Shown here piece by piece: positions 1-64,000 of a stretch of 64,000 bases of DNA. The translations under genes and the position numbers were made by a program. The stretch is from assembly GCA_016699795.1 (NCBI GenBank), contig CP065011.1:610474-674473 (forward strand). The letters are read 5' to 3'. The DNA is from Candidatus Moraniibacteriota bacterium (GTDB lineage: Bacteria; Patescibacteriota; Minisyncoccia; Moranbacterales; GCA-2747515). The stretch's first letter is position 1, and every line of letters starts with the position of its first letter. The notes below the pieces were generated by a model. The model saw only the letters and a program-made list of their open reading frames with translations, did no database searches and was not told the DNA's origin.

Positions 1-1845
1 AAGGGATTCCTCAAGAGCTTGTGTTGTTTTTTGGGTAATATTGATAGTTGTTTCATCCGGAAGATCGAGATAAATATAAAACTGTTCTTTGTCGGCTTTA
101 GGAAGCATTCGAAAAGGGAGTAATGATGTAAAGGGAAGGATGAGAACGGCAATAAGAAATAGTAATGTGAGGCCGAGAGTAATTTTTTGTTTTTTTGTAT
201 TTTGTAAGAGATGAGAAAGTGTCCTTACATAAAATAATTCAATTTTTTCTAATAGCTTTGAAAATAGGGTTACTTTTTTTGTTTCAGGATTTTCTGTTTT
301 TGGAAGAAGTATTAATGCTAAGAATGGATTAAGTGTGACTGAAAGTAGTAGTGAGGCAAAGAGTGCGACAGGAACAAAGAAAGGTATGGGTCCCATGTAA
401 GGCCCCATCATTCCGGTTACAAAAGCCATTGGAAAAAAAGCAAGTGCCATTGTTACAGTAGAAAGTGTAAGAGCACCCCCAACTTCGTTTACAGCCCGCA
501 CGATAAGTTTAATTTTATTTTCCTTTGGGTATAAACGGAAATAGCGAGCAATATTTTCCATGACGACAATAGCATCATCAACAAGGAGTCCTAAGGAAAG
601 GATAAGAGCGAAAAGAGTTATTCGATTTATAGTTTGTCCAGCGAGAAGACCAATTCCAAAAACAACCAAAAGTACTAAGGGTATAGAAATGGAGGTTATG
701 AGTGCATTGCGAAATCCTAAGAAAAGAAAAAGAAGAACAGCAACAATAATAATTGACTTAATAAGATCAAAACTAAGTTTGAAAATTTCTTCACTTGCAG
801 TATGACCTTCGTCACGTAATACAAAAACATTAACATCTTTAGAAATTATGTTTTCTTTGAGTTCTTCTAATCGCGTGAGAGTATTTTGAGAAACGGTTGT
901 GGCATTTTCACCCTTACCTTTTGAAAGAGCTATGTGCACCACTGGAACACTTGCTTTATCTTTCTCTGAAAGATGTACAAAATGAGTTATTTCTCCAGGA
1001 TTGTAGGAGATATCAGCAACATCTTCGAGACGGAGAAAGGTATTATTTTCTGTTTTTAAGATAATTTTAGAAAGATCTTCTATCCCTCTAATAGAACTAG
1101 AAATACTAACAATAGAATTCTTTTCTCCAGACTCAATAGCACTGATAGCAAATGACCCATTCGCTTGACTGAGTGTGTTGAGTACTTGAGTGAGTGAGAT
1201 ATTTTTTGAAGCGAGCGCTGAACCATTAAGTTCAATTTGTAATTGGTTTACATAACCACCCTTAATTTCCGTTTTAGATATTCCCGGAGTATGTTTGAGC
1301 TCATCAGAAATTTCTATAGCAATTTTTCGAAGAGATGTTTCTGAAAGAGTTGTAGAAGAAAGTCCGATATCTAAGATGGGAACATTTTCTGGATCAATAA
1401 CTTCAATATAAGGTTCTGAAGCGCCAAGCGGACGAGAGATTTGTGTATCCTTTAATTTCTGTGAGAGTTTGAGAATAGCCTCTTCTTGGGAAGATCCGAC
1501 AATAAATTGTACTAAAACAATGCTTTTTCCACCAGCAAAAGATTGAGAAGAAATAGTTTCCAAATTTGGAAGATTCGCAAGAGAGTCTTCTATATGACGA
1601 GTAAGAAGTTTATGCGTTTCTTGTGCTGAGAACCCAGGAAAATCTGTAATAATGGTAAAAGCCGGAGCGACAATTTCCGGATTATATTGTTTGGGCATGA
1701 GAAAAAACGAAAGACCTCCCCAGAGTGCTAATATGAGTAACGTAAGAGCGGATATCTTTCCATTTTTGAGAAATATTTGGGTAAGTTTTCCCGCTAAACT
1801 GAGAGAATTTTCATTTAAATTCACTTTTTCTTCTTTATTGTTCAT
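1..1845 (-). CDS. RND-family efflux permease (AcrB/CzcA-like). N-terminus at 1845; C-terminus runs off the window start, so the CDS is partial
   Basis: ATG at 1845 overlaps the TGA stop of the upstream adaptor gene (ATGA). Manual minus-strand translation gives MNNKEEKVNLNENSLSLAGKLTQIFLKNGKISALTLLILALWGGLSFFLMPKQYNPEIVAPAF at the N-terminus and a segment ...ALAFFPMAFVTGMMGPYMGP..., resembling conserved RND TM-helix motifs. The reading frame is open to position 1. The gene is absent from the ORF track only because it has no in-window stop. Confidence 0.8.
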   Translation of the reverse strand, partial: MNNKEEKVNLNENSLSLAGKLTQIFLKNGKISALTLLILALWGGLSFFLMPKQYNPEIVAPAFTIITDFPGFSAQETHKLLTRHIEDSLANLPNLETISSQSFAGGKSIVLVQFIVGSSQEEAILKLSQKLKDTQISRPLGASEPYIEVIDPENVPILDIGLSSTTLSETSLRKIAIEISDELKHTPGISKTEIKGGYVNQLQIELNGSALASKNISLTQVLNTLSQANGSFAISAIESGEKNSIVSISSSIRGIEDLSKIILKTENNTFLRLEDVADISYNPGEITHFVHLSEKDKASVPVVHIALSKGKGENATTVSQNTLTRLEELKENIISKDVNVFVLRDEGHTASEEIFKLSFDLIKSIIIVAVLLFLFLGFRNALITSISIPLVLLVVFGIGLLAGQTINRITLFALILSLGLLVDDAIVVMENIARYFRLYPKENKIKLIVRAVNEVGGALTLSTVTMALAFFPMAFVTGMMGPYMGPIPFFVPVALFASLLLSVTLNPFLALILLPKTENPETKKVTLFSKLLEKIELFYVRTLSHLLQNTKKQKITLGLTLLFLIAVLILPFTSLLPFRMLPKADKEQFYIYLDLPDETTINITQKTTQALEESL

Positions 1846-2990
1846 AGACCTTCTTTGATACTCATATTTTCAGACAGAGCATGCATACCTTCAATTATTA
1901 AAAGATCGCCAGGATAAAGACCTGAAATAATTTCTCTTTTATCTCCCATATTCGCTCCTAAAATAACAGATCTTTTTTTTGATTTCCCATCTTCAGAGAT
2001 AAAAACGAACATATCATCATATTGATGAATTATTGCGGATTCGGGAATAAGAATAGCATCCCGTTTTGGCTCGAGAGGGAAATATACTTCAGCGTATTGA
2101 CCAATGAGGAAAGAAGAAGAATTTATATTTTCTTTGATTTGAATACGAACAAGGGATTCTCCTGTATTTTTTCGAATAGTGGGGGAGACAGAAGAAACTA
2201 TTCCTTGAAAATGGTCTTTTGAATTTTCTGGAACTATAGAAACGGAAGATCCTTTTGAAAGTTGGTTTACAATACGAGCTGGAACAGAAACGCTTATCTC
2301 GATATGGGAGGGGGAGGTTATTGTATAAAGGGGTGTGTTTGGAGAAGTGAACGATCCAACAGATACTAATTTTTCCATAATAACTCCAGAAAAAGGAGCT
2401 TTAATAAAAAGATTTTCAGACATAACTTCTGCAAGATTAGAATTTCCTTGTGCAGAAATAACACTAACTTCAGCTCTAGCTATTTCAGAATCACGAAGTT
2501 TTTCGGCACTATTTATCAATTCTTCTGCTACAAGAACATCCTTACTCGTTGCATTTCCCTTATCCCGATCATTTTTTACTTTCTTGAGATTTGCTTCAGC
2601 TTCATCCACTTTTTGGTTAAAATATCTTTTCGTTTCTTCGAAAGATGTTTTGGTGGTATTAAGAAAATTTGAAGCATTTTTATTTTCAGTAGTAAATTCA
2701 TCTCCTTCCAAAATAGCAAGAACTTCTCCGGCGATTACATCATCACCAGGTTCTTTTTTGAGTGAAAGTACATAGCCATTTATTTTTGGAACAATATCTA
2801 CTTGTTGAGCGCCTTGTAGAGTTCCAGAAAATTTTTCTGTTGGTTGAAAAGAATTTGAAATCACCGTACTTGTTCGTACTGGTTGGGGATCTAAAGGAAT
2901 AGCTCCCAAAACATCTTTTTGTGAAGAAAAATATACTCCAATAATAAAAAGAAAAGTTAAAAAAAGAATTATCAAAAAATATTTTTTCAT
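1842..2990 (-). CDS. Efflux periplasmic adaptor / membrane fusion protein (HlyD/AcrA family)
   Basis: 382-aa ORF with an N-terminal TM helix (MKKYFLIILFLTFLFIIGVYF), a central coiled-coil region (EEAEANLKKVKNDRDKG...AEKLRDSEIARAEV) and a beta-barrel/lipoyl-like C-terminus. Sits immediately upstream of, and translationally coupled to, the RND permease. Confidence 0.8.
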   Translation of the reverse strand: MKKYFLIILFLTFLFIIGVYFSSQKDVLGAIPLDPQPVRTSTVISNSFQPTEKFSGTLQGAQQVDIVPKINGYVLSLKKEPGDDVIAGEVLAILEGDEFTTENKNASNFLNTTKTSFEETKRYFNQKVDEAEANLKKVKNDRDKGNATSKDVLVAEELINSAEKLRDSEIARAEVSVISAQGNSNLAEVMSENLFIKAPFSGVIMEKLVSVGSFTSPNTPLYTITSPSHIEISVSVPARIVNQLSKGSSVSIVPENSKDHFQGIVSSVSPTIRKNTGESLVRIQIKENINSSSFLIGQYAEVYFPLEPKRDAILIPESAIIHQYDDMFVFISEDGKSKKRSVILGANMGDKREIISGLYPGDLLIIEGMHALSENMSIKEGL

Positions 2991-3013
2991 ATCAGTAAAG
3001 TGAAGATTCTTGC

Positions 3014-3286
3014 TTATTTATTCTGTGCAGTTTGGATAATTTTAAGGAGTTCTTTTTGAAAAATTTTAAATTGTTTTGTTTGGGAGCTGGGTAATTTTTT
3101 TGAGGAACGTTCCATATGACTTTCTAACATTAAGAGATTTACAGACCTAAGAAGTCCTATGACGGAAAGATTTTGCTGAATAACAGAGAAACAATCAGGA
3201 TCTTCAGCTTCAATAAGAATAAGAATTTTCTCAAGACTGGTTTTCGCTTTTTTAAGAGCGATTGATATTTTTTCTTTTTGATTCAT
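3014..3286 (-). CDS. CsoR/RcnR/FrmR-family (DUF156) metal/stress-responsive transcriptional repressor, paralog lacking the C-terminal Cys ligand
   Basis: 90-aa ORF. The core ...LEKILILIEAEDPDCFSVIQQNLSVIGLLRSVNLLMLESHMERS matches the CsoR family helix pattern (x-Y-C-x-D-V-L-x-Q... H-x-x-x-C). Cys (DCFSV) and His (ESHMER) are present, but the second Cys found in canonical CsoR (HLESC in the paralog at 4676) is replaced. First gene of the regulator-adaptor-RND operon on the minus strand. Confidence 0.7.
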   Translation of the reverse strand: MNQKEKISIALKKAKTSLEKILILIEAEDPDCFSVIQQNLSVIGLLRSVNLLMLESHMERSSKKLPSSQTKQFKIFQKELLKIIQTAQNK

Positions 3287-3309
3287 ATGGAGATATATAT
3301 AAATAAATT

Positions 3310-3340
3310 ATAATACCATTACCTGTGGTATAGGTATTAT
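3310..3340. promoter_or_regulatory. 31-bp nested pseudo-palindrome ATAATACC-AT-TACC-TGT-GGTA-TA-GGTATTAT. Candidate operator for the CsoR-like regulator and efflux operon
   Basis: Read directly: ataataccattacctgtggtataggtattat. The outer arms ATAATACC/GGTATTAT and inner arms TACC/GGTA are reverse complements. Located 24-54 bp upstream of the minus-strand ATG at 3286. Confidence 0.35.
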
Positions 3341-3575
3341 GATAGAGTGAAGTAAAGAGGTTGTCAAGAAGATCTTGAATTCAATAATTATTTTTTAAAA
3401 CAGAAAGTATTTTGAAATGAGTAAATTTCTTCCAAGAAAAAAAAGAATAGTTGGACATTAATTTTTTGTATTAAGCTTTTATTTTGGAGCAAGTCTTTTC
3501 GTGATAAAAAAGCTTTTAATTTAAGCTGTGGATATTTCTGTAAAAATAAAATGATAGTTAATGCTACCAGGATTC

Positions 3576-4478
3576 TTACGCTTTTTCTGGTTGGACACCT
3601 GTTTCATTTTTTAGATTTTCTTCGTTCTCGTTAGTTTTTTCAGGGAGAAAGGAAAAATCTTTATTTTCAAGATTTATTACCGCAAGGGCGATGAGTGCGA
3701 TTGTTCTTAAAAATGGTATATACAAACCAAATTTTCCATTGAAAAGAAAAAGTACTTCGGGAAGTGTGATTAAATACATTCCTATTTTGTATGATTGGAT
3801 ATAGGTATAGGGAAGGTTTTTTATTTTCACCACGAGCCAGATGAAGAGCGTAGCAAAAAGCAAATAGAAAAGAGTTCCAAAAAATAAAAAGAAAAATAGT
3901 AAAAGAGGGGTAGCTACTAGAAAGATGAGAAATCCTATTTTCTTTAAAAAATGAGTAACTTTTTCGAAGAGCTCCTCTACCAAGAAACGGTCTATAGTTA
4001 TTTGTATTTCAGAAGGTATTTCGACAGTTTCGAATGTAAGACCGTCATCGTAGATAGCAATGGAATTTTTTCCAACAATCATGAGTGTCTGGTACTCCCG
4101 AAATAATTCTATCGTAGGGGTATTTTTGGTGTCGATTACTGCTATATTTTTCAGAGGATTTTTTTGTTCCCCTTGAGGAAGTGGATTTGAAAAAGGTATT
4201 TCATAGGGCTCGTTTTGATTGAGAGATACTTCTCCTTTGTTTATGAATAAAACTAGTTCATCGGGGTAAATTTTTTGAGATTCTTCCATAAATCGGTCAA
4301 CGGTTCCATTGAAAAGAAAATATGAAAAAACTGATATAAGTATGAGAGAAACTAACACAGAAAGAAGTGCTATAGATTTTGAAAAAAAAGCTAAACTTTT
4401 AAGAAAAGACTGGTGAGGAACTTCTTTATAAAATTCTTTATTATAAAAACTTTTTTTGAGAGATGTAAAAAAATGCAT
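3576..4478 (-). CDS. Hypothetical polytopic membrane protein
   Basis: 300-aa ORF with several hydrophobic helices (LLSVLVSLILISVFSYFLF; IGFLIFLVATPLLLFFFLFFGTLFYLLFATLFIWLVV). No family recognised with confidence. Confidence 0.5.
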   Translation of the reverse strand: MHFFTSLKKSFYNKEFYKEVPHQSFLKSLAFFSKSIALLSVLVSLILISVFSYFLFNGTVDRFMEESQKIYPDELVLFINKGEVSLNQNEPYEIPFSNPLPQGEQKNPLKNIAVIDTKNTPTIELFREYQTLMIVGKNSIAIYDDGLTFETVEIPSEIQITIDRFLVEELFEKVTHFLKKIGFLIFLVATPLLLFFFLFFGTLFYLLFATLFIWLVVKIKNLPYTYIQSYKIGMYLITLPEVLFLFNGKFGLYIPFLRTIALIALAVINLENKDFSFLPEKTNENEENLKNETGVQPEKA

Positions 4479-4623
4479 AGAAGTTTTTTTAGAAATATAT
4501 AGTTAAAGGTTATATATTTTTTTGAAAAAAGTCCACAGGCATAGAGGAAGATATAAATAGTAAAAAAAGAAAAATAGGAATACTTTCAAAAAATTCTTTA
4601 TTTTTAAAATTTTCTTTGCCTAT

Positions 4624-4652
4624 TTGACATACCCCCAGGGGGGTATTATAAT
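4624..4652 (+). promoter_or_regulatory. Sigma70-type promoter (TTGACA-17 bp-TATAAT) with a CsoR-box palindrome filling the spacer
   Basis: Sequence: ttgaca TACCCCCAGGGGGGTAT tataat. The -35 is at 4624-4629 and the -10 at 4647-4652. The spacer is a GC-rich inverted repeat (ATACCCCC-AG-GGGGGTAT) of the ATACCC...GGGTAT type bound by CsoR in Bacillus, Listeria and Staphylococcus. It lies 24 bp upstream of the csoR ATG. Confidence 0.6.
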
Positions 4653-4675
4653 GCGCAGTACATTAAAATATTTTT

Positions 4676-4939
4676 ATGACTATAGAGAAAGAAAAACTTA
4701 TTCGTCGACTTAAGATTATTGAAGGACAAATTAGGGGTCTACAAGATATGATCCAAAAAGGAACGTATTGTATTGATGTTATAACGCAAACTTCCGCTGT
4801 AAAACAGGGTCTTACAGCTGTTGAGGATAAATTAATGGAAGGTCATCTTGAAAGTTGTGTAATAAGACAAATGCAAAATGGAGAAGAGGCCAAAGCTAAG
4901 GCGGAAATTTTAAAAGTGTATCAATTAAAAAGAAAATAG
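4676..4939 (+). CDS. csoR: Copper-sensing transcriptional repressor CsoR
   Basis: 87 aa. LKIIEGQIRGLQDMIQKGTYCIDVITQTSAVKQGLTAVEDKLMEGHLESC carries the canonical CsoR ligand set (the Cys in YCIDV and the H/C in HLESC). First gene of the copper operon, directly downstream of the CsoR-box promoter. Confidence 0.85.
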   Translation: MTIEKEKLIRRLKIIEGQIRGLQDMIQKGTYCIDVITQTSAVKQGLTAVEDKLMEGHLESCVIRQMQNGEEAKAKAEILKVYQLKRK

Positions 4940-4942
4940 AGT

Positions 4943-5503
4943 ATGAAAGTTTCAATATATATTGTTCTTGGTTGTGTAGTTGTCTCTCTTTTTTTGGGTA
5001 TGAGCATAGGCTTCTATTTTACTCCAGAATATCAGTTCAATAAGTATGATAAAACAAGTATGGATCTAGGTATGGCAGATCATTGGCTTGATTTGAGATA
5101 TATAAATGCCATGATTGAGCATCATCGGGGTGCGATGCTTTTGGCTAATCAAGCATTAAAATATACAGAGCGAAAAGAAATGAAAGAGTTAGCAGGAAAA
5201 GTTCTTACAGATGAACCTCTCGCTATAGCAGAGTTGTATGAATGGAAAAAACAATGGTATGGCGATAAGAAAACGGTCCGCGATCCAGTTGTTTCAAACT
5301 TGGGAACGTATGATGAAAAATTTGATTTAAGATTTCTTAATGCACTCATCGCTCATCATGAAGCGGGTTTTATTATGACAAGTGATGTAAAGAAAAAATC
5401 AAGCAGAACAGAAATATTAAATAATGCGGATGTTGTTGATGTATTTCTTTCTACGACACTTAAAATTTTCAAGGATTGGAGAAAAGAGTGGTATAGCATT
5501 TAA
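4943..5503 (+). CDS. DUF305-family protein (four-helix, HH-motif; associated with copper resistance), with an N-terminal TM anchor
   Basis: 186 aa. Two repeats carry the family's His pair (MIEHHRGAMLLA and LIAHHEAGFIMT). Starts 4 bp after csoR. Confidence 0.6.
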   Translation: MKVSIYIVLGCVVVSLFLGMSIGFYFTPEYQFNKYDKTSMDLGMADHWLDLRYINAMIEHHRGAMLLANQALKYTERKEMKELAGKVLTDEPLAIAELYEWKKQWYGDKKTVRDPVVSNLGTYDEKFDLRFLNALIAHHEAGFIMTSDVKKKSSRTEILNNADVVDVFLSTTLKIFKDWRKEWYSI

Positions 5504-5521
5504 TTTTTTTGACATATCACT

Positions 5522-7786
5522 ATGACACAAAAGAACATACAAGTAAAAGGAATGCACTGCGCAAGTTGCTCTGCTATTATTTCAAAAAAAATAAAGAAAC
5601 TTTCTGGTGTAGAAGGGATAGAAATTAATTTTGTTACGGAAAAAGCAAAGATTATATTTGATCCTAAAAAAATCTCAATTGATGAAATGAATGAAGAAAT
5701 TGAAAAAATAGGATATCGTTTTGAAGAATACGAAGAGAATCAACAATATGATAAAGAAAAGAATAAAAAAACATCAAAAAATGAGGGATTAAAGAATCTT
5801 TTAGAGATGCAAGAAAAAGTCCAATTCGTTTTTCCTATTACGATTCTGGTATTTGTTTTTATGATTTGGGATATTGGGGCAAAATTATTTTCTTTTATTC
5901 CCAATATTCCCTTTTCAATGGAACTGTTTAATAGTATGGGGATGATTGTCTCCACTATTGTTTTATTTTGGATAGGACAACCTTTTATACAAGGAGTTAT
6001 AAGATTTGTTCGTTATCGAGTTGCGAATATGGATACTCTGGTAGGTATAGGAACAATGACTGCCTATATATACAGTATGATCATAACTCTATTTCCTCAG
6101 GCTAAAATTTTTTTCAAGCTTCCTGAATATACCTATTTTGATGTAACCATAGTTGTTATTGGCTTTGTTATTTTCGGTAAGTATCTTGAACTTCGATCGA
6201 AACGTCATACAGGGGAAGCGATAGAGAAATTACTTGATTTACAGGCAAAAACCGCATTGCTTTGGAAGAATGGTAAAGAAATAGAAGTTCCTATTGAAGA
6301 GGTTCAAATCGGTGATGTGGTGGTGGTGAAACCCGGGATGAAAATTCCTGTTGATGGAAAAATTATTGAGGGACAATCAACTATTGATGAATCAATGATA
6401 ACAGGTGAGTCTGTTTTTGTAGATAGAAAAATTGGAGATTTTATTTTTGGAGCTACGCTAAATAAACAAGGAGCTTTTAAGTGTATTGCAACAAAGGTTG
6501 GGAGGGAAACGCTTTTAGCTCAGATTATTAAAATAACCCAAGATGCTCAGGGATCAAGAGCACCGATTCAGGATCTTGCAGATAAAATTTCTCGTGTTTT
6601 TGTTCCTATAGTTTTGATTATTTCTTTGAGTACTTTATTTATTTGGTTGTTATTTGGTTCTACGGTACTTGGTTTTTCTAGTGCTTTGTCTTATGGAATT
6701 TTATCCTTTGTAGGTGTTCTTGTTATTGCTTGCCCTTGCGCATTAGGACTCGCTACCCCTACGGCAATTATTGTGGGTATAGGAAAGGGTGCAGAACGAG
6801 GTATTCTTATAAAAAATTCAGAAGCTTTGGAAAATTTGAGCAAAATAAATACGATAGTTTTTGATAAAACGGGAACCATCACAAAAGGAAAATTAGAAGT
6901 AACGGATATTATTATTCTTGATTCTCAATGGAAAGAAGAAACAATTTTACAGTGCGTTGCAAGCGTAGAAAATTCGTCAGAGCATCCTCTTGCGCAAGCC
7001 ATTGTTCGAAAAGCAAAAGAAAGAAAAATTGATCTAAAAAAAGTAGAGAATTTTAGAGCTCTTGAAGGAATTGGTGTTAAAGCTCATATACAAGATGCGA
7101 GGGTTTATGTTCGAAGACCAGATGAAAATGATAAAAATAATGTAGAAATAACATCACTTCAGAAAAAGGGAAAAACGGTAATAGTTGTTGAAGTTAATGA
7201 TAAGAAGATAGGACTTCTTGCCTTGGCGGATACTTTGAAACACGAAGCAAAGACGGTTATTGCCCAGTTACAAAAGAGAGGTATTGAAGTTGTTATGCTT
7301 ACAGGAGATAGCTATCTTACAGCCAATTCAATAGCAAAACAGGTGAATATTAAAACAGTTATCGCAGGGGTTTTACCAACGGAAAAAGTGGATAAAATTA
7401 AAGAATTACAACTACAGGGAAAGCGAGTGGTTATGGTTGGAGATGGTATTAATGATGCTCCAGCATTAGTTCAATCAGAAGTGGGTATTGCGATGGCAAC
7501 AGGAAGTGATATTGCTATTGAATCGGCGGATATCACCTTACTTCACGGAGATATACAGAAACTTTCACAAGCTATTCAATTATCTCAAATGACGATGCGA
7601 ACAGTAAAACAGAATCTTTTCTGGGCTTTTATGTACAATATTATTGGCATACCTCTTGCAGCGGGACTTCTTTACCCTTTATGGGGAATTATCCTTAATC
7701 CGATATTTGCAGGATTAGCTATGGCTGGAAGTAGTGTTTCTGTTGTTACTAATTCTCTTCGATTGAAGACGATGAAATTAAAATGA
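5522..7786 (+). CDS. copA: Copper-translocating P1B-type ATPase CopA
   Basis: 754 aa. N-terminal HMA domain GMHCASCSAII. TM6 CPC motif IACPCALGLATP. Phosphorylation site FDKTGTITKG. HP motif SEHPLAQAI. Hinge VGDGINDAPAL. Confidence 0.95.
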   Translation: MTQKNIQVKGMHCASCSAIISKKIKKLSGVEGIEINFVTEKAKIIFDPKKISIDEMNEEIEKIGYRFEEYEENQQYDKEKNKKTSKNEGLKNLLEMQEKVQFVFPITILVFVFMIWDIGAKLFSFIPNIPFSMELFNSMGMIVSTIVLFWIGQPFIQGVIRFVRYRVANMDTLVGIGTMTAYIYSMIITLFPQAKIFFKLPEYTYFDVTIVVIGFVIFGKYLELRSKRHTGEAIEKLLDLQAKTALLWKNGKEIEVPIEEVQIGDVVVVKPGMKIPVDGKIIEGQSTIDESMITGESVFVDRKIGDFIFGATLNKQGAFKCIATKVGRETLLAQIIKITQDAQGSRAPIQDLADKISRVFVPIVLIISLSTLFIWLLFGSTVLGFSSALSYGILSFVGVLVIACPCALGLATPTAIIVGIGKGAERGILIKNSEALENLSKINTIVFDKTGTITKGKLEVTDIIILDSQWKEETILQCVASVENSSEHPLAQAIVRKAKERKIDLKKVENFRALEGIGVKAHIQDARVYVRRPDENDKNNVEITSLQKKGKTVIVVEVNDKKIGLLALADTLKHEAKTVIAQLQKRGIEVVMLTGDSYLTANSIAKQVNIKTVIAGVLPTEKVDKIKELQLQGKRVVMVGDGINDAPALVQSEVGIAMATGSDIAIESADITLLHGDIQKLSQAIQLSQMTMRTVKQNLFWAFMYNIIGIPLAAGLLYPLWGIILNPIFAGLAMAGSSVSVVTNSLRLKTMKLK

Positions 7787-7796
7787 ATGAATTCTT

Positions 7797-8831
7797 ATGA
7801 CTAAACAAGAAAAAAAATATACGTTATATGTTCGAGGTATGCATTGCAATGCTTGTACACTTTTGATTGAAAATGAGATAGGAAATCTTCCAAATATTAC
7901 GTATGTAAAATCGCATTTAAAAAATAATTCTGTTGAATTTGAGGGCGATTTTGGAAATAAATCATTAGAACAAATTGCACAAGAATTTACAAGATTACTT
8001 GCGCCTCACGAGTATACATTTTCCACAGAAAAACAGAATGAAAATAAAAAATGGTCTGATTTTATAATTGCCATACCTATCGCTTTGGGATGTATTCTTT
8101 TGTTTGTATTTCTTCAAAAAATAGGAATTGTTGAAATGATACATGCTGAAAAAGTTACCTACGGTACAGCTTTTTTGATTGGTATCGTGGCTTCATTATC
8201 AACTTGTATGGCTGTTGTTGGGGGGCTTCTTCTTTCTTTGTCAGCTACCTTTGCTAAAGGGAATGGTTGGATGCGTTCACAGATTATGTTTCATGTCGGG
8301 AGAATAATAACCTTCTTTCTTTTTGGAGGAGTTCTTGGATCGATAGGGTCTGTGTTTACCCTAAGTGAAGTAGCGAGTTTTATGATAAGTTTTATAGTAA
8401 GTTTTGTTATGTTGATACTGGGCATAAATCTTTTGGAGATAGCTCCTTGGATGAAGAGATTACAGCCAACAATGCCAAAATTTATTATACAAAAAACACA
8501 AGGAATCTTGAAGATGAAATACACAATTACTCCATTATTTGTCGGTATGATAACTTTTTTTCTTCCTTGTGGTTTTACACAGTCAATGCAGTTTTATACA
8601 CTTTCAACGAAATCATTTTTAGAAGGAGGTTTGACTATGTTTTCATTTGCATTGGGTACCTTACCAATACTTGCTCTTATTAGTTTTAGTCCCTGGGGAA
8701 TACAGAGTGGAAAAATAAAATCAGGTATATTTTTTAAGGTAATTGGACTTATTGTGGTGAGTTTTGCTCTTTTTAATGTGATAAATAGTTTTGTCGCTAT
8801 CGGACTTATTTCTCCCGTATTTAATTTTTAA
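7797..8831 (+). CDS. HMA (CxxC) domain fused to a polytopic DsbD_2/CcdA- or TauE-like membrane domain. Putative copper-handling membrane protein
   Basis: 344 aa. N-terminal LYVRGMHCNACTLLIE is a heavy-metal-associated fold. About 8 predicted TM helices follow, with Cys residues in separate helices (SLSTCMAVVGG and FFLPCGFTQSMQ), as in DsbD_2/CcdA-type thiol-disulfide membrane proteins. Immediately downstream of copA. Confidence 0.6.
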   Translation: MTKQEKKYTLYVRGMHCNACTLLIENEIGNLPNITYVKSHLKNNSVEFEGDFGNKSLEQIAQEFTRLLAPHEYTFSTEKQNENKKWSDFIIAIPIALGCILLFVFLQKIGIVEMIHAEKVTYGTAFLIGIVASLSTCMAVVGGLLLSLSATFAKGNGWMRSQIMFHVGRIITFFLFGGVLGSIGSVFTLSEVASFMISFIVSFVMLILGINLLEIAPWMKRLQPTMPKFIIQKTQGILKMKYTITPLFVGMITFFLPCGFTQSMQFYTLSTKSFLEGGLTMFSFALGTLPILALISFSPWGIQSGKIKSGIFFKVIGLIVVSFALFNVINSFVAIGLISPVFNF

Positions 8832-8845
8832 TGAGAATAATTGTA

Positions 8846-9249
8846 TGAAAATTATTTTTCTTGTTTTTGTAGGAATCGTTGTTTTTTCTTTAAGCTTTCT
8901 CCTTTTTCGAAATAATACTATTGAGAAAGATATTCAAGTACTTACTACTTCAGGGGAATCAGATAACGTCTTTATGGAGGGAGAAAAACAAATTATACAT
9001 ATAAAGGCTAAGGGTGGTTATACTCCTCGAATAAGTAAGGCAAAAGTAAATATACAAACAATACTAAAAGTAAAAACGGAAGGGACATTTGATTGTTCTT
9101 CTGTTATAACGATCCCGAGTATGAAAATAAGTGAAAACCTTCCGCCAACAGGGGAAACGGAAATTGATTTAGGAATCCTTGAAGAAGGAACTATTCAGGG
9201 CACGTGCGGAATGGGAATGTATTCATTTCAAATTGACGTGAAAGAATAA
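8846..9249 (+). CDS. Small exported cupredoxin-like-fold protein (PF13473-like) with a C-terminal CGMGM motif; putative copper-binding periplasmic protein
   Basis: Start chosen at MKIIFLVFVGIVVFSLSFLL (a signal/anchor), not the overlapping upstream ATG at 8791. GGYTPRISKAKVNIQTILKVKTEGTFDCSSVITIPSMKI...GTCGMGMYSFQIDV follows the cupredoxin-like domain pattern. Last gene of the copper operon. Confidence 0.45.
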
Positions 9250-9441
9250 CGGAGTATTTTTTTGAGAAAAGAAAAATAAATTATAGAGATCTTACTTTTT
9301 TGTAAAGATAAAATCTCGAAAAAATTTTCTTAAAAATAAAGAAGAAATTTTCTATTTTCAAGGTGTTGAGTATTCATTTCATTCTCTTTTATGAATATGA
9401 TAGAATAGGAGAAAGTAAAAAGACAGAATGAAATAAAAAAT

Positions 9442-12296
9442 ATGAGAATTTTTTCTTATAAAAAATCACATCTTCTCCCTACACTTTTCGGAATGTTCTT
9501 TGTTTTCTTTTTTCTTTCGAGTCAGGCTTGGGCAGCAACAGTCACACATGAGTGGGCAAAGCGGTTTGGGGGAGTGGGAAGTGATGGTGGTTTTAATATC
9601 ACTCTTGATTCTTCAGGAAATATATATGTTACAGGATGGATTACGGGCGATGTCGACTTAAATGACGATGGAGATTTCATTGATCCTTATGAATCAGGAA
9701 CAGGATTTGGTAGTAATGATATTTTTATTTCTGTCTTCACTTCCGAAGGCTCCCATCTCTGGGCTAAGCGATTGGGAGGAATCGGGAATGACAGTAGTTC
9801 TAGTATCACAATTAATTCCGCAGGAAATATACATATTACAGGATCTGTTACAGGAAATGCCGACTTAAACGGCGATGGAGATGTCACTGATCCCTATGAA
9901 TCAGGAATGGGATTTGGAAATCTCGATGTCTTTATTTCCGTCTTCACTTCCGAAGGCTCTCCCCTCTGGGCTAAGCGTTTAGGAGGGATAGATTCGGATA
10001 ATGGTAGTAAGATAACCCTTGACTTCTCAGGAAATGTATATATCACAGGACAAATTAGAAACAATGTTGACTTAAATGGCGATGGAGATTTCACCGATCC
10101 CTATGAATCAGGAATAGGATTTGGAAGTTGGGATGCTTTTATTTCCGTCTTCACTTCCGAAGGCTCTCATCTCTGGGCTAAGCGATTAGGAGGAGTAGGG
10201 CTTGATAATAGTTCTGGTATAACAATTAATTCCGCAGGAAATATACATATTACAGGATCTGTTACAGAAAATGCCGATTTAAATGGTGATGGAGATGTCA
10301 CCGATCCCTATGAATCAGGAGCAGGATTTGGTAATAATGATGCCTTTATTTCCATCTTCACTTCCGAAGGTTCCCATCTCTGGGCTAAACGGTTAGGAGG
10401 AGTGGGGAGTGATGGTGGCTCTGGTATCACAATGGATTCCGCAGGAAATATATATGTTACAGGATTAGTTACAGGAGATGTTGATTTAAACGGTGATGGA
10501 GATTTTACTGATCCCTATGAATCAGGAACAGGATTTGGTAGTAATGATATTTTTATTTCCATCTTCACTTCCGAAGGCTCTCATCTCTGGGCTAAGCGAT
10601 TAGGAGGAGTAGGGAATGATAGTAGTTCTTCTATAAATCTTGATTCTTCAGGAAATATATATTACAGGATATAGTACAGGAGATGTTGATTTAAATGGTG
10701 ATGGAGATTTTACTGATCTCTATGAATCAGGAACAGGATTTGGAGGACTTGATGCTTTTATTTCCACCTTCACTTCTGAAGGCACACATCTTTGGACAAA
10801 GCGTTTAGGAGGAACAGGGACTGATTGGATTCGTGGTACAACCCTTGATTCTTCAGGAAATATATATAGTACAGGATATGTTACAGGTGATGCTGATTTG
10901 AACGGTGATGGAGATTTTACCGATCCTTATGAATCAGGAACAGGATTTGGATTAGCTGACATTTTCCTCTCCGCCTTCTCTTACGACACCACTCCTCCCT
11001 CCCTCACTCTTACTCCCATCTCCACACCAACTTCAGACACTACATTTACCATAACAGGAACAACAACAGACACTCTCTCTGACATATACCAAGTCCACTA
11101 TCAAATAGACTCCACAGAAGGAGAATGGATTCCTTGTACTCCAGATGATTCTCTCTTTGATTCACCTTCCGAATCTTTCTCTTGTCCCGAACAAACCTTC
11201 CAAGAAGGTACGCATACCATATACATCAAAGCAACAGACAATGCTCTTTTGCAAAACGAAACACTACAATCTCTCACCTTCACCATAGACCTCACCTATC
11301 CCTCCCTCACTTAACCCTCTCCCAGAACTCACCAATGACTCCATCCTTACCCTCACAGGAAGAGTCAGAGACCAAGATGGAACCATACAATCAGTAGAAT
11401 ACCAAGTAAACTCCACAGACAATTCTTGGACACTCTGCCAAGCAACTGACAATACTTTCAATCAACAAGAAGAATCTTTCTCTTGTACCATAGAGAATCT
11501 CCAAGATGGATCTCACACTATATATATACGAGCCACAGACAATGTAGGAAACACAACGCAAATCACTACCTCCACTTCTGAACAAACTACCATAGATACC
11601 GAATCTCCTGATCTTGATCTCAAATCAAACATCACCCTCACTCTTAACGGAGGATCCAAAACAAACATAGAAGAAAACAAAACATTTTCTACAAGAAAAG
11701 AACGTCCTACACTTAAAGGAACAAACAAAGAAGCAAAGAATGGAATCATTACTATATATCAAAAAACATTCTTTGGATCAAAAAAAAGAATAGCTACTAT
11801 CTCTATAGATAAGAATGGAAAATGGAACTATTCTCTTCCAAAAAAAGAAAATGATTCCCGATACTATGCAATAAAGCTTACCGACCAAGCAAACAACGCA
11901 TCTGATATCTCAGATTGGTTTAAAGTTATCTATGACAAAACTCCTCCAACATTTACCACCACCCTCCCAGAAACTCTTACTGCACAAAGAGGAACCAGAA
12001 TAGATTTCCCTGCAACCGATGAACAAGAAGGACTCAAAGATCAATCAGGTATAGAAAAGTACCAAGTCAAACTCATAGGGTATCATAAAGATTGGATGCC
12101 TACTCCAGGAAAAAATGATCCTTTCTTCATTATCCCTGAAGCCGTTCCTTATGGAACCTACCCACTTGATATCAAAGTATCAGACAAAGCAGGAAATCAT
12201 ACCTATCATACGATTACGCTTACAAAACAAGAGGTAAAGGGAGTGGAGACAGAAAAAAAAAAGAAAATCAAAAAGAGAATCAAGAACAAGAAATGA
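9442..12296 (+). pseudogene. Disrupted paralog of the SBBP-repeat surface protein. Signal peptide, about 7 diverged SBBP beta-propeller repeats and Ig-like C-terminal domains; broken by two 2-bp deletions
   Basis: ORF 9442-10674 (frame 1) has repeats WAKRLGGxGxDxxxxITxDSxGNIYxTGxxTGxxDLNGDGDxTDPYESGxGFGxxDxFISxFTSEGSHL. It stops at NIYYRI* because 'atatatattacagga' at about 10650 lacks 2 nt relative to sibling repeats ('atatatatgttacagga'). ORF 10640-11314 continues in frame 2 and stops where 'ctcacttaaccct' at about 11308 lacks the 'gc' present in the paralog ('ctcacgcttaaccct', 14696). Frame 0 then stays open to 12296, encoding domains collinear with 14700-15616 of the intact paralog. Confidence 0.6.
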
Positions 12297-12681
12297 ATAC
12301 TCAAACAACTCCTTTACCATCTCAAACAACATCTTCAACTCCTAATGCTTATCAAACACAAGAAAGAGAGTCTTCTTCCAATACACCTCCTTTTGAGACT
12401 CTTGATACCACATCTTCATCATCATGTACTTCTCATTGGTATAATCCTTTCTCTTGGGGATGCTAGGAGAGGGGAGGAGAGGAGAAAAGAAGAAAGAAAA
12501 ATACTTTCTTTTAATTCTGCGAGAAATCCTGAGTTTGTCTAAGGATGGACGTGACAATCTAGAATTTAAAACAAAGAAAAGAAATTCAAATAGATTGCTT
12601 CGCAAAACCTCGCAATGACACAGAGTGAATTTCATATATTGTAAAGAAAAGAAGAAAATACTTCCCCCCTTTTTTTTTCTG

Positions 12682-12690
12682 TGGTATACT
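12682..12690 (+). promoter_or_regulatory. Possible extended -10 element (TGgTATACT) upstream of the intact SBBP gene
   Basis: tgtggtatact lies about 30 nt upstream of the ATG at 12722, preceded by a C/T tract. No clear -35. Confidence 0.25.
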
Positions 12691-12721
12691 AAAAAGAGTA
12701 AAAAAGATAAAAAGAATCTCT

Positions 12722-15616
12722 ATGCGTTTTTCAAAAAAAATATTCCAAAGTTTCTTTGTAAAGAATACTCAAATAATACATGCTATACCTATGATTTCTT
12801 TTTTTAAAAAAACATCGTATAAAAAAATATATCCACTTCCTGTATTCTTGGGAATGTTCTTTATTTTCTTTGCATTTTCTTTGGAAGTTCATGCTGGTTC
12901 GGTCACTCCCGAATGGGCGGAGCGGTTGGGTGGAGCGGGCTATGACTACGGCCTCTCCATCACCACCGACGCTGACGGTAATGTACTGGTCACAGGAAGT
13001 GTAAACGACACCGCCGACCTCAACGGCGACGGTGACACCACCGACCCCAATGAAACCACGGCATCACCCTATGGAGGCGACGACGCCTTCATCTCCGTCT
13101 TTGACGCCTCGGGTACCAATCTGTGGTATACGCGCCTTGGTGGAGCGGGCTATGACTACGGCTACTCCATCACCACCGACGCTGACGGTAATGTACTGGT
13201 CACAGGAAGTGTAAACGACACCGCCGACCTCAACGGCGACGGTGACACCACCGACCCCAATGAAACCACGGCATCACCCTATGGAGGCGACGACGCCTTC
13301 ATCTCCGTCTTTGACGCCTCGGGTACCAATCTGTGGTATACGCGCCTTGGTGGAGCGGGCTATGACTACGGCTACTCCATCACCACCGACGCTGACGGTA
13401 ATGTACTGGTCACAGGAAGTGTAAACGACACCGCCGACCTCAACGGCGACGGTGACACCACCGACCCCAATGAAACCACGGCATCACCCTATGGAGGCGA
13501 CGACGCCTTCATCTCCGTCTTTGACGCCTCGGGTACCAATCTGTGGTATACGCGCCTTGGTGGAGCGGGCTATGACTACGGCTACTCCATCACCACCGAC
13601 GCTGACGGTAATGTACTGGTCACAGGAAGTGTAAACGACACCGCCGACCTCAACGGCGACGGTGACACCACCGACCCCAATGAAACCACGGCATCACCCT
13701 ATGGAGGCGACGACGCCTTCATCTCCGTCTTTGACGCCTCGGGTACCAATCTGTGGTATACGCGCCTTGGTGGAGCGGGCTATGACTACGGCTACTCCAT
13801 CACCACCGACGCTGACGGTAATGTACTGGTCACAGGAAGTGTAAACGACACCGCCGACCTCAACGGCGACGGTGACACCACCGACCCCAATGAAACCACG
13901 GCATCACCCTATGGAGGCGACGACGCCTTCATCTCCGTCTTTGACGCCTCGGGTACCAATCTGTGGTATACGCGCCTTGGTGGAGCGGGCTATGACTACG
14001 GCTACTCCATCACCACCGACGCTGACGGTAATGTACTGGTCACAGGAAGTGTAAACGACACCGCCGACCTCAACGGCGACGGTGACACCACCGACCCCAA
14101 TGAAACCACGGCATCACCCTATGGAGGCGACGACGCCTTCATCTCCGTCTTTGACGCCTCGGGTACCAATCTGTGGTATACGCGCCTTGGTGGAGCGGGC
14201 TATGACTACGGCTACTCCATCACCACCGACGCTGACGGTAATGTACTGGTCACAGGAAGTGTAAACGACACCGCCGACCTCAACGGCGACGGTGACACCA
14301 CCGACCCCAATGAAACCACGGCATCACCCTATGGAGGCGACGACGCCTTCATCTCCGTCTTCTCCTACGACTTCACCCCTCCTGTACTTACGCTTGATTC
14401 TCCCTCTTCTCCCACCGGAGACTTCACTCCCACCATTACCGGAGTTGCTACTGACGCAAGAAATGCTCTAGCAAGCGTCGAGTACCAAGTAGACTCCACC
14501 TCCGGTTCTTGGAGTACTTGCACCGCAGACGACGGCACCTTTGACTCTTCCTCCGAAGCATTCTCTTGCCAAACCCAAGAACTCTCTGAAGGTACGCACA
14601 CCATATACCTACGATCAACAGATAGTGCAGACAATACCACCCAAGAAGGAGAAGAATCAGAAGTCTCTATTCAAATAGACCTCACCTATCCCTCCCTCAC
14701 GCTTAACCCTCTCCCTCCTCTTACCAATGATTCCACTCTTATTCTTACCGGAACAACAAAAGATACTGATGGAACTATCCAAAACGTAGAGTATCAACTC
14801 GACTCTCTCTCAGGATCATGGACTCCATGCACCTCAAACGATTCTCTCTTTGAAGAACAAGAAGAATCATTCACCTGCACCCTCACCAATCTCTCTGATG
14901 GAAACCACATCATATACATACGATCAACAGACAATGTAGGAAATAGTACAAGCATACAAACATCTCCTTCAGAAGATACTACTATAGATACAAAAGAACC
15001 TACCCTCGAACCAAAATCTCAAATCACTCTCGAACTCAAAGGAACAAAGAAAACAAACATAGAAGAAGGAGAAACCTTCTATACACAAAAAGAACGTCCC
15101 AAACTTAAAGGAAGGAATGAAGAAGCAAAGAATGGAACTGTCGTTGTGTATCAAAGAACCTATCTTGGAGCAAAAAGAAAAATAGCTACTGCACGTATAG
15201 ATAAAGATGGGAATTGGGAATACTCTCTCCCAAAAAAAGAAAATGATTCAAGACACTATGCTATCAAACTTATAGATGAAGCAGGAAATGAATCTGACAT
15301 CTCACAATGGTTTAAAGTAATCTATGATAGAAAAGCTCCAACCTTCAAAACAGAACTTCCAAAAACACAAAACGTAACAAGAGGAACAAGAATAGACTTT
15401 CCTGCAAAAGATAACTTCTCTGGTATAGACTCCTATCAAGTAAAACTCACTCCCTATCATAAAGAATGGAAAAAGATACCAAACAAAAAAGATTCTTTCT
15501 TCATCATCCCTGAATCTGTTTCAAATGGAATCTACACCCTTACTCTCAAAGTAACAGATAAAGCAGGGAATCGTCTTACTCATAGTATGACGGTTACTGT
15601 GGGGGATGGGAAGTAG
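12722..15616 (+). CDS. Large secreted SBBP (beta-propeller) repeat surface protein with C-terminal Ig-like domains; putative adhesin
   Basis: 964 aa. Signal peptide ...KKIYPLPVFLGMFFIFFAFSLEVHA (the true start may be the internal Met at 12791). Seven 70-aa repeats follow: WYTRLGGAGYDYGYSITTDADGNVLVTGSVNDTADLNGDGDTTDPNETTASPYGGDDAFISVFDASGTNL. Then two copies of an Ig-like module (LTLxxxxxPTxDxTxTITGxxTD...VEYQxDSxxGxWxxCTxxD..FDSxxExFSCxxxxLxxGxHxIYxRSTD) and further beta-sandwich domains. Collinear with the disrupted paralog at 9442-12296. Confidence 0.8.
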   Translation: MRFSKKIFQSFFVKNTQIIHAIPMISFFKKTSYKKIYPLPVFLGMFFIFFAFSLEVHAGSVTPEWAERLGGAGYDYGLSITTDADGNVLVTGSVNDTADLNGDGDTTDPNETTASPYGGDDAFISVFDASGTNLWYTRLGGAGYDYGYSITTDADGNVLVTGSVNDTADLNGDGDTTDPNETTASPYGGDDAFISVFDASGTNLWYTRLGGAGYDYGYSITTDADGNVLVTGSVNDTADLNGDGDTTDPNETTASPYGGDDAFISVFDASGTNLWYTRLGGAGYDYGYSITTDADGNVLVTGSVNDTADLNGDGDTTDPNETTASPYGGDDAFISVFDASGTNLWYTRLGGAGYDYGYSITTDADGNVLVTGSVNDTADLNGDGDTTDPNETTASPYGGDDAFISVFDASGTNLWYTRLGGAGYDYGYSITTDADGNVLVTGSVNDTADLNGDGDTTDPNETTASPYGGDDAFISVFDASGTNLWYTRLGGAGYDYGYSITTDADGNVLVTGSVNDTADLNGDGDTTDPNETTASPYGGDDAFISVFSYDFTPPVLTLDSPSSPTGDFTPTITGVATDARNALASVEYQVDSTSGSWSTCTADDGTFDSSSEAFSCQTQELSEGTHTIYLRSTDSADNTTQEGEESEVSIQIDLTYPSLTLNPLPPLTNDSTLILTGTTKDTDGTIQNVEYQLDSLSGSWTPCTSNDSLFEEQEESFTCTLTNLSDGNHIIYIRSTDNVGNSTSIQTSPSEDTTIDTKEPTLEPKSQITLELKGTKKTNIEEGETFYTQKERPKLKGRNEEAKNGTVVVYQRTYLGAKRKIATARIDKDGNWEYSLPKKENDSRHYAIKLIDEAGNESDISQWFKVIYDRKAPTFKTELPKTQNVTRGTRIDFPAKDNFSGIDSYQVKLTPYHKEWKKIPNKKDSFFIIPESVSNGIYTLTLKVTDKAGNRLTHSMTVTVGDGK
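12931..14358 (+). repeat. Perfect 210-bp tandem repeat array, about 6.8 units, ~58% GC, embedded in the SBBP gene
   Basis: Six identical alternate-frame 60-aa ORFs in the track (13032, 13242, 13452, 13662, 13872, 14082) show an exact 210-bp period. Units start at 12931, 13141, 13351, 13561, 13771, 13981 and 14191. Unit 1 differs by one codon (GLS vs GYS). The last unit is truncated near 14358. I counted 122/210 G+C in one unit. Confidence 0.9.
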
Positions 15617-15738
15617 GAGAGAATATTCTAAGCGGAAATATTTTCTACATGTATCTTAATTCTATTTTGTTTTTTATGAGAATATGGAGTATACTCGAAA
15701 AATAAGGTTAAGAAATGAATGAATGTGTAGATATTTTT

Positions 15739-16104
15739 ATGTCTAAATCGATAATTATTGTTGAAGATGAGATTTCAATAATGAAAGCAATGAGCATTAA
15801 ATTACAGAATGCCGGTTTTCAAGTTGAGGGCGCAAAAGAAGCGAATGAATTTTTTGAGAAAAAGGGAAAGAAGAAGTTCGATCTTATCTTATTAGATCTT
15901 ATGCTTCCAAAGATTTCAGGTTTTGAAGTATTGGAAAAATTAAGAAAGGAAAAAAATAAGGTTCCTGTTATGGTGGCATCGAATTTAAGCCAAGAAGAGG
16001 ACAAAAAACGAGCTCAAGACCTTGGCGCAGTGGATTATATTGTCAAATCGGACACATCACTTAATCAGATTGTTGAAAAAATACAATCTTTTTTAGAAAA
16101 ATAA
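15739..16104 (+). CDS. Stand-alone response-regulator receiver (CheY-like) domain protein
   Basis: MSKSIIIVEDE...FDLILLDLMLPKISGFEVLEKLRK...VPVMVASNLSQEE...GAVDYIVK. The phospho-acceptor Asp (LLDLMLP), the T/S and the K are in canonical positions. Start taken at the Met at 15739 within ORF 15715. No output domain. First gene of the pilus cluster. Confidence 0.8.
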   Translation: MSKSIIIVEDEISIMKAMSIKLQNAGFQVEGAKEANEFFEKKGKKKFDLILLDLMLPKISGFEVLEKLRKEKNKVPVMVASNLSQEEDKKRAQDLGAVDYIVKSDTSLNQIVEKIQSFLEK

Positions 16105-16132
16105 AATAAGTTCTAAGAAATAAAATAAAGAA

Positions 16133-17779
16133 ATGGCTATCAATGAAAAAGATATCCTTGATATCGTATTACGAGAAGGATATGTCTCACAAGAGGATTT
16201 TGATAAGGCTCTTCATAGAGAAAAAAAAGGAAATGCATCTGCCTTAGATTATTTGTTAGAGAATAATGTTTTAAGTTTGGATTTGGTTGGTCAGGCCATG
16301 GCTGAGTATTACGGAGTTCCTTATGCGGATTTGAATACCAATGAAGTAAGTTCAGAACAGGTATTAAGAATTCCAGAAAAAATGGCAAAAAAGCTTAATG
16401 CTGTACTCTATAAGGAAACGAATGATTCTGTGGTAATCGCAACGAGCGATCCGAGTAATCCTGAAATTAAGGAAAAATTAGTATGGATTTTTAATACAAA
16501 AAAAATAAAACTTGCATACTCAATGTATGTAGATATTGAGAAGGCTTTCTCTTATTATAAAGAGAATTTAGCAGATCGCTTTACAAATATCATTCAATCG
16601 GAAAATAAAGTTGCTCCAGAAATGGTACTGGAAATTTTAAAAGATGCGCTTAATAGAAGTGCTTCTGATGTTCATTTTGAACCAATGAAAGAAAAGGTAA
16701 GTATTCGTTTTCGTGTGGACGGAGTCCTTCAAGAGGTTGGCGAAGTAACACCACAGTATTATCAAAATATTATAAATCATCTTAAAATAAGCGCTTCTCT
16801 TAAAATTGATGAACATAAGACGACTCAAGATGGCGCACTTCATTTTTATATCAATAAAACAGAATTGAATTTGAGAATCTCAATCGTTCCTATTGTGGAA
16901 GGAGAAAAAATCGTACTAAGAATTCTTTCGAGACAAAGTAGTAGTCTTGGCTTAGAAAATCTTGGTCTTTCACAAAAAGATCAAGAAATATTTGAGACTA
17001 CGATCAGAAGGCCTTTTGGAATGATTATTATTAGTGGTCCGACAGGTTCAGGAAAGAGTACAACATTATATTCTTTACTTACAAAAATAAATAATTCTGA
17101 AATAAATATAACTTCTATTGAAGATCCTGTTGAATACATTATTCACGGAGCAAATCAAATTCAAGTTAATCTTGATTCTAATATCACCTTTGCTCGGGGA
17201 CTTCGATCTATTGTTCGTCAAGATCCCGATGTTATTTTTGTAGGAGAAATTCGTGATTCGGAGACAGCGGATATCTCTGTTAATGCAGCACTTACGGGAC
17301 ATTTTCTTTTTTCAACATTTCATGCGAATAATGCTGAATCCACCTTTCTTCGATTGATGGATATGGGTGTTGAGAGATTTTTGTTAGCATCAACATTGAA
17401 TCTTGTTGTCTCACAAAGATTGCTTCGAAAACTTTGTGAAAAGTGTCGCTATAGTAAAGAAGTTACTTCAGAATACGCATCTCAATTTCCTGTAGAATTT
17501 TCTAAATATCTCAAGGGACTAAAAAATATTTATCAAGGAAAGGGGTGCTCTGTTTGTCGAGGAACTGGATATAAAGGACGTATAGCGGCCTTTCAATTAA
17601 TTCAAGTAACTCCAGAAATCCAAACACTTATATTGCGAAGTGCTACTTCGCAAGAAATTTGGGATGTAGCAAAAAAACAGGGAGCAAGATCTCTTTTTGA
17701 AGATGCTCAAGATAAAGCTAATTTGGGAATTACGAGTTATGAGGAAATTTTTAGGGTAACACCTCCAACTGTTGAGTAA
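16133..17779 (+). CDS. pilB: Type IV pilus assembly ATPase PilB (GspE-family)
   Basis: 548 aa. GSPII_E N-terminal domain. Walker A GPTGSGKSTTLYS. Asp/His boxes. Tetracysteine Zn motif CEKCRYS...CSVCRGTGYKGR. Confidence 0.95.
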   Translation: MAINEKDILDIVLREGYVSQEDFDKALHREKKGNASALDYLLENNVLSLDLVGQAMAEYYGVPYADLNTNEVSSEQVLRIPEKMAKKLNAVLYKETNDSVVIATSDPSNPEIKEKLVWIFNTKKIKLAYSMYVDIEKAFSYYKENLADRFTNIIQSENKVAPEMVLEILKDALNRSASDVHFEPMKEKVSIRFRVDGVLQEVGEVTPQYYQNIINHLKISASLKIDEHKTTQDGALHFYINKTELNLRISIVPIVEGEKIVLRILSRQSSSLGLENLGLSQKDQEIFETTIRRPFGMIIISGPTGSGKSTTLYSLLTKINNSEINITSIEDPVEYIIHGANQIQVNLDSNITFARGLRSIVRQDPDVIFVGEIRDSETADISVNAALTGHFLFSTFHANNAESTFLRLMDMGVERFLLASTLNLVVSQRLLRKLCEKCRYSKEVTSEYASQFPVEFSKYLKGLKNIYQGKGCSVCRGTGYKGRIAAFQLIQVTPEIQTLILRSATSQEIWDVAKKQGARSLFEDAQDKANLGITSYEEIFRVTPPTVE

Positions 17780-17787
17780 AATACATA

Positions 17788-18888
17788 GTGAGTATGAAAA
17801 ATGAAAAAAAAATTCCTCGTTGGTTATCTCCATTTTTGTATTTTGGATTGCAAAATAAGGCATACGAATTTATAGAAAATTTGTCATATTTTCTTTCAGC
17901 AGGACTTTCTCTTTCCGAGGCTTTGGAATCACTCAAAGAAGAAACATCTTCAAAGAGAATGAAGAAAATCATTGTAAAAATAAAAGAAGCTATTGACTCT
18001 GGAGAAATGCTATCAACTTCGTTAACGCAACAAAATTTTTTCGAAGAAGATATAATAGAAATTATTCATGCGGGAGAATTATCTGGGAATCTTGTCAATA
18101 ATCTCAAACTAGTAGTACTTCTTCATGATAAAGATCGAAAATTAAAAGCAAAAATCAATTCCTCACTTTTATATGGAGGAATTATTCTTGTTGCTACCAT
18201 GATAGGTGGTGTGGGGACTGCATGGTTTTCGTTACCACAAATTGCCAAAGTATATGCTGATATGAATGTAGAACTTCCAATGTTGACTCGTATACTCGTT
18301 CAATTTGGTGTTTTTGTTTCAAAATATGGATATATATTTTTCCCAATATTTTTTCTTATTGTGGCTTCGATGTTTTATTTCTTATTTAGCTTTCCAAAAA
18401 CGAAATTTATCGGAAATATTTTTTTGTTTCATATCCCTTTCGTGAAAAAACTTATTCAGCAAAGTGAGGTAACTCGATTTGGGTATCTTATGGGAAATAT
18501 TTCTCAATCAGGATTATCCATAAATCGCGCATTTCAGATTATGGTAGGAGCGACAACTTTTGATAATTATAAAAAACTCTATGAATTTATCGCAGGGAAA
18601 GTAACGGAAGGCATCTCTATTTCGGAGAGTTTTAAAATGTACCCAAAATCAAAAAAACTTATCCCTTCAAGTGTATTGCAAATGCTAACTTCTGCAGAAA
18701 AAACAGGAAAACTTTCAGAGACATTCTTTCGTATTAGTGATCTTTATGAATTAAAATTGGAAAATACCTCAAGAAATTTACCTATTATTATCGAGCCACT
18801 CCTTTTGATTCTCATGGGATTAGGTGTGGTTATCTTCATACTTGCAACTATGCTACCAATTTATAATCTTACAAATATTATTAAATGA
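17788..18888 (+). CDS. pilC: Type IV pilus inner-membrane platform protein PilC (GspF-family)
   Basis: 366 aa with two T2SSF-like halves and three TM segments. Immediately follows pilB. Its stop overlaps the next gene's start (ATGA). Confidence 0.85.
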   Translation: MSMKNEKKIPRWLSPFLYFGLQNKAYEFIENLSYFLSAGLSLSEALESLKEETSSKRMKKIIVKIKEAIDSGEMLSTSLTQQNFFEEDIIEIIHAGELSGNLVNNLKLVVLLHDKDRKLKAKINSSLLYGGIILVATMIGGVGTAWFSLPQIAKVYADMNVELPMLTRILVQFGVFVSKYGYIFFPIFFLIVASMFYFLFSFPKTKFIGNIFLFHIPFVKKLIQQSEVTRFGYLMGNISQSGLSINRAFQIMVGATTFDNYKKLYEFIAGKVTEGISISESFKMYPKSKKLIPSSVLQMLTSAEKTGKLSETFFRISDLYELKLENTSRNLPIIIEPLLLILMGLGVVIFILATMLPIYNLTNIIK

Positions 18889-19337
18889 GAAATTATTTTT
18901 TTAAAAAGGAAGAAAAAGGAATTTCATTGATAGAGGTTTTGACAGTAATGGCTGTTATTGGAATTTTCGCAAGTATAGGTGTGAGTGGATTTTTTTCTTT
19001 TAAAAAAGGAAATGATTTTCTTCTTTCCATAGAACAGGCAAATAATACTATTAGATTAGCGAGAATGAAGGCTTTAAATGGTAATAATGATGATGATTGG
19101 GGGGTTCATATTACTGCGAGTCAAATACTTGTTTTTAAGGGAAATGATTTCATCAATCGAAATATTTCTTATGATGAAGTCGTTAGCCTTTCGGAAGTAG
19201 CGAGCGTTTCAGGTCTTACGCAAATTATTTTTTCTAAAATGAGTGGTCTTCCTTCAGATGTGGGTGTAATATATTTTAATGATGGGAATCAAAATAAAAG
19301 TATAGAAATCAATGAAAAAGGAATGGTTATTAAATAG
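18885..19337 (+). CDS. Prepilin-type N-terminal cleavage/methylation domain protein (GspH/FimT-like minor pilin)
   Basis: MRNYFFKKEEKG|ISLIEVLTVMAVIGIFASIG has the class III signal (G-hydrophobic-x-x-x-E). 150 aa. Confidence 0.7.
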   Translation: MRNYFFKKEEKGISLIEVLTVMAVIGIFASIGVSGFFSFKKGNDFLLSIEQANNTIRLARMKALNGNNDDDWGVHITASQILVFKGNDFINRNISYDEVVSLSEVASVSGLTQIIFSKMSGLPSDVGVIYFNDGNQNKSIEINEKGMVIK

Positions 19338-21048
19338 AAAAGGATTTAGCGTTGTTGAAGCTGTTGTTGCTACGGCAATTTTTTCTATTATAGTTGCTTC
19401 TATAATGACGAGTATTTTTTCTACCAATAGAATAGTTTTTTTCTCTGGAGAAAAATCACGAGCAACATTTCTTGCTGAAGAAGGCTTGGAAGCTACAAAA
19501 AGTATACGGGATAAGGATTTTGAAAATTTAATTGATGGTACGTATGGGCTGGATACACAGGGTGGGGAATGGATATTTAGCGGAAGTCAGGATATACAAG
19601 ATATTTTTACAAGAAGTATTACCATTTCCTCTTTGAATGAAAATACTAAGAAGGTACAATCGACTATACAATGGACTCAGGATTCGGAAGAGAAAATAGT
19701 GACATTAGAAAGTCGTTTGACGAATTGGAAAATTTCAAAAATGCAAACGAATCGAGGAATGCTCGTTTTTGGAGATGGGGGAACAACTTCAGATTCGATA
19801 AAATATCGCATGTATGAAGAAGAAAGTGGCACGTGGGGTTCAGTCGCCTCTCTTGCTGATATTGATCAAACAACAACGAATAAAGCTTTGCGAACAGCTC
19901 GCGTCTATGCTTCAGAGGATCGTGATGAATATATTGCTATTTCCAGACATTTTAATGGAACACAACAATCTATTTATGCGCAGGTATATAATGGTTCTTC
20001 TTGGGGGAATGTGCAATTACTTTCTAGTTGGAATGCGAATACGTTTTTGTATGCACAAAATTATGATGGAGTTTATTTGAGTAATGGAGATTTTGTGGTA
20101 ATCTACAGTGATTTTACCAATACACCAAAATTTCGAGTGTGGAATGGAACTTCATGGGGAGTACAAGTTTCAATGAAAACAGCTTCAACATATCCAAATT
20201 TTGTAGTCGCGAAGGCGAGGCCGGAGACAAAAGAAATTATGGTTGCCTTTACGGGACAAAATAGGCGTGTTTTCACACAATATTTTAATGGAGGATCGTA
20301 TACTACAACAAGTTGGACATACCTCCAGCATACTACGAGTGGTGTTGCTAATACCGTTCGATTAGCAGATTTTTCTTGGAGTCCAGAAAATACTTCTGTG
20401 GGTGCTATGGTGTATTCTGAAGGAACGACAAGATACATCTCTGTAAAAGTATTTACTGCCAATGGAAGTGGTGGTGGGGCATGGTCTTCTCGTGTGAATA
20501 GTCCAACGCAAAGTAATAGTTCTATGAATGTCATGATACAAGGGCGAGAAGGAGCAAATCAATTTATGACTTGTTATAAAGATAATAAAAATCCACAGCA
20601 ATTTCTTTGTTTTGAGGTGAATAGTTTTACACCCACAATAGCTACGCCAACGAATAATATAATAACAACTACAGCAGTGAGTGCTACGGGGGTTTTTGGT
20701 TTAGATTTTAATTATGCACCTAATGGTCTTTCTGGAGTCGTTGTCTATTCTGATAATACGGCTATACCAAAAATGAGAACATATAATCCATCATCTCATA
20801 TATTTAGCTCAGCCATTTCTTTGCCGTCCTTAGGAAATACGGTGTATACGAATAAAATTATTGTTAATCCAGATTCTGAAGAAGCGATGTTTCTTTTTGG
20901 GGGCAGTAACAGAAGCCTTTATTCTATAGCTTTTGATTCGGTAAGCGGCACTGTCTACACAACGCCTGCTGGAAAAGCTTTGAATACACAAGGAACTAAT
21001 GGATCAGCAAATACGGATCAGTGGTATGACTTTGTGTGGAAAAAATAG
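19312..21048 (+). CDS. Large (578-aa) pilin-like protein: prepilin N-terminus with a big C-terminal globular domain
   Basis: MKKEWLLNRKG|FSVVEAVVATAIFSIIVASIM prepilin motif, then about 540 aa of a Ser/Thr/Asn-rich beta-rich domain. Overlaps the previous gene by 26 bp. Confidence 0.65.
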   Translation: MKKEWLLNRKGFSVVEAVVATAIFSIIVASIMTSIFSTNRIVFFSGEKSRATFLAEEGLEATKSIRDKDFENLIDGTYGLDTQGGEWIFSGSQDIQDIFTRSITISSLNENTKKVQSTIQWTQDSEEKIVTLESRLTNWKISKMQTNRGMLVFGDGGTTSDSIKYRMYEEESGTWGSVASLADIDQTTTNKALRTARVYASEDRDEYIAISRHFNGTQQSIYAQVYNGSSWGNVQLLSSWNANTFLYAQNYDGVYLSNGDFVVIYSDFTNTPKFRVWNGTSWGVQVSMKTASTYPNFVVAKARPETKEIMVAFTGQNRRVFTQYFNGGSYTTTSWTYLQHTTSGVANTVRLADFSWSPENTSVGAMVYSEGTTRYISVKVFTANGSGGGAWSSRVNSPTQSNSSMNVMIQGREGANQFMTCYKDNKNPQQFLCFEVNSFTPTIATPTNNIITTTAVSATGVFGLDFNYAPNGLSGVVVYSDNTAIPKMRTYNPSSHIFSSAISLPSLGNTVYTNKIIVNPDSEEAMFLFGGSNRSLYSIAFDSVSGTVYTTPAGKALNTQGTNGSANTDQWYDFVWKK

Positions 21049-21058
21049 TTATAAGGAT

Positions 21059-21568
21059 ATGATGAAAATATTTTGCCATAATAAAAAAGGAATATCATTG
21101 ATAGAATTACTTATATACATTGCTATAATGGGTATACTTTTAACGTCTATAGTTTCATTTATTACTGTGAATGAAAATATGAAAAAAAGAAATCAAGCGA
21201 TTTCAGAAGTAGAAATTCAAGGTTGGGAAGCAATGCGCTTTATAACAAAATCTATCAAGAATGCACAGAGCATTACAGGTCCTATTTTTGGTGAAAATTC
21301 AGCCGTGCTTACTCTCGTTGTGGACGATGTGACTAAGAGTCCTACAATCTTTGATTTGAATGCTGGTGCTTTGCGAATAAAAGAAGGACTTTCTGATCCT
21401 GTTACTCTTACGGATTCTCGAATGATTGTGGACACACTCTCTTTTACTAATTTTGGATCAAGCACAACAAAGGGAAGTATAAAAATACAGTTTAATGGAA
21501 GCTATTTCGATACAAGTGAAAATACTGATTATCAAAAAACATTTTATGGAACAGCAACCCCGAGGTAA
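21059..21568 (+). CDS. Prepilin-type pseudopilin
   Basis: Start taken at MMKIFCHNKKG|ISLIELLIYIAIMGILL (internal Met of ORF 20999, just after the upstream stop at 21048). Classic G-x-x-x-x-E prepilin motif. Confidence 0.65.
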   Translation: MMKIFCHNKKGISLIELLIYIAIMGILLTSIVSFITVNENMKKRNQAISEVEIQGWEAMRFITKSIKNAQSITGPIFGENSAVLTLVVDDVTKSPTIFDLNAGALRIKEGLSDPVTLTDSRMIVDTLSFTNFGSSTTKGSIKIQFNGSYFDTSENTDYQKTFYGTATPR

Positions 21569-21959
21569 AAATAAAAAAGGCTATGTTCTTTTGGTTTCAG
21601 TGATATTTTTAGGATCAATAATTCTTTCTTTATCGCTTTATTTTTCTTGGTTGGCATCTTTTATGCTTCGAAATGGAATAGATTTCGCTCAGGCTCAGCA
21701 GGCTGAATATTTAGCTGATCTTTGTGTTGAGACGGCACTTCAAGAACTTTGGGACGACGGCGCTTTTACAGGTTCGTTAGTCATTGCTGATTCCGGAGGA
21801 GAATGTTCATATCAAGTAAATAATACAGGAGGAGAAAATCGACAAATAAATGCAACGGGAATAGTGAATGGAAAAACTAAAAAAATGCAAGTAGCGGTGG
21901 ATGCTGTAAACGCAAATGTGAGTGTTTCTTCTTGGAAAATAGTGGCAGATTTTAATTAA
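21546..21959 (+). CDS. PilX-like minor pilin
   Basis: Start at the internal Met: MEQQPRGKNKKG|YVLLVSVIFLGSIILSL followed by AQAQQAEYLADLCVETALQE, resembling the PilX N-terminal domain pattern. Confidence 0.55.
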   Translation: MEQQPRGKNKKGYVLLVSVIFLGSIILSLSLYFSWLASFMLRNGIDFAQAQQAEYLADLCVETALQELWDDGAFTGSLVIADSGGECSYQVNNTGGENRQINATGIVNGKTKKMQVAVDAVNANVSVSSWKIVADFN

Positions 21960-21968
21960 AAGAAGACT

Positions 21969-23252
21969 ATGAAAAGAGATTTTTTAAAAAAAATGAAAAT
22001 AGGAACGAAACTGATTCTTTTTATGCTTCTTTCGAGCATAACTATATTGAGTATTTTTTATTTTTTTGGAAATAATTTTCAACGCGAAATATTATACTGG
22101 GAAGCACATAGAAAAGTAAGTATTTTAAAGAAAAGATTTTCTAGTTTGGAACAGACAAATATCAAAAACTTATCTATGGGTTTGGAAATTTTTTCTGAAA
22201 ATTCTGAAATAAAAAATAGTTTTCTCGAAAAAGATCGTGAAAAATTATATACTTCAGTAGCCCCACTATTCAAAGGACTTAAAGAGCGATATGCTTTAAC
22301 GCATTTATATTTTCATCTCCCGGACAGAACAGTTTTTTTACGTTTACACGACAAGTCATTATTTGGGGATGAAGTAAAGAGAAAAACACTTCTGAACGCA
22401 GAAAAAACGAAAGAAATTAGTTCTGGGCTAGAATTAGGAAAAACAGCTTTCGCACTTCGATCAGTCATTCCTTATTATGATAAGGATCAATTGATTGGCT
22501 ATTTGGAATTTGGAAAGGAAATAGATGAATTCTTGGATATTTTGAAACAAGAAGTTGGAGATGATTTTGTCTTTTTGGGAAAGAAAGAGCTGATGGAAAG
22601 ATCTGAATGGGAAAAAACAATGTCTTTGAAAGATGTATCTTCTCGTTGGGATGATAATGAAACTTATGTTTTTTTGGGAAGTACTAATAAGGATACCCAC
22701 TCTTCTTGTTCTCGTTTTATAGATTTTTCTTCTACGGAAGATGAATTTGTAGGGAATGAAATTGTGACTGAGGGAGAAAAAAAATACCAATGCTCAGGTT
22801 TTTCAGTATATGATTTTGAAAAAGAAAGAACGGGAATAATTCTTTTAAAAAGTGATGTTTCTGAAACTTTAGCTTTTGGAGATAAACAGATTCTTTCCCT
22901 CGTTCTTTTTTCAGGTGGAATATTTTTTACTTTCCTTATTCTTTTTGAGATTGTAGTTTGGAGAATAATTACTTCTCCTTTGCATAGACTTCTTATTTCT
23001 ATTCAAAAAGTAACTCAAAATTCAAGGAAACAAAAAATAAATATCGAATCAGGCTATGAAGTCGGAAAAATTTCTTCCGCATTTAATGAAATGATAGAGG
23101 TAGTAGAAAATGCTCGAGAAAACTTGGAAGAAAAGGTATTGAGTCGAACTGAAGAGTTGGAGAAAGTAAATAAATTTATGATAGGTCGTGAGTTAAGAAT
23201 GATCGAACTTAAAAAAGAAATAAACAGATTAAAAAAAGAAAAAGAATTTTAA
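21969..23252 (+). CDS. Membrane sensor protein: N-terminal TM, periplasmic Cache-like domain, TM, HAMP, signalling helix; no output domain
   Basis: 427 aa. TM1 LILFMLLSSITILSIFYFF. Extracytoplasmic domain with HLYFHLPDRTVFLRLHD...IGYLEFGKEID (Cache/dCache-like). TM2 LVLFSGGIFFTFLILFEIVVW. HAMP (RIITSPLHRLLISIQKV...ISSAFNEMIEVVE). S-helix EEKVLSRTEELEKVNKFMIGRELRMIELKKEI. Then the stop. Confidence 0.6.
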   Translation: MKRDFLKKMKIGTKLILFMLLSSITILSIFYFFGNNFQREILYWEAHRKVSILKKRFSSLEQTNIKNLSMGLEIFSENSEIKNSFLEKDREKLYTSVAPLFKGLKERYALTHLYFHLPDRTVFLRLHDKSLFGDEVKRKTLLNAEKTKEISSGLELGKTAFALRSVIPYYDKDQLIGYLEFGKEIDEFLDILKQEVGDDFVFLGKKELMERSEWEKTMSLKDVSSRWDDNETYVFLGSTNKDTHSSCSRFIDFSSTEDEFVGNEIVTEGEKKYQCSGFSVYDFEKERTGIILLKSDVSETLAFGDKQILSLVLFSGGIFFTFLILFEIVVWRIITSPLHRLLISIQKVTQNSRKQKINIESGYEVGKISSAFNEMIEVVENARENLEEKVLSRTEELEKVNKFMIGRELRMIELKKEINRLKKEKEF

Positions 23253-23256
23253 TTGC

Positions 23257-25452
23257 ATGACAATGAAAAAAGAAATTTCTCATATTATTTTTTTCTCAGG
23301 ACTTTTTACTCTTATTGTTGTAGGTTTTTTCATAAATATATATTTTGAGAAATCAACAGAAAAAACTCTTCGAGAAGAATTGACCCGATTGAGTGAAGTT
23401 GTTAATTTGACCGTAGATTCGAAAAAAATAGCTTCTCTAGAGGGGAATTTAGAGGATGAAAAAAATGAAGAATATCTTCATTTGAGGAAACAATTCCTTC
23501 TTGTCGGAGAGGCTTTAAAAAAGTTTGATATCAGATGGATTTATTTTCTTAGAAAAGAAGGAGAATCCTGGATTTTTTTGGTAGATTCTATCGAAACAGA
23601 ATCTTCTGATCATGCTTTTCCTGGAGAAGTCTACATAGATTATCCCAAAGAAATAGATTTAGTAGCAAAGAGATATGAATCATTGGTGGCGGGTCCATAT
23701 ACAGATCCATGGGGAATATTTATTTCTTCTTTTATTCCTGTTAAAGATTTTGAAACTGGAGAGTCGATTGGTGTTTTGGGCCTTGATATTGACGCAGATG
23801 TTTGGCAAGAAAAAATTACAAAAGCACAAATCTTTCCAAGCGTAGTAATAGGGACTCTTATTCTTTTTTGGATTTCTTTCTTTTTATATCGTCAAAAACG
23901 ATCACAAAATGAAAAGAAAATTTCTATAAGAGACTTGCAATTAGAGTCTGTGACAAAAAACATTCAGGATGTGGTATATCGAGTGAATCAAGAGGGTATA
24001 ATAACGTATATTTCTCCAGCTGTGGAGGCTATGTTTGGATTTTCTCCAGAAGAAATAGAAGGGAAAAGTATTGATTTTCTTCTTTTTCCTGAAATAAAAA
24101 AGGAAGAGGAAGAAAGATTTTGGCAATCATTTCAAGAAAAAAATGATAGTTTAATGAATATTTTATTGCGTCATAAAAATGGAGAGATGAGAGAAGTGGA
24201 AATTTCTGGAGTATTTATTCAAGAGAAAGAATCTATAATTGAATTTCAAGGAATAATTCATGATGTAACGAAAGAAAAAAGAATTAATCAAAAAATAGAA
24301 GCACAAACGGAAAATTTGAAAAATTCTCAAAAAGCACTTCTTAATGTTTTGGAGGATATTGAAATAGAAAAAGAAAAAATGGAGCAAGAAAAAGATAAAT
24401 TAGATGCTATTTTGTATAGTATTGGAGACGGCGTGTTTGTCGTGGATCGTCATCTTAAAATAGTTATGGTGAATAATATGGTTTCTACATTGACGGGTTA
24501 TTCTAATGAAGAGCTTCTTTTGAATGAAGTTTATTTTGAAAGGATGAAATTTATATCAGATGATAATGAGATGAAAAGAGATACGTTTGTAGAAGATGTA
24601 ATACAAACAGGGGAAGAGAAAAAAATGATGGAGCATACAGCACTGATTCAGAAAAATGGAAATAGAATGCCTGTAGCTGATAGTGCCTCACCTTTAAAAA
24701 ATAAAAAAGGAGAAGTGATTGGTTGTGTCGTTGTGTTTCGAGATGCTACAAAAGAGCGTGAAATAAATAGAATGAAGTCAGAATTTGTTTCGGTAGCATC
24801 GCACCAATTAAGAACACCTCTGACAAGTATAAAATGGTTTGCAGAACTTCTTCTTGATGAAAGTAATGTAAATTTAACCAATGAGCAGAAGGAATATGCC
24901 AAAGAAATCTATGAGGGAAATGAGCGTCTTATTGATTTAGTAAACGATCTTTTAAATGTTTCTAGAATTGAAACAGGGAAAAATTTTGTAGTAGAAATGA
25001 AAAAAACAGACATAGTTGAAATTGTAAGAGATGTGGTAAAGAAACAAATTCCGAGCGCAAAAGAAAAAAATATTACTATCGTTTTAGATGAAGAAATTCC
25101 TGAAGTCTTGCTATTGGATATTGATGGGGTTAAAATAGAACAAGTTTTCCAGAATCTTTTGAGTAATGCTATCAAATATTCTCTAGAAAACAGTGAAGTG
25201 CGATTTGGTTTCTTGGAGGAAGATCGTTCGGTATGTTTTTCTGTGAAAGACTCTGGAATAGGCATTCCTGATGATCAGAAAAAACATATGTTTGAGAAAT
25301 TTTTTCGAGCAAGTAATGTTATTATGACGGAAGCACAGGGAACTGGATTGGGCCTGTATATAGCAAAGTCAATTATTGAGGGGCACGGAGGGGAGATTTG
25401 GTTTGAATCAAGTGAGAAGGGAACAACATTTTTTATTCGTTTACAAAAATAG
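23257..25452 (+). CDS. Sensor histidine kinase (periplasmic sensor domain, 2 TM, two PAS domains, HisKA, HATPase_c)
   Basis: 731 aa. PAS (ITYISPAVEAMFGFSPEEIEGKSIDFL). PAS (ILYSIGDGVFVVDRHLKIVMVNNMVSTLTGYSNEELL). H-box EFVSVASHQLRTPLTSI. N box QNLLSNAIKYS. G boxes DSGIGIP and GTGLGLYIAK. Confidence 0.85.
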   Translation: MTMKKEISHIIFFSGLFTLIVVGFFINIYFEKSTEKTLREELTRLSEVVNLTVDSKKIASLEGNLEDEKNEEYLHLRKQFLLVGEALKKFDIRWIYFLRKEGESWIFLVDSIETESSDHAFPGEVYIDYPKEIDLVAKRYESLVAGPYTDPWGIFISSFIPVKDFETGESIGVLGLDIDADVWQEKITKAQIFPSVVIGTLILFWISFFLYRQKRSQNEKKISIRDLQLESVTKNIQDVVYRVNQEGIITYISPAVEAMFGFSPEEIEGKSIDFLLFPEIKKEEEERFWQSFQEKNDSLMNILLRHKNGEMREVEISGVFIQEKESIIEFQGIIHDVTKEKRINQKIEAQTENLKNSQKALLNVLEDIEIEKEKMEQEKDKLDAILYSIGDGVFVVDRHLKIVMVNNMVSTLTGYSNEELLLNEVYFERMKFISDDNEMKRDTFVEDVIQTGEEKKMMEHTALIQKNGNRMPVADSASPLKNKKGEVIGCVVVFRDATKEREINRMKSEFVSVASHQLRTPLTSIKWFAELLLDESNVNLTNEQKEYAKEIYEGNERLIDLVNDLLNVSRIETGKNFVVEMKKTDIVEIVRDVVKKQIPSAKEKNITIVLDEEIPEVLLLDIDGVKIEQVFQNLLSNAIKYSLENSEVRFGFLEEDRSVCFSVKDSGIGIPDDQKKHMFEKFFRASNVIMTEAQGTGLGLYIAKSIIEGHGGEIWFESSEKGTTFFIRLQK

Positions 25453-25453
25453 T

Positions 25454-25858
25454 ATGGCTTTTATCTGGAGTGATGAGTATAATCTTGGTATAGAGAGAAT
25501 AGACAAACAACATAAACATTTTGCTCGTCTTATTGAAAAACTTCATAATGCTATAAATAATACAACTTTCGATCAAGAATTAGAGGGTATTATGGTTGAT
25601 TTGGTGGAATATGCTCAGTATCACTTTAAAACGGAGGAATTTTATTTTGATTTGTATCAATACGAATTTTCCGAGGAACATAAAGAAGAACATAAAAAAT
25701 TATTACAAAAAGCACTTGATTTTCAAAAGCAGTATAAAGAAGAAAGGGTAATTTCATTAGAAGAGTTTACTGAATTTTTAGAGGATTGGCTTGTTGATCA
25801 TATGGGAGGACAAGATAGAAAATATATCCAATGCTTTCGCGAACATGGATTGTCTTAA
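25454..25858 (+). CDS. Hemerythrin-like (bacteriohemerythrin) metal-binding domain protein
   Basis: Start at MAFIWSDEYNLGIERIDKQHKHFARLIEKLHNAI (the hemerythrin W-x-x-x-x-x-G-x-x-x-ID-x-QH signature). Additional His/Glu ligands (YAQYHFKTEE, HKEEHKKLL, DWLVDHM). Begins 2 bp after the kinase stop. Confidence 0.75.
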   Translation: MAFIWSDEYNLGIERIDKQHKHFARLIEKLHNAINNTTFDQELEGIMVDLVEYAQYHFKTEEFYFDLYQYEFSEEHKEEHKKLLQKALDFQKQYKEERVISLEEFTEFLEDWLVDHMGGQDRKYIQCFREHGLS

Positions 25859-25946
25859 ACTTTATTCTAGAAAAAGTAAAGTATTTTGAAAACTAGCTAG
25901 TAATAAACAATAAAATTTTAAATAGAAAAATAAAAAATATAATTAT

Positions 25947-28844
25947 ATGTATCAAAAAATCCTTTTTTTATTACTCGTATTTTTTTTCTCAATTCCTTTC
26001 GGGGTTCAGGGACAAGAAATGGCAGAGACCCCCCCTCAAGCAATGGCCAATAATGAGGATTCTGAAATATTCACTATTGCCACAGTTAATATTGATAGCG
26101 TTGATGTTGTTTCAAAAGATAATAAAACATTTGATATCTCAATGGCTTTGAGTAATGAAGGTGGATTTCAGCCACAGATTGGATATTTTGTCCGATTAAT
26201 TCATGTAAATGAAGATGGTTCTCAATTACTTGCAGACACAAAAACATATACGGATATTTTTGATATTGGTGAAAATTCTCGAATAGAGAAGAGTTTTTCT
26301 TATACGGTACCAGATACTATTTCAGGAACCTATGATCTCTGGGTTTTTTTGGAGAATAAGAATGGACTTTCTCTTTCGTTTACTTCGGTAAAACAGAACA
26401 TTGCACTTACTGCACAAAAACAAATATTATCTTTTGATCCTTCGAAATGTTTTATTACAATTGAAAATTTAAAAACAGAACAAGCCCTTCTTTCTGAAGA
26501 TATACCGAAAAGATATAATCTTTTACAAGGAGTGGATTTGGATCCAAAAAAAGAATCATTAATGTTGGAGTGTTCTATTTTTAATCCTTTTGCTGAATCA
26601 AAAGCTGTTGTTCCTCGTTTGAAAACGAAAAAACGAGCTATTCTTGGAGATACAATTTCAGAGAAAGATCTTACAGATCAAATATTTTCTTTTTCCCCTT
26701 CAGAAACAAAAACTGTAAGAATAAATATTCCTGTTCCAGAAACTCCTCAAGCGTATCAAACAATACTTTCTTTTGTTGAGAAAGGAAGTAATAGACAACT
26801 TTCTTCAGAGTTTGATCTTCATTATGTCATACAGGGAGAATCAGGGACTATTCAAAATATTCTTTTTGATAAGAATATGTATGAAAAAGGAAATACTGCT
26901 GTTATTCGTTTCTTTTGGAGCCCTTCTGCTGATGGATTTCCTTCTGCTCGAGGGGGTGTTGGAACTGAAATTACTGGTTCTCCCACAGTAGAGATTGCTA
27001 TTATGGACGAGAATGGAACTGCTTGTTCTGATAAGATAGAGAGTTCTTTGAATACGAATCCCCAGCAGACTCTTTCAGTGCCTATCTTTAAAAATTGTAA
27101 TAATCCAACTTCTATTGTTCGTATAAAAAATGGTGAGGGAAAAATTCTTGATGAACAAAGCGTGATGGTAATGAGCACTTTTAATGATTTCACAAAGGAA
27201 ATGAAGAAAGAATCTTCTCAAGAGGAATATCAAAAAAAACTAAGCATTCTTATTCTGATAACAGTAGTGATCTCTGTAGGAATTGTTCTTTATCTTTTTT
27301 TTCGAAAGCGAAATAGTACGCATAGATTTAGAAGAAGTACGATGAATTTATTTCTTTTTCTTTTATTTCTTTTTAGTATATTGGGAATTGGTACTGAAAA
27401 AGTAAATGCATATACACAAGGATTGCGTGTAATGGGACAAGAAGGAGATCCTCTTGGTACTTTTGTTATCTATTCAGGAAGTGTTACTCTTTCTGGGAAT
27501 ATTGTTACAGTGACAGGAGGTGTTGTTGGGTCAGCTTGTAGTAATGCATCAGCGGAAGGATTTCTTTCTGCATCACATACACCCTCCGGAGTTGTGTGGA
27601 AAGATTTAGTAAGGAGAGCATTTTTTATAGGAGAATATGGGTTTCATCATGGAGCCCCTTTTTCTTATACGGGGAATATTCAATCGTTCACAAAATTTCC
27701 AAATAAAAATGTCGTGAACATGTACGCGGGATTAACCCTAATTGATGATTTGGATTGGATGACGATGCTTCTTGATAATGGAACATATACCATAGCACAG
27801 ATAACTGCAGATAGATGGTCTAAAACATGTCGCAATGGTACTCGATGGTGTAGAAGCGTGAGTATTCTTTTTGATGTTCCTATTCCCATTCCTCCTTCCT
27901 GTCTAGGAAATAAAAACTTTCCAAACGCATCTCTTTGTTCTAATGATGAAATAAATATTACTAGGGATACACGATATACATTGGGAGAAATCTGCACACC
28001 TGCAAAATGTGAATATATTTGTGATTCGGGATATACCTTTAACGCATTTTCGAATTCGTGCACCCCCATTCCCACGCCACATCTTATTCTTTGCCCAGAA
28101 GCATTGAATCTTATAAAAGGATCAAGCGGTAGTTTAAAAGCCCAATACTGGGGTAATTATACTGGTACTCCTAATTGTTCTACTCCAGGTTTTACTGATG
28201 TAACAAATAGTTCTATTTGGTCTTCAAATAATACAACGATAGCAACTGTGAATAGAGGAACTGTACAGGCCTTAAATATTGGTAATAGTATTATTTCAGC
28301 AAGGTATAGTGGTCTTTCTGATTCTGCTTCGGTAACGGTAAGAAATGAGCAATATATACTTACTGTGACAAAAGCAGGTGACGGAGCTTCTATAAGTACC
28401 GTAAAAGCAAATAGTACTGAGTGCACTCCTTCTTGTAGTTTGACTGTGAATGGAGGAGATCCTGTTTCATTAGAAGCTATCCCTAAAACAAGTAATAATG
28501 TAATTTTTAAGGGATGGAACTCTGGGTGTAGTGGTAGGACTGAATCCTGTACAAAAAATGTGGATAGGACAGAAACAGTGATAGCAACTTTTGGCTGTAG
28601 TGATGATTATACTTGGAATTCAACTACGAATTCATGTGAAGGTGTTAGGGGGGAATGCGCAGAAAATCTACCTTGTTATGAAAAAATGCCCGAAACTAAT
28701 CCTTCTACGATTCTTTGTAAAAAAGGCACTCCTAGATACCTTTCTTACTCTTCTGGAAAATTCGAATGGACATGTTCTGGTCTTGGTGGAGACATTCTTT
28801 GTACCACAAATCAATGTGCACGATATAAAGAGGTAACCCCGTAA
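25947..28844 (+). CDS. Large exported surface protein with an internal two-TM hairpin, Big_2 and InlB-B-repeat-like Ig domains and a Cys-rich C-terminus
   Basis: 965 aa. Signal peptide MYQKILFLLLVFFFSIPFGVQG. After about 430 aa comes LSILILITVVISVGIVLYLFF-RKRNSTHRFRRST-MNLFLFLLFLFSILGIGTEKVNA (TM, basic loop, then a second signal-peptide-like TM). Big_2-like IATVNRGTVQALNIGNSIISARYSGLSDSASVTV. InlB-B-repeat-like YILTVTKAGDGASISTV...CTPSC...FKGWNSGCSGRTESCTKNVDRTETVIATF. Confidence 0.6.
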   Translation: MYQKILFLLLVFFFSIPFGVQGQEMAETPPQAMANNEDSEIFTIATVNIDSVDVVSKDNKTFDISMALSNEGGFQPQIGYFVRLIHVNEDGSQLLADTKTYTDIFDIGENSRIEKSFSYTVPDTISGTYDLWVFLENKNGLSLSFTSVKQNIALTAQKQILSFDPSKCFITIENLKTEQALLSEDIPKRYNLLQGVDLDPKKESLMLECSIFNPFAESKAVVPRLKTKKRAILGDTISEKDLTDQIFSFSPSETKTVRINIPVPETPQAYQTILSFVEKGSNRQLSSEFDLHYVIQGESGTIQNILFDKNMYEKGNTAVIRFFWSPSADGFPSARGGVGTEITGSPTVEIAIMDENGTACSDKIESSLNTNPQQTLSVPIFKNCNNPTSIVRIKNGEGKILDEQSVMVMSTFNDFTKEMKKESSQEEYQKKLSILILITVVISVGIVLYLFFRKRNSTHRFRRSTMNLFLFLLFLFSILGIGTEKVNAYTQGLRVMGQEGDPLGTFVIYSGSVTLSGNIVTVTGGVVGSACSNASAEGFLSASHTPSGVVWKDLVRRAFFIGEYGFHHGAPFSYTGNIQSFTKFPNKNVVNMYAGLTLIDDLDWMTMLLDNGTYTIAQITADRWSKTCRNGTRWCRSVSILFDVPIPIPPSCLGNKNFPNASLCSNDEINITRDTRYTLGEICTPAKCEYICDSGYTFNAFSNSCTPIPTPHLILCPEALNLIKGSSGSLKAQYWGNYTGTPNCSTPGFTDVTNSSIWSSNNTTIATVNRGTVQALNIGNSIISARYSGLSDSASVTVRNEQYILTVTKAGDGASISTVKANSTECTPSCSLTVNGGDPVSLEAIPKTSNNVIFKGWNSGCSGRTESCTKNVDRTETVIATFGCSDDYTWNSTTNSCEGVRGECAENLPCYEKMPETNPSTILCKKGTPRYLSYSSGKFEWTCSGLGGDILCTTNQCARYKEVTP

Positions 28845-28880
28845 GTTTAATAGGGGAGTGATACACTAAGATTATCAAAT

Positions 28881-28910
28881 AAAAATGCCATAGAATGGCA
28901 TTTTTATTTT
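28881..28910 (+). terminator. Rho-independent terminator downstream of the 965-aa surface-protein gene
   Basis: aaaaatgccat-aga-atggcattttt: an 11-bp perfect stem (as far as the A/T ends pair) followed by ttttatttttc. Confidence 0.6.
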
Positions 28911-29146
28911 TCAAAATGGGAAATAAGAAGTTATTAAAAAACAGTATCTTATGATATTCTTGTTCTAGAGTAATCTTTTAAAAAAGCATTTTAGGAGGTG
29001 AAATGGAAGAGATGGTATTTTGAAAGAAATAGTCTTTTTATTTGTTTAATTAGGAGAGGTTAGAAATGGGGATTGGGGTTGTTGAGAGAGAAAAGGCATT
29101 CTCTAGTGGAGAATAAATAGTTTTCAAGTCTTTATTATAGAAGTTT

Positions 29147-29971
29147 ATGGTGTGGAAATATATTCTTTTTTCTTTGGGAATTGGTGTTTTGAGTATTTTT
29201 TTGTTCGAATATTTTTTTCAAAAAGATGTTGAAAAAACAACTATCGATTCTTTAGATCTTTTTTTCAAACCAAAAAATACTATTGGTCCGTATCCTTCAA
29301 AAATTATAAATCTTTCCAATTGGAAAATAACACTTCCTATCGGGACGGAAAAAAAGCCAAAATATCCTTTGGAAATTCGTCAGCCAGAACTCAATGAATA
29401 TCGATTAGATCCTTGGTTTTCTCTTACTCCTGAAAAAGACGGAGTTGTTTTCCGTGCTCCAGTAAATGCTCCAACAACAGGGAATACGAAATACGCTCGA
29501 TCTGAATTGAGAGAAATGAAAGATGGGGGAAAAAACTCTGCGAGTTGGTCTTCAACCGAAGGAAAACATACAATGATTCTTGATCAGGCTGTTACGGCTA
29601 TCCCAAAAGTTAAACAGCATGTAGTAGCAGGTCAAATCCATGACTCAGAAGATGATGTTATTGTGATTCGTTTAGAGTATCCTAATTTATATGTAAATGT
29701 TGACGGGGAGAACGAATATGTTTTAGATGCGAATTACACATTAGGAAAAAGATTTACTGTGAAGTTTGTTGCGGAGAAAGGAAAAACTTCGATTTATTAT
29801 AATAAACAAGATGATCCTGTATATGTATTAGATCTTGATTATTCCGAGGCTTATTTTAAGGCGGGTGTTTATACACAGTCAAATTGTAAAACGGAAGAAG
29901 ATAAAAAATATTGTCAGAGTGATAACTATGGCGAAGTGATTCTTTATAATGTAGAAGTTATTCATATATAG
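29147..29971 (+). CDS. Polysaccharide lyase family 7-like protein (alginate-lyase signature) with an N-terminal TM anchor
   Basis: 274 aa. N-terminal anchor MVWKYILFSLGIGVLSIFLF. All three PL7 signature blocks are present in order: YARSELREM (R-[ST]-E-L-R), AGQIHD (Q-I-H) and YFKAGVYTQ (Y-F-K-A-G-x-Y-x-Q). Confidence 0.65.
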   Translation: MVWKYILFSLGIGVLSIFLFEYFFQKDVEKTTIDSLDLFFKPKNTIGPYPSKIINLSNWKITLPIGTEKKPKYPLEIRQPELNEYRLDPWFSLTPEKDGVVFRAPVNAPTTGNTKYARSELREMKDGGKNSASWSSTEGKHTMILDQAVTAIPKVKQHVVAGQIHDSEDDVIVIRLEYPNLYVNVDGENEYVLDANYTLGKRFTVKFVAEKGKTSIYYNKQDDPVYVLDLDYSEAYFKAGVYTQSNCKTEEDKKYCQSDNYGEVILYNVEVIHI

Positions 29972-30115
29972 TTTGTACAAAAAGAAAGTCATTTCGAAAA
30001 AAAATAAAAAAGTAAGCATTCCATATAAAGGAGAAAAATTTTTAATAAAAGTGGTGTCTATAATTTTTGAGGTAACTATGTTATTATGAAAATAGCTTTT
30101 AAAAAATAAAATTAT

Positions 30116-32218
30116 TTGTGTATGGAAAAAAAAATGAAGATATTCCTTTCTTTTATGGGAGGGCTTGCTCTAGTCTCTATCTTTTTTATTCTTTTTGATA
30201 ATTTTTATGATAAGGAAAATTCAAAGGGTATAAGCATATTTGAATCTGAAAAAAAGAAAGACGAAAGTATTGCACGTAATTCTATAAAGCAGTTTTCTTC
30301 CGAAGAAGAATTTAAACAGTATCTTGAAAATGCTGAAAAATATGAAATGAGTACTCCTCGAAATTTTGGTGAATCTGTTGATAAAAATTCTTTAATGATG
30401 GGATCTCCTAATGGTAATGGAGGTGATATGCCTTTTACTTTGGAATCTAAAAAAGGAGATAGTACGAATGCCGGAAGATTTTCTCAAACAAATGTTCAGG
30501 TTGTGGGTATTGATGAGCCAGATATTGTAAAAACCGATGGAAAAGAAATATATTATTCTCGAGAGAATGAACGATATTATTTTTATGATGATGTTACCGC
30601 ATTAGAACCAAGAGGAATTTCTTTCGAAGAGAATGAAAAAAATCAAGTGCAAATAGATGCTTTACCACCATCTATTTCACCTCCTTCTTCTATTTTGCCA
30701 CCAAGAGAACCAATTGAAAATGATAGTGAGACTTCCCTTATAAAAGCCTTTCCCATTGATGAAATGGTGCAAAATGGAAAAATAAAAAAGACGGGAAAGA
30801 TGCTTCTTTTTGAAAATATGCTTGTGATATTTTCAGGAAATGATATTTTTGGATTTGATATTTCGAATGTAAAAAATCCGATTGAAAAATGGAAAATAGC
30901 TTCTGAGGAAAATACTTCTTTAGTTCAATCAAGAAAATTAGATAAAGAACTTTATGTAGTGAGTAATACCTTTATAAATAAAACACATCCTTGTCCTCTA
31001 TATCCCTTGTCTTTGGGAGTGGATAAAATAAGTATTCCTTGTAATGAGATATATTATCCTTCTTCGGGAAGAGCTTTTATAAATTCAACCTATTCTATCT
31101 CGGTAATCAATCCAAAAAATGGATCTTTAAGAAAATCAATGTCTTTTGTTGGATCTTTGGATAATTCCACTCTCTATATGAATAAAGATTTTCTGTATAT
31201 TGCTTATGGAATATACGGAGACTTTTCTAGATCTTTTTTAAATTTTATTATGGAGCAAGAGGATTTATTTTCTCCCGAAGCTTTGAAAAGAGTAGAAAAA
31301 ATAGCACAGTATGATATAAGTCAGGAATCAAAAATGCTTGAATTTGGAAAGGTTATGGAAGATGAATCTTTATTCCAAAATGAAGATGATCAATTAAAGT
31401 TTTCTAATGAGCTTGAAAATAGAATGTCTCTTTTTGGAGAAAAACACAAAAGAGAAATGTATTCAACGGAAATAGTAAAAATAGCGATAAAAAATTTAGA
31501 AATTAATTCAACAGGAATTGTTCCAGGAAGACTCCTTAATCAATTTTCTTTGGATGAATATGAAGGTACTCTTCGTGTAGCAACAACGATAGATGGTAGT
31601 TTTTTTGGAGGCTCGGAATCTTCAAATGATGTCTATATTTTAGGAAAAAATCTTGAAGAAAGGGGTTCGATAAAAGATCTTGGTTTGGGGGAACAAATAT
31701 ACTCGGCAAGGTTTTTGGGAGATATGGGGTATGTTGTAACATTTCGTCAGACGGATCCATTTTACGTACTTGATCTTTCTAATCCTGATAAACCAAGAAA
31801 GGCGGGAGAATTGAAAATTCCTGGATATTCTTCATACTTACACCCCTTGGAGAAAAATCTTATTTTGGGAATTGGTATGGAGGAAGGGAAAGTAAAATTG
31901 TCATTATTTGATGTGAGCTCTCCGGATAATCCTCGAGAGGTAAGTAAATATCTTCTCAAAGAATATTTTTCTGAGGCGACGAATAATCATAATGCTTTTT
32001 TGGCAGACCCCAAGAATAAAATATTTTTCCTTCCTGGATCTGAAGGTGGATACGTATTCTCGTACAATGATGGGGAACTTAAAATGAAACTTGCAAGTGG
32101 TGATAAAGAAATTCAAAGAGCGGTTTATATTGATAAGTATCTCTATGTTATTGGGAAAAAATCAATATCCGTTTATGATCAAAAAAATTGGACCAAAGCA
32201 AAAGAATTTACTTTTTAG
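30116..32218 (+). CDS. Secreted protein with a C-terminal beta-propeller domain (COG4880/PF09826-like)
   Basis: 700 aa. N-terminal anchor/signal (MKIFLSFMGGLALVSIFFILF from the second Met at 30128). The C-terminal region (DVYILGKNLEERGSIKDLGLGEQIYSARFLGDMGYVVTFRQTDPFYVLDLSNPDKPRKAGELKIPGYSSYLHPL...GIGMEEG...KLSLFDVSSPDNP) resembles the archaeal/Firmicute secreted beta-propeller family. Confidence 0.5.
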   Translation: MCMEKKMKIFLSFMGGLALVSIFFILFDNFYDKENSKGISIFESEKKKDESIARNSIKQFSSEEEFKQYLENAEKYEMSTPRNFGESVDKNSLMMGSPNGNGGDMPFTLESKKGDSTNAGRFSQTNVQVVGIDEPDIVKTDGKEIYYSRENERYYFYDDVTALEPRGISFEENEKNQVQIDALPPSISPPSSILPPREPIENDSETSLIKAFPIDEMVQNGKIKKTGKMLLFENMLVIFSGNDIFGFDISNVKNPIEKWKIASEENTSLVQSRKLDKELYVVSNTFINKTHPCPLYPLSLGVDKISIPCNEIYYPSSGRAFINSTYSISVINPKNGSLRKSMSFVGSLDNSTLYMNKDFLYIAYGIYGDFSRSFLNFIMEQEDLFSPEALKRVEKIAQYDISQESKMLEFGKVMEDESLFQNEDDQLKFSNELENRMSLFGEKHKREMYSTEIVKIAIKNLEINSTGIVPGRLLNQFSLDEYEGTLRVATTIDGSFFGGSESSNDVYILGKNLEERGSIKDLGLGEQIYSARFLGDMGYVVTFRQTDPFYVLDLSNPDKPRKAGELKIPGYSSYLHPLEKNLILGIGMEEGKVKLSLFDVSSPDNPREVSKYLLKEYFSEATNNHNAFLADPKNKIFFLPGSEGGYVFSYNDGELKMKLASGDKEIQRAVYIDKYLYVIGKKSISVYDQKNWTKAKEFTF

Positions 32219-32342
32219 TAGGATAACAATGAGTCATTGTTATTTTCTACTGTAACTCTTACGTTTCTAGTTTAAGCCTGTGAAAATTTCGTGACAAAAG
32301 AAAATAATAATTTCATAAAATTTTTAGAGAAAAGACGTTTTT

Positions 32343-32390
32343 AAAAACCCCTATTTCAACCTAAAGAAGAGGGGTTTTTATTTTTTATTG
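32343..32390. terminator. Bidirectional rho-independent terminator between convergent genes
   Basis: ttAAAAACCCCT-(17-nt loop)-AGGGGTTTTTatttttt. A 10-bp perfect stem flanked by an A-run upstream and a T-run downstream. Lies between the stop of 30116-32218 (+) and the stop of 32416-32835 (-). Confidence 0.6.
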
Positions 32391-32415
32391 AGTGATAAAT
32401 AGGGAAGATTAAATT

Positions 32416-32835
32416 TTAAGAAGCAGATGATTTTTTACTGGAAGTACTTTTTTCTTTTGCAGCTTTTTCAGCAGCAAGACGAGCACTTTCAGCAGCCTTT
32501 TTTTGAGTAGCTAATTTTTGAGCAGCAGCTTTTTTCTCAGCAGCGATACGAGCATTTTGTTCTTCCTGATTTTTTTCAAGAACACGACGCTCTTCGTTGG
32601 CGAGTTTTTCTCTGAGTTTATTTTCCATTTCAAGTTGTTTCTCTTTAGCAAGAGCGAGTTCTTCTTCTAATTGCGTAACATAAGCAGAAATGGTATCTTT
32701 TTCTCGAATAGCTTTTTGAAACTTATCTTCCACGTCTGGGATGATATTCGTTTGATACGCCATAATAGTTCCTGAGAGAACTACAAAAAGAACGGAAGAA
32801 AAACTAAGAAGAATGGTGATGATATGTTTTTGCAT
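32416..32835 (-). CDS. Membrane-anchored coiled-coil protein (hypothetical)
   Basis: 139 aa. N-terminal TM HIITILLSFSSVLFVVLSGTIMA, then a Lys/Glu/Ala-rich heptad-like region (LEEELALAKEKQLEMENKLREKLANEERRVLEKNQEEQNARIAAEKKAAAQKLA). Confidence 0.5.
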   Translation of the reverse strand: MQKHIITILLSFSSVLFVVLSGTIMAYQTNIIPDVEDKFQKAIREKDTISAYVTQLEEELALAKEKQLEMENKLREKLANEERRVLEKNQEEQNARIAAEKKAAAQKLATQKKAAESARLAAEKAAKEKSTSSKKSSAS

Positions 32836-32880
32836 ACGTATCCTTTAGATATAAAAAGAAGTTTTAATAGTATAATACAT

Positions 32881-33762
32881 ATGCTTTCTGAATACAATTA
32901 TCATACGAGAATAATGGGTTGTGATTTTGATTTAACCTTTCTTGCTGAGAGTGAGGAAGAAGGGGATTATTATTTTATACAAGCATTAGAAATAGCTCAA
33001 AACTATGAAGAAAAATTTTCTCGTTTTCGTAATGAGAGTGAGTTAATGCAACTCAATACAAAAAAATCAATGAAAATGACTGATGATTTTTTGGAAGTGT
33101 ACGAAAAAGCTCAAATAGTATATGAAGATACGGAGGGAGGATTTAATTCTCTTATTCAAGTGGGTCGTATTGGATATGATCGTTCTTTCGAAAAAATGAA
33201 AGCAGGAGATAATATTTCTTTTGGCGATTTGAAATACAATACTTGTATGGAGGATATCCGAAGAGATAATTGTGAACTTTCTTTAAAAAAAGATCAGCGC
33301 TTAGATTTCGGGGGTTTTCTTAAGGGTTTTGTGACTCAAAAAATTGCACAAGAGAATAAATCAAAAGGATTGATAATTAATATTGGTGGGGATATTTATA
33401 CAAAAGGATTGAACGCTAAAAATAAAAAATTTATTTTTACTATACTGCACCCTCAAGACGAAAAGAAAAATATTCAAGTTGTTCTTAAAGATAAAGCGCT
33501 TTGCACAAGCGGAACCTATAAAAGAAAATGGAAGTATGAAAAAAAGAATTTACATCACATTGTAAATCCTTATTCAAAAATAAGTTCAGAAAGTGATCTT
33601 ATTTCGGCAAGTGTTATATGCAAGGATGGTTATATCGCAGATGCCTATGCGACATATGCAATAATTCTGGGAATAAATAAGGCTGAAAAATTTCTAGTTT
33701 CTCGAGGCGTTAATTTTGTACTTATAGATGTACATGGTAAAGTAAGAACACTGATTAATTAA
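32881..33762 (+). CDS. apbE: FAD:protein FMN transferase (ApbE/Ftp family)
   Basis: Conserved ApbE blocks: IMGCDFDLTF (IMGT-like), LDFGGFLKGFVTQKIAQ, LIINIGGDIYTKG, CTSGTYKRKW, HHIVNPYS, ADAYATYAIILG. Start set at the internal Met at 32881 (MLSEYNYHTRIMG), preceded by a tataat; ORF 32824 would overlap the convergent gene. Confidence 0.8.
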   Translation: MLSEYNYHTRIMGCDFDLTFLAESEEEGDYYFIQALEIAQNYEEKFSRFRNESELMQLNTKKSMKMTDDFLEVYEKAQIVYEDTEGGFNSLIQVGRIGYDRSFEKMKAGDNISFGDLKYNTCMEDIRRDNCELSLKKDQRLDFGGFLKGFVTQKIAQENKSKGLIINIGGDIYTKGLNAKNKKFIFTILHPQDEKKNIQVVLKDKALCTSGTYKRKWKYEKKNLHHIVNPYSKISSESDLISASVICKDGYIADAYATYAIILGINKAEKFLVSRGVNFVLIDVHGKVRTLIN

Positions 33763-33779
33763 TAGATAATAAAAAAAAT

Positions 33780-34373
33780 ATGAAAGCATTACGAAGAATA
33801 CAGAATATTCTTTTGGCGATATCACTTTTTATTCTTATGTATCTCCCTCTTTATTCTGCTTTTGGAGATGATAACTTTGTGGTGAAAGGAAATCTTTTTA
33901 TGATATCCTTTTTTTCTGTATTTCTTGTTATGCTTATTCGACCTTTAGCAGATATTTTTTCTAGTCAAAAATGGCTTCGCAATTTAGTTTTGTTAAGGAA
34001 AGGATTTGGTGTTCTCTCAGCTTCGATTGTTGTGGGGTTTATGTTGGGAAATATTATTGATCCTTCTTCAAATTATTTGGCAAAAATATTTAGTGCTTCT
34101 TATTGGTCTTTAGAAAATTATGCATTCTTTGCTCACATTGGTGATATTACTGGTCTCATACTTCTTCTTACATCAAATAATCTTTCCATTATCTTTTTGA
34201 AAGGTAATTGGAAACGTATTCAGAGACTATCCTATGTTTATTTCTATGCGGGAGGAATTTATGAAGCATTTGCATTTGAGAGTGCTTTTGCTGGATATGC
34301 TATGGTAGTGGTAACAAGTGTTACTCTACTCGCTTTTTTTATAAAATTGTTAAGAAAGAGATTTGGTTGGTAG
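33780..34373 (+). CDS. Hypothetical small polytopic membrane protein (about 6 TM) adjacent to apbE
   Basis: 197 aa, strongly hydrophobic helices. No family assignable from sequence alone. Confidence 0.4.
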   Translation: MKALRRIQNILLAISLFILMYLPLYSAFGDDNFVVKGNLFMISFFSVFLVMLIRPLADIFSSQKWLRNLVLLRKGFGVLSASIVVGFMLGNIIDPSSNYLAKIFSASYWSLENYAFFAHIGDITGLILLLTSNNLSIIFLKGNWKRIQRLSYVYFYAGGIYEAFAFESAFAGYAMVVVTSVTLLAFFIKLLRKRFGW

Positions 34374-34388
34374 TGTAATAAAAAAGGT

Positions 34389-35045
34389 ATGTATTTTTCT
34401 TGGAAATTTTTGCGAAAAACATATATATTTGGTTTTATTTTTGTTATATTTTTGGTTTTTATTGATTTGTTTGTTTTCTTTTTTCTTCCAAATTTTCCTT
34501 TGAGGGATGTTTTTTTAGCTACAAGAGAGCAAAATCCACTTACTTGGATAAGTAGTGTAGCTCTTTTTCTTATTGCACTTTTCTCTTTCCATACGTATTG
34601 GGAAAGTAGAGAAAAAATATGGTGGGCAGTAGCGTTTCTTTTCACATTTTTTAGTATAGATGACGCTATTTATTTTCATGAGAGATTGAGTGGTATCGTA
34701 GTTTCTAAAAATGAATGGCTTAGTTTTTTTCCTACTTACATATGGATTCTTTTTTATTTACCAGCACTTTCTTTGGCGTTTGGTTTTCTTGGTTTTCAAT
34801 TGTGGAATAGTCATATAAAAAAAATAAGAAAGTATACACTCATAGCCTTTTTTTTATTGGGGATAGCGTTAATATTAGATATTCTGGATGGAATTGTATT
34901 AAAGGATGAAACATTAGTGTTTTGTCTGAACGCTTTCTGTGAAGAAACTATTGTGCATAGCATAAGGCTATGCGAAGAAATTTTTGAGGCTATTAGTTTG
35001 GGGATTTTTGGAATTTGTCTCATTTCAAAAAATATGAGAAAATAG
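34389..35045 (+). CDS. Hypothetical polytopic membrane protein
   Basis: 218 aa with multiple TM helices and a Cys-rich C-terminal stretch (VFCLNAFCEETIVHSIRLCEE). Confidence 0.4.
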   Translation: MYFSWKFLRKTYIFGFIFVIFLVFIDLFVFFFLPNFPLRDVFLATREQNPLTWISSVALFLIALFSFHTYWESREKIWWAVAFLFTFFSIDDAIYFHERLSGIVVSKNEWLSFFPTYIWILFYLPALSLAFGFLGFQLWNSHIKKIRKYTLIAFFLLGIALILDILDGIVLKDETLVFCLNAFCEETIVHSIRLCEEIFEAISLGIFGICLISKNMRK

Positions 35046-35077
35046 AGTGCACTTTATTTTTTAAATATATAGTATTT

Positions 35078-35362
35078 ATGAATTCTTTAAGAATCGAAAC
35101 AAGAGCTCTTCCCTTTTTTGTTTTTGCAATCATTATGTTTTTTGGATTTTATTCAAAGCCGATGTATGCAGCAATGGTTTTGGGTGAAGAAAGTCAGAAA
35201 GAAGAATCGGAAGAAAGAAAAGATGAAACTTCGGAGTCATCAGAAAAACGAGAGGATGAGAAAAGTGAAAGAGAACCTATACAGGAAAAAGTTGTTCCTG
35301 TAACAGAAGAAGTAATTATTCCTTCAGAAGAAAAATTCAAGCAATACCTTATGGAATTTTAA
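35078..35362 (+). CDS. Hypothetical small secreted acidic protein (start at the internal Met)
   Basis: MNSLRIETRALPFFVFAIIMFFGFYSKPMYA signal-like N-terminus, then a Glu/Ser/Lys-rich low-complexity tail. May be frameshift-linked to the next small ORF. Confidence 0.3.
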   Translation: MNSLRIETRALPFFVFAIIMFFGFYSKPMYAAMVLGEESQKEESEERKDETSESSEKREDEKSEREPIQEKVVPVTEEVIIPSEEKFKQYLMEF

Positions 35363-35415
35363 ACGAAGAAACTTCTTCCGAAGCGGGATTAACTGAAAAT
35401 AACGAAGCTCCATTA

Positions 35416-35640
35416 ATGGAAGAGCAAGAGATGAAAGAAGATGTATTAAAAATAATGGGCTATGAAGAAGAAAATATTCTCAATAGAGATGGAAATAAAG
35501 CAACTGTTTTAGATAGAGAAAAACTTTTTGGTATATTTCAGATAAAAATTACATCCGAAATAGAATTTGATGATAAGGGGAATGTGCTGAATAAAAAACA
35601 ATCCCTTTGGAATCGAATACTTTCATTTTTGAGCTTTTAG
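35416..35640 (+). CDS. Hypothetical small acidic protein; may be the 3' portion of a frameshifted gene together with 35078-35362
   Basis: The frame-1 reading frame is open well upstream of the ATG (…AIPYGILNEETSSEAGLTENNEAPLMEEQEM…), continuous in composition with the preceding acidic ORF. Confidence 0.25.
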   Translation: MEEQEMKEDVLKIMGYEEENILNRDGNKATVLDREKLFGIFQIKITSEIEFDDKGNVLNKKQSLWNRILSFLSF

Positions 35641-35732
35641 TTATTCCTTTCTAAACTTCTTTCTAAAAAATTTAGAAAGAAAGACATTTTTCACTTTAAA
35701 CAGTTGAATTTTTATTTTGTTTTGCTTTGGAT

Positions 35733-36764
35733 TTATTTTTTGGATTGTACGGAAGAAAATTTCTTTTTTTCTTGTAAGGAATGAAAAAAGGATGCTCCGA
35801 TAAGAATAGCCCCAATGAGACCAGTAACAGCTTCTGGAATTTCTTGTACAACACCAAGAAGCATTAATATTGCTAAAGCGCCAATGGCCCAAAAAGCACC
35901 ATGCTCTAAATAACGATAGGTGGTGAGAGTTTTCTTTTCAACAAGCGTAATGGTAAGTGATCGAACAAAAATCGCACCTACCCCCAATCCTATGGCAATA
36001 ATAAAGAGATTATTAGAAAGGGCAAAGGCACCAAGCACACCATCAAAAGAAAAAGAAGCATCAAGAATTTCAAGGTAGAGAAATCCAGCAATACCTTGGC
36101 GTATAATGGGTGAGGTATTCTCACCTTTAGATCCTCCAAGAATAGAACCAATACCTTTAGAGAAAATATAAGTAATGAGTCCCCAGAGTCCCGCAGTAAG
36201 ACATTCTATACTTTCTTTTGTATCAAGCATTCCTGATACGGTAATGAGAATAAGAAGGGCGAGAGCAGCTTCAACAGCTTGAATTTGTCCAAGTTTGGTG
36301 AGGGGCTTTTCTAATTTTTCAATCCAATGATTATTTTTTCTTGTGTCAATAAAAAAGTGAAAAAATACCATAAGAAGAAACATCCCGCCAAAAGCTGCTA
36401 CTTGATGATGAACACCTTCAAGAAGGTGAGCGTACCCTTCGGGATTTTCTAAAGCAAGATCAAGAACGGCAAAAGATCCCATTCCTGTTGCTAGTGCAAC
36501 TATGAGTATGGGAAATAAGAGTCTCATACCAAAAACAGCAATAGGGAGTCCAAAAATAAGAAATATTCTTTGCCATTTCTGATTCCAATTTTCAAGAATT
36601 TTTGCATTAACGACAGCATTGTCTATGGAAAGAGAAATTTCTAAAACAGAAAGAAGTGCTACGATCCAGACACCTCGAAATCCATCAATAAAATATCCAG
36701 CGATAAGACCAAAAAAAAGAAAAAGAAATGATCCAAAAAAAGGAATTTCTGTAATTTTTTTCAT
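35733..36764 (-). CDS. DUF475 (TerC-related) integral membrane protein
   Basis: 343 aa. The family's LSxDNAxV motif is present as LEISLSIDNAVVNAKIL. About 8 TM helices. Confidence 0.65.
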   Translation of the reverse strand: MKKITEIPFFGSFLFLFFGLIAGYFIDGFRGVWIVALLSVLEISLSIDNAVVNAKILENWNQKWQRIFLIFGLPIAVFGMRLLFPILIVALATGMGSFAVLDLALENPEGYAHLLEGVHHQVAAFGGMFLLMVFFHFFIDTRKNNHWIEKLEKPLTKLGQIQAVEAALALLILITVSGMLDTKESIECLTAGLWGLITYIFSKGIGSILGGSKGENTSPIIRQGIAGFLYLEILDASFSFDGVLGAFALSNNLFIIAIGLGVGAIFVRSLTITLVEKKTLTTYRYLEHGAFWAIGALAILMLLGVVQEIPEAVTGLIGAILIGASFFHSLQEKKKFSSVQSKK

Positions 36765-36850
36765 AATAATGAGAGAGAAATAATCTATTTTTAATACTTT
36801 CTATGCTATAGTATAAAAGTTGTTATAAAAAGTAAACTTCCCCGCTGCGT

Positions 36851-37639
36851 ATGATACGAGAAAAAATACTGTTTTCTATAAAAAAATGGAGTTTGTCTAT
36901 AAGAATTATTCCTATTGTTTTGGGCGTAGTTATATTAAAAATGATATTTCATGTATTGGGTTTCGAATATATTTCTTTGAGTGCTCTTTTTACAAGCCTT
37001 ATTGCTGCGACCACATTTCTTCTTGGGTTTTTAATTTCTGGAGTTATTTCTGATTATAAAGAAAGTGAAAAAATTCCTGGAGAGATGTCTTCAAGTTTAG
37101 AAGCTTTATATGATGAAATGTATATTCTTGATAAAAATAAAGGAAATAAAAGAACGAAAGAATTTCTTTTGGAATATCGAAAATTTCTTATTGATATACG
37201 AAACTGGTTTCATAAAAAAGAACGAACAAAAAGCCTTCTTTTAAAACTGCACAGTATGAATGATTATTTTGCTGATTTTGAAGGAATAATGCAACCAAAT
37301 TTTTTGACGCGAATGAAAAATGAGCAAAATGCTATTCGAAAAATGATCATTCGAATTAATAATATTAGAGATGTTTCTTTTATTGCATCTGCTTATGCTA
37401 TCGTTGAATTTTTAGCATTTTTTGTTATATTCGGACTTCTTATTTTAAAAGTAGAGCCATTTTACGAGGCTTTATTTTTTTCAGCTCTGGTTTCATTTTT
37501 GATGATATATATGATATTTCTTATTAAAGATTTAGATGATCCTTTTGATTATTCTAAGGGTAAAAATAATGGAACGGAAGTTTCTATAAAGCCTATTTAT
37601 GATCTTATAGAACGGATGAAAATAAAAGAGAATAAATAA
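36851..37639 (+). CDS. Bestrophin-like (UPF0187/YneE family) putative anion channel
   Basis: 262 aa. 2 TM, a cytoplasmic segment, 2 TM, then LIKDLDDPFDYSKG, matching the family topology and the I-E-D-P-F-G-x-D motif position. Confidence 0.5.
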   Translation: MIREKILFSIKKWSLSIRIIPIVLGVVILKMIFHVLGFEYISLSALFTSLIAATTFLLGFLISGVISDYKESEKIPGEMSSSLEALYDEMYILDKNKGNKRTKEFLLEYRKFLIDIRNWFHKKERTKSLLLKLHSMNDYFADFEGIMQPNFLTRMKNEQNAIRKMIIRINNIRDVSFIASAYAIVEFLAFFVIFGLLILKVEPFYEALFFSALVSFLMIYMIFLIKDLDDPFDYSKGKNNGTEVSIKPIYDLIERMKIKENK

Positions 37640-37801
37640 TAGTTTTTCAGAGTCTATTCAAATTCTTTCAGAAACGAAAAAAGATTCCTTTAAATAATTC
37701 ATTTTAGAAAAGTATTTTTTTTGAAGCTATTCTTTACAGTAAAGTAAATAATGGTGAGATCTTTATATATACTAAAAATTACCTAAATAAAAGGATGTTA
37801 T

Positions 37802-38737
37802 TTAAAAATTTTTATTTTTTAAAGATTGAAGATATTTTTTAATAAGCTCTTTTTTCTTTTTTTGGGAGACATAATTTTTTCTGGAAAAAACATCATAATT
37901 ATTTTCTCGACAAGCATCGATAATAGCTTTGTAAAGTATAATAGAAAAAGCAATAGGAGCTTGAGATTGTTTTGGAAAAAGATGAATATGGGAAAGTGAG
38001 TCGTTATAATATTTTTCAGCTACTTGAGCGATTTCCTCAAATATTTTTTTGAAACGAGAATCATTTTTGGCAGAGACGAAGTCTTGATGTGAAAAATTAT
38101 GTTTTTTGAGAATGTCTTGTGGTATATAGATACGATCATTTTTATAATCTTCACCGACATCGCGAAGAATATTGGTGAGTTGCATGGCATGCCCAAGGCA
38201 AATAGCAAAATTTCTTAATTTTTCTTCTTTTTTGGGTGCGAGAATGGGAAGAAGCATAAGGCCCACGGTTCCAGCGACGAGATAACAGTAATCTAAGAGT
38301 TCAGAAAGAGTTTTGTAATCTTTGTGATAAAGATCTCTTTTTTGACCCTCAATCATTTCAAAAAACGGTTTGTAATCGAAGTCTTTGTAATAAAAACGAG
38401 TTGCCTTTCGAAGGGCTCTCCAGCGAAAGTGGGGTATTGTTTTTCCTTCTACAAACATTTTCAATTCAGATTCAAGTTTTAAAAGCTCTTTTTCATTTTT
38501 TTTATCATCAACAATATCATCGGCGTAACGACAGAAAGCATAAACAGCATAAATAGCATTTTTTTTTCTTTTGTTGGGAATCTTAGAAAAAGCTTTATAA
38601 AAAGTAAGTGAATTTTTTTGAATAATTTTTTTACACTTTTTAATATCAAGATATTCTTGAATATATCTATAAAAGAAGATTATCAAAAAAAATAAAAGTG
38701 CGACAATGATTGTGTAGGTAAAAAAAACATCAATCAT
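37802..38737 (-). CDS. Phytoene/squalene synthase family enzyme (CrtB/CrtM-like) with an extra N-terminal TM helix
   Basis: Asp-rich motif 1 YAFCRYADDIVDD and motif 2 NILRDVGEDYKNDRIYIP. Unusual N-terminal hydrophobic extension MIDVFFTYTIIVALLFFLIIFFYRYI. ATGA-coupled to the upstream desaturase. Confidence 0.8.
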   Translation of the reverse strand: MIDVFFTYTIIVALLFFLIIFFYRYIQEYLDIKKCKKIIQKNSLTFYKAFSKIPNKRKKNAIYAVYAFCRYADDIVDDKKNEKELLKLESELKMFVEGKTIPHFRWRALRKATRFYYKDFDYKPFFEMIEGQKRDLYHKDYKTLSELLDYCYLVAGTVGLMLLPILAPKKEEKLRNFAICLGHAMQLTNILRDVGEDYKNDRIYIPQDILKKHNFSHQDFVSAKNDSRFKKIFEEIAQVAEKYYNDSLSHIHLFPKQSQAPIAFSIILYKAIIDACRENNYDVFSRKNYVSQKKKKELIKKYLQSLKNKNF

Positions 38738-40227
38738 AGAGTATTAGGATAATCTTTTATAATTTCATTGGTTGCGAGTTTTGCACTTGTGAGAACGAGG
38801 GGAACTCCTGCACCAGGATGATTACTACTCCCTGTAAAATATAATCCTTTTATAGGTTTGAATGTGTTTTGTGGTCGGAAATAGTTACTTTGAAGAAGTG
38901 TGGGCTTTAATCCAAAGGTCGCTCCGTATTGAAAATTGAATTTTTCTTGAAATGTTTCGGGTGTAAAAACTTTAACAATTTCAATATGTTTTCGAATATC
39001 TTCAAAATTAGGAATTTTTTCTAAAATTTTAAGTATCTTGTTTTTATAACTCTCTGTTTTTTCTTTTGTCCAATTGATTTTTTCATTATGAAGAGAGGGA
39101 ACTGGAATGAGTATATAAAGAACTTCTTTTCCTTCGGGTGCCATAGTAGGATCTATCTGGGATGGGGAATAAATATAAAATGAAGGATCATTAGGAATGG
39201 TGAAATTGAATAAATCTTTAATATTTTTATTAAAGTTTTTGGCAAAACGAATGGTGTGTACATTTGTGGGATATTTTTTTGTAAGTCCAAGATAAAGAAT
39301 GAATGATGACGAAGAATATTCCATTTTTTGTAATTTTTCTTTTTGGTATTTTCCTCGATTCCTTTCTTTTTTTATAAGATTTTGAATTGCCCATGGAAAA
39401 TCAGCATTGCACAAAACAATATCTGATTGAATTTTTTTCTTTCCAATTTGAATACCTTGAATTTTTTTATTTTGAATAAGGATTTCATCTATAGTTTTAT
39501 TGAGATGAATTTTCCCCCCGAGTTCAAGAAAGCGTTTTTCCATCGCCTTTGCCATGGAATACATACCTCCTTTGATATACCAAACGCCATAAAGAAGTTC
39601 GATCATAGGAATTATAGTGTAAATAGAGGGTCCTACAAAAGGAGATATTCCAATATAAAGAGTTTGAAATGAAAGCGCTTGACGTAGTTTTTCATCTTTT
39701 ACGAAATGGGAAATGGAAGAATATGCACTATTGAGAGTTCGAAGTTTTAGTGCATTATAAAGAGATTTTGGATTGTAGAAGTCGATGGCATTTCCAAAAG
39801 GTTTTTCGATAAAATGTTTTTTTGCGATACAGTATCTTTTGTAAATATCAGCTAAATAAGCAAGATATCCCTGAGCATCTTCTTCATTAAAAGATTCTAA
39901 TTGGGCAATGAGCTTTGTAAGATTAGTTGAAATATCTAATTTTGTTTTGTCTGGAAAATGAATGCTGTACATAGGATCGAGACGTTGCATCTCAATATAG
40001 TCATTTGGATCTGCTTTAGAAAAAATAAAAACCTCTTTATAGATGGCGGGCATCATTACAATAGTGGGTCCAATATCAAATGTGAATCCACGCTCTTTTA
40101 TTTGGTACATTCTACCGCCTACTTGTTCGTTTTTTTCGTATATTTCAACACTGAATCCCAAAGATTGAAGACGAATTCCAGCTGCCAATCCACCAGTCCC
40201 TGCTCCAATGATAATAATTTTTTTCAT
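38734..40227 (-). CDS. Phytoene desaturase-family FAD oxidoreductase (CrtI/CrtN-like)
   Basis: 497 aa. N-terminal dinucleotide fold MKKIIIIGAGTGGLAAGIRL...EKNEQVGGR. C-terminal YFTGSSNHPGAGVPLVLTSAKLA typical of the CrtI family. Confidence 0.85.
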   Translation of the reverse strand: MKKIIIIGAGTGGLAAGIRLQSLGFSVEIYEKNEQVGGRMYQIKERGFTFDIGPTIVMMPAIYKEVFIFSKADPNDYIEMQRLDPMYSIHFPDKTKLDISTNLTKLIAQLESFNEEDAQGYLAYLADIYKRYCIAKKHFIEKPFGNAIDFYNPKSLYNALKLRTLNSAYSSISHFVKDEKLRQALSFQTLYIGISPFVGPSIYTIIPMIELLYGVWYIKGGMYSMAKAMEKRFLELGGKIHLNKTIDEILIQNKKIQGIQIGKKKIQSDIVLCNADFPWAIQNLIKKERNRGKYQKEKLQKMEYSSSSFILYLGLTKKYPTNVHTIRFAKNFNKNIKDLFNFTIPNDPSFYIYSPSQIDPTMAPEGKEVLYILIPVPSLHNEKINWTKEKTESYKNKILKILEKIPNFEDIRKHIEIVKVFTPETFQEKFNFQYGATFGLKPTLLQSNYFRPQNTFKPIKGLYFTGSSNHPGAGVPLVLTSAKLATNEIIKDYPNTL

Positions 40228-40663
40228 AAAAACTAAGAATGCTTAGAGGAATGGAGAAATGAAGGGATAATTTATTTTATTATGACGAATATAACTTCCT
40301 CTACGATACAGTAAAAATGATTTTTTTGATAGATACTTTTGATACTTTTTTATGTAGCTATTTATAAAAGGAGGAAATTTTTAGCTTTCCTTAAAAATAG
40401 ATATACGAAAAATATTTGAATGAAGAGTCATTTTTTTGAGGTATTTGTTGAAAAACAAAAATAACGTCAGCATCTTGCCAAAATAAATATTTAGTTTACA
40501 ATCCTTCAGAGTGGAAAATAAGTCATGAAGAAAGGCTTTTGTTCACGAAATTGTTTAAATGATAATTAATAGTTTAATTAAAAAGAAAGAATAGTGCTTG
40601 TAAGAGGATTAAATATTTTGTTTAATTTAATGCTAGTACGTTCTGTAGGAAGGAAATTGTTGT

Positions 40664-41536
40664 ATGAAAAGAGTCGCTGTTATTGGGAGTGGTGTTGTGG
40701 GAAGTGCTACGGGAAAAGGCTTTTTGGAAAAGGGGCATGATGTTGTTTTTTATGATGTTCGAGAGGAAACAATCGCTAATTTGAGAAAACAAGGCCTTTC
40801 TGCAGAGCATATTAATAATGTAGATGTGCAAAAAAGCGACATTTTTTTCTTTGTTGTTTCAACCCCTACAGAAAATGGGAAGGTTAATTTGAAATATTTA
40901 AAAAACGCGGTAACCGTTTTGGGTAAAAAATTAAAAAAACGAAAAGAATATTTTGTCGTTGTTGTTCGTAGTACTGTTCCTCCAAGAACAACACAGGATA
41001 TTATTTCTCCTATTTTAGAAAAGATGTCAGGGAAAAAGGCTGGAAAAGATTTTGGCTTGGCCATGAATCCTGAATATTTGCGTGAAGTTTCCGCAGAAGA
41101 AGATTTTAGTCATCCTTGGGTATTGACACTTGGATCTCTTGATGAAAGAACAAAACTTTTTCTAGATGAAATTTTTTCGGGATATTCTTGTCCTGTACAC
41201 CACGTTTCTTTGAGTGAAGCTGAGACACAAAAATATGTTCATAATCTTTTTAATGCAGTAAAAATTGCATTTTTTAATGAAATGCGAATTGCGAGTAAAG
41301 AGATTGGTATTGATCCAGATAGAATTTTTGAAATTACGACTGAAAGTGCGGAGGGTATCTGGAATAAAAAATATGGAATAAAAAATATCGGACCTTTCGA
41401 TGGAATGTGTCTTCCAAAAGATACGCAAGCATTTTTTCACTGGGCTAAAAAAAGAGGAATTCGAATGGGTCTCTTAGGAAGCACTATTCAGTCCAATAAA
41501 TATTTCGAAGAATTTTGGGAAAAAAATAAAAAATAA
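40664..41536 (+). CDS. UDP-glucose/GDP-mannose 6-dehydrogenase-family protein lacking the C-terminal nucleotide-sugar-binding domain
   Basis: 290 aa. Rossmann N-terminus MKRVAVIGSGVVGSATG. Central domain with the catalytic Cys motif FDGMCLPKDTQAF (GGSC[FL]PKD in UGDH/AlgD). The protein ends about 30 aa later, whereas family members are about 390-440 aa. Confidence 0.7.
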   Translation: MKRVAVIGSGVVGSATGKGFLEKGHDVVFYDVREETIANLRKQGLSAEHINNVDVQKSDIFFFVVSTPTENGKVNLKYLKNAVTVLGKKLKKRKEYFVVVVRSTVPPRTTQDIISPILEKMSGKKAGKDFGLAMNPEYLREVSAEEDFSHPWVLTLGSLDERTKLFLDEIFSGYSCPVHHVSLSEAETQKYVHNLFNAVKIAFFNEMRIASKEIGIDPDRIFEITTESAEGIWNKKYGIKNIGPFDGMCLPKDTQAFFHWAKKRGIRMGLLGSTIQSNKYFEEFWEKNKK

Positions 41537-41587
41537 AAAACTATAGAAAATAAAACAAAAGAATTGAATTGATAATATACGTTCTGT

Positions 41588-44386
41588 ATGGAAACTTTGG
41601 TGAATTCTTTTGTATCAATTTCGTTTTTTCAGGAACATCTTTCCTTGTGGTGGGGATATGTTCCTTTGGGTGTTATTGGTGTTTGGCGATGGTCAATATG
41701 GGCTTTTAAAAAAATTATAGCTCTCTTTTATCGTATTCCTGAAGGAAAATATGATGCAACTTTGGCAATTGTAACTCCTGTGTACAATGAAGATCCAAAG
41801 ATGTTTCAAAAAGCTCTTTATTCGTGGAAACGTAATAAGCCTGATGAAATTATAGCTGTAATTGATTCTACGGATAACATGTGTATCAAAGTTTTTAAAA
41901 AGTTTTCTAAAGGATGCCCTGAAGCAACGCTTATAATTACGAAAAAATATGGCAAAAGAGCTGCTCTCGTTGATGGAATTAAGGCTTCAAAGAGTGAAAT
42001 GATAGCACTTGTTGATAGTGATACCATTTGGACAAGAAAGTTTAAAAGTAAAGTTCTCGGTCCTTTTGAAAATCCTAAAGTCGGAGGAGTTGCTCCTCGT
42101 CAAGATGTTTTTGAGCCAAAAACTTTGGCGCGAAAATTATTTCGTATCCATATTTTTAATCGATATGGAAATGATTTGATTTATCAAGCGGCATTTGGGA
42201 ATGCTCTTTCTTGTATTTCTGGACGAACTGGAATCTATAGAAGAAGCGCTATCGAACATTTGACGCATGAGCTAGAGCAAGAGAAATTTTTGGGAAAAAA
42301 ATGTATTAGTGGTGATGATAAAAGATTAACAGGTCTCGTGCAACGTGATGGATGGTTGGTAAAATATGTAGAAAATGCTCTTGTTTATACACCAGGAACG
42401 AGCGACATGAAAACGTACACGAAACAACAGGTTCGGTGGACGCGAAATAGTTGGAGGTCTGATCTTAAGGCAACTTTTTCTCGATGGTTATGGAGAAATC
42501 CCTTTCTCGCTTTTCATATATTAGATCGCTTTGTGCAGCCATTTACACTTCTTTTTGGTCCGATATTTTTTATCATTGCACTGTACCGAGGTGATTGGTT
42601 GGTAGCTTCTATTATTTTTTGTTGGTGGATGGTAAGTCGAGCGATCAAAATTTTCGGTCATTTAAAAAATTATCCTAAGGATATTTTTATTTTGCCTCTC
42701 TATGTGTTTTATTGCTTTTTTCTTGGGATGATAAAAATATATACATTGATTACTGTGGATGAACAAGGTTGGATTACTAGGTGGGATAAAAGCCGTTTGA
42801 AAGCCTTTGTTTTCTTTCGAGATACTTCCGCTCATATTGCAACTCTGGCTATTTTAGTTGGTCTATTTTTTGTAGGATTTCAAATGAATAGCGGATCATT
42901 ATCTCATCTAAAAGAAATGCAACAGAAAATTTTTGCTGCAGAAGAACGTGCTGAAAAAAGACTTTGGAAAACAGAAGATCAAAGTACTCTCGTGGATATT
43001 TCAAAAGAAGAAGCTCAAATATTTCGGGATACATTGATAGAAAAGATTGAAGCTGATGCTTTTGGATACTATCGTATCCAACCAGGAGAAACGCTTTCTG
43101 ATGTGAGAAGAAGATTTTTTCTTGAACAAGAAACATCTTTATATACTGAAGAAAAAATAGTATTAAAACCTTTTGAAAGAGTATTTTCAGGAACAAGAAT
43201 TGCTATTCCTGTAAAAGATCTCCGGACTCCTAATTGGAATTGGTATCGTGAGAAAAGTAGAACTCGATTTGTCGCTCTTGCTTATCCAAAAGAGAATGCG
43301 ATACGAATAAGTGGAAAAGGATCTTTTGTAACTATTCCTGAATTAACAAATCGATTAAGAAACCCTTCAATACTAGAAAATTTAGGAAACGGAGAATTTA
43401 TTCTTCGAAAAAATCTTTTTATTGATAATGGGGTTACTCTTCTTGTGGAAGGAGAAGATGTAAAATGGCTGAAACTTAGAAGTGGAGTAAATGATTTTTC
43501 TTGGATAAAATCGGAGGGAGGAAATATTTTTATACAAGGAACTAAAATTACTTCTTGGGATGAGGAAAATAATAATTATGATAGTAATTGGGAAGACGGA
43601 AGGAGCTATATTTTACAGAAATTAAGCGGAAGAATGGATATTATAAAAAGTGAAGTTGCCTACCTTGGTTATTTCGGCTCTCCTCAGCGAGGAAAACCCT
43701 TTGGGGGTCCTTATGGTGTTTCATGGAAGATTTCGGATGATTCTTTTCGAGATGAACTTTCAACAGGCGTGATAGATGAAAGTAGTATTCATCATAATCT
43801 TTTTGGTTTATATACCTATGGTATGACAGGGGGAATATTCACAAGAAATGATGTTTCCTATAACGTTGAATATGGTTTTGATCCTCATGATGATTCGAAT
43901 AATTTATTGATCGAAAATAATAGAGCGACCTATAATGGAAATCATGGAATAATCACTTCAAAACGATGCTTTTCAAATATTATTCGAGGAAATGTTTCAA
44001 AATATAATCGTTTGCATGGAATTATGCTAGACCGATCTTCTAATAATAATTTAGTGGAAGGAAATACTCTCTCAGGAAATATTAATGGAGTTGCGTTGTA
44101 TAATTCTATCGATAACGTTGTTGTAAATAATATTCTAACTGAAAATGGAATTGGTATCCGTGCCAACAGGGAATCTCGACAGAATTTCTTTGGTGAAAAT
44201 ATGATTACTGGAAGTAAAAAAGGTATTTATGCGTATCAGGAATCATTCGATAATTATGCCTTTGAAAATGTACTTGTTAACAATAAAATTAATATACATA
44301 TAAAAGATGGTTCGAATTTGTTTTTGGTAAAAAAGGATAAAGTGCCTTTTATACGAGCTAAAGAAGAAAAGATTGTTGGCTATTAA
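41588..44386 (+). CDS. Processive family-2 glycosyltransferase (hyaluronan synthase / NodC / chitin synthase-like) fused to a C-terminal ~480-aa parallel beta-helix (PbH1/CASH) domain
   Basis: 932 aa. N-terminal TM helices. GT2 core with DSTD and VDSDTIW (DxD), GDDKRLTG (compare GDDRHLT of HAS/NodC) and QQVRWTRNSWR (QxxRW). More TM helices around 300-420. The C-terminal region has repeated beta-helix rungs (NGNHGIITSKRCFSNIIRGNVSKYNRLHGIMLDRSSNNNLVEGNTLSGNINGVALYNSIDNVVVNNILTENGIGIRA). Confidence 0.8.
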   Translation: METLVNSFVSISFFQEHLSLWWGYVPLGVIGVWRWSIWAFKKIIALFYRIPEGKYDATLAIVTPVYNEDPKMFQKALYSWKRNKPDEIIAVIDSTDNMCIKVFKKFSKGCPEATLIITKKYGKRAALVDGIKASKSEMIALVDSDTIWTRKFKSKVLGPFENPKVGGVAPRQDVFEPKTLARKLFRIHIFNRYGNDLIYQAAFGNALSCISGRTGIYRRSAIEHLTHELEQEKFLGKKCISGDDKRLTGLVQRDGWLVKYVENALVYTPGTSDMKTYTKQQVRWTRNSWRSDLKATFSRWLWRNPFLAFHILDRFVQPFTLLFGPIFFIIALYRGDWLVASIIFCWWMVSRAIKIFGHLKNYPKDIFILPLYVFYCFFLGMIKIYTLITVDEQGWITRWDKSRLKAFVFFRDTSAHIATLAILVGLFFVGFQMNSGSLSHLKEMQQKIFAAEERAEKRLWKTEDQSTLVDISKEEAQIFRDTLIEKIEADAFGYYRIQPGETLSDVRRRFFLEQETSLYTEEKIVLKPFERVFSGTRIAIPVKDLRTPNWNWYREKSRTRFVALAYPKENAIRISGKGSFVTIPELTNRLRNPSILENLGNGEFILRKNLFIDNGVTLLVEGEDVKWLKLRSGVNDFSWIKSEGGNIFIQGTKITSWDEENNNYDSNWEDGRSYILQKLSGRMDIIKSEVAYLGYFGSPQRGKPFGGPYGVSWKISDDSFRDELSTGVIDESSIHHNLFGLYTYGMTGGIFTRNDVSYNVEYGFDPHDDSNNLLIENNRATYNGNHGIITSKRCFSNIIRGNVSKYNRLHGIMLDRSSNNNLVEGNTLSGNINGVALYNSIDNVVVNNILTENGIGIRANRESRQNFFGENMITGSKKGIYAYQESFDNYAFENVLVNNKINIHIKDGSNLFLVKKDKVPFIRAKEEKIVGY

Positions 44387-44466
44387 AAAAGAAGATTTGG
44401 TCGTTTTTCTTGAATTAAGAAATTATAATATAAAATTATTTTTTGCTATTTTAAAAGAAATTTTCT

Positions 44467-45597
44467 ATGAAAATGAGTAGCATTTTTTTTGTAGCAATAG
44501 GTCTTAGTATAATTTTTTTTGTTTTCTTTAATAAAAAAATTGAGGTAACATCGGAAATCTTCGTAGAAGAACAGCAAGAGGAAGTTGAAAGAAAAGAAAA
44601 AAAATATTTTATTTCACCTCTTGGTAATGATTTATTTGATGGTCTTTCTGAAGAGACGGCTTTTGCGACTATACAAAAAGCCGTCGATATCCTTGATGCT
44701 GGAGATCGAGTATTTCTTTTGGAAGGAGAGTATTATCAAGATATTATTTCTATTCGTTCGGGAAAAAAAGAAAAACCCATTATTATAGAAGGGACAAAAA
44801 ATTCTATCATAAAGGGAGCTGGTAATCGGGAAAAAATTGTTGAAATTCGACACAGTTTTATCCATCTTATAGGATTTACTCTTGATGGCCTTGTTGGAGA
44901 GGGAAATCAAGAAATGCATTATAGAAGTAAACTACTTTATATCGAAGGATCGGAAGTTCTTTCTGGTGTAACGGGTATGAAAGTTCTTTCTATGAATTTT
45001 CAAAATGCCGGAGGTGAATGTATTCGTATAAAATATTTTTCCCATGAGAATGAAATTGCCTATAGTTCTATTCGTTCTTGTGGTGTATATGATTTTGTTT
45101 TTGGTGGGGGAGGAAAAAATGGTGAAGGTATTTATATAGGAACAGCTCCAGAACAAATTACAGAAGATAAAAATCTTACGAGAGATGTTGATGCATCAAA
45201 TGCTAATTGGATTCATCATAATACTATCGATACTCAAGGAAATGAGTGCATTGATATCAAAGAAGGATCCTCGGAAAATATCGTAGAATATAATTCTTGT
45301 ACGGGTCAGAAAGATTCTCAATCCGCGGGATTAGATAGTCGTGGAAATCGAAATATCTTTCGAGAGAATGAATCATTTGGAAATGTTGGAGCGGGGATTC
45401 GTTTGGGAGGGGATAAAGAAGAAGATGGTATATATAATAGTATTGAAAGTAATTATTTTCATAATAATGAAGGGGGTGGTGTGAAATTACAGAGAATGCC
45501 TCAAGAGAAAATATGTAAAAATCGTTTCGAAAATAATAAGAAAGATGATTTTGTAGGAGAATATAAAGAAGAAGGTAAAAATGAAAATTCTTGTTAA
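44467..45597 (+). CDS. Membrane-anchored right-handed beta-helix (pectin-lyase-fold) protein
   Basis: 376 aa. N-terminal TM MKMSSIFFVAIGLSIIFFVFF. YFISPLGNDLFDGLSEETAFATIQKAVDILDAGDRVFLLEGEY is the typical cap of beta-helix glycosidases and lyases. Repeated N/G/I-rich rungs follow. Confidence 0.6.
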   Translation: MKMSSIFFVAIGLSIIFFVFFNKKIEVTSEIFVEEQQEEVERKEKKYFISPLGNDLFDGLSEETAFATIQKAVDILDAGDRVFLLEGEYYQDIISIRSGKKEKPIIIEGTKNSIIKGAGNREKIVEIRHSFIHLIGFTLDGLVGEGNQEMHYRSKLLYIEGSEVLSGVTGMKVLSMNFQNAGGECIRIKYFSHENEIAYSSIRSCGVYDFVFGGGGKNGEGIYIGTAPEQITEDKNLTRDVDASNANWIHHNTIDTQGNECIDIKEGSSENIVEYNSCTGQKDSQSAGLDSRGNRNIFRENESFGNVGAGIRLGGDKEEDGIYNSIESNYFHNNEGGGVKLQRMPQEKICKNRFENNKKDDFVGEYKEEGKNENSC

Positions 45598-45669
45598 TCC
45601 TGTTTCTTGTGGAATTATTTTTAGTAATTTATAATAAAAAATCGATTTAATCTGATAGCCTGAATTGGA

Positions 45670-47220
45670 ATGAAAAAAAGTCAAAAAACAGCCCTCATTA
45701 TAGGTGCTGGTCCTGCAGGTCTTACAGCAGCGCTTGAAATACTGAGAAAAAGTAATCTCCAAGTTATTATTATAGAAAAAGACTCTGTTGTTGGAGGAAT
45801 TTCTAAAACAATTCCCTTTAAAGGAAATCGTATTGACATAGGAGGTCATCGTTTTTTTTCAAAATCAGATGAGGTAATGCTTTGGTGGAATGAAATACTT
45901 CCCATACTCGACAAAAACAATGATCATTTCTTACCCAAAGAGAGTTTTCACTTTATTTCTCAAAAAGAGTATAAAAAGAATCTCCCTAAAAATATAATGT
46001 TTATTCGAAAAAGAATCTCAAGAATATTCTATGCCAATACATTCTTTACGTATCCCATAACATTTACTTTAGAGACCCTTAAGAATCTCGGTTTTTTTTC
46101 TTCCCTTACTATAGCCTTTTCCTATATTTTTCATAAACTCTTTCCAAGGAAACCAGAAAACACTTTAGAAGATTTTTTTATCAACAAATTTGGAAAAAAA
46201 CTTTATTCTTTATTCTTTAAAGAATATACCGAAAAGGTATGGGGGACTTCCTGTAAAAACATACAAGCTACGTGGGGAGCACAAAGAATAAAAGGACTTT
46301 CTTTGAGAAAGGTTATTTCTCATTCATTACATACCTGTTTTTCAAAAAAAACTCTGTCTTCCAAAAAAATTGAAACCAGTCTTATTGAAAGATTTCTTTA
46401 TCCAAAATATGGACCAGGACAAATGTGGGAACTCGTAGCAAAACACATACTAAAAAGAAAAGGAAAGATTCTTTTTCATCATGAGATAGAAAATATATAT
46501 ATTTCAAAAAATACAGTTACTTCTCTAGAAATAAAAAACAAAGAAACTCAAGAAAAATTCACCATAAACACCGACTTTGTTTTTTCAAGTATGCCCATTT
46601 CTGAGCTCATTCACACCATGAAAGATCAGCCACCTCAAGAAGTTCAAGCTATTTCTAAAGAACTTACCTACCGTGATTTCATAACAGTCGGAATACTTTG
46701 TTCTTCTTTTTTACCCTCAACAAAAATCAAAGATAATTGGATATACATACAAGAACCAGGATTACAAGTAGGAAGAATTCAGATATATAACAACTGGAGT
46801 CCTTTTATGGTGAAAAATCCAAAAGAAACAATATGGATTGGATTGGAATATTTTACGAATAAACATGATGCTTTTTGGAGTATGAACGATGAAGAAATTC
46901 TTTCTTTAGCAAAAAAAGAATTAGTTCAAATGAAAATGACTTCATTAGAAAATATTCTGGATGGTATTGTTATTAGAGTTGAAAAAGCCTATCCTTCTTA
47001 CATAGGAAGTGGCTATAAACAATTCTCTATAATAAAGGAATATCTTCTTTCTTTAGAGAATCTTTATCCTATAGGAAGAAATGGAACACATACCTACAAC
47101 AATCAAGATCATTCCATGCTTTCAGCGATTCGATCTGTTGAGCATATGCTTACGAATTCTCCAAGTAAAGAATCTCTATGGCGGATTAATTCTGAAAAAG
47201 AATATCATGAGAAAAGGTGA
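45670..47220 (+). CDS. FAD-dependent oxidoreductase of the amine-oxidase/UDP-galactopyranose-mutase-like superfamily
   Basis: 516 aa. [17 protein letters not shown]...[13 protein letters not shown]...[22 protein letters not shown] and C-terminal [24 protein letters not shown] resemble the Glf/UGM-type pattern. Confidence 0.6.
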
Positions 47221-47294
47221 GGTATTTATTTTTTTTCGAGAATAAAAAATATATTGATATGCGGAATGTGTAAATAAAGGAAATCAGGTATAAT

Positions 47295-49571
47295 ATGGAT
47301 GAAATACGAAAGTTTTGGAAGATTTTCCCGGTAATTCTTTTTGGTCTTTGGACGTTTGGAATTCTCATTGCTTATTTCTATTTCTATGAAAATTATAGAA
47401 TAGCCCTTCTCGATGGGCTATTTATTCTTCTTTTTCTTGGTTTAATTTTTTGTATAGGAGCTTTTTTCTTTTTTTGTATTTATTTGACGTTTGCAATTTT
47501 TAAAAAACCATTACCAAAATTCTTTTCATTATTTCTTTATTTCAAACATAAAGAAATAATTTCAATTTCTCTGAAAAAGATTATCCTTTCATTTTTCACC
47601 GTTTCACTTTTGTGGATTGTTCTTATTTTTCTTATTTCAAAAAATTTTCAAATAGTTGTTAATAATGTAGTTTCTCTTATTCTTATCTTTTTTTTCGTTT
47701 TATTAGGATTTTCTTTGGGTAGTGTTCTTATTCGATATTTTCAAATAAAGACCTTAGGACTTCTTGAAAGATATATTCTGGCGAGCCTTTTTGGCTTTGG
47801 AATTCTTATGTTTTTGATGTACGTCTTGGGAATGATCGGTTTATTGTATTCACGGAGCGTTTACATAATACTTTTCGGTATTCTTATTTTTTTTCGAAAG
47901 GAGTGGTTCCAACTTTTTGATGAGATGGGGACGGTACATTTTCAGTGGAAAATCCGACCATTTCTTTCATTTAAAAATTTTTCTTTTTTGGCATTATTTA
48001 TTCTTTGTTCTTTAACTCTGACGAGTCTCTTCTCGCAATTCCCAATTGGTTTTGATGAACTTCATACCTATCAAGGATTTTCTCACAATTATGCAGAAAA
48101 TCATCGTATTGTGAATTTTCCATACTGGCTAACAAATGGATTCCCACAGAATGGAGAAATGCTCTTTACTTTCGGACATCTTCTCGGAGGATTCCAAGTC
48201 TCGGCTGGTATAAATGTTGTTTTTTATTTTCTTTTGGGTGGAATTTTAGTTCTTTTTTTTCGCTTTCTTTTTGTTCGATCGAAAGAATATTATCTTCTTC
48301 TTTTGTACTCGATTTCTTCTATACCATTTTGGATGCTTTTTGATCATAAGATCGATCTTATTTTTTGGAGTTATGTGATGTGCGGAATATATTTTCTTTT
48401 GAAATTTATTGAACAAAAAAAGAAAGAATTAATGATTCTTTCTTTCATTCTTTTAGGAATTTCTGCTGGAGTAAAATACAATTTTTTTTCTCTTATTTTA
48501 CCGAGCATTCTTTTTGTACTCATCTTCTTTCCAAGAGAGTTTGCTTTTAAAAAAAGATTTTTTAATAGTATATTGTGCATTTTCTTTGTAGGTCTTTTAT
48601 TTAGTCCTTGGGCTTTGAAAAATGTTCTTTTTTCAGGAAATCCCATAGAACCAGCTTTCGGTGATTATTTATCTCGAAAGGATGTCTTCTTTAAACAGAT
48701 AGGGAGGAATTATTCCGATCATCTAAGAGAACAACTTGCAGATGGTTTTGTTTGGGCGGAGAATCAAGATACTAGGGATTGGAAATTTTACGCAACATTA
48801 CCATTTCGATTGACATTTAATTATGAAAAAGAAAATTTTTCTGATACTTTGAATGTGGGGCCAATATTTTTAATTTCATTTCCTTTTCTCTTTTTTCTTT
48901 TTCAAAGAAAATATAAAAATATAAAAATTTTTCTTATTTTTCTTCTTATTTTTCTTCAAATATTATTTTGGATTTTTTTTAGTAACCTTCTTTTATTTTA
49001 TAGTTTTATTGCTTTTCTTCTTTTATTTTTAATTTTAAGCGATACTTTGAGCAAAAAAAATATCTTCTCTCTCCTTTTTAGAATTTCTTTTTTTGTGTTG
49101 GTTTTTACGATAGTACCATTACGTCTCACTAGCTTCTTTTATAATGAAACTTTTTTTATTTTGGAAAATAATGGAAACTATAATCTTTTTGAAGTGGCAC
49201 AATTTATTAATGAGGAAAAACTTCCCGGACTAATTTGGGATTCTTACGGACTTTCTTTAAATTATTATGTTCAAAATGCTCATTCAAGAATTATTTATGA
49301 TTTTTATATGTTACTTTTTTATTTCTTATGTCAAAGATATGAGGGAGATGTGATTGTGGATTTTATGAAATCACATAATGTTTACTATTTTATTTATAAA
49401 GAAAATAGTATTAAATATTGGCAAAATGTTAGTAGACGAGCGGAAAAGGTCTCCCCCTTTTCCTCAAAATTATATTTACAAAGCTTTGAAGGATATTTGG
49501 GATTTAGGGAAAAACATCTTAAAGAAATATTTCGTAGTGGGGATATTGGATTATATACGTATAAAGATTAA
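47295..49571 (+). CDS. 758-aa polytopic integral membrane protein; putative GT-C-type (ArnT/PMT-like) glycosyltransferase or polymerase
   Basis: About 20 hydrophobic helices, very Phe/Leu-rich. Composition and size resemble GT-C membrane glycosyltransferases. Its position in the sugar cluster supports the call. No motif verified. Confidence 0.4.
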   Translation: MDEIRKFWKIFPVILFGLWTFGILIAYFYFYENYRIALLDGLFILLFLGLIFCIGAFFFFCIYLTFAIFKKPLPKFFSLFLYFKHKEIISISLKKIILSFFTVSLLWIVLIFLISKNFQIVVNNVVSLILIFFFVLLGFSLGSVLIRYFQIKTLGLLERYILASLFGFGILMFLMYVLGMIGLLYSRSVYIILFGILIFFRKEWFQLFDEMGTVHFQWKIRPFLSFKNFSFLALFILCSLTLTSLFSQFPIGFDELHTYQGFSHNYAENHRIVNFPYWLTNGFPQNGEMLFTFGHLLGGFQVSAGINVVFYFLLGGILVLFFRFLFVRSKEYYLLLLYSISSIPFWMLFDHKIDLIFWSYVMCGIYFLLKFIEQKKKELMILSFILLGISAGVKYNFFSLILPSILFVLIFFPREFAFKKRFFNSILCIFFVGLLFSPWALKNVLFSGNPIEPAFGDYLSRKDVFFKQIGRNYSDHLREQLADGFVWAENQDTRDWKFYATLPFRLTFNYEKENFSDTLNVGPIFLISFPFLFFLFQRKYKNIKIFLIFLLIFLQILFWIFFSNLLLFYSFIAFLLLFLILSDTLSKKNIFSLLFRISFFVLVFTIVPLRLTSFFYNETFFILENNGNYNLFEVAQFINEEKLPGLIWDSYGLSLNYYVQNAHSRIIYDFYMLLFYFLCQRYEGDVIVDFMKSHNVYYFIYKENSIKYWQNVSRRAEKVSPFSSKLYLQSFEGYLGFREKHLKEIFRSGDIGLYTYKD

Positions 49572-49574
49572 AAT

Positions 49575-50159
49575 ATGAAAACAATAAAAAGAAAGACTTC
49601 CTGGAATTATTTCGATAAATTAACTTCATTTTGGAGAGCGCAATTTATAAAACCTTTTTTGTCCGATAAAAAAACTTTTTGTGATGTGGGTTGTGGTCAA
49701 CAGGGGTCAGTTCTCTTGAGTATTGCAGATAAAATTAAAGAAGGTTACGGCTTTGATTTTAATGTAAAGATTGAAGGGAAAGTTCGAAAAAACATCACAC
49801 TTTCAAGAAAAGATTTTCTTCTCATAAATAAGAAATTCGATGTTATTATTTGTTTGGCAGTATTAGAGCATTTACCTTATCCTAAAGAGTGTGAAAAGGT
49901 TTTGAAAAAGATTTTTGAAAATTTAAAACCCGGAGGATTTTTTATTATGACCACTCCAGACAAAAAAGCAAAATGGTTGCTTGAATTTTTAGCTTACAAA
50001 ATACATATCCTAAACAAAGAAGAAATACTTGATCATAAGCACTATTTTGATAAAAAGGAGTTATTTCTTTTTATAAAAAAAGCAGGATTTATCGATATTA
50101 AACATCGATATTTTCAATTGGGTTTAAATAATCTTGTTATTTGCAAAAAGAAAAAATAG
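49575..50159 (+). CDS. Class I SAM-dependent methyltransferase
   Basis: Motif I FCDVGCGQQG. Post-I acidic residue. LAVLEHLPYP. LKPGGFFIMTTP. Confidence 0.7.
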   Translation: MKTIKRKTSWNYFDKLTSFWRAQFIKPFLSDKKTFCDVGCGQQGSVLLSIADKIKEGYGFDFNVKIEGKVRKNITLSRKDFLLINKKFDVIICLAVLEHLPYPKECEKVLKKIFENLKPGGFFIMTTPDKKAKWLLEFLAYKIHILNKEEILDHKHYFDKKELFLFIKKAGFIDIKHRYFQLGLNNLVICKKKK

Positions 50160-50195
50160 TAAGTGTTTATGCAATTAAAAGTAGGAAATAAATTT

Positions 50196-50876
50196 TTACT
50201 TAATTTTTTTGATTTTCTGAAGGCAGTATATAAGTACGAGCAAAAGAAGTCCTTCAGTGATGATTTTAAAAGATTCTTCCAAAATAGTATAGAGAATAAA
50301 AAAAGTTGTGTTTTCTTTACTTTTTCCCAAAGAATCGAAAAAAATCATAATAAGAAAAGAGATGGTGGAAAGAAAAAGAAAAGATCGTGTTTCTTTGAAA
50401 GTATAAAAACTATTGCGAAAAAAGAATACCCAAAGAGAAACTATCAAAAAATAAGAAAAGACAATTATATCATCAAGTCGACTTGTTTGTTTGTTTGTGA
50501 TGATATGAAGGAAATCTCGAATGTTTTGTCCAAGTAGATTGTGAAGCATAAAAACTTCATCAAAGGAGAGAAAAAGAAATCCTATGCCGAGAAAAATCCA
50601 GAAAAAAACAGAAGAAAATTTTTTCTTTGCTTGATAGAAACGAGAGGCAATATAAACACAAAAAATAGAGAGAAGAAAAAGAAAAGAAAAAGAGACCCAA
50701 GCTATGATGCCATTTTGACCGAAATGTATAGGAAGATTATGAGAATAATATCCTATGGTTATAGTGACGGAGAGAATACAAAATTGAATAAAAGCGATCC
50801 AAAAAATAGATTCTTTTGTTTTGGAAAAAAAGAGAAGGAAATCTCTTCGAAATTTTTTCAGGAGGAGAGCTTTCAT
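50196..50876 (-). CDS. Hypothetical polytopic membrane protein
   Basis: 226 aa with 5-6 hydrophobic helices. The overlapping plus-strand K-rich ORFs (50163-50537, 50541-50915) look like antisense artefacts of this gene. Confidence 0.45.
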   Translation of the reverse strand: MKALLLKKFRRDFLLFFSKTKESIFWIAFIQFCILSVTITIGYYSHNLPIHFGQNGIIAWVSFSFLFLLSIFCVYIASRFYQAKKKFSSVFFWIFLGIGFLFLSFDEVFMLHNLLGQNIRDFLHIITNKQTSRLDDIIVFSYFLIVSLWVFFFRNSFYTFKETRSFLFLSTISFLIMIFFDSLGKSKENTTFFILYTILEESFKIITEGLLLLVLIYCLQKIKKIK

Positions 50877-51005
50877 AGAAGATATGTTTTTAATAGAGAG
50901 ATTCTTTTAGTCTAAGTAGGTTAGTTAAATATGTAGTAGTGTGGGGTATTGGTAGGGGAGCTCTTGAGAAAGAGATACCTTTAAAATTTTTTTGCCTTTA
51001 GGTAT

Positions 51006-52538
51006 TTATTTTTTGGAGAGAATTTTTCCAGTCATTTCGGGTGGGATTGGAATATTCATAAGAGAAAGTATGGTTGGGGCAATATCGGGAAGTGTGCCAT
51101 TTTCCAAAGTATATTCTTTTTTTGTTAATATCGCAGGTACAAGATTTGTCGTGTGAGCTGTATGTTTTTCTTGCGTTTTGTGATCAAAATTTTGTTCTGC
51201 ATTCCCATGATCAGCTGTAATAAAAACAAAACCCCCTTTTTCGATTGTTTTTTCAACAACTCTTTGAAGTTCGCGATCTACCGTCTCGATAGCTTTTTTG
51301 ATAGCAGGAACATTTGCAGTGTGTCCAACCATATCAGCATTAGCAAAATTTATGAAAATAAAATCAGTACCTAATTGGATTTCTTCTAGCGCTTTATCAG
51401 CTATTTCTTTTGCTCGCATTTCTGGGGCTAGATCATGCGTGGGAATATCTTTTCTGCTAGGAACAAGAATGTGTCTTTCTCCTTCGTGAGGAAGCTCTCG
51501 ACCTCCATTAAGAAAGTATGTGGCATGGGCATATTTTTCTGTTTCAGCTATGTGTGCCTGAGTAAGTCCTTTTTGGGAAATTTCTCCAGCGAGTGTTTTT
51601 TTTGGACGAAAAGAGGGAAAAGCAACAGGATAAGCGAGTGTTTCATCGTACTCAGTAAGCGTTACAAAATATATATTTTTTGCTTTTGCGTATTCGAGAG
51701 ATTTTTTTGTAAGCATTCTTGCTCGATCTGCTCGGAAATTATAAAAGAATAAACCATCATTTGGCTCGAGGGCATAATTTTTTCCTTCGGAATCGAGAAA
51801 TACGACAGGCTCAACATGTTCATCAACAATACCTTTTTTGTAAAGATTTCTGATGACTTGGGAGGCTTTTTCGTTATGATATTCTTTTGTTCCTTTTCCT
51901 TGAAAGATAGCATTCTCGACCTTTTCAAGACGATCCCAGTTTTCATCTCTATCCATAGCATAAAATCTTCCAGAAGCTGTTGCTATATGACCAACACCCA
52001 TATCATCTAAAATATCTTCAAGTTTTTCTAGATAGACAGCTGCGCTTTGAGGAGAAACATCTCTTCCATCAAGAAAGGCATGAATGGCTATTTTTTTTAT
52101 TTCTGCGTCTCTGGCTGCACGAAGAAACTCATAGAGATGTGTTTCATGGCTATGAATACCGCCAGGGGAAAGAAGTCCTTTCACATGAAGGGTAGAATTG
52201 TACTTCTTTACATGATTAAAAAGTTCTATAAATGCCGTATTTGAATTGAATTCGTGACGAGAGACGGCTTTGTTAATACGAACTAAGTCTGTGTCGATTG
52301 AAGTACCAGCTCCAATCGCCATATGTCCTATTTCACTATTACCCATTTGTCCTTTAGGAAGACCAACAGAAAGACCACTAGCATCTAATTGCGAATGGGG
52401 ATAGGTACGAAGTAATGAATCAAAAAAAGGCGTAGAGGCATCATGAATAGCATTATGCTCTTTCTCATTTCGAATTCCCCAACCATCGAGAACGATAAGA
52501 ATAGCGGGAGAATGAAAAATTTTCTTTTTTTGCTTCAT
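51006..52538 (-). CDS. gpmI: 2,3-bisphosphoglycerate-independent phosphoglycerate mutase
   Basis: AILIVLDGWGIRNEKEHNAIHDA...MGNSEIGHMAIGAG. The metal-binding and phosphotransferase domain order is conserved. Start set at MKQKKKIFHSPAILIVLDGWG (52538), not the ORF's 42-aa upstream extension. Confidence 0.93.
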   Translation of the reverse strand: MKQKKKIFHSPAILIVLDGWGIRNEKEHNAIHDASTPFFDSLLRTYPHSQLDASGLSVGLPKGQMGNSEIGHMAIGAGTSIDTDLVRINKAVSRHEFNSNTAFIELFNHVKKYNSTLHVKGLLSPGGIHSHETHLYEFLRAARDAEIKKIAIHAFLDGRDVSPQSAAVYLEKLEDILDDMGVGHIATASGRFYAMDRDENWDRLEKVENAIFQGKGTKEYHNEKASQVIRNLYKKGIVDEHVEPVVFLDSEGKNYALEPNDGLFFYNFRADRARMLTKKSLEYAKAKNIYFVTLTEYDETLAYPVAFPSFRPKKTLAGEISQKGLTQAHIAETEKYAHATYFLNGGRELPHEGERHILVPSRKDIPTHDLAPEMRAKEIADKALEEIQLGTDFIFINFANADMVGHTANVPAIKKAIETVDRELQRVVEKTIEKGGFVFITADHGNAEQNFDHKTQEKHTAHTTNLVPAILTKKEYTLENGTLPDIAPTILSLMNIPIPPEMTGKILSKK

Positions 52539-52550
52539 AAAAATCTTTAT

Positions 52551-52655
52551 GGGACTGTTGTTAACCTCCTTTTGTAAATGAAACTTCAAATTTTCATTGA
52601 ATTTACAGTGAAAATTTGGAAATTGCAGTAGAAAATGGAAATTGGCAACAGTCCC
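52551..52655 (-). promoter_or_regulatory. Structured leader upstream of gpmI. A 10-bp inverted repeat GGGACTGTTG...CAACAGTCCC encloses about 85 nt with internal direct repeats
   Basis: gggactgttg at 52551-52560 and caacagtccc at 52646-52655. Inside are the direct repeats gaaaatttggaaattg and gaaaatggaaattgg, and the inverted pair aatgaaa/tttcatt. It lies between the preferred gpmI start and the upstream intergenic region. Confidence 0.3.
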
Positions 52656-52855
52656 TTTATACAATTGCTACATTCTTATGCGAATGTTTATAGTATAATA
52701 AGGTAATGGTATTTTTATCAAGCTAATGGAATGGATTACAAATTTTTTTAAATGTATAACTGAATTATTATATGTTTTTATAAAAGAAAAATAGTGTATA
52801 CTTATTTTTGCAATAATATTTTTTATTTGCTTAATGGAGTAAATTTGTAGTAATT

Positions 52856-53410
52856 ATGGAGCAAGAGCAAGAACGGGAGTTTGTTGTTTTAATAGATGAA
52901 AAAAATAATATCATCGGAACAATGCTAAAGAGTGAAGTACATGGGAGGGAAACACCTTTACACAGAGCTTTTTCAACATTTATTTTTCGTAAATCAGATA
53001 AAAAATTATTACTTCAACAACGAAGTCATGTAAAGAAGACATGGCCTCTTATGTGGTCGAATAGTTGTTGTGGACATCCAAAACCAAATGAGGATACTGT
53101 AAGCGCTGCCAAAAGAAGATTGGATTTTGAGCTAGGTTTACAGCCTTTGTGGATTGAAGAAGTTGCTCCTTATCAATATTGTTTTACTCACAAAGGGGTT
53201 ATGGAAAATGAAATTTGTCCCATACTCATTGGAATGGTGGATAGTGAGCCCATTATTAATACTGAAGAAGTAGAGGCTGTTATGTGGGTAGATTGGAATT
53301 GGTTTGTCGAAGAAACAAAAAAACATCCGGAAAAATATTCTGAGTGGTGTGTGGAAGAAGTAGCCATTCTTGATAAACTTTCGCGAGTGAATGAACTTTT
53401 TATTTCATAA
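52856..53410 (+). CDS. idi: Isopentenyl-diphosphate delta-isomerase, type 1 (Nudix fold)
   Basis: LHRAFSTFIFRKSDKKLLLQQRSHVKKTWPLMWSNSCCGHP has the catalytic Cys/Glu region (NSCCGHP) and a Nudix-like fold. 184 aa. Confidence 0.85.
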   Translation: MEQEQEREFVVLIDEKNNIIGTMLKSEVHGRETPLHRAFSTFIFRKSDKKLLLQQRSHVKKTWPLMWSNSCCGHPKPNEDTVSAAKRRLDFELGLQPLWIEEVAPYQYCFTHKGVMENEICPILIGMVDSEPIINTEEVEAVMWVDWNWFVEETKKHPEKYSEWCVEEVAILDKLSRVNELFIS

Positions 53411-53416
53411 ATATTT

Positions 53417-53713
53417 ATGAGCGAAATATTTCTTTTTTGGGGAAGTGTGTTTGTTGCAATTAATGTAGGCTCTTTCCTCTTGATGTTTTTTGATAAATAC
53501 CTTTCAAAAAAGGAGGGAGGGAAGACAAGGATTTCTGAAGGCGCCTTATTTTTTATAGCTATTTTATTCGGAGGGATTGGTGTTTATCTTGGTATGTTTT
53601 CTTTTCATCATAAAACACGGCATTGGTATTTTATCGCTGGAATACCTTTATTAATATTTCAAAATATTGCTTTTTTGTATTTTCTTTTTCTTTTTTTCTC
53701 TGATTCTTTTTAG
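53417..53713 (+). CDS. DUF1294-family small membrane protein
   Basis: 98 aa. FDKYLSKKEGGKTRISEGALFFIAILFGGIGVYLGMFSFHHKTRHWYF matches the DUF1294 pattern (DK...R[IV][PS]E...GG.GA..GM..F.HKT). Confidence 0.55.
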   Translation: MSEIFLFWGSVFVAINVGSFLLMFFDKYLSKKEGGKTRISEGALFFIAILFGGIGVYLGMFSFHHKTRHWYFIAGIPLLIFQNIAFLYFLFLFFSDSF

Positions 53714-53819
53714 TTTTTTGGAATATATGATAGAAAGAAGAAAGTATTTTTCAGAGAAGAAATATTTAATAAGTCATTTCTGATATTTGTCATTAAATTC
53801 AAATAGCGGGCTATTTTTT

Positions 53820-54971
53820 ATGGAGAGATTATATTATCTTGAGGGGCTTCGTGGAATAGCTTCTTTAGTTGTAGTTGTGCATCATTTTATTTTAGCTTTT
53901 TATCCGGCTTTATTTTTTGGTTCTTCCTTTTCATACCATTTTCAAAAAGACGTAGAAAAATTTATGTCTGGATCGGTTCTTAGTCTTTTTTATAATGGAA
54001 ATTTTGCTGTATGCTTGTTTTTTGTTTTAAGTGGATTTGTTTTGAGTTATAAATTTTTTTTAGAAAAAAAATACGAAAGTGTGCGAGAAAGTATTGTGAA
54101 ACGATATGTTCGCCTTATGATTCCTGTTGTTTTCTCTATTTTCCTCGTGTTTTTTTTGATGAAACTCTCTCTTTTTTTTAATAGTCAAGTTGCGTCTATT
54201 TCTGGATCAACTTGGTTCGGTGATTTTTGGTCATTTGAAGAAAATTTTTATGATGCTCTTTATGCGGGATTTATAGGTTCATTTTTTTCAGATGTATTTC
54301 CTTATAATATTGTACTTTGGACGATTTCATTTGAATTCCTCGGTTCTTTACTTGTTTTTGCTTTTCTTGCTTTGTTTGGAACTATGAAAAAAAGAAGCAT
54401 TGTTTATATAGTAGGTATGATATTTTTTTTCCAAACATATTATTTAGCATTTATTCTTGGAATGCTTTTGAGTGATATAGCAACATCGCAAAGAGGTTTA
54501 TTAGAAAAGATTTCAAGAAAAAAATGGATGGTTGGAGGATTGTTATTTTCTGGACTTTTTTTGGGAGGTTTTCCTTCAGATTATACTGCAACCATAGGAA
54601 CTTTTTATGAAAATATGCATGATCCGATCTTTAAAAATGCTACTGCGTTGTATCATACTATAGGAGCATTTCTTTTTATCGCGGCTTTACTTTGTTGTAA
54701 GAAAGCTCAAAATATTCTTTCTTACAAGTATTTTGTATTTTTTGGAGAAATTTCTTTTTCTTTTTATCTTTTACACTTTATCGTTTTAGGCTCTCTTACA
54801 AGTTTTATTTTTTTACAATTACATCTTTATTTTTCTTATAACATTTCTGCTCTTTTTGCTTTTATTATTTCCTTGGGATTTTTAATTATTTTTTCGTATT
54901 GGATGTATATATATATTGATAAAAAAGCTATTCAATTTTCAAAGTTTTTGTATGTACGATTTTTTAAATGA
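53820..54971 (+). CDS. Acyltransferase family 3 (OatA/OafA-like membrane O-acyltransferase)
   Basis: MERLYYLEGLRGIASLVVVVHHF is the N-terminal signature of acyltransferase-3. About 10 TM helices. Start taken at the internal Met at 53820. Confidence 0.75.
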   Translation: MERLYYLEGLRGIASLVVVVHHFILAFYPALFFGSSFSYHFQKDVEKFMSGSVLSLFYNGNFAVCLFFVLSGFVLSYKFFLEKKYESVRESIVKRYVRLMIPVVFSIFLVFFLMKLSLFFNSQVASISGSTWFGDFWSFEENFYDALYAGFIGSFFSDVFPYNIVLWTISFEFLGSLLVFAFLALFGTMKKRSIVYIVGMIFFFQTYYLAFILGMLLSDIATSQRGLLEKISRKKWMVGGLLFSGLFLGGFPSDYTATIGTFYENMHDPIFKNATALYHTIGAFLFIAALLCCKKAQNILSYKYFVFFGEISFSFYLLHFIVLGSLTSFIFLQLHLYFSYNISALFAFIISLGFLIIFSYWMYIYIDKKAIQFSKFLYVRFFK

Positions 54972-55249
54972 AAAACAAGGTATATACGTAAACGTAAAAA
55001 GAAAAATGAGAAAGGATAATAAAAAATGTACTTATCATAAAATAAAAAAGAATCTTTTGGGTAGTTTTAGTGTACAAGAGATGCCTCAAATATCTATTTA
55101 TTAAAAGCAAAAGCAGGATTAAAAAGAAGAGTTTTTTGGAGATGGTTTGCAAAATTAAACTTCTTGGGTGTAAAGTACGTTTTAGTATTTTTTCTTTTTA
55201 AAAAAATAAGAAAAAATATTTTTTTATTACAAATATAATAGAAGGAAAT

Positions 55250-57352
55250 ATGACATTTACACTCCCAGCACTTTTATCAGTTTTTTCTCTCCTCGCTATC
55301 TCTAGTGCTGTTTTTTTTCTTTCTTCTCGATTGAAGTTTCCTTATACAGTATTGTTGGTTGCGGTGGGAACATTTATTCTTGTTCCTTTGAGTACGTTAA
55401 GCCCTTTTACTTTTCTTCGGGAATTTACATTAACACCAGAACTTCTTCTTTATGTCTTTCTTCCGATATTAATTTTTGAATCGGCATATAATATTGATAT
55501 TCGAAGATTGTTTGAAAATATTCGCTCTATTGGAGCTCTTTCTATTATCTCACTTCTTCTTTCTGCAGGATTTATTTCTTTAATGCTTTTCCTTTTATTT
55601 CCTCTTGTAGGGCTTCAGATTTCTTTTCTTTTATGTTTTTTATTTGGAGCTCTTATTAGTGCTACTGATCCAGTTGCTGTATTGGCGCTTTTTAAAGAAG
55701 TGGGAGCACCGAGACGACTCACTTTGCTTTTTGAGGGAGAGAGTATTTTTAATGATGGTACAGCAGTAGCTCTTTTTCTTGTTGTTTTGGGAATAGCTGA
55801 ACATGGTTGGCATGGATCAGAATCAATTCTTTGGGGCGTATTGGACTTTAGCGTGATGGTCTTTGGAGGAATTATCTTAGGAATTATTATAAGTGCTTTT
55901 TTTGTAAAAGCTATTGATCATGCGCGATCAAATGAGTTTGTTCAGATTGCACTTATGATTGTTTTGGCACATTTTACCTTTCTTCTTTCCGATTATATCT
56001 CTGAGCATTTTTTCTGGTTTGGACATCATTTTCATCTCTCTGCTATTATTTCAACAACAATCGCTTCCATGGTAATAGGAAATTATGGACGAGCGAAAAT
56101 TTTACCTCATGCGCAGGAATTTGTAGAAAAGTTTTGGACAGAATCAGCTTTTTTAGCTAATTCATTAGTATTTCTTCTTATTGGATTTATTTTTGCAGCA
56201 CTTCCTATATCACTACTTCCTTTTAGTATTCCTATTATTATCGCGGTTCTTGTTGTTGCTGTTGCTCGAGCCTTTTCTATTTATCCTGTAGTATGGATTT
56301 TAAATAAAATGAAAAAGGAAGATTTTATTCCTTTTTCTTGGCAGCATTTATTAGCGTGGGGAAGTCTTCGAGGCGCTTTGGCGATTACCATGGTACTTCT
56401 TATTCCTGATGATTTGTATGTTTCTGGTTGGTCATTTGAATCAACTCCAAAAGAATTTATTCTTGCTCTTACTATTGGTTGTATTTTTACTACACTTTTC
56501 CTTAAAGCAACGACGATAACGTGGTTGGCAAGAAAATTAAATATCGGATCTTTAAGTGAGATGGAGAAATTGGAATATCAAGAAGCAAACGCACTTTTGC
56601 ATTTACAAGCTCTTGAACGAATCGAACGATTTTCAAAGAAGGGTTATATCGAACCTTCCACCGCAAATGTTTTGAAAAAAGAGCATAAAGAAAAATTTAA
56701 AAAAGCATGTTCATTATGTGTTAAAAAACTTGAAACAGAAGACACTCTTCTTGGAGAAAGAATTTTGCGTCTTTATGCAATTGGAGTAGAAAGAGAAACT
56801 TTAGACACATTGTATGACTTTTCTGAGGTGAATGAGCGGGTGTATCGACGAGTGTTGGCTAAGCTTACTCTTCAATATGAGCGAACAGAATTAGGAAATC
56901 AAGAAATAGACCCCTCTGAAGAAATAATAGATCCAATTAGCAGACTTTTTCATTGGATAAGCGGGATGTTAAATGCTAAAAAAAGAGGTCCCTCAACGGA
57001 AGATCGATATTTGTATTATCGAACACAAACAATTTTATCTCGAGCCGTTCTTCGAGCTTTGAGGCATATGGATGAAGAACATGCACCTCTTTTGTTTGGA
57101 AAGAAATCATTCGTTCATATACGAGAAATATACGAAATCTTTCTTGCGGGTTCTCAGGAAAAAATGAAAGCTGTAACAAAAGAAATTTCCGAAGAAGCAA
57201 AAATTCTCTCGGAAAGATTCGCAAGACGATCTTTGCTCGAAACAGAATCACGTTTATTAGAAGAACTTTTTCATCGTTCAATGATGACGCCCAAAGTATA
57301 TATTGCTTTAAAAGAAAATATTGAACGAGAATCCGATGTTGTTTTGCAGTAA
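55250..57352 (+). CDS. Na+/H+ antiporter, CPA1 family (NhaP-type) with a C-terminal cytoplasmic regulatory domain
   Basis: 700 aa. 12-13 TM helices. Conserved ATDPVAVLALFKEVGAPRRLTLLFEGESIFNDGTAVALF block. Confidence 0.85.
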   Translation: MTFTLPALLSVFSLLAISSAVFFLSSRLKFPYTVLLVAVGTFILVPLSTLSPFTFLREFTLTPELLLYVFLPILIFESAYNIDIRRLFENIRSIGALSIISLLLSAGFISLMLFLLFPLVGLQISFLLCFLFGALISATDPVAVLALFKEVGAPRRLTLLFEGESIFNDGTAVALFLVVLGIAEHGWHGSESILWGVLDFSVMVFGGIILGIIISAFFVKAIDHARSNEFVQIALMIVLAHFTFLLSDYISEHFFWFGHHFHLSAIISTTIASMVIGNYGRAKILPHAQEFVEKFWTESAFLANSLVFLLIGFIFAALPISLLPFSIPIIIAVLVVAVARAFSIYPVVWILNKMKKEDFIPFSWQHLLAWGSLRGALAITMVLLIPDDLYVSGWSFESTPKEFILALTIGCIFTTLFLKATTITWLARKLNIGSLSEMEKLEYQEANALLHLQALERIERFSKKGYIEPSTANVLKKEHKEKFKKACSLCVKKLETEDTLLGERILRLYAIGVERETLDTLYDFSEVNERVYRRVLAKLTLQYERTELGNQEIDPSEEIIDPISRLFHWISGMLNAKKRGPSTEDRYLYYRTQTILSRAVLRALRHMDEEHAPLLFGKKSFVHIREIYEIFLAGSQEKMKAVTKEISEEAKILSERFARRSLLETESRLLEELFHRSMMTPKVYIALKENIERESDVVLQ

Positions 57353-57394
57353 AAAAGAGTATAGTAATAAAAAGAATTATAATTTTTTATTTTT

Positions 57395-57799
57395 ATGAAA
57401 ACATTTTTTATTACGACGCTATCTTCAATAATAGTTCTTTTGACAATTGATTCGATATGGCTCACTCTCATGGCTCAAAAATTCTATGCGCGTCATATAG
57501 GGCATCTTATGGCAGAAAGTCCCAATTTTTTCGTAGCCATTCCTTTTTATATTCTTTATGTGGTAGCTTTGGCTTTTTTTGTTATTATTCCTTCTCTTGA
57601 AGGAAATTTCAGCCTTTCAAAAACATTTTTCTATGGGGCTTTTTTTGGACTTGCTATGTATGCCACTTATGATCTTACCAATCAAGCAACACTCAAAGGA
57701 TGGCCAACAATAGTTACTTTAGTTGATTTGTTATGGGGGGCTTTACTTACTGGTACAGTTGCTGTTTCGAGTTTAATAATAAACAAATATTTTTCTTAA
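57395..57799 (+). CDS. Small 4-TM membrane protein (DUF2177-like)
   Basis: 134 aa, four hydrophobic helices. Family call from memory only. Confidence 0.4.
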   Translation: MKTFFITTLSSIIVLLTIDSIWLTLMAQKFYARHIGHLMAESPNFFVAIPFYILYVVALAFFVIIPSLEGNFSLSKTFFYGAFFGLAMYATYDLTNQATLKGWPTIVTLVDLLWGALLTGTVAVSSLIINKYFS

Positions 57800-57805
57800 A
57801 AGTGT

Positions 57806-58588
57806 ATGGAATTTTTTTTAGAGAACTATAGCATTCTTTCTTTTGCTATTTTTCTTTATATGACACTGTGGTTTTTTATCGCTCTCCTTTTAAAGCGAAG
57901 TGATATTGCTGATATTGCATGGGGATTAGGTTTTATTTTAGTGGTTTGGATTTCTTATTTTTTGAAGGATTTTTCAGAAAATAGGGGATTTTTAATAAGT
58001 ATTCTTGTAAGTATTTGGGGGCTTCGTTTGGCGGGACATATTTATCTTCGAAATAGAGGGAAGGAAGAGGACTATCGATATAAAAAATGGAGAAATGAAT
58101 GGGGAAAATGGTTTTATATGCGAACATACGCACAGGTATTTCTTCTTCAAGGAACGCTTTTGCTTTTGGTTGTAAGTCCCGCTGTTATTGGAATTATTTT
58201 TCAAGGAGAGTCTTTGGACTTGCGAGATGGAATAGGTATTTGTATTTGGATGTATGGATTTTTGTTTGAATCAGTAGGAGATTTCCAACTTTCAAAATTT
58301 ATAAAGAATCCTCAAAATAAAGGAAAAATAATGCAATCAGGTTTGTGGGCATATACGAGACATCCTAATTATTTTGGAGAAGTGACTCAATGGTGGGGTA
58401 TCTGGATCCTTTCTTTAGCAACCCCTTTTGGATGGTTAGGTATTATCGGACCTCTTGCTATTACATTTCTTATTGTAAAGATTTCTGGCATACCTCTTTT
58501 GGAGGAAAATATGAAAAAAAATCCAGACTTTCAAAAATATGCATCTCGAGTAAGTATCTTTTTTCCGCTTCCGCCCCGAAAGGAATAA
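57806..58588 (+). CDS. DUF1295 / steroid-5-alpha-reductase-ICMT-like membrane protein
   Basis: C-terminal WAYTRHPNYFGEVTQWWGIW block (RHPNYFGE is typical of DUF1295/ICMT/PEMT-type enzymes). 260 aa, multi-TM. Confidence 0.65.
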   Translation: MEFFLENYSILSFAIFLYMTLWFFIALLLKRSDIADIAWGLGFILVVWISYFLKDFSENRGFLISILVSIWGLRLAGHIYLRNRGKEEDYRYKKWRNEWGKWFYMRTYAQVFLLQGTLLLLVVSPAVIGIIFQGESLDLRDGIGICIWMYGFLFESVGDFQLSKFIKNPQNKGKIMQSGLWAYTRHPNYFGEVTQWWGIWILSLATPFGWLGIIGPLAITFLIVKISGIPLLEENMKKNPDFQKYASRVSIFFPLPPRKE

Positions 58589-58655
58589 TTTTTTGAAGAT
58601 TAAAAAGTAATAATTAGTTAAAAATTTAAATTTTAAAAACAGAAAGAAATAGAAA

Positions 58656-60029
58656 TTGAATATAGTATATATGAATCGATATGTAGACAGGAGAAGAGTC
58701 CGAGTTCTTAATAGTCCTGAAATTAAGAAAGGACCAATACTGTATTGGATGAGTCGTGATCAAAGAATAAAAGATAATTGGGCACTTCTTTATGCTCGTG
58801 AGTTAGCTGAAGAATTAAAACAATCAATGTTGGTTGTTTTTGTTTTAACTCCGAATTTTTTGGATGCAACTTTGAGGCAATACGATTTTATGCTCAAAGG
58901 TCTTCAAGAAGTAGAAGATGATTTAAAAAATTTACAAATACCATTTTATTTTCTTTTTGGAGAACCAGATCAGGAGATTTTGAAATTTTCTCATACTATA
59001 CAAGCAGGAGCTCTTGTGAGTGATTTCGATCCTTTGAAGATAAAAAGAGAATGGAAAGAATCTATAGTAAAAAATAGTAAATGTGCCTTTTTTGAAGTGG
59101 ATACTCATAATATTGTTCCTTGTTGGGAAACATCTTCAAAGCTTGAATTTGGAGCCTATACCATAAGGCCAAAAATTAAAAGACTCCTCAATGAATTTCT
59201 AACGGAATTTCCAAAAGTAAGACCAAATAAAATTCTTTGGAAGAATAAAATTATTTTAACAAATTGGAAAAATACTCGAGAAATTTTAAATTGTAACAGA
59301 AAAATACAAACGGTAGATTGGATTCTTCCCGGAGAAAAGAATGCTAAGAATGTTTTGAATAGTTTTCTTGAAAATAAACTTTCTCATTATGAGGATCTGC
59401 GAAACGATCCCAATTCTTTAGGACAGTCAAATCTTTCTCCTTTTATTCACTTCGGACAGTTATCAACACAACGAGTTGTGTTGGAAACTCAAAAAATGAA
59501 AGGTAACGAAATATCAAAAAATTCTTTTTTAGAGGAATTGATAGTAAGAAGAGAATTATCTGATAATTTTTGTTTTTATAATAAAGAATATGATTCTTTC
59601 GAGGGCTTTCCTCACTGGGCCAAGGATTCTCTCGATATGCATCGTGAAGATGTAAGAGAATATATATACACATTAGAACAATTTGAGAACGCTATGACAC
59701 ATGATCATCTTTGGAATGCATCTCAACGAGAAATGGTGCGAACAGGAAAAATGCATGGATATATGAGAATGTATTGGGCTAAAAAAATTCTTGAATGGAC
59801 GAAAAGTCCTGAAGATGCGTTGAAAATAGCAATATCTTTGAATGATAAATATGAACTTGATGGAAGAGATCCGAACGGTTATGCGGGTATTGCGTGGTCA
59901 ATTGGAGGGGTTCATGATAGAGCTTGGTTTGACCGCCCTGTTTTTGGAAAAATTCGTTATATGAATGCTAATGGTTGTAATCGTAAATTTGACGTAGAAA
60001 AATATATCTTTAAAAATAAAGAAATATAA
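58656..60029 (+). CDS. Deoxyribodipyrimidine (CPD) photolyase, class II
   Basis: GPILYWMSRDQRIKDNWALLYARELA is the hallmark N-terminal block of class II CPD photolyases. FAD-binding C-terminal region with Trp-rich segments. 457 aa; the start may be the Met at 58674. Confidence 0.88.
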   Translation: MNIVYMNRYVDRRRVRVLNSPEIKKGPILYWMSRDQRIKDNWALLYARELAEELKQSMLVVFVLTPNFLDATLRQYDFMLKGLQEVEDDLKNLQIPFYFLFGEPDQEILKFSHTIQAGALVSDFDPLKIKREWKESIVKNSKCAFFEVDTHNIVPCWETSSKLEFGAYTIRPKIKRLLNEFLTEFPKVRPNKILWKNKIILTNWKNTREILNCNRKIQTVDWILPGEKNAKNVLNSFLENKLSHYEDLRNDPNSLGQSNLSPFIHFGQLSTQRVVLETQKMKGNEISKNSFLEELIVRRELSDNFCFYNKEYDSFEGFPHWAKDSLDMHREDVREYIYTLEQFENAMTHDHLWNASQREMVRTGKMHGYMRMYWAKKILEWTKSPEDALKIAISLNDKYELDGRDPNGYAGIAWSIGGVHDRAWFDRPVFGKIRYMNANGCNRKFDVEKYIFKNKEI

Positions 60030-60030
60030 T

Positions 60031-60777
60031 TTAGCGAGCAAGTGTTATTCCCCATACTTCTTTTGCGCCGGAATTTTTGAGAACGAGGGCGCATTCTGAA
60101 AGTGTTGTGTTTGTAGTAGCAACATCATCAATAAGCCAAATACGTTTCCCTAAAATTTCTTCGGGGGATAAATTTTTATTATATGAAAAAGCGTCTTTGA
60201 GGTTAGCGACTCTTTCTTTTCGAGATTGCATGGTTACTTGAGATTTTGTAAAACGTATTCTTTTGAGGATATCATCTCGAATAGGAAAAGATATTTCAGG
60301 AAGAAGATAATAGGAAAGATGTTTCGCGATAAATTCTGATTGATTGAAGCCTCGATGACGATAACGAAAAGGATGTAAGGGAATGGGAATAAAAAGATCA
60401 GGAAGAGGAATGGGGAGAAATCGAAGCCTGTTGGCGAGACGAATACTAAGAGGCTCTAGAAGTGAGGGGATAAAACGATATTTAACTGTTTCAATACATT
60501 CTTTGACGATAGTTTCTTTGTAAGAGAGTGCTCCAAAAACTCCCTCAAGAGGAGATTTTTCATAACAAGCTAGGCATTTTTGTCCGATATCTGTTTCAAC
60601 TTTTTGACACACAGGGCATGTATTCTTTGTTTGAATAGGAAGATGATCTCGACAATAATTACAAAGATAGCGATCTCCTGTTCTTTTGGAACAACACAAA
60701 CAAGATGCTGGAAAAAGAAAAAAAGGAAAAAGATGTATCACAACGAAAAGATATTTAGAGAATTGAAGCAATAACAA
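60031..60777 (-). CDS. comF: ComF-family phosphoribosyltransferase-domain protein
   Basis: N-terminal Cys cluster (CNYC...CPVCQ...CLAC) and C-terminal PRTase motif RIWLIDDVATTNTTLSECALVLKNSGAKEVWGITLAR. Confidence 0.7.
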   Translation of the reverse strand: MLLLQFSKYLFVVIHLFPFFLFPASCLCCSKRTGDRYLCNYCRDHLPIQTKNTCPVCQKVETDIGQKCLACYEKSPLEGVFGALSYKETIVKECIETVKYRFIPSLLEPLSIRLANRLRFLPIPLPDLFIPIPLHPFRYRHRGFNQSEFIAKHLSYYLLPEISFPIRDDILKRIRFTKSQVTMQSRKERVANLKDAFSYNKNLSPEEILGKRIWLIDDVATTNTTLSECALVLKNSGAKEVWGITLAR

Positions 60778-63247
60778 TTTTATTATTTTTTACTTCAAGA
60801 AATATTTTTTTGGAAACAATTTTTTTTCTAAGAATTGCATTTGCGATGAGATCTTCAATGATCTCCTGAGTTATTTTTCGAATATAACGAGCTCCTGCAT
60901 TTGGTTTATATGCCTTTTTCGCTAAGAGAGAAAGAACTTCTTCATTCCAAACAAGATCAGACTCTTTATTCTTAAGTCGTTGAGCAATTCCTTCGAGAGC
61001 TATGTTCGCAATTTTTTGAAGATTAGAAAGTGTAAGAGGACGATAAATAATTATTTGGTCTAATCTGTCGAGAAGCTCGGGGCGAAGTGCTTGTTGTAAT
61101 TCTTGTCGAACTTTGGATTCTATGAGAGAAAATTTTGGCCGAGAAGCTTTTTTGTCGTGGGAAAAGCCAAGTTTTTTTTCAAAAAGATTTTTAATGTGAG
61201 TAGATCCTATGTTGGATGTCATAAGAATGATACTTTCTCGAAAAGAAACATTACGTCCTTCACCATCTTGTAATGTACCCTCTTCTAATATTTGAAGGAG
61301 AATATTAAGAATGTCTGGATGCGCTTTCTCAATCTCGTCAAAAAGAATGACACTGTGAGGTCTTTGTCTGACTTTTTCAGTAAATTTTCCACCTTCTCCA
61401 TAACCAATATAGCCAGCTGGAGCACCAATAAGGCCGGAAAGTTGATGGCGTTCTTGAAATTCACTCATATTAACTTTTATAAGTGCATCAGGACGATCAA
61501 AAAGTGCTTGTCCAAGAATTTTTCCAGTCAAAGTCTTTCCAACGCCACTGGGACCAAGAAGAAGAAAAGATCCAAGAGGTTTATTTTGATCAGAAAGACC
61601 ACAAAAAGATCGCATAAGTGAACGAGCAATACTATCAGTTGCTTTTTTTTGGCCGATAATGTGACGATTGAGCTCTCGTTCAAGAGAAGTAATATTTTTT
61701 GTTTTTTGAGAAAGTATTTTCTTTTGAGAAATACCTGTTATTTCTGATACTGTTGTGGCTATATCATTTGAACTAAGTTCTGGAAATTTTTTCTGCACAG
61801 TGTTTTTTAAATCTTCTTTGAGGACGAATAATTTTTCTTTAAAATGTTTAATTCGTGCAGTTAATTCAATCGCTTCTTCATATTCTTCTTTTTCAATACA
61901 TTCCTTTTTCTGTTTTAAAGCATCGGCAATATTTTTTCGAAGAGAGAATATGTCATTTTCTTGAGGGCTAATACTATCACCAAGTTGAGACCGTTTTGAG
62001 CTAGCTGATTCATCTAAAAGATCAATGGCTTTATCAGGAAGAAAACGATCGGTGAAATGACGAATGCTTAAATCTACCGCTGTGGTAACGGATTCTTTGG
62101 TAAAAGTTATTTTATGATGTTTCTCAAAATTTTCTTTGATTCCATCGAGCATCTCGATAGCTTCTTCACGAGTCGGTTCATTTATAATCACACGTTGAAA
62201 TCGGCGATCAAGAGCACTATCTTTTTCTATATGTTTTTTATATTCAGAAAAAGTCGTAGCGCCGATACATCTCACATCTCCTCGAGCAAGAGCGGGTTTA
62301 AGAATATTTGCTGCATCAAGAGATCCTGAAACATTTCCCGTTCCGATAAGGGTATGTATTTCATCGATAAAAAGAATGACTCGAGGATCTTGAGTGGCTT
62401 CAAGAATTATATCTTTTATTCTCGCTTCAAATTCGCCACGAAAACTCGTACCTGATACAATCATTGCTAGATCAACTTCATGGATAATTTTTCCTTTAAG
62501 TTGGGGAATTTTATCACAAGCTAATAACGTAGCTAATCCTGAAACAAGAGCTGTTTTTCCTACCCCGGGATCTCCTACAAGAAGAATATTATTTTTTGTT
62601 TTTCTTCCAAGAATATTAATCATTCTTTTTAGTACAGATTCTCGACCAACAAGGGGAAGTTCGCGTTTATCAGAAGATCTTTCATTGAGATCGATACAAA
62701 ATTCTTCTAAAGCTGAAATTTCTTCTTCCTCATTCATATTGTCTTGAGGTATGCGAAAAGGAAATTCGGAAGGTTTAAAAAAACCATTAGGTATAGGCGA
62801 AGATTGAAAGCGGGAATTTTTTGGAAGAACTTTTCTTTGTTTTTTGGCTGTAGAAAAAATAGAATGAATGACAGGGGATTTATTTTTGTGACGAAGAATG
62901 GCCCGAACAATATGCTCAGTTCCAATGAAAGGGCTTTTGGTATTTCTAGCCAATTGAAAAGATGCGAGAACTATCTCTTTGAGAGACTCAGATAAAGGAA
63001 TGGTTTTTTTTGAAATTGTTTTCGTTTTTTTTATAAGGGATGTGTTTTCAAAAAGAAAAGCAAAGGAATCTTCTTGAAGCCCGATATCGGTTAATACGGA
63101 AGCCCCAACACTTCCTCGACGCAAAAAAATTGCCAAAAGAAGGTGCTCTGGATATATTTTAGCTTTCCCACATCCGAAAGCAATCTTCTCTGCTTCTTGA
63201 AGACTTGTTTTTGCATGAAAAGTAAATCGGTTTAAGGAGGGAATCAT
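60755..63247 (-). CDS. clpC: AAA+ chaperone ATPase ClpC-type (two NBDs, Clp_N domain, UVR-like linker, LGF ClpP-docking loop)
   Basis: Clp_N (EHLLLAIFLRRGSVGASVL). NBD1 Walker A LLVGDPGVGKTALVSGLA. Linker with a UVR-like EEYEEAIELTARIKHFKE. NBD2 Walker A LLLGPSGVGKTLTGKILG. Sensor/arginine-finger blocks. FEKKLGF loop. Start set at MIPSLNRFTF (63247), not the 54-aa upstream extension. Confidence 0.9.
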   Translation of the reverse strand: MIPSLNRFTFHAKTSLQEAEKIAFGCGKAKIYPEHLLLAIFLRRGSVGASVLTDIGLQEDSFAFLFENTSLIKKTKTISKKTIPLSESLKEIVLASFQLARNTKSPFIGTEHIVRAILRHKNKSPVIHSIFSTAKKQRKVLPKNSRFQSSPIPNGFFKPSEFPFRIPQDNMNEEEEISALEEFCIDLNERSSDKRELPLVGRESVLKRMINILGRKTKNNILLVGDPGVGKTALVSGLATLLACDKIPQLKGKIIHEVDLAMIVSGTSFRGEFEARIKDIILEATQDPRVILFIDEIHTLIGTGNVSGSLDAANILKPALARGDVRCIGATTFSEYKKHIEKDSALDRRFQRVIINEPTREEAIEMLDGIKENFEKHHKITFTKESVTTAVDLSIRHFTDRFLPDKAIDLLDESASSKRSQLGDSISPQENDIFSLRKNIADALKQKKECIEKEEYEEAIELTARIKHFKEKLFVLKEDLKNTVQKKFPELSSNDIATTVSEITGISQKKILSQKTKNITSLERELNRHIIGQKKATDSIARSLMRSFCGLSDQNKPLGSFLLLGPSGVGKTLTGKILGQALFDRPDALIKVNMSEFQERHQLSGLIGAPAGYIGYGEGGKFTEKVRQRPHSVILFDEIEKAHPDILNILLQILEEGTLQDGEGRNVSFRESIILMTSNIGSTHIKNLFEKKLGFSHDKKASRPKFSLIESKVRQELQQALRPELLDRLDQIIIYRPLTLSNLQKIANIALEGIAQRLKNKESDLVWNEEVLSLLAKKAYKPNAGARYIRKITQEIIEDLIANAILRKKIVSKKIFLEVKNNKIVIASIL

Positions 63248-63393
63248 GAAGGTATAAAATAATGATGAATAGAAATTCATTGTATGATTTTTCGCTGAAA
63301 TGTCAATGTTTTTGGTGGGCTTGGCGAGTTTTTCAAAGTGTGATATCTTTAGTATAAAATAATCGTAGAAAGAAAAAAGAGATAAATACAAAT

Positions 63394-64000
63394 ATGGAGC
63401 TGTTTTCAAAATTTTTTCGAAAAAATGTTTTCCTTGGAATCGATGTAGGAACTTCTTCTATAAAAGCAGTCGAGGTTCTTTTTGAGGGACAAAAAGTTCA
63501 ACTTCTTAATTATGGAAGTATTTTAATAAGAGACCCTTCTCTTGATACGGGTGATTCTCCTACGGTAGATGTGGCTATACGAGCACTTCTTCGTGAGATG
63601 AAAATAAAAGCAAACCGTTTGTATATTTCACTTCCAGGATCAAATGGATTAGTCGCTCTTTTGGAGTTTCCAGAAATGTCAGAAAAAGATCTTGAAAAAG
63701 CTGTGCAATTTGAGGCGAGTAAATACGTTCCTACAGATATGGAAGACGTTGCTTTGAGTTGGGAGGTGGTAAGAAAAAGCGAATCTCAAAAAGAAAGAAT
63801 AATTCCCGAATCTTCCCTTGAAAAAGAAAAAAAAGAAAAATCTTCCAAGAAAGATACTCAAGAAGTTCTTTTGGTAGCAGCTCTTAAGAATGATGTTGCT
63901 ATGATGAGCTCATATTTTAAAAGAGCACAATATCAAATTCATGCTATAGAGCTAGAATCATTTTCATTGGTACGAAGTCTTGCTGGAGGAATGGAAGGAG
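63394..64000 (+). CDS. pilM: Type IV pilus assembly protein PilM (actin-like ATPase), N-terminal part; continues past the window end
   Basis: MELFSKFFRKNVFLGIDVGTSSIKAVEV...ASKYVPTDMEDVALSWEVV...HAIELESFSLVRSL follows the PilM N-terminal pattern (GIDIGT.S.K). Confidence 0.8.
   Translation, partial: MELFSKFFRKNVFLGIDVGTSSIKAVEVLFEGQKVQLLNYGSILIRDPSLDTGDSPTVDVAIRALLREMKIKANRLYISLPGSNGLVALLEFPEMSEKDLEKAVQFEASKYVPTDMEDVALSWEVVRKSESQKERIIPESSLEKEKKEKSSKKDTQEVLLVAALKNDVAMMSSYFKRAQYQIHAIELESFSLVRSLAGGMEG

Follow-up and report, generated by a model that had tools for sequence, protein, structure and literature searches.

A homogenized SBBP-type β-propeller array of deviant base composition in a surface protein gene of a Candidatus Moraniibacteriota bacterium

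The propeller gene, its repeat array and its relatives in the genome

The stretch of DNA analyzed here as a whole, a window of 64 kb, carries a gene for a secreted protein of 941 aa (gene B; 12791..15616, on the plus strand, like all of the features described below), recognized from its open reading frame and Pfam matches and combining an SBBP propeller with an Ig-like stalk. Its product is 100% identical over all 941 aa to NCBI entry QQS60844.1 (P0001), from a 1.19-Mb contig of Candidatus Moraniibacteriota, a lineage of the candidate phyla radiation (CPR); an alternative start at an upstream ATG (12722) would yield a protein of 964 aa. The reading frame is unbroken over 2.8 kb. The Pfam SBBP model (PF06739) matches it in seven stretches with 135.4 bits (cutoff, 20.5), and Big_13 and Y_Y_Y are found as further domains. 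At the N terminus lies an AT-rich signal peptide (12791..12892; GC3 of about 0.17 to 0.27), delimited by its composition and by alignment with an upstream paralog (paralog A), which ends in ...SLEVHA/GS and, going by the AXA rule, is predicted to be cleaved after SLEVHA. It contains a 20-nt block, GGAATGTTCTTT[A/G]TTTTCTT, from which paralog A differs at the single A/G position only. Next comes a unique strand, GSVTPEWAERL (12893..12928), defined by its sequence, by its alignment with ATVTHEWAKRF of paralog A and by a strand in the structural model (E3-14); it is a diverged copy of the last strand of the blade, closes the ring and is already GC rich. Downstream of the propeller, the first Ig-like domain (Ig1; 14362..14700), delimited by composition and by a short repeat family (D8), has at its end a 26-nt block, ATAGACCTCACCTATCCCTCCCTCAC (14675-14700), which paralog A shares without a mismatch, and further Ig-like modules defined by protein comparison with two other family members (P0002 and P0008; see below) make up the C terminus (14701..15616).

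The propeller is encoded by a tandem array of SBBP blades with a DLNGDGD loop (12929..14361), identified by Tandem Repeats Finder (period of 210, 6.82 copies, 99% matches and 0 indels) and by base-by-base comparison. One 210-bp unit corresponds to one 70-aa SBBP blade. Units 2 to 6 (13139-14188) are 100% identical in DNA, the partial unit 7 has the same sequence up to 14361, and unit 1 differs from the others by 2 nt in one codon (12953..12954), the sole variant within the array, where it has CTC (Leu) and the others have TAC (Tyr); bases accordingly equal those 210 positions further on throughout 12929-12952 and 12955-14151. Both the perfect identity and the copy number are those of the deposited assembly. 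The description of about 6.8 near-identical 210-bp units with one codon changed in the first, given by the initial annotation, is borne out by this comparison, and the perfect identity points, as was also claimed there, to a very recent amplification or gene conversion of the kind documented for β-propellers (PMC9218822). An overlapping second gene behind the array was considered and rejected, as we found no ORF of at least 80 aa overlapping 12929-14361 in any other frame or strand. The array is real coding sequence: it specifies a propeller domain of seven blades in a surface protein that is secreted. An AlphaFold model of this region (pLDDT, 91.3; pTM, 0.91) contains 28 strands, i.e., seven times four, and predicts a closed seven-bladed SBBP-type β-propeller at the N terminus of the Sec-secreted protein. 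The neighbors of the array in the window include copper-handling and type IV pilus genes; we found no mobility genes near the array and no tRNAs in the 64-kb window, and promoter and terminator scans gave counts at or below the shuffled expectation. The domain probably serves as a head for multivalent binding or adhesion, likely dependent on Ca, and is encoded beside a type IV pilus cluster.

Paralog A (9442..12296), traced through its ORFs and by tblastn across three frames, likewise has a signal peptide, seven SBBP blades and Ig-like modules. It had been described earlier as a paralog of the same SBBP type with AT-rich, mutually diverged units; that account of its repeats holds, but it is actually a pseudogene with two 2-bp frameshifts, one a deletion that turned (AT)5 into (AT)4 at about 10655-10662 and the other a loss of GC between 11310 and 11311. 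An alternative genetic code was rejected as an explanation of its stops, since the breaks are 2-bp deletions and other genes read through in table 11. Tandem Repeats Finder and unit comparison place its blade array at 9553..10951 (6.8 copies of 207 bp), with units that are 74 to 86% mutually identical and a 414-bp superperiod; its GC content is 0.40 to 0.43, and its GC3 is 0.22 to 0.33.

Two more members of the family lie elsewhere in the genome, P0002 (QQS61403.1) and P0008 (QQS61606.1). The C-terminal module of gene B, counted from IDLTYPSLT, is shared with P0002 at 311/311 aa (100%), and its GC3 is 0.27; P0008 is identical to gene B over 69 aa and then continues in an out-of-frame tail. P0002 also holds three identical segments. 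Short conserved DNA blocks are found at domain borders, namely, in the signal peptide (family D7) and between Ig1 and Ig2 (family D8). Given the frameshifted neighbor, the 100% identical modules in dispersed members and these conserved border blocks, gene B is a member of a recombining gene family with fast decay and turnover.

Base composition and codon choice

The unit contains 123 G+C in 210 nt (0.586), and unit 1 has a GC content of 0.590. The initial annotation had counted 122/210 against roughly one-third in the flanking genes; the count is corrected here, and the contrast stands, as the window has 0.29 to 0.36 per 2 kb. The array has a GC3 of 0.67 (C3, 0.57; G3, 0.10), whereas that of 28 long background ORFs is 0.17 to 0.27; at a rate of 0.22, a GC3 of 47/70 or more would arise with a probability of 8e-16. 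The log-likelihood of the synonymous choices in the unit lies 8.7 SD under that of 1228 background windows of 70 codons (z = -8.7). From the amino acids of the unit, a GC content of 0.422 and a GC3 of 0.21 would be expected, against the 0.586 and 0.67 observed, and the amino acid composition of the blade is hardly shifted. The GC excess of the array is almost entirely synonymous, mostly a matter of third-position T to C.

The GC-rich zone exceeds the array, with a sharp onset at about 12893, in the region of signal peptide cleavage, and a stepwise drop across Ig1 to about 14930. Its 5' border lies about 20 nt downstream of the signal peptide DNA block conserved with paralog A. Ig1 of gene B is intermediate (GC3, 0.44; C3, 0.40; G3, 0.04). 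The proportion C/(C+T) at third positions, given here for 2/3-fold and then for 4-fold codons, forms a graded series from.13/.16 in background plus-strand genes through.20/.47 in the propeller of paralog A,.46-.49/.36-.43 in the C-terminal modules and.59-.69/.57-.58 in Ig1 of A and B to.72/.79 in the gene B unit. Even in the AT-rich pseudogene, Ig1 shares this style, as across the two paralogs Asp is encoded by GAC in 7/10 and 9/11 cases, Phe by TTC and Leu by CTC. Hence, the earlier statement that the codon usage of the array is foreign to the window agrees with the difference in GC3 but has to be qualified in that the C-ending style is also that of Ig1 in both paralogs; the array is the extreme of a codon style also present in their Ig domains. 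The style is kept in A and B although their DNA is only about 65 to 80% identical in the domains compared (Ig1 and others). At residues conserved with paralog A, T3 has given way to C3 at 11 of 14 columns and A3 to G3 at 0 of 9 (Fisher p = 3e-4). The unit further contains codons that are rare in native genes (CTG twice, CGC, ACG twice, GCG and TCG), and G-ending codons in four-fold boxes amount to 6/14, against 0.06 to 0.16 in the rest of the family. The copying of one blade over a whole propeller is a known kind of event; what is unusual is the compositional deviance, in that the amplified blade relies on C-ending codons, which are seldom used elsewhere in this AT-rich genome.

The search for a source and the history of the array

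We searched 1.84 billion representatives, standing for about 15 billion proteins, exhaustively with HMMER and recovered no propeller more than 58% identical; outside the source genome, a word-indexed search of 5.8 billion clusters did not turn up a closer relative either. Among external proteins, P0072, encoded on a contig of 47% GC, has the best-matching single blade (63% identical), and within the genome it is blade 2 of P0002 (61%). With gene B as the query, a search of genome contigs gave a single hit, a distant locus from Saccharibacteria (51% GC) at 46% identity, and a metagenome scan with the blade alignment returned six distant loci, an earlier first scan having given no match. The closest relatives are on CPR-like-looking contigs of 42 to 51% GC or within the source genome. 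Blades of the SBBP type that carry the DLNGDGD loop are also present on two contigs of 59 to 63% GC, of which one (L013, 59% GC) is only 41% identical and the other (L014) matches only in a 20-residue motif. The log-likelihood of the unit is -1.09 under the codon usage of L013, -1.11 under that of the P0072 gene, -1.13 under that of the flanks of a third locus (L009, 55% GC) and -1.87 under that of the native plus-strand genes; a codon table from the Ig1 domains of the family gives -1.15. Relatives of 47 to 59% GC therefore fit the unit about equally well, and its codon choice suggests a moderately GC-richer, rather than a high-GC, source.

On the basis of these observations, we tentatively prefer, at slightly less than an even chance, a history in which gene B is a mosaic: its propeller segment came in by recombination, from a homolog moderately richer in GC, before its blades were homogenized. 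The segment would have entered gene B through homologous recombination with such a homolog, over a tract lying somewhere between the conserved signal peptide block and the Ig domains. One 70-residue blade has spread over the whole ring, by tandem amplification or intragenic gene conversion, with only the ring-closing N-terminal strand staying distinct, and in the mosaic history this step follows the import; it is recent enough to have left blades 2 to 7 identical in nucleotides and blade 1 one codon off. We infer the import and this order of events, and we prefer the mosaic history because the array combines a synonymous GC richness with a codon style that fits the 47 to 59% GC relatives of the same blade subfamily. 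The rare native codons and the G-ending four-fold codons of the unit also argue for import, as does the sharp 5' compositional border near the conserved signal peptide block. Against it stand the lack of a donor, the best external blade being no better than the one in P0002, and the barely moved amino acid composition. The borders of the segment are in-frame homologous blocks, and mobility features are absent around it, which also argues against import. The asymmetry between T-to-C and A-to-G changes is something that a plain GC-rich origin would not predict, and the deviant codon usage recurs, though less marked, in the Ig domains of the paralogs. The source of the blade may moreover lie within the genome itself, P0002 and P0008 having been compared as proteins.

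This graded C-ending style across the whole family, the Ig1 of an AT-rich pseudogene included, suggests a family-intrinsic force, and a serious rival, which we consider possible but rather unlikely, is that a native blade had its third positions pushed from T to C by such a force, with the array as its extreme. Selection for a C-ending, G-poor coding strand in an abundantly expressed surface protein could provide the force, as could a strand-biased repair linked to the homogenizing recombination. Such a shift would account for the graded series, for the persistence of the style in A and B despite their divergence and for the asymmetry at conserved columns; the Ig1 codon table accounts for the unit nearly as well as does the best foreign one, and the closest blade is equally likely to be in the genome or foreign. 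Arguing against it are the unshifted signal peptide of the same gene, the G-ending and rare codons (CTG, CGC, ACG and GCG), avoided in the rest of the family, and the lack of the style in other genes of the window, pilin-like ones included. To our knowledge, there is no mechanism that acts on a single gene family only. Classical translational selection is downgraded as a cause, as its "fold rule" of C-ending codons in two-fold and U-ending codons in four-fold sets (PMC3424539) is broken by the 0.72 and 0.79 of the unit; the window holds 0 ribosomal or EF-Tu genes. GC-biased gene conversion, by which mismatches within the array would have been resolved in favor of G/C until it became GC rich in place, would fit the coincidence of the highest homogenization with the highest GC content (100% identity and a GC3 of 0.67 in B against 74 to 86% and 0.22 to 0.33 in A) and the somewhat raised G-ending codons, and it is known from homogenized repeats elsewhere, e.g., X-chromosome palindromes (PMC8981503). 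We regard it as very improbable and reject it mainly on the observed asymmetry, since it acts on base pairs and A-to-G changes should match those from T to C; further, the 311-aa module lately exchanged between gene B and P0002 is not GC rich, the Ig1 domains are C rich though unrepeated, and in paralog A the more similar pairs of units do not have a higher GC content.

Least probable of all, and barely credible to us, is a direct and recent transfer out of a distant lineage of truly high GC content (>60%), the stronger form of import put forward in the initial annotation. The GC3 of the array, its CTG and CGC codons and the DLNGDGD-loop blades on the 59 to 63% GC contigs could be cited for it; nevertheless, no such donor was found, those blades are remote, the G3 of the unit is 0.10 against 0.25 to 0.28 in high-GC homologs, and the closest relatives, the architecture and both junctions are typical of the family. 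An origin in assembly or polishing, which we think improbable, would mean that repeat collapse or expansion, multimapping short-read polishing or a chimeric join gave rise to the copy number, the perfect identity or, in a strong form, the GC-rich insert as such. A perfect 1.4-kb array can be laid out by long reads only, and the lone variant at 12953-54 sits 25 nt from unique flank, where reads can anchor; the accession series and the circular-MAG type of the assembly resemble those of Nanopore assemblies with Illumina polishing through Racon. A pipeline of that kind is described in PMC8012365, and the same caveat on nucleotide-identical propellers is voiced in PMC9218822. The frame of gene B is nonetheless intact throughout, GC-rich reads, at about 60% identity to an AT-rich original, would have been unable to convert it into the array by polishing, and an in-frame 1.5-kb chimera with two junctions is very unlikely with long reads. 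As both borders are in frame and align with paralog A codon for codon, and as the fold is closed by exactly seven blades and a closing strand, as in paralog A (pLDDT of 91), a chimeric assembly is unlikely; short-read polishing may have inflated the perfect identity by erasing small differences between units.

Comparison with known repetitive and recombining systems

Highly repetitive β-propellers have been catalogued in 9,919 proteins, some of them nucleotide identical (Pereira & Lupas 2022, PMC9218822), and recently amplified ones, including WRAP, were described by Afanasieva et al. (2019, PMC6805158). In recently amplified propellers, the first strand is distinct, and they often have relatives disrupted by frameshifts (PMC9218822). 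The array of gene B resembles them in its DNA-identical blades and in a blade number usual for the fold, in a ring-closing first strand that the amplification left out and that has a conserved counterpart in paralog A and in the frameshifts of the neighboring and paralogous copies, which suggest rapid turnover. Unlike that set, it is of the SBBP type and from a CPR bacterium, and its blade deviates in composition; neither SBBP nor the terms "GC content" and "gene conversion" occur in the text of PMC9218822, a study that contains no analysis of composition. The array adds an SBBP-type CPR example to the catalogued propellers whose blades have only just been amplified and illustrates that a freshly amplified array can be compositionally out of step with the host genome. 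For the annotation of CPR genomes, it is a warning that an apparent GC island may sit inside a single native-looking gene and that a neighboring "paralog" may be a pseudogene. Should the C-ending style be endogenous, the family would offer a compact system in which to study how local forces shape base composition in reduced genomes; should it be imported, it would document mosaicism at the domain level among surface proteins of episymbiotic bacteria.

Mosaic families of surface protein genes are maintained by gene conversion in Neisseria (pilE/pilS) and Borrelia (vls). Like these, the family of gene B has conserved 5' and 3' blocks around a variable middle, several paralogs, 100% identical modules in dispersed copies and a defective copy beside an intact one. 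In contrast to them, the defective paralog A has its own start codon and signal peptide and looks like a decaying full-length gene rather than a promoterless cassette, and the variable part is a whole propeller domain in a family known here from its sequence. One could conceive, although we hold this reading as a whole to be improbable, that the SBBP/Ig family is a recombination-driven variable-surface system in which modules swap between intact and defective copies, blades are repeatedly reamplified and either the exchange or selection on the transcript recodes third positions from T to C. It would then point to a local strand-asymmetric compositional force undescribed in bacteria, of which the 210-bp array would be the freshest product.

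In the PDB, the best match to the predicted propeller is the C-terminal propeller of CylK (PDB 7RON and 7FH6), which also has seven blades (TM score of 0.66 to 0.68, with about 480 aligned columns that are 22% identical). CylK, a Friedel-Crafts alkylating enzyme from cyanobacteria, has diverged blades and carries an additional domain at its N terminus, and the comparison with gene B is one of fold only; gene B, unlike CylK, has a signal peptide and an Ig-like stalk, which suggest a binding role. Also among the top structural matches are the designed propellers Cake8 and Cake9 (PDB 6TJG and 6TJH), which have identical blades like those of gene B but are artificial, with shorter blades of a different sequence family.

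The amplified propeller of gene B

Gene B (12791 to 15616, + strand) codes for a secreted SBBP propeller protein with an Ig-like stalk. Its ORF, with the NCBI start at 12791, is intact and contains the array, and its 941-aa product has the same sequence as QQS60844.1 ([quoted passage not shown]) from a 1,186,598-bp contig. Pfam searches identified seven SBBP repeats followed by Ig-like domains of the Big_13 and Y_Y_Y types. Tandem Repeats Finder recovered a single array (12929 to 14361) with a period of 210 bp, 6.8 copies, 99% matches, and no indels. Base-by-base comparison revealed that units 2 to 6 are identical, as is the partial unit 7 up to 14361, with the sole deviation being TAC>CTC at 12953-12954 in unit 1. 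The array is real, and the initial annotation described it correctly as near-identical 210-bp units with one codon differing in the first. The units are also GC-rich (~58%) as claimed there, although we count 123 rather than 122 G+C among the 210 bases (0.586).

Each unit corresponds to one 70-aa blade. An AlphaFold model of the residues encoded by 12893-14424 (pLDDT 91.3, pTM 0.91) has 28 strands arranged as seven four-stranded blades, and the closest solved structure is the seven-bladed CylK propeller (TM 0.66-0.68). The unique segment preceding the array (12893-12928; GSVTPEWAERL) corresponds to the last strand of the blade in diverged form, and the last array unit stops short of that strand, as is usual where a propeller ring closes. 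Every blade carries a DLNGDGD loop, predicted to bind calcium by analogy with such loops in other propellers.

The identical blades fall in a known class: Pereira and Lupas described 9,919 proteins with nearly or fully identical blades across propeller lineages, noting complete nucleotide identity of the blades in some cases, with an assembly warning for those (PMC9218822). In their recently amplified propellers the amplified region does not include the first strand, and many relatives of highly repetitive propellers are disrupted by frameshifts. Gene B shows every feature of this class that can be tested, and its distinct ring-closing first strand reproduces the layout of the recently amplified members. 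That study neither mentions SBBP nor analyzes base composition. The compositional oddity of the array is likewise genuine.

Outside 10-16 kb, the GC content of the window is 0.29-0.36 per 2 kb. GC at third codon positions (GC3) is 0.67 in the array versus 0.17-0.27 in 28 long background ORFs, and the third bases of a unit comprise 40 C, 14 T, 9 A, and 7 G. Codon usage foreign to the rest of the window had been claimed earlier, and the log-likelihood of the synonymous choice in the unit lies 8.7 SD below the background of 1228 70-codon windows. Its amino acids combined with the codon usage of the window predict a GC of 0.42 and a GC3 of just 0.21, far below those observed; hence, the excess is almost wholly synonymous. 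The GC-rich zone exceeds the array, with an abrupt onset at ~12893, directly after the signal peptide, and a stepwise drop over the next domain that reaches background by ~14930.

Members of the SBBP/Ig family

The upstream paralog A (9442-12296, + strand) shares the architecture of gene B and likewise has seven blades. It is a pseudogene whose frame is broken by two separate 2-bp deletions, namely, an (AT)5>(AT)4 slip at ~10655-10662 and, between 11310 and 11311, the loss of the GC found at 14701-14702 of gene B. Gene B can still be aligned with each of the three frame segments. As the initial annotation had observed, its units are AT-rich and mutually diverged: the 207-bp blades have a GC of 0.40-0.43 and are 74-86% identical to each other. 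The array of paralog A (9597-10950) displays a 414-bp (two-blade) super-period besides the blade period, and blade pairs 2/4 and 1/5 are 86% identical versus ~77-79% for most other pairs, a pattern that indicates older partial duplications or conversions within this array. Paralog A is flanked by a 23-nt inverted repeat (9366-9388/12282-12304; 87% complementary), one arm of which lies shortly before the start and the other in the stop region; given the AT-rich DNA, this match may have arisen by chance.

Two further members are encoded elsewhere in the genome. P0002 (QQS61403.1) has six blades rather than the seven of paralog A and gene B, with an identical 39-residue segment common to three of them, and its last 311 residues are identical to gene B. 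P0008 (QQS61606.1) combines a PQQ-like propeller with the signal peptide of the family; it matches gene B exactly over the 69 residues that follow IDLTYPSLT, where an out-of-frame tail, SPISLMETTSYTYDLQTM, begins, on account of which it is probably a further frameshifted copy. Paralog A (11285-11310) and gene B (14675-14700) share an identical 26-nt block, ATAGACCTCACCTATCCCTCCCTCAC, at the border of the first (Ig1) and second Ig-like domains. Its position coincides exactly with the point at which the gene B protein becomes 100% identical to P0002 and P0008, which makes the block a candidate recombination junction. A second block common to the two paralogs lies in the signal peptide. The family swaps modules and loses members through frameshifts.

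Origin of the GC-rich composition

Among 5.8 billion clusters, a word-indexed search found no close donor outside the source genome (at most 49% identity), and an exhaustive HMMER search of 1.84 billion representatives retrieved relatives of at most 58% identity over the propeller. The search for a high-GC donor proposed initially thus yielded no close relative at the protein level: the best single-blade match (63%) is P0072, a protein from a 2.9-kb contig of 47% GC. Within the genome, the best blade match is blade 2 of P0002 (61%), and the blades of paralog A are 49-54% identical to that of gene B. Homologues on metagenome contigs of 59-63% GC are weak, one (L013) being 41% identical and another (L014) sharing only a 20-residue motif. 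The codon fit of the unit is about equal under the tables of a 59% GC contig (-1.09), the P0072 gene (-1.11), a 55% GC contig (-1.13), and the Ig1 domains of both paralogs (-1.15; 14362-14700 in gene B), and is poor under native genes (-1.59 to -1.87).

At columns conserved with paralog A, T>C is seen in 11/14 and A>G in 0/9 (p = 3e-4). GC-biased gene conversion would treat both changes alike and does not fit this asymmetry; moreover, the C-terminal module is not GC-rich despite its recent exchange. With the exception of the signal peptides, a graded C-ending style pervades the family: C/(C+T) in two/threefold and fourfold codons, respectively, is.13/.16 in the background,.20/.47 in the propeller of paralog A, ~.47/.40 in the C-terminal modules, ~.64/.58 in Ig1 of both paralogs, and.72/.79 in the gene B unit. 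Aspartate is encoded by GAC in 7/10 and 9/11 cases in the two Ig1 domains versus 11% in the background. Raised G-ending codons occur in the unit alone (6/14 of fourfold boxes), which also uses CTG, CGC, ACG, and GCG. Classical translational selection favors C-ending codons in twofold and U-ending codons in fourfold boxes (PMC3424539), and in the unit both are C-ending; the ribosomal, EF-Tu, and tRNA genes that would define optimal codons are absent from the 64-kb window.

In the rest of the window, G exceeds C at third positions (G3 and C3) in + strand genes (0.11 versus 0.08) and C exceeds G in - strand genes (0.15 versus 0.05), suggesting that + is the leading strand in this region. The two SBBP paralogs, although on + themselves, show the reverse, with C3 clearly higher than G3, and the region 10.8-15.6 kb has a negative GC skew; it looks as if the family evolved in, or was copied from, the opposite orientation.

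The dichotomy posed initially, a high-GC donor or an artifact, is too narrow. We tentatively favor a scenario in which the propeller segment would have been imported through homologous recombination with a moderately GC-richer homologue, after which the blades would have been homogenized. The codon fit of the unit to its nearest external relatives, its rare GC codons, the sharp 5' composition border, which begins ~20 nt past a conserved block, and the evident module exchange within the family argue for such an import. An endogenous, family-specific codon shift, which we consider a serious though less likely rival, would account for the graded C-ending style in both paralogs and the restriction of the change to T>C at conserved residues, and is consistent with native and foreign blades tying in identity. 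The least convincing version is one in which a lineage of truly high GC was the donor, given the G3 of just 0.10 in the unit and the remoteness of the high-GC homologues.

As for assembly, a chimeric join is an unlikely source of the GC-rich insert: the 2.8-kb frame is intact, both array borders align with paralog A, and the product forms a seven-bladed ring that closes exactly, as in that paralog. The source assembly may have been built from Nanopore reads and polished with Illumina reads, a pipeline described in PMC8012365. If so, multi-mapping short reads could have erased a few unit-specific differences, and polishing may have inflated the perfection of the blade identity. Only one variant is left, 25 nt from the unique flank. 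Polishing is unlikely to have created the composition, because GC-rich reads would share only ~60% identity with an AT-rich original and would fail to map there.

Genomic neighborhood

Copper-handling genes lie upstream of the SBBP genes. Directly after gene B (15715-21568) come a stand-alone response regulator gene, genes for a PilB-like ATPase and a PilC-like protein, and several pilin-like ORFs. Two large ORFs, 19312-21048 (578 aa) and 25947-28844 (965 aa), have raised second-position GC (0.43-0.45) and no Pfam match at E <= 1e-5. Beyond the pilus genes are a dCache/HAMP protein and a PAS histidine kinase (21969-25452). At 29147-32218, an alginate-lyase-2 family protein adjoins a 698-aa PF09826 "Beta_propel" protein, a further secreted-looking propeller with native AT-rich codon usage. 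Carotenoid-type and light-related genes also occur in this 1.19-Mb candidate phyla radiation genome, namely, those for a squalene/phytoene synthase, two amine-oxidase/phytoene-desaturase-like proteins, and a DNA photolyase (37802-40227, 45670-47220, and 58671-60029).
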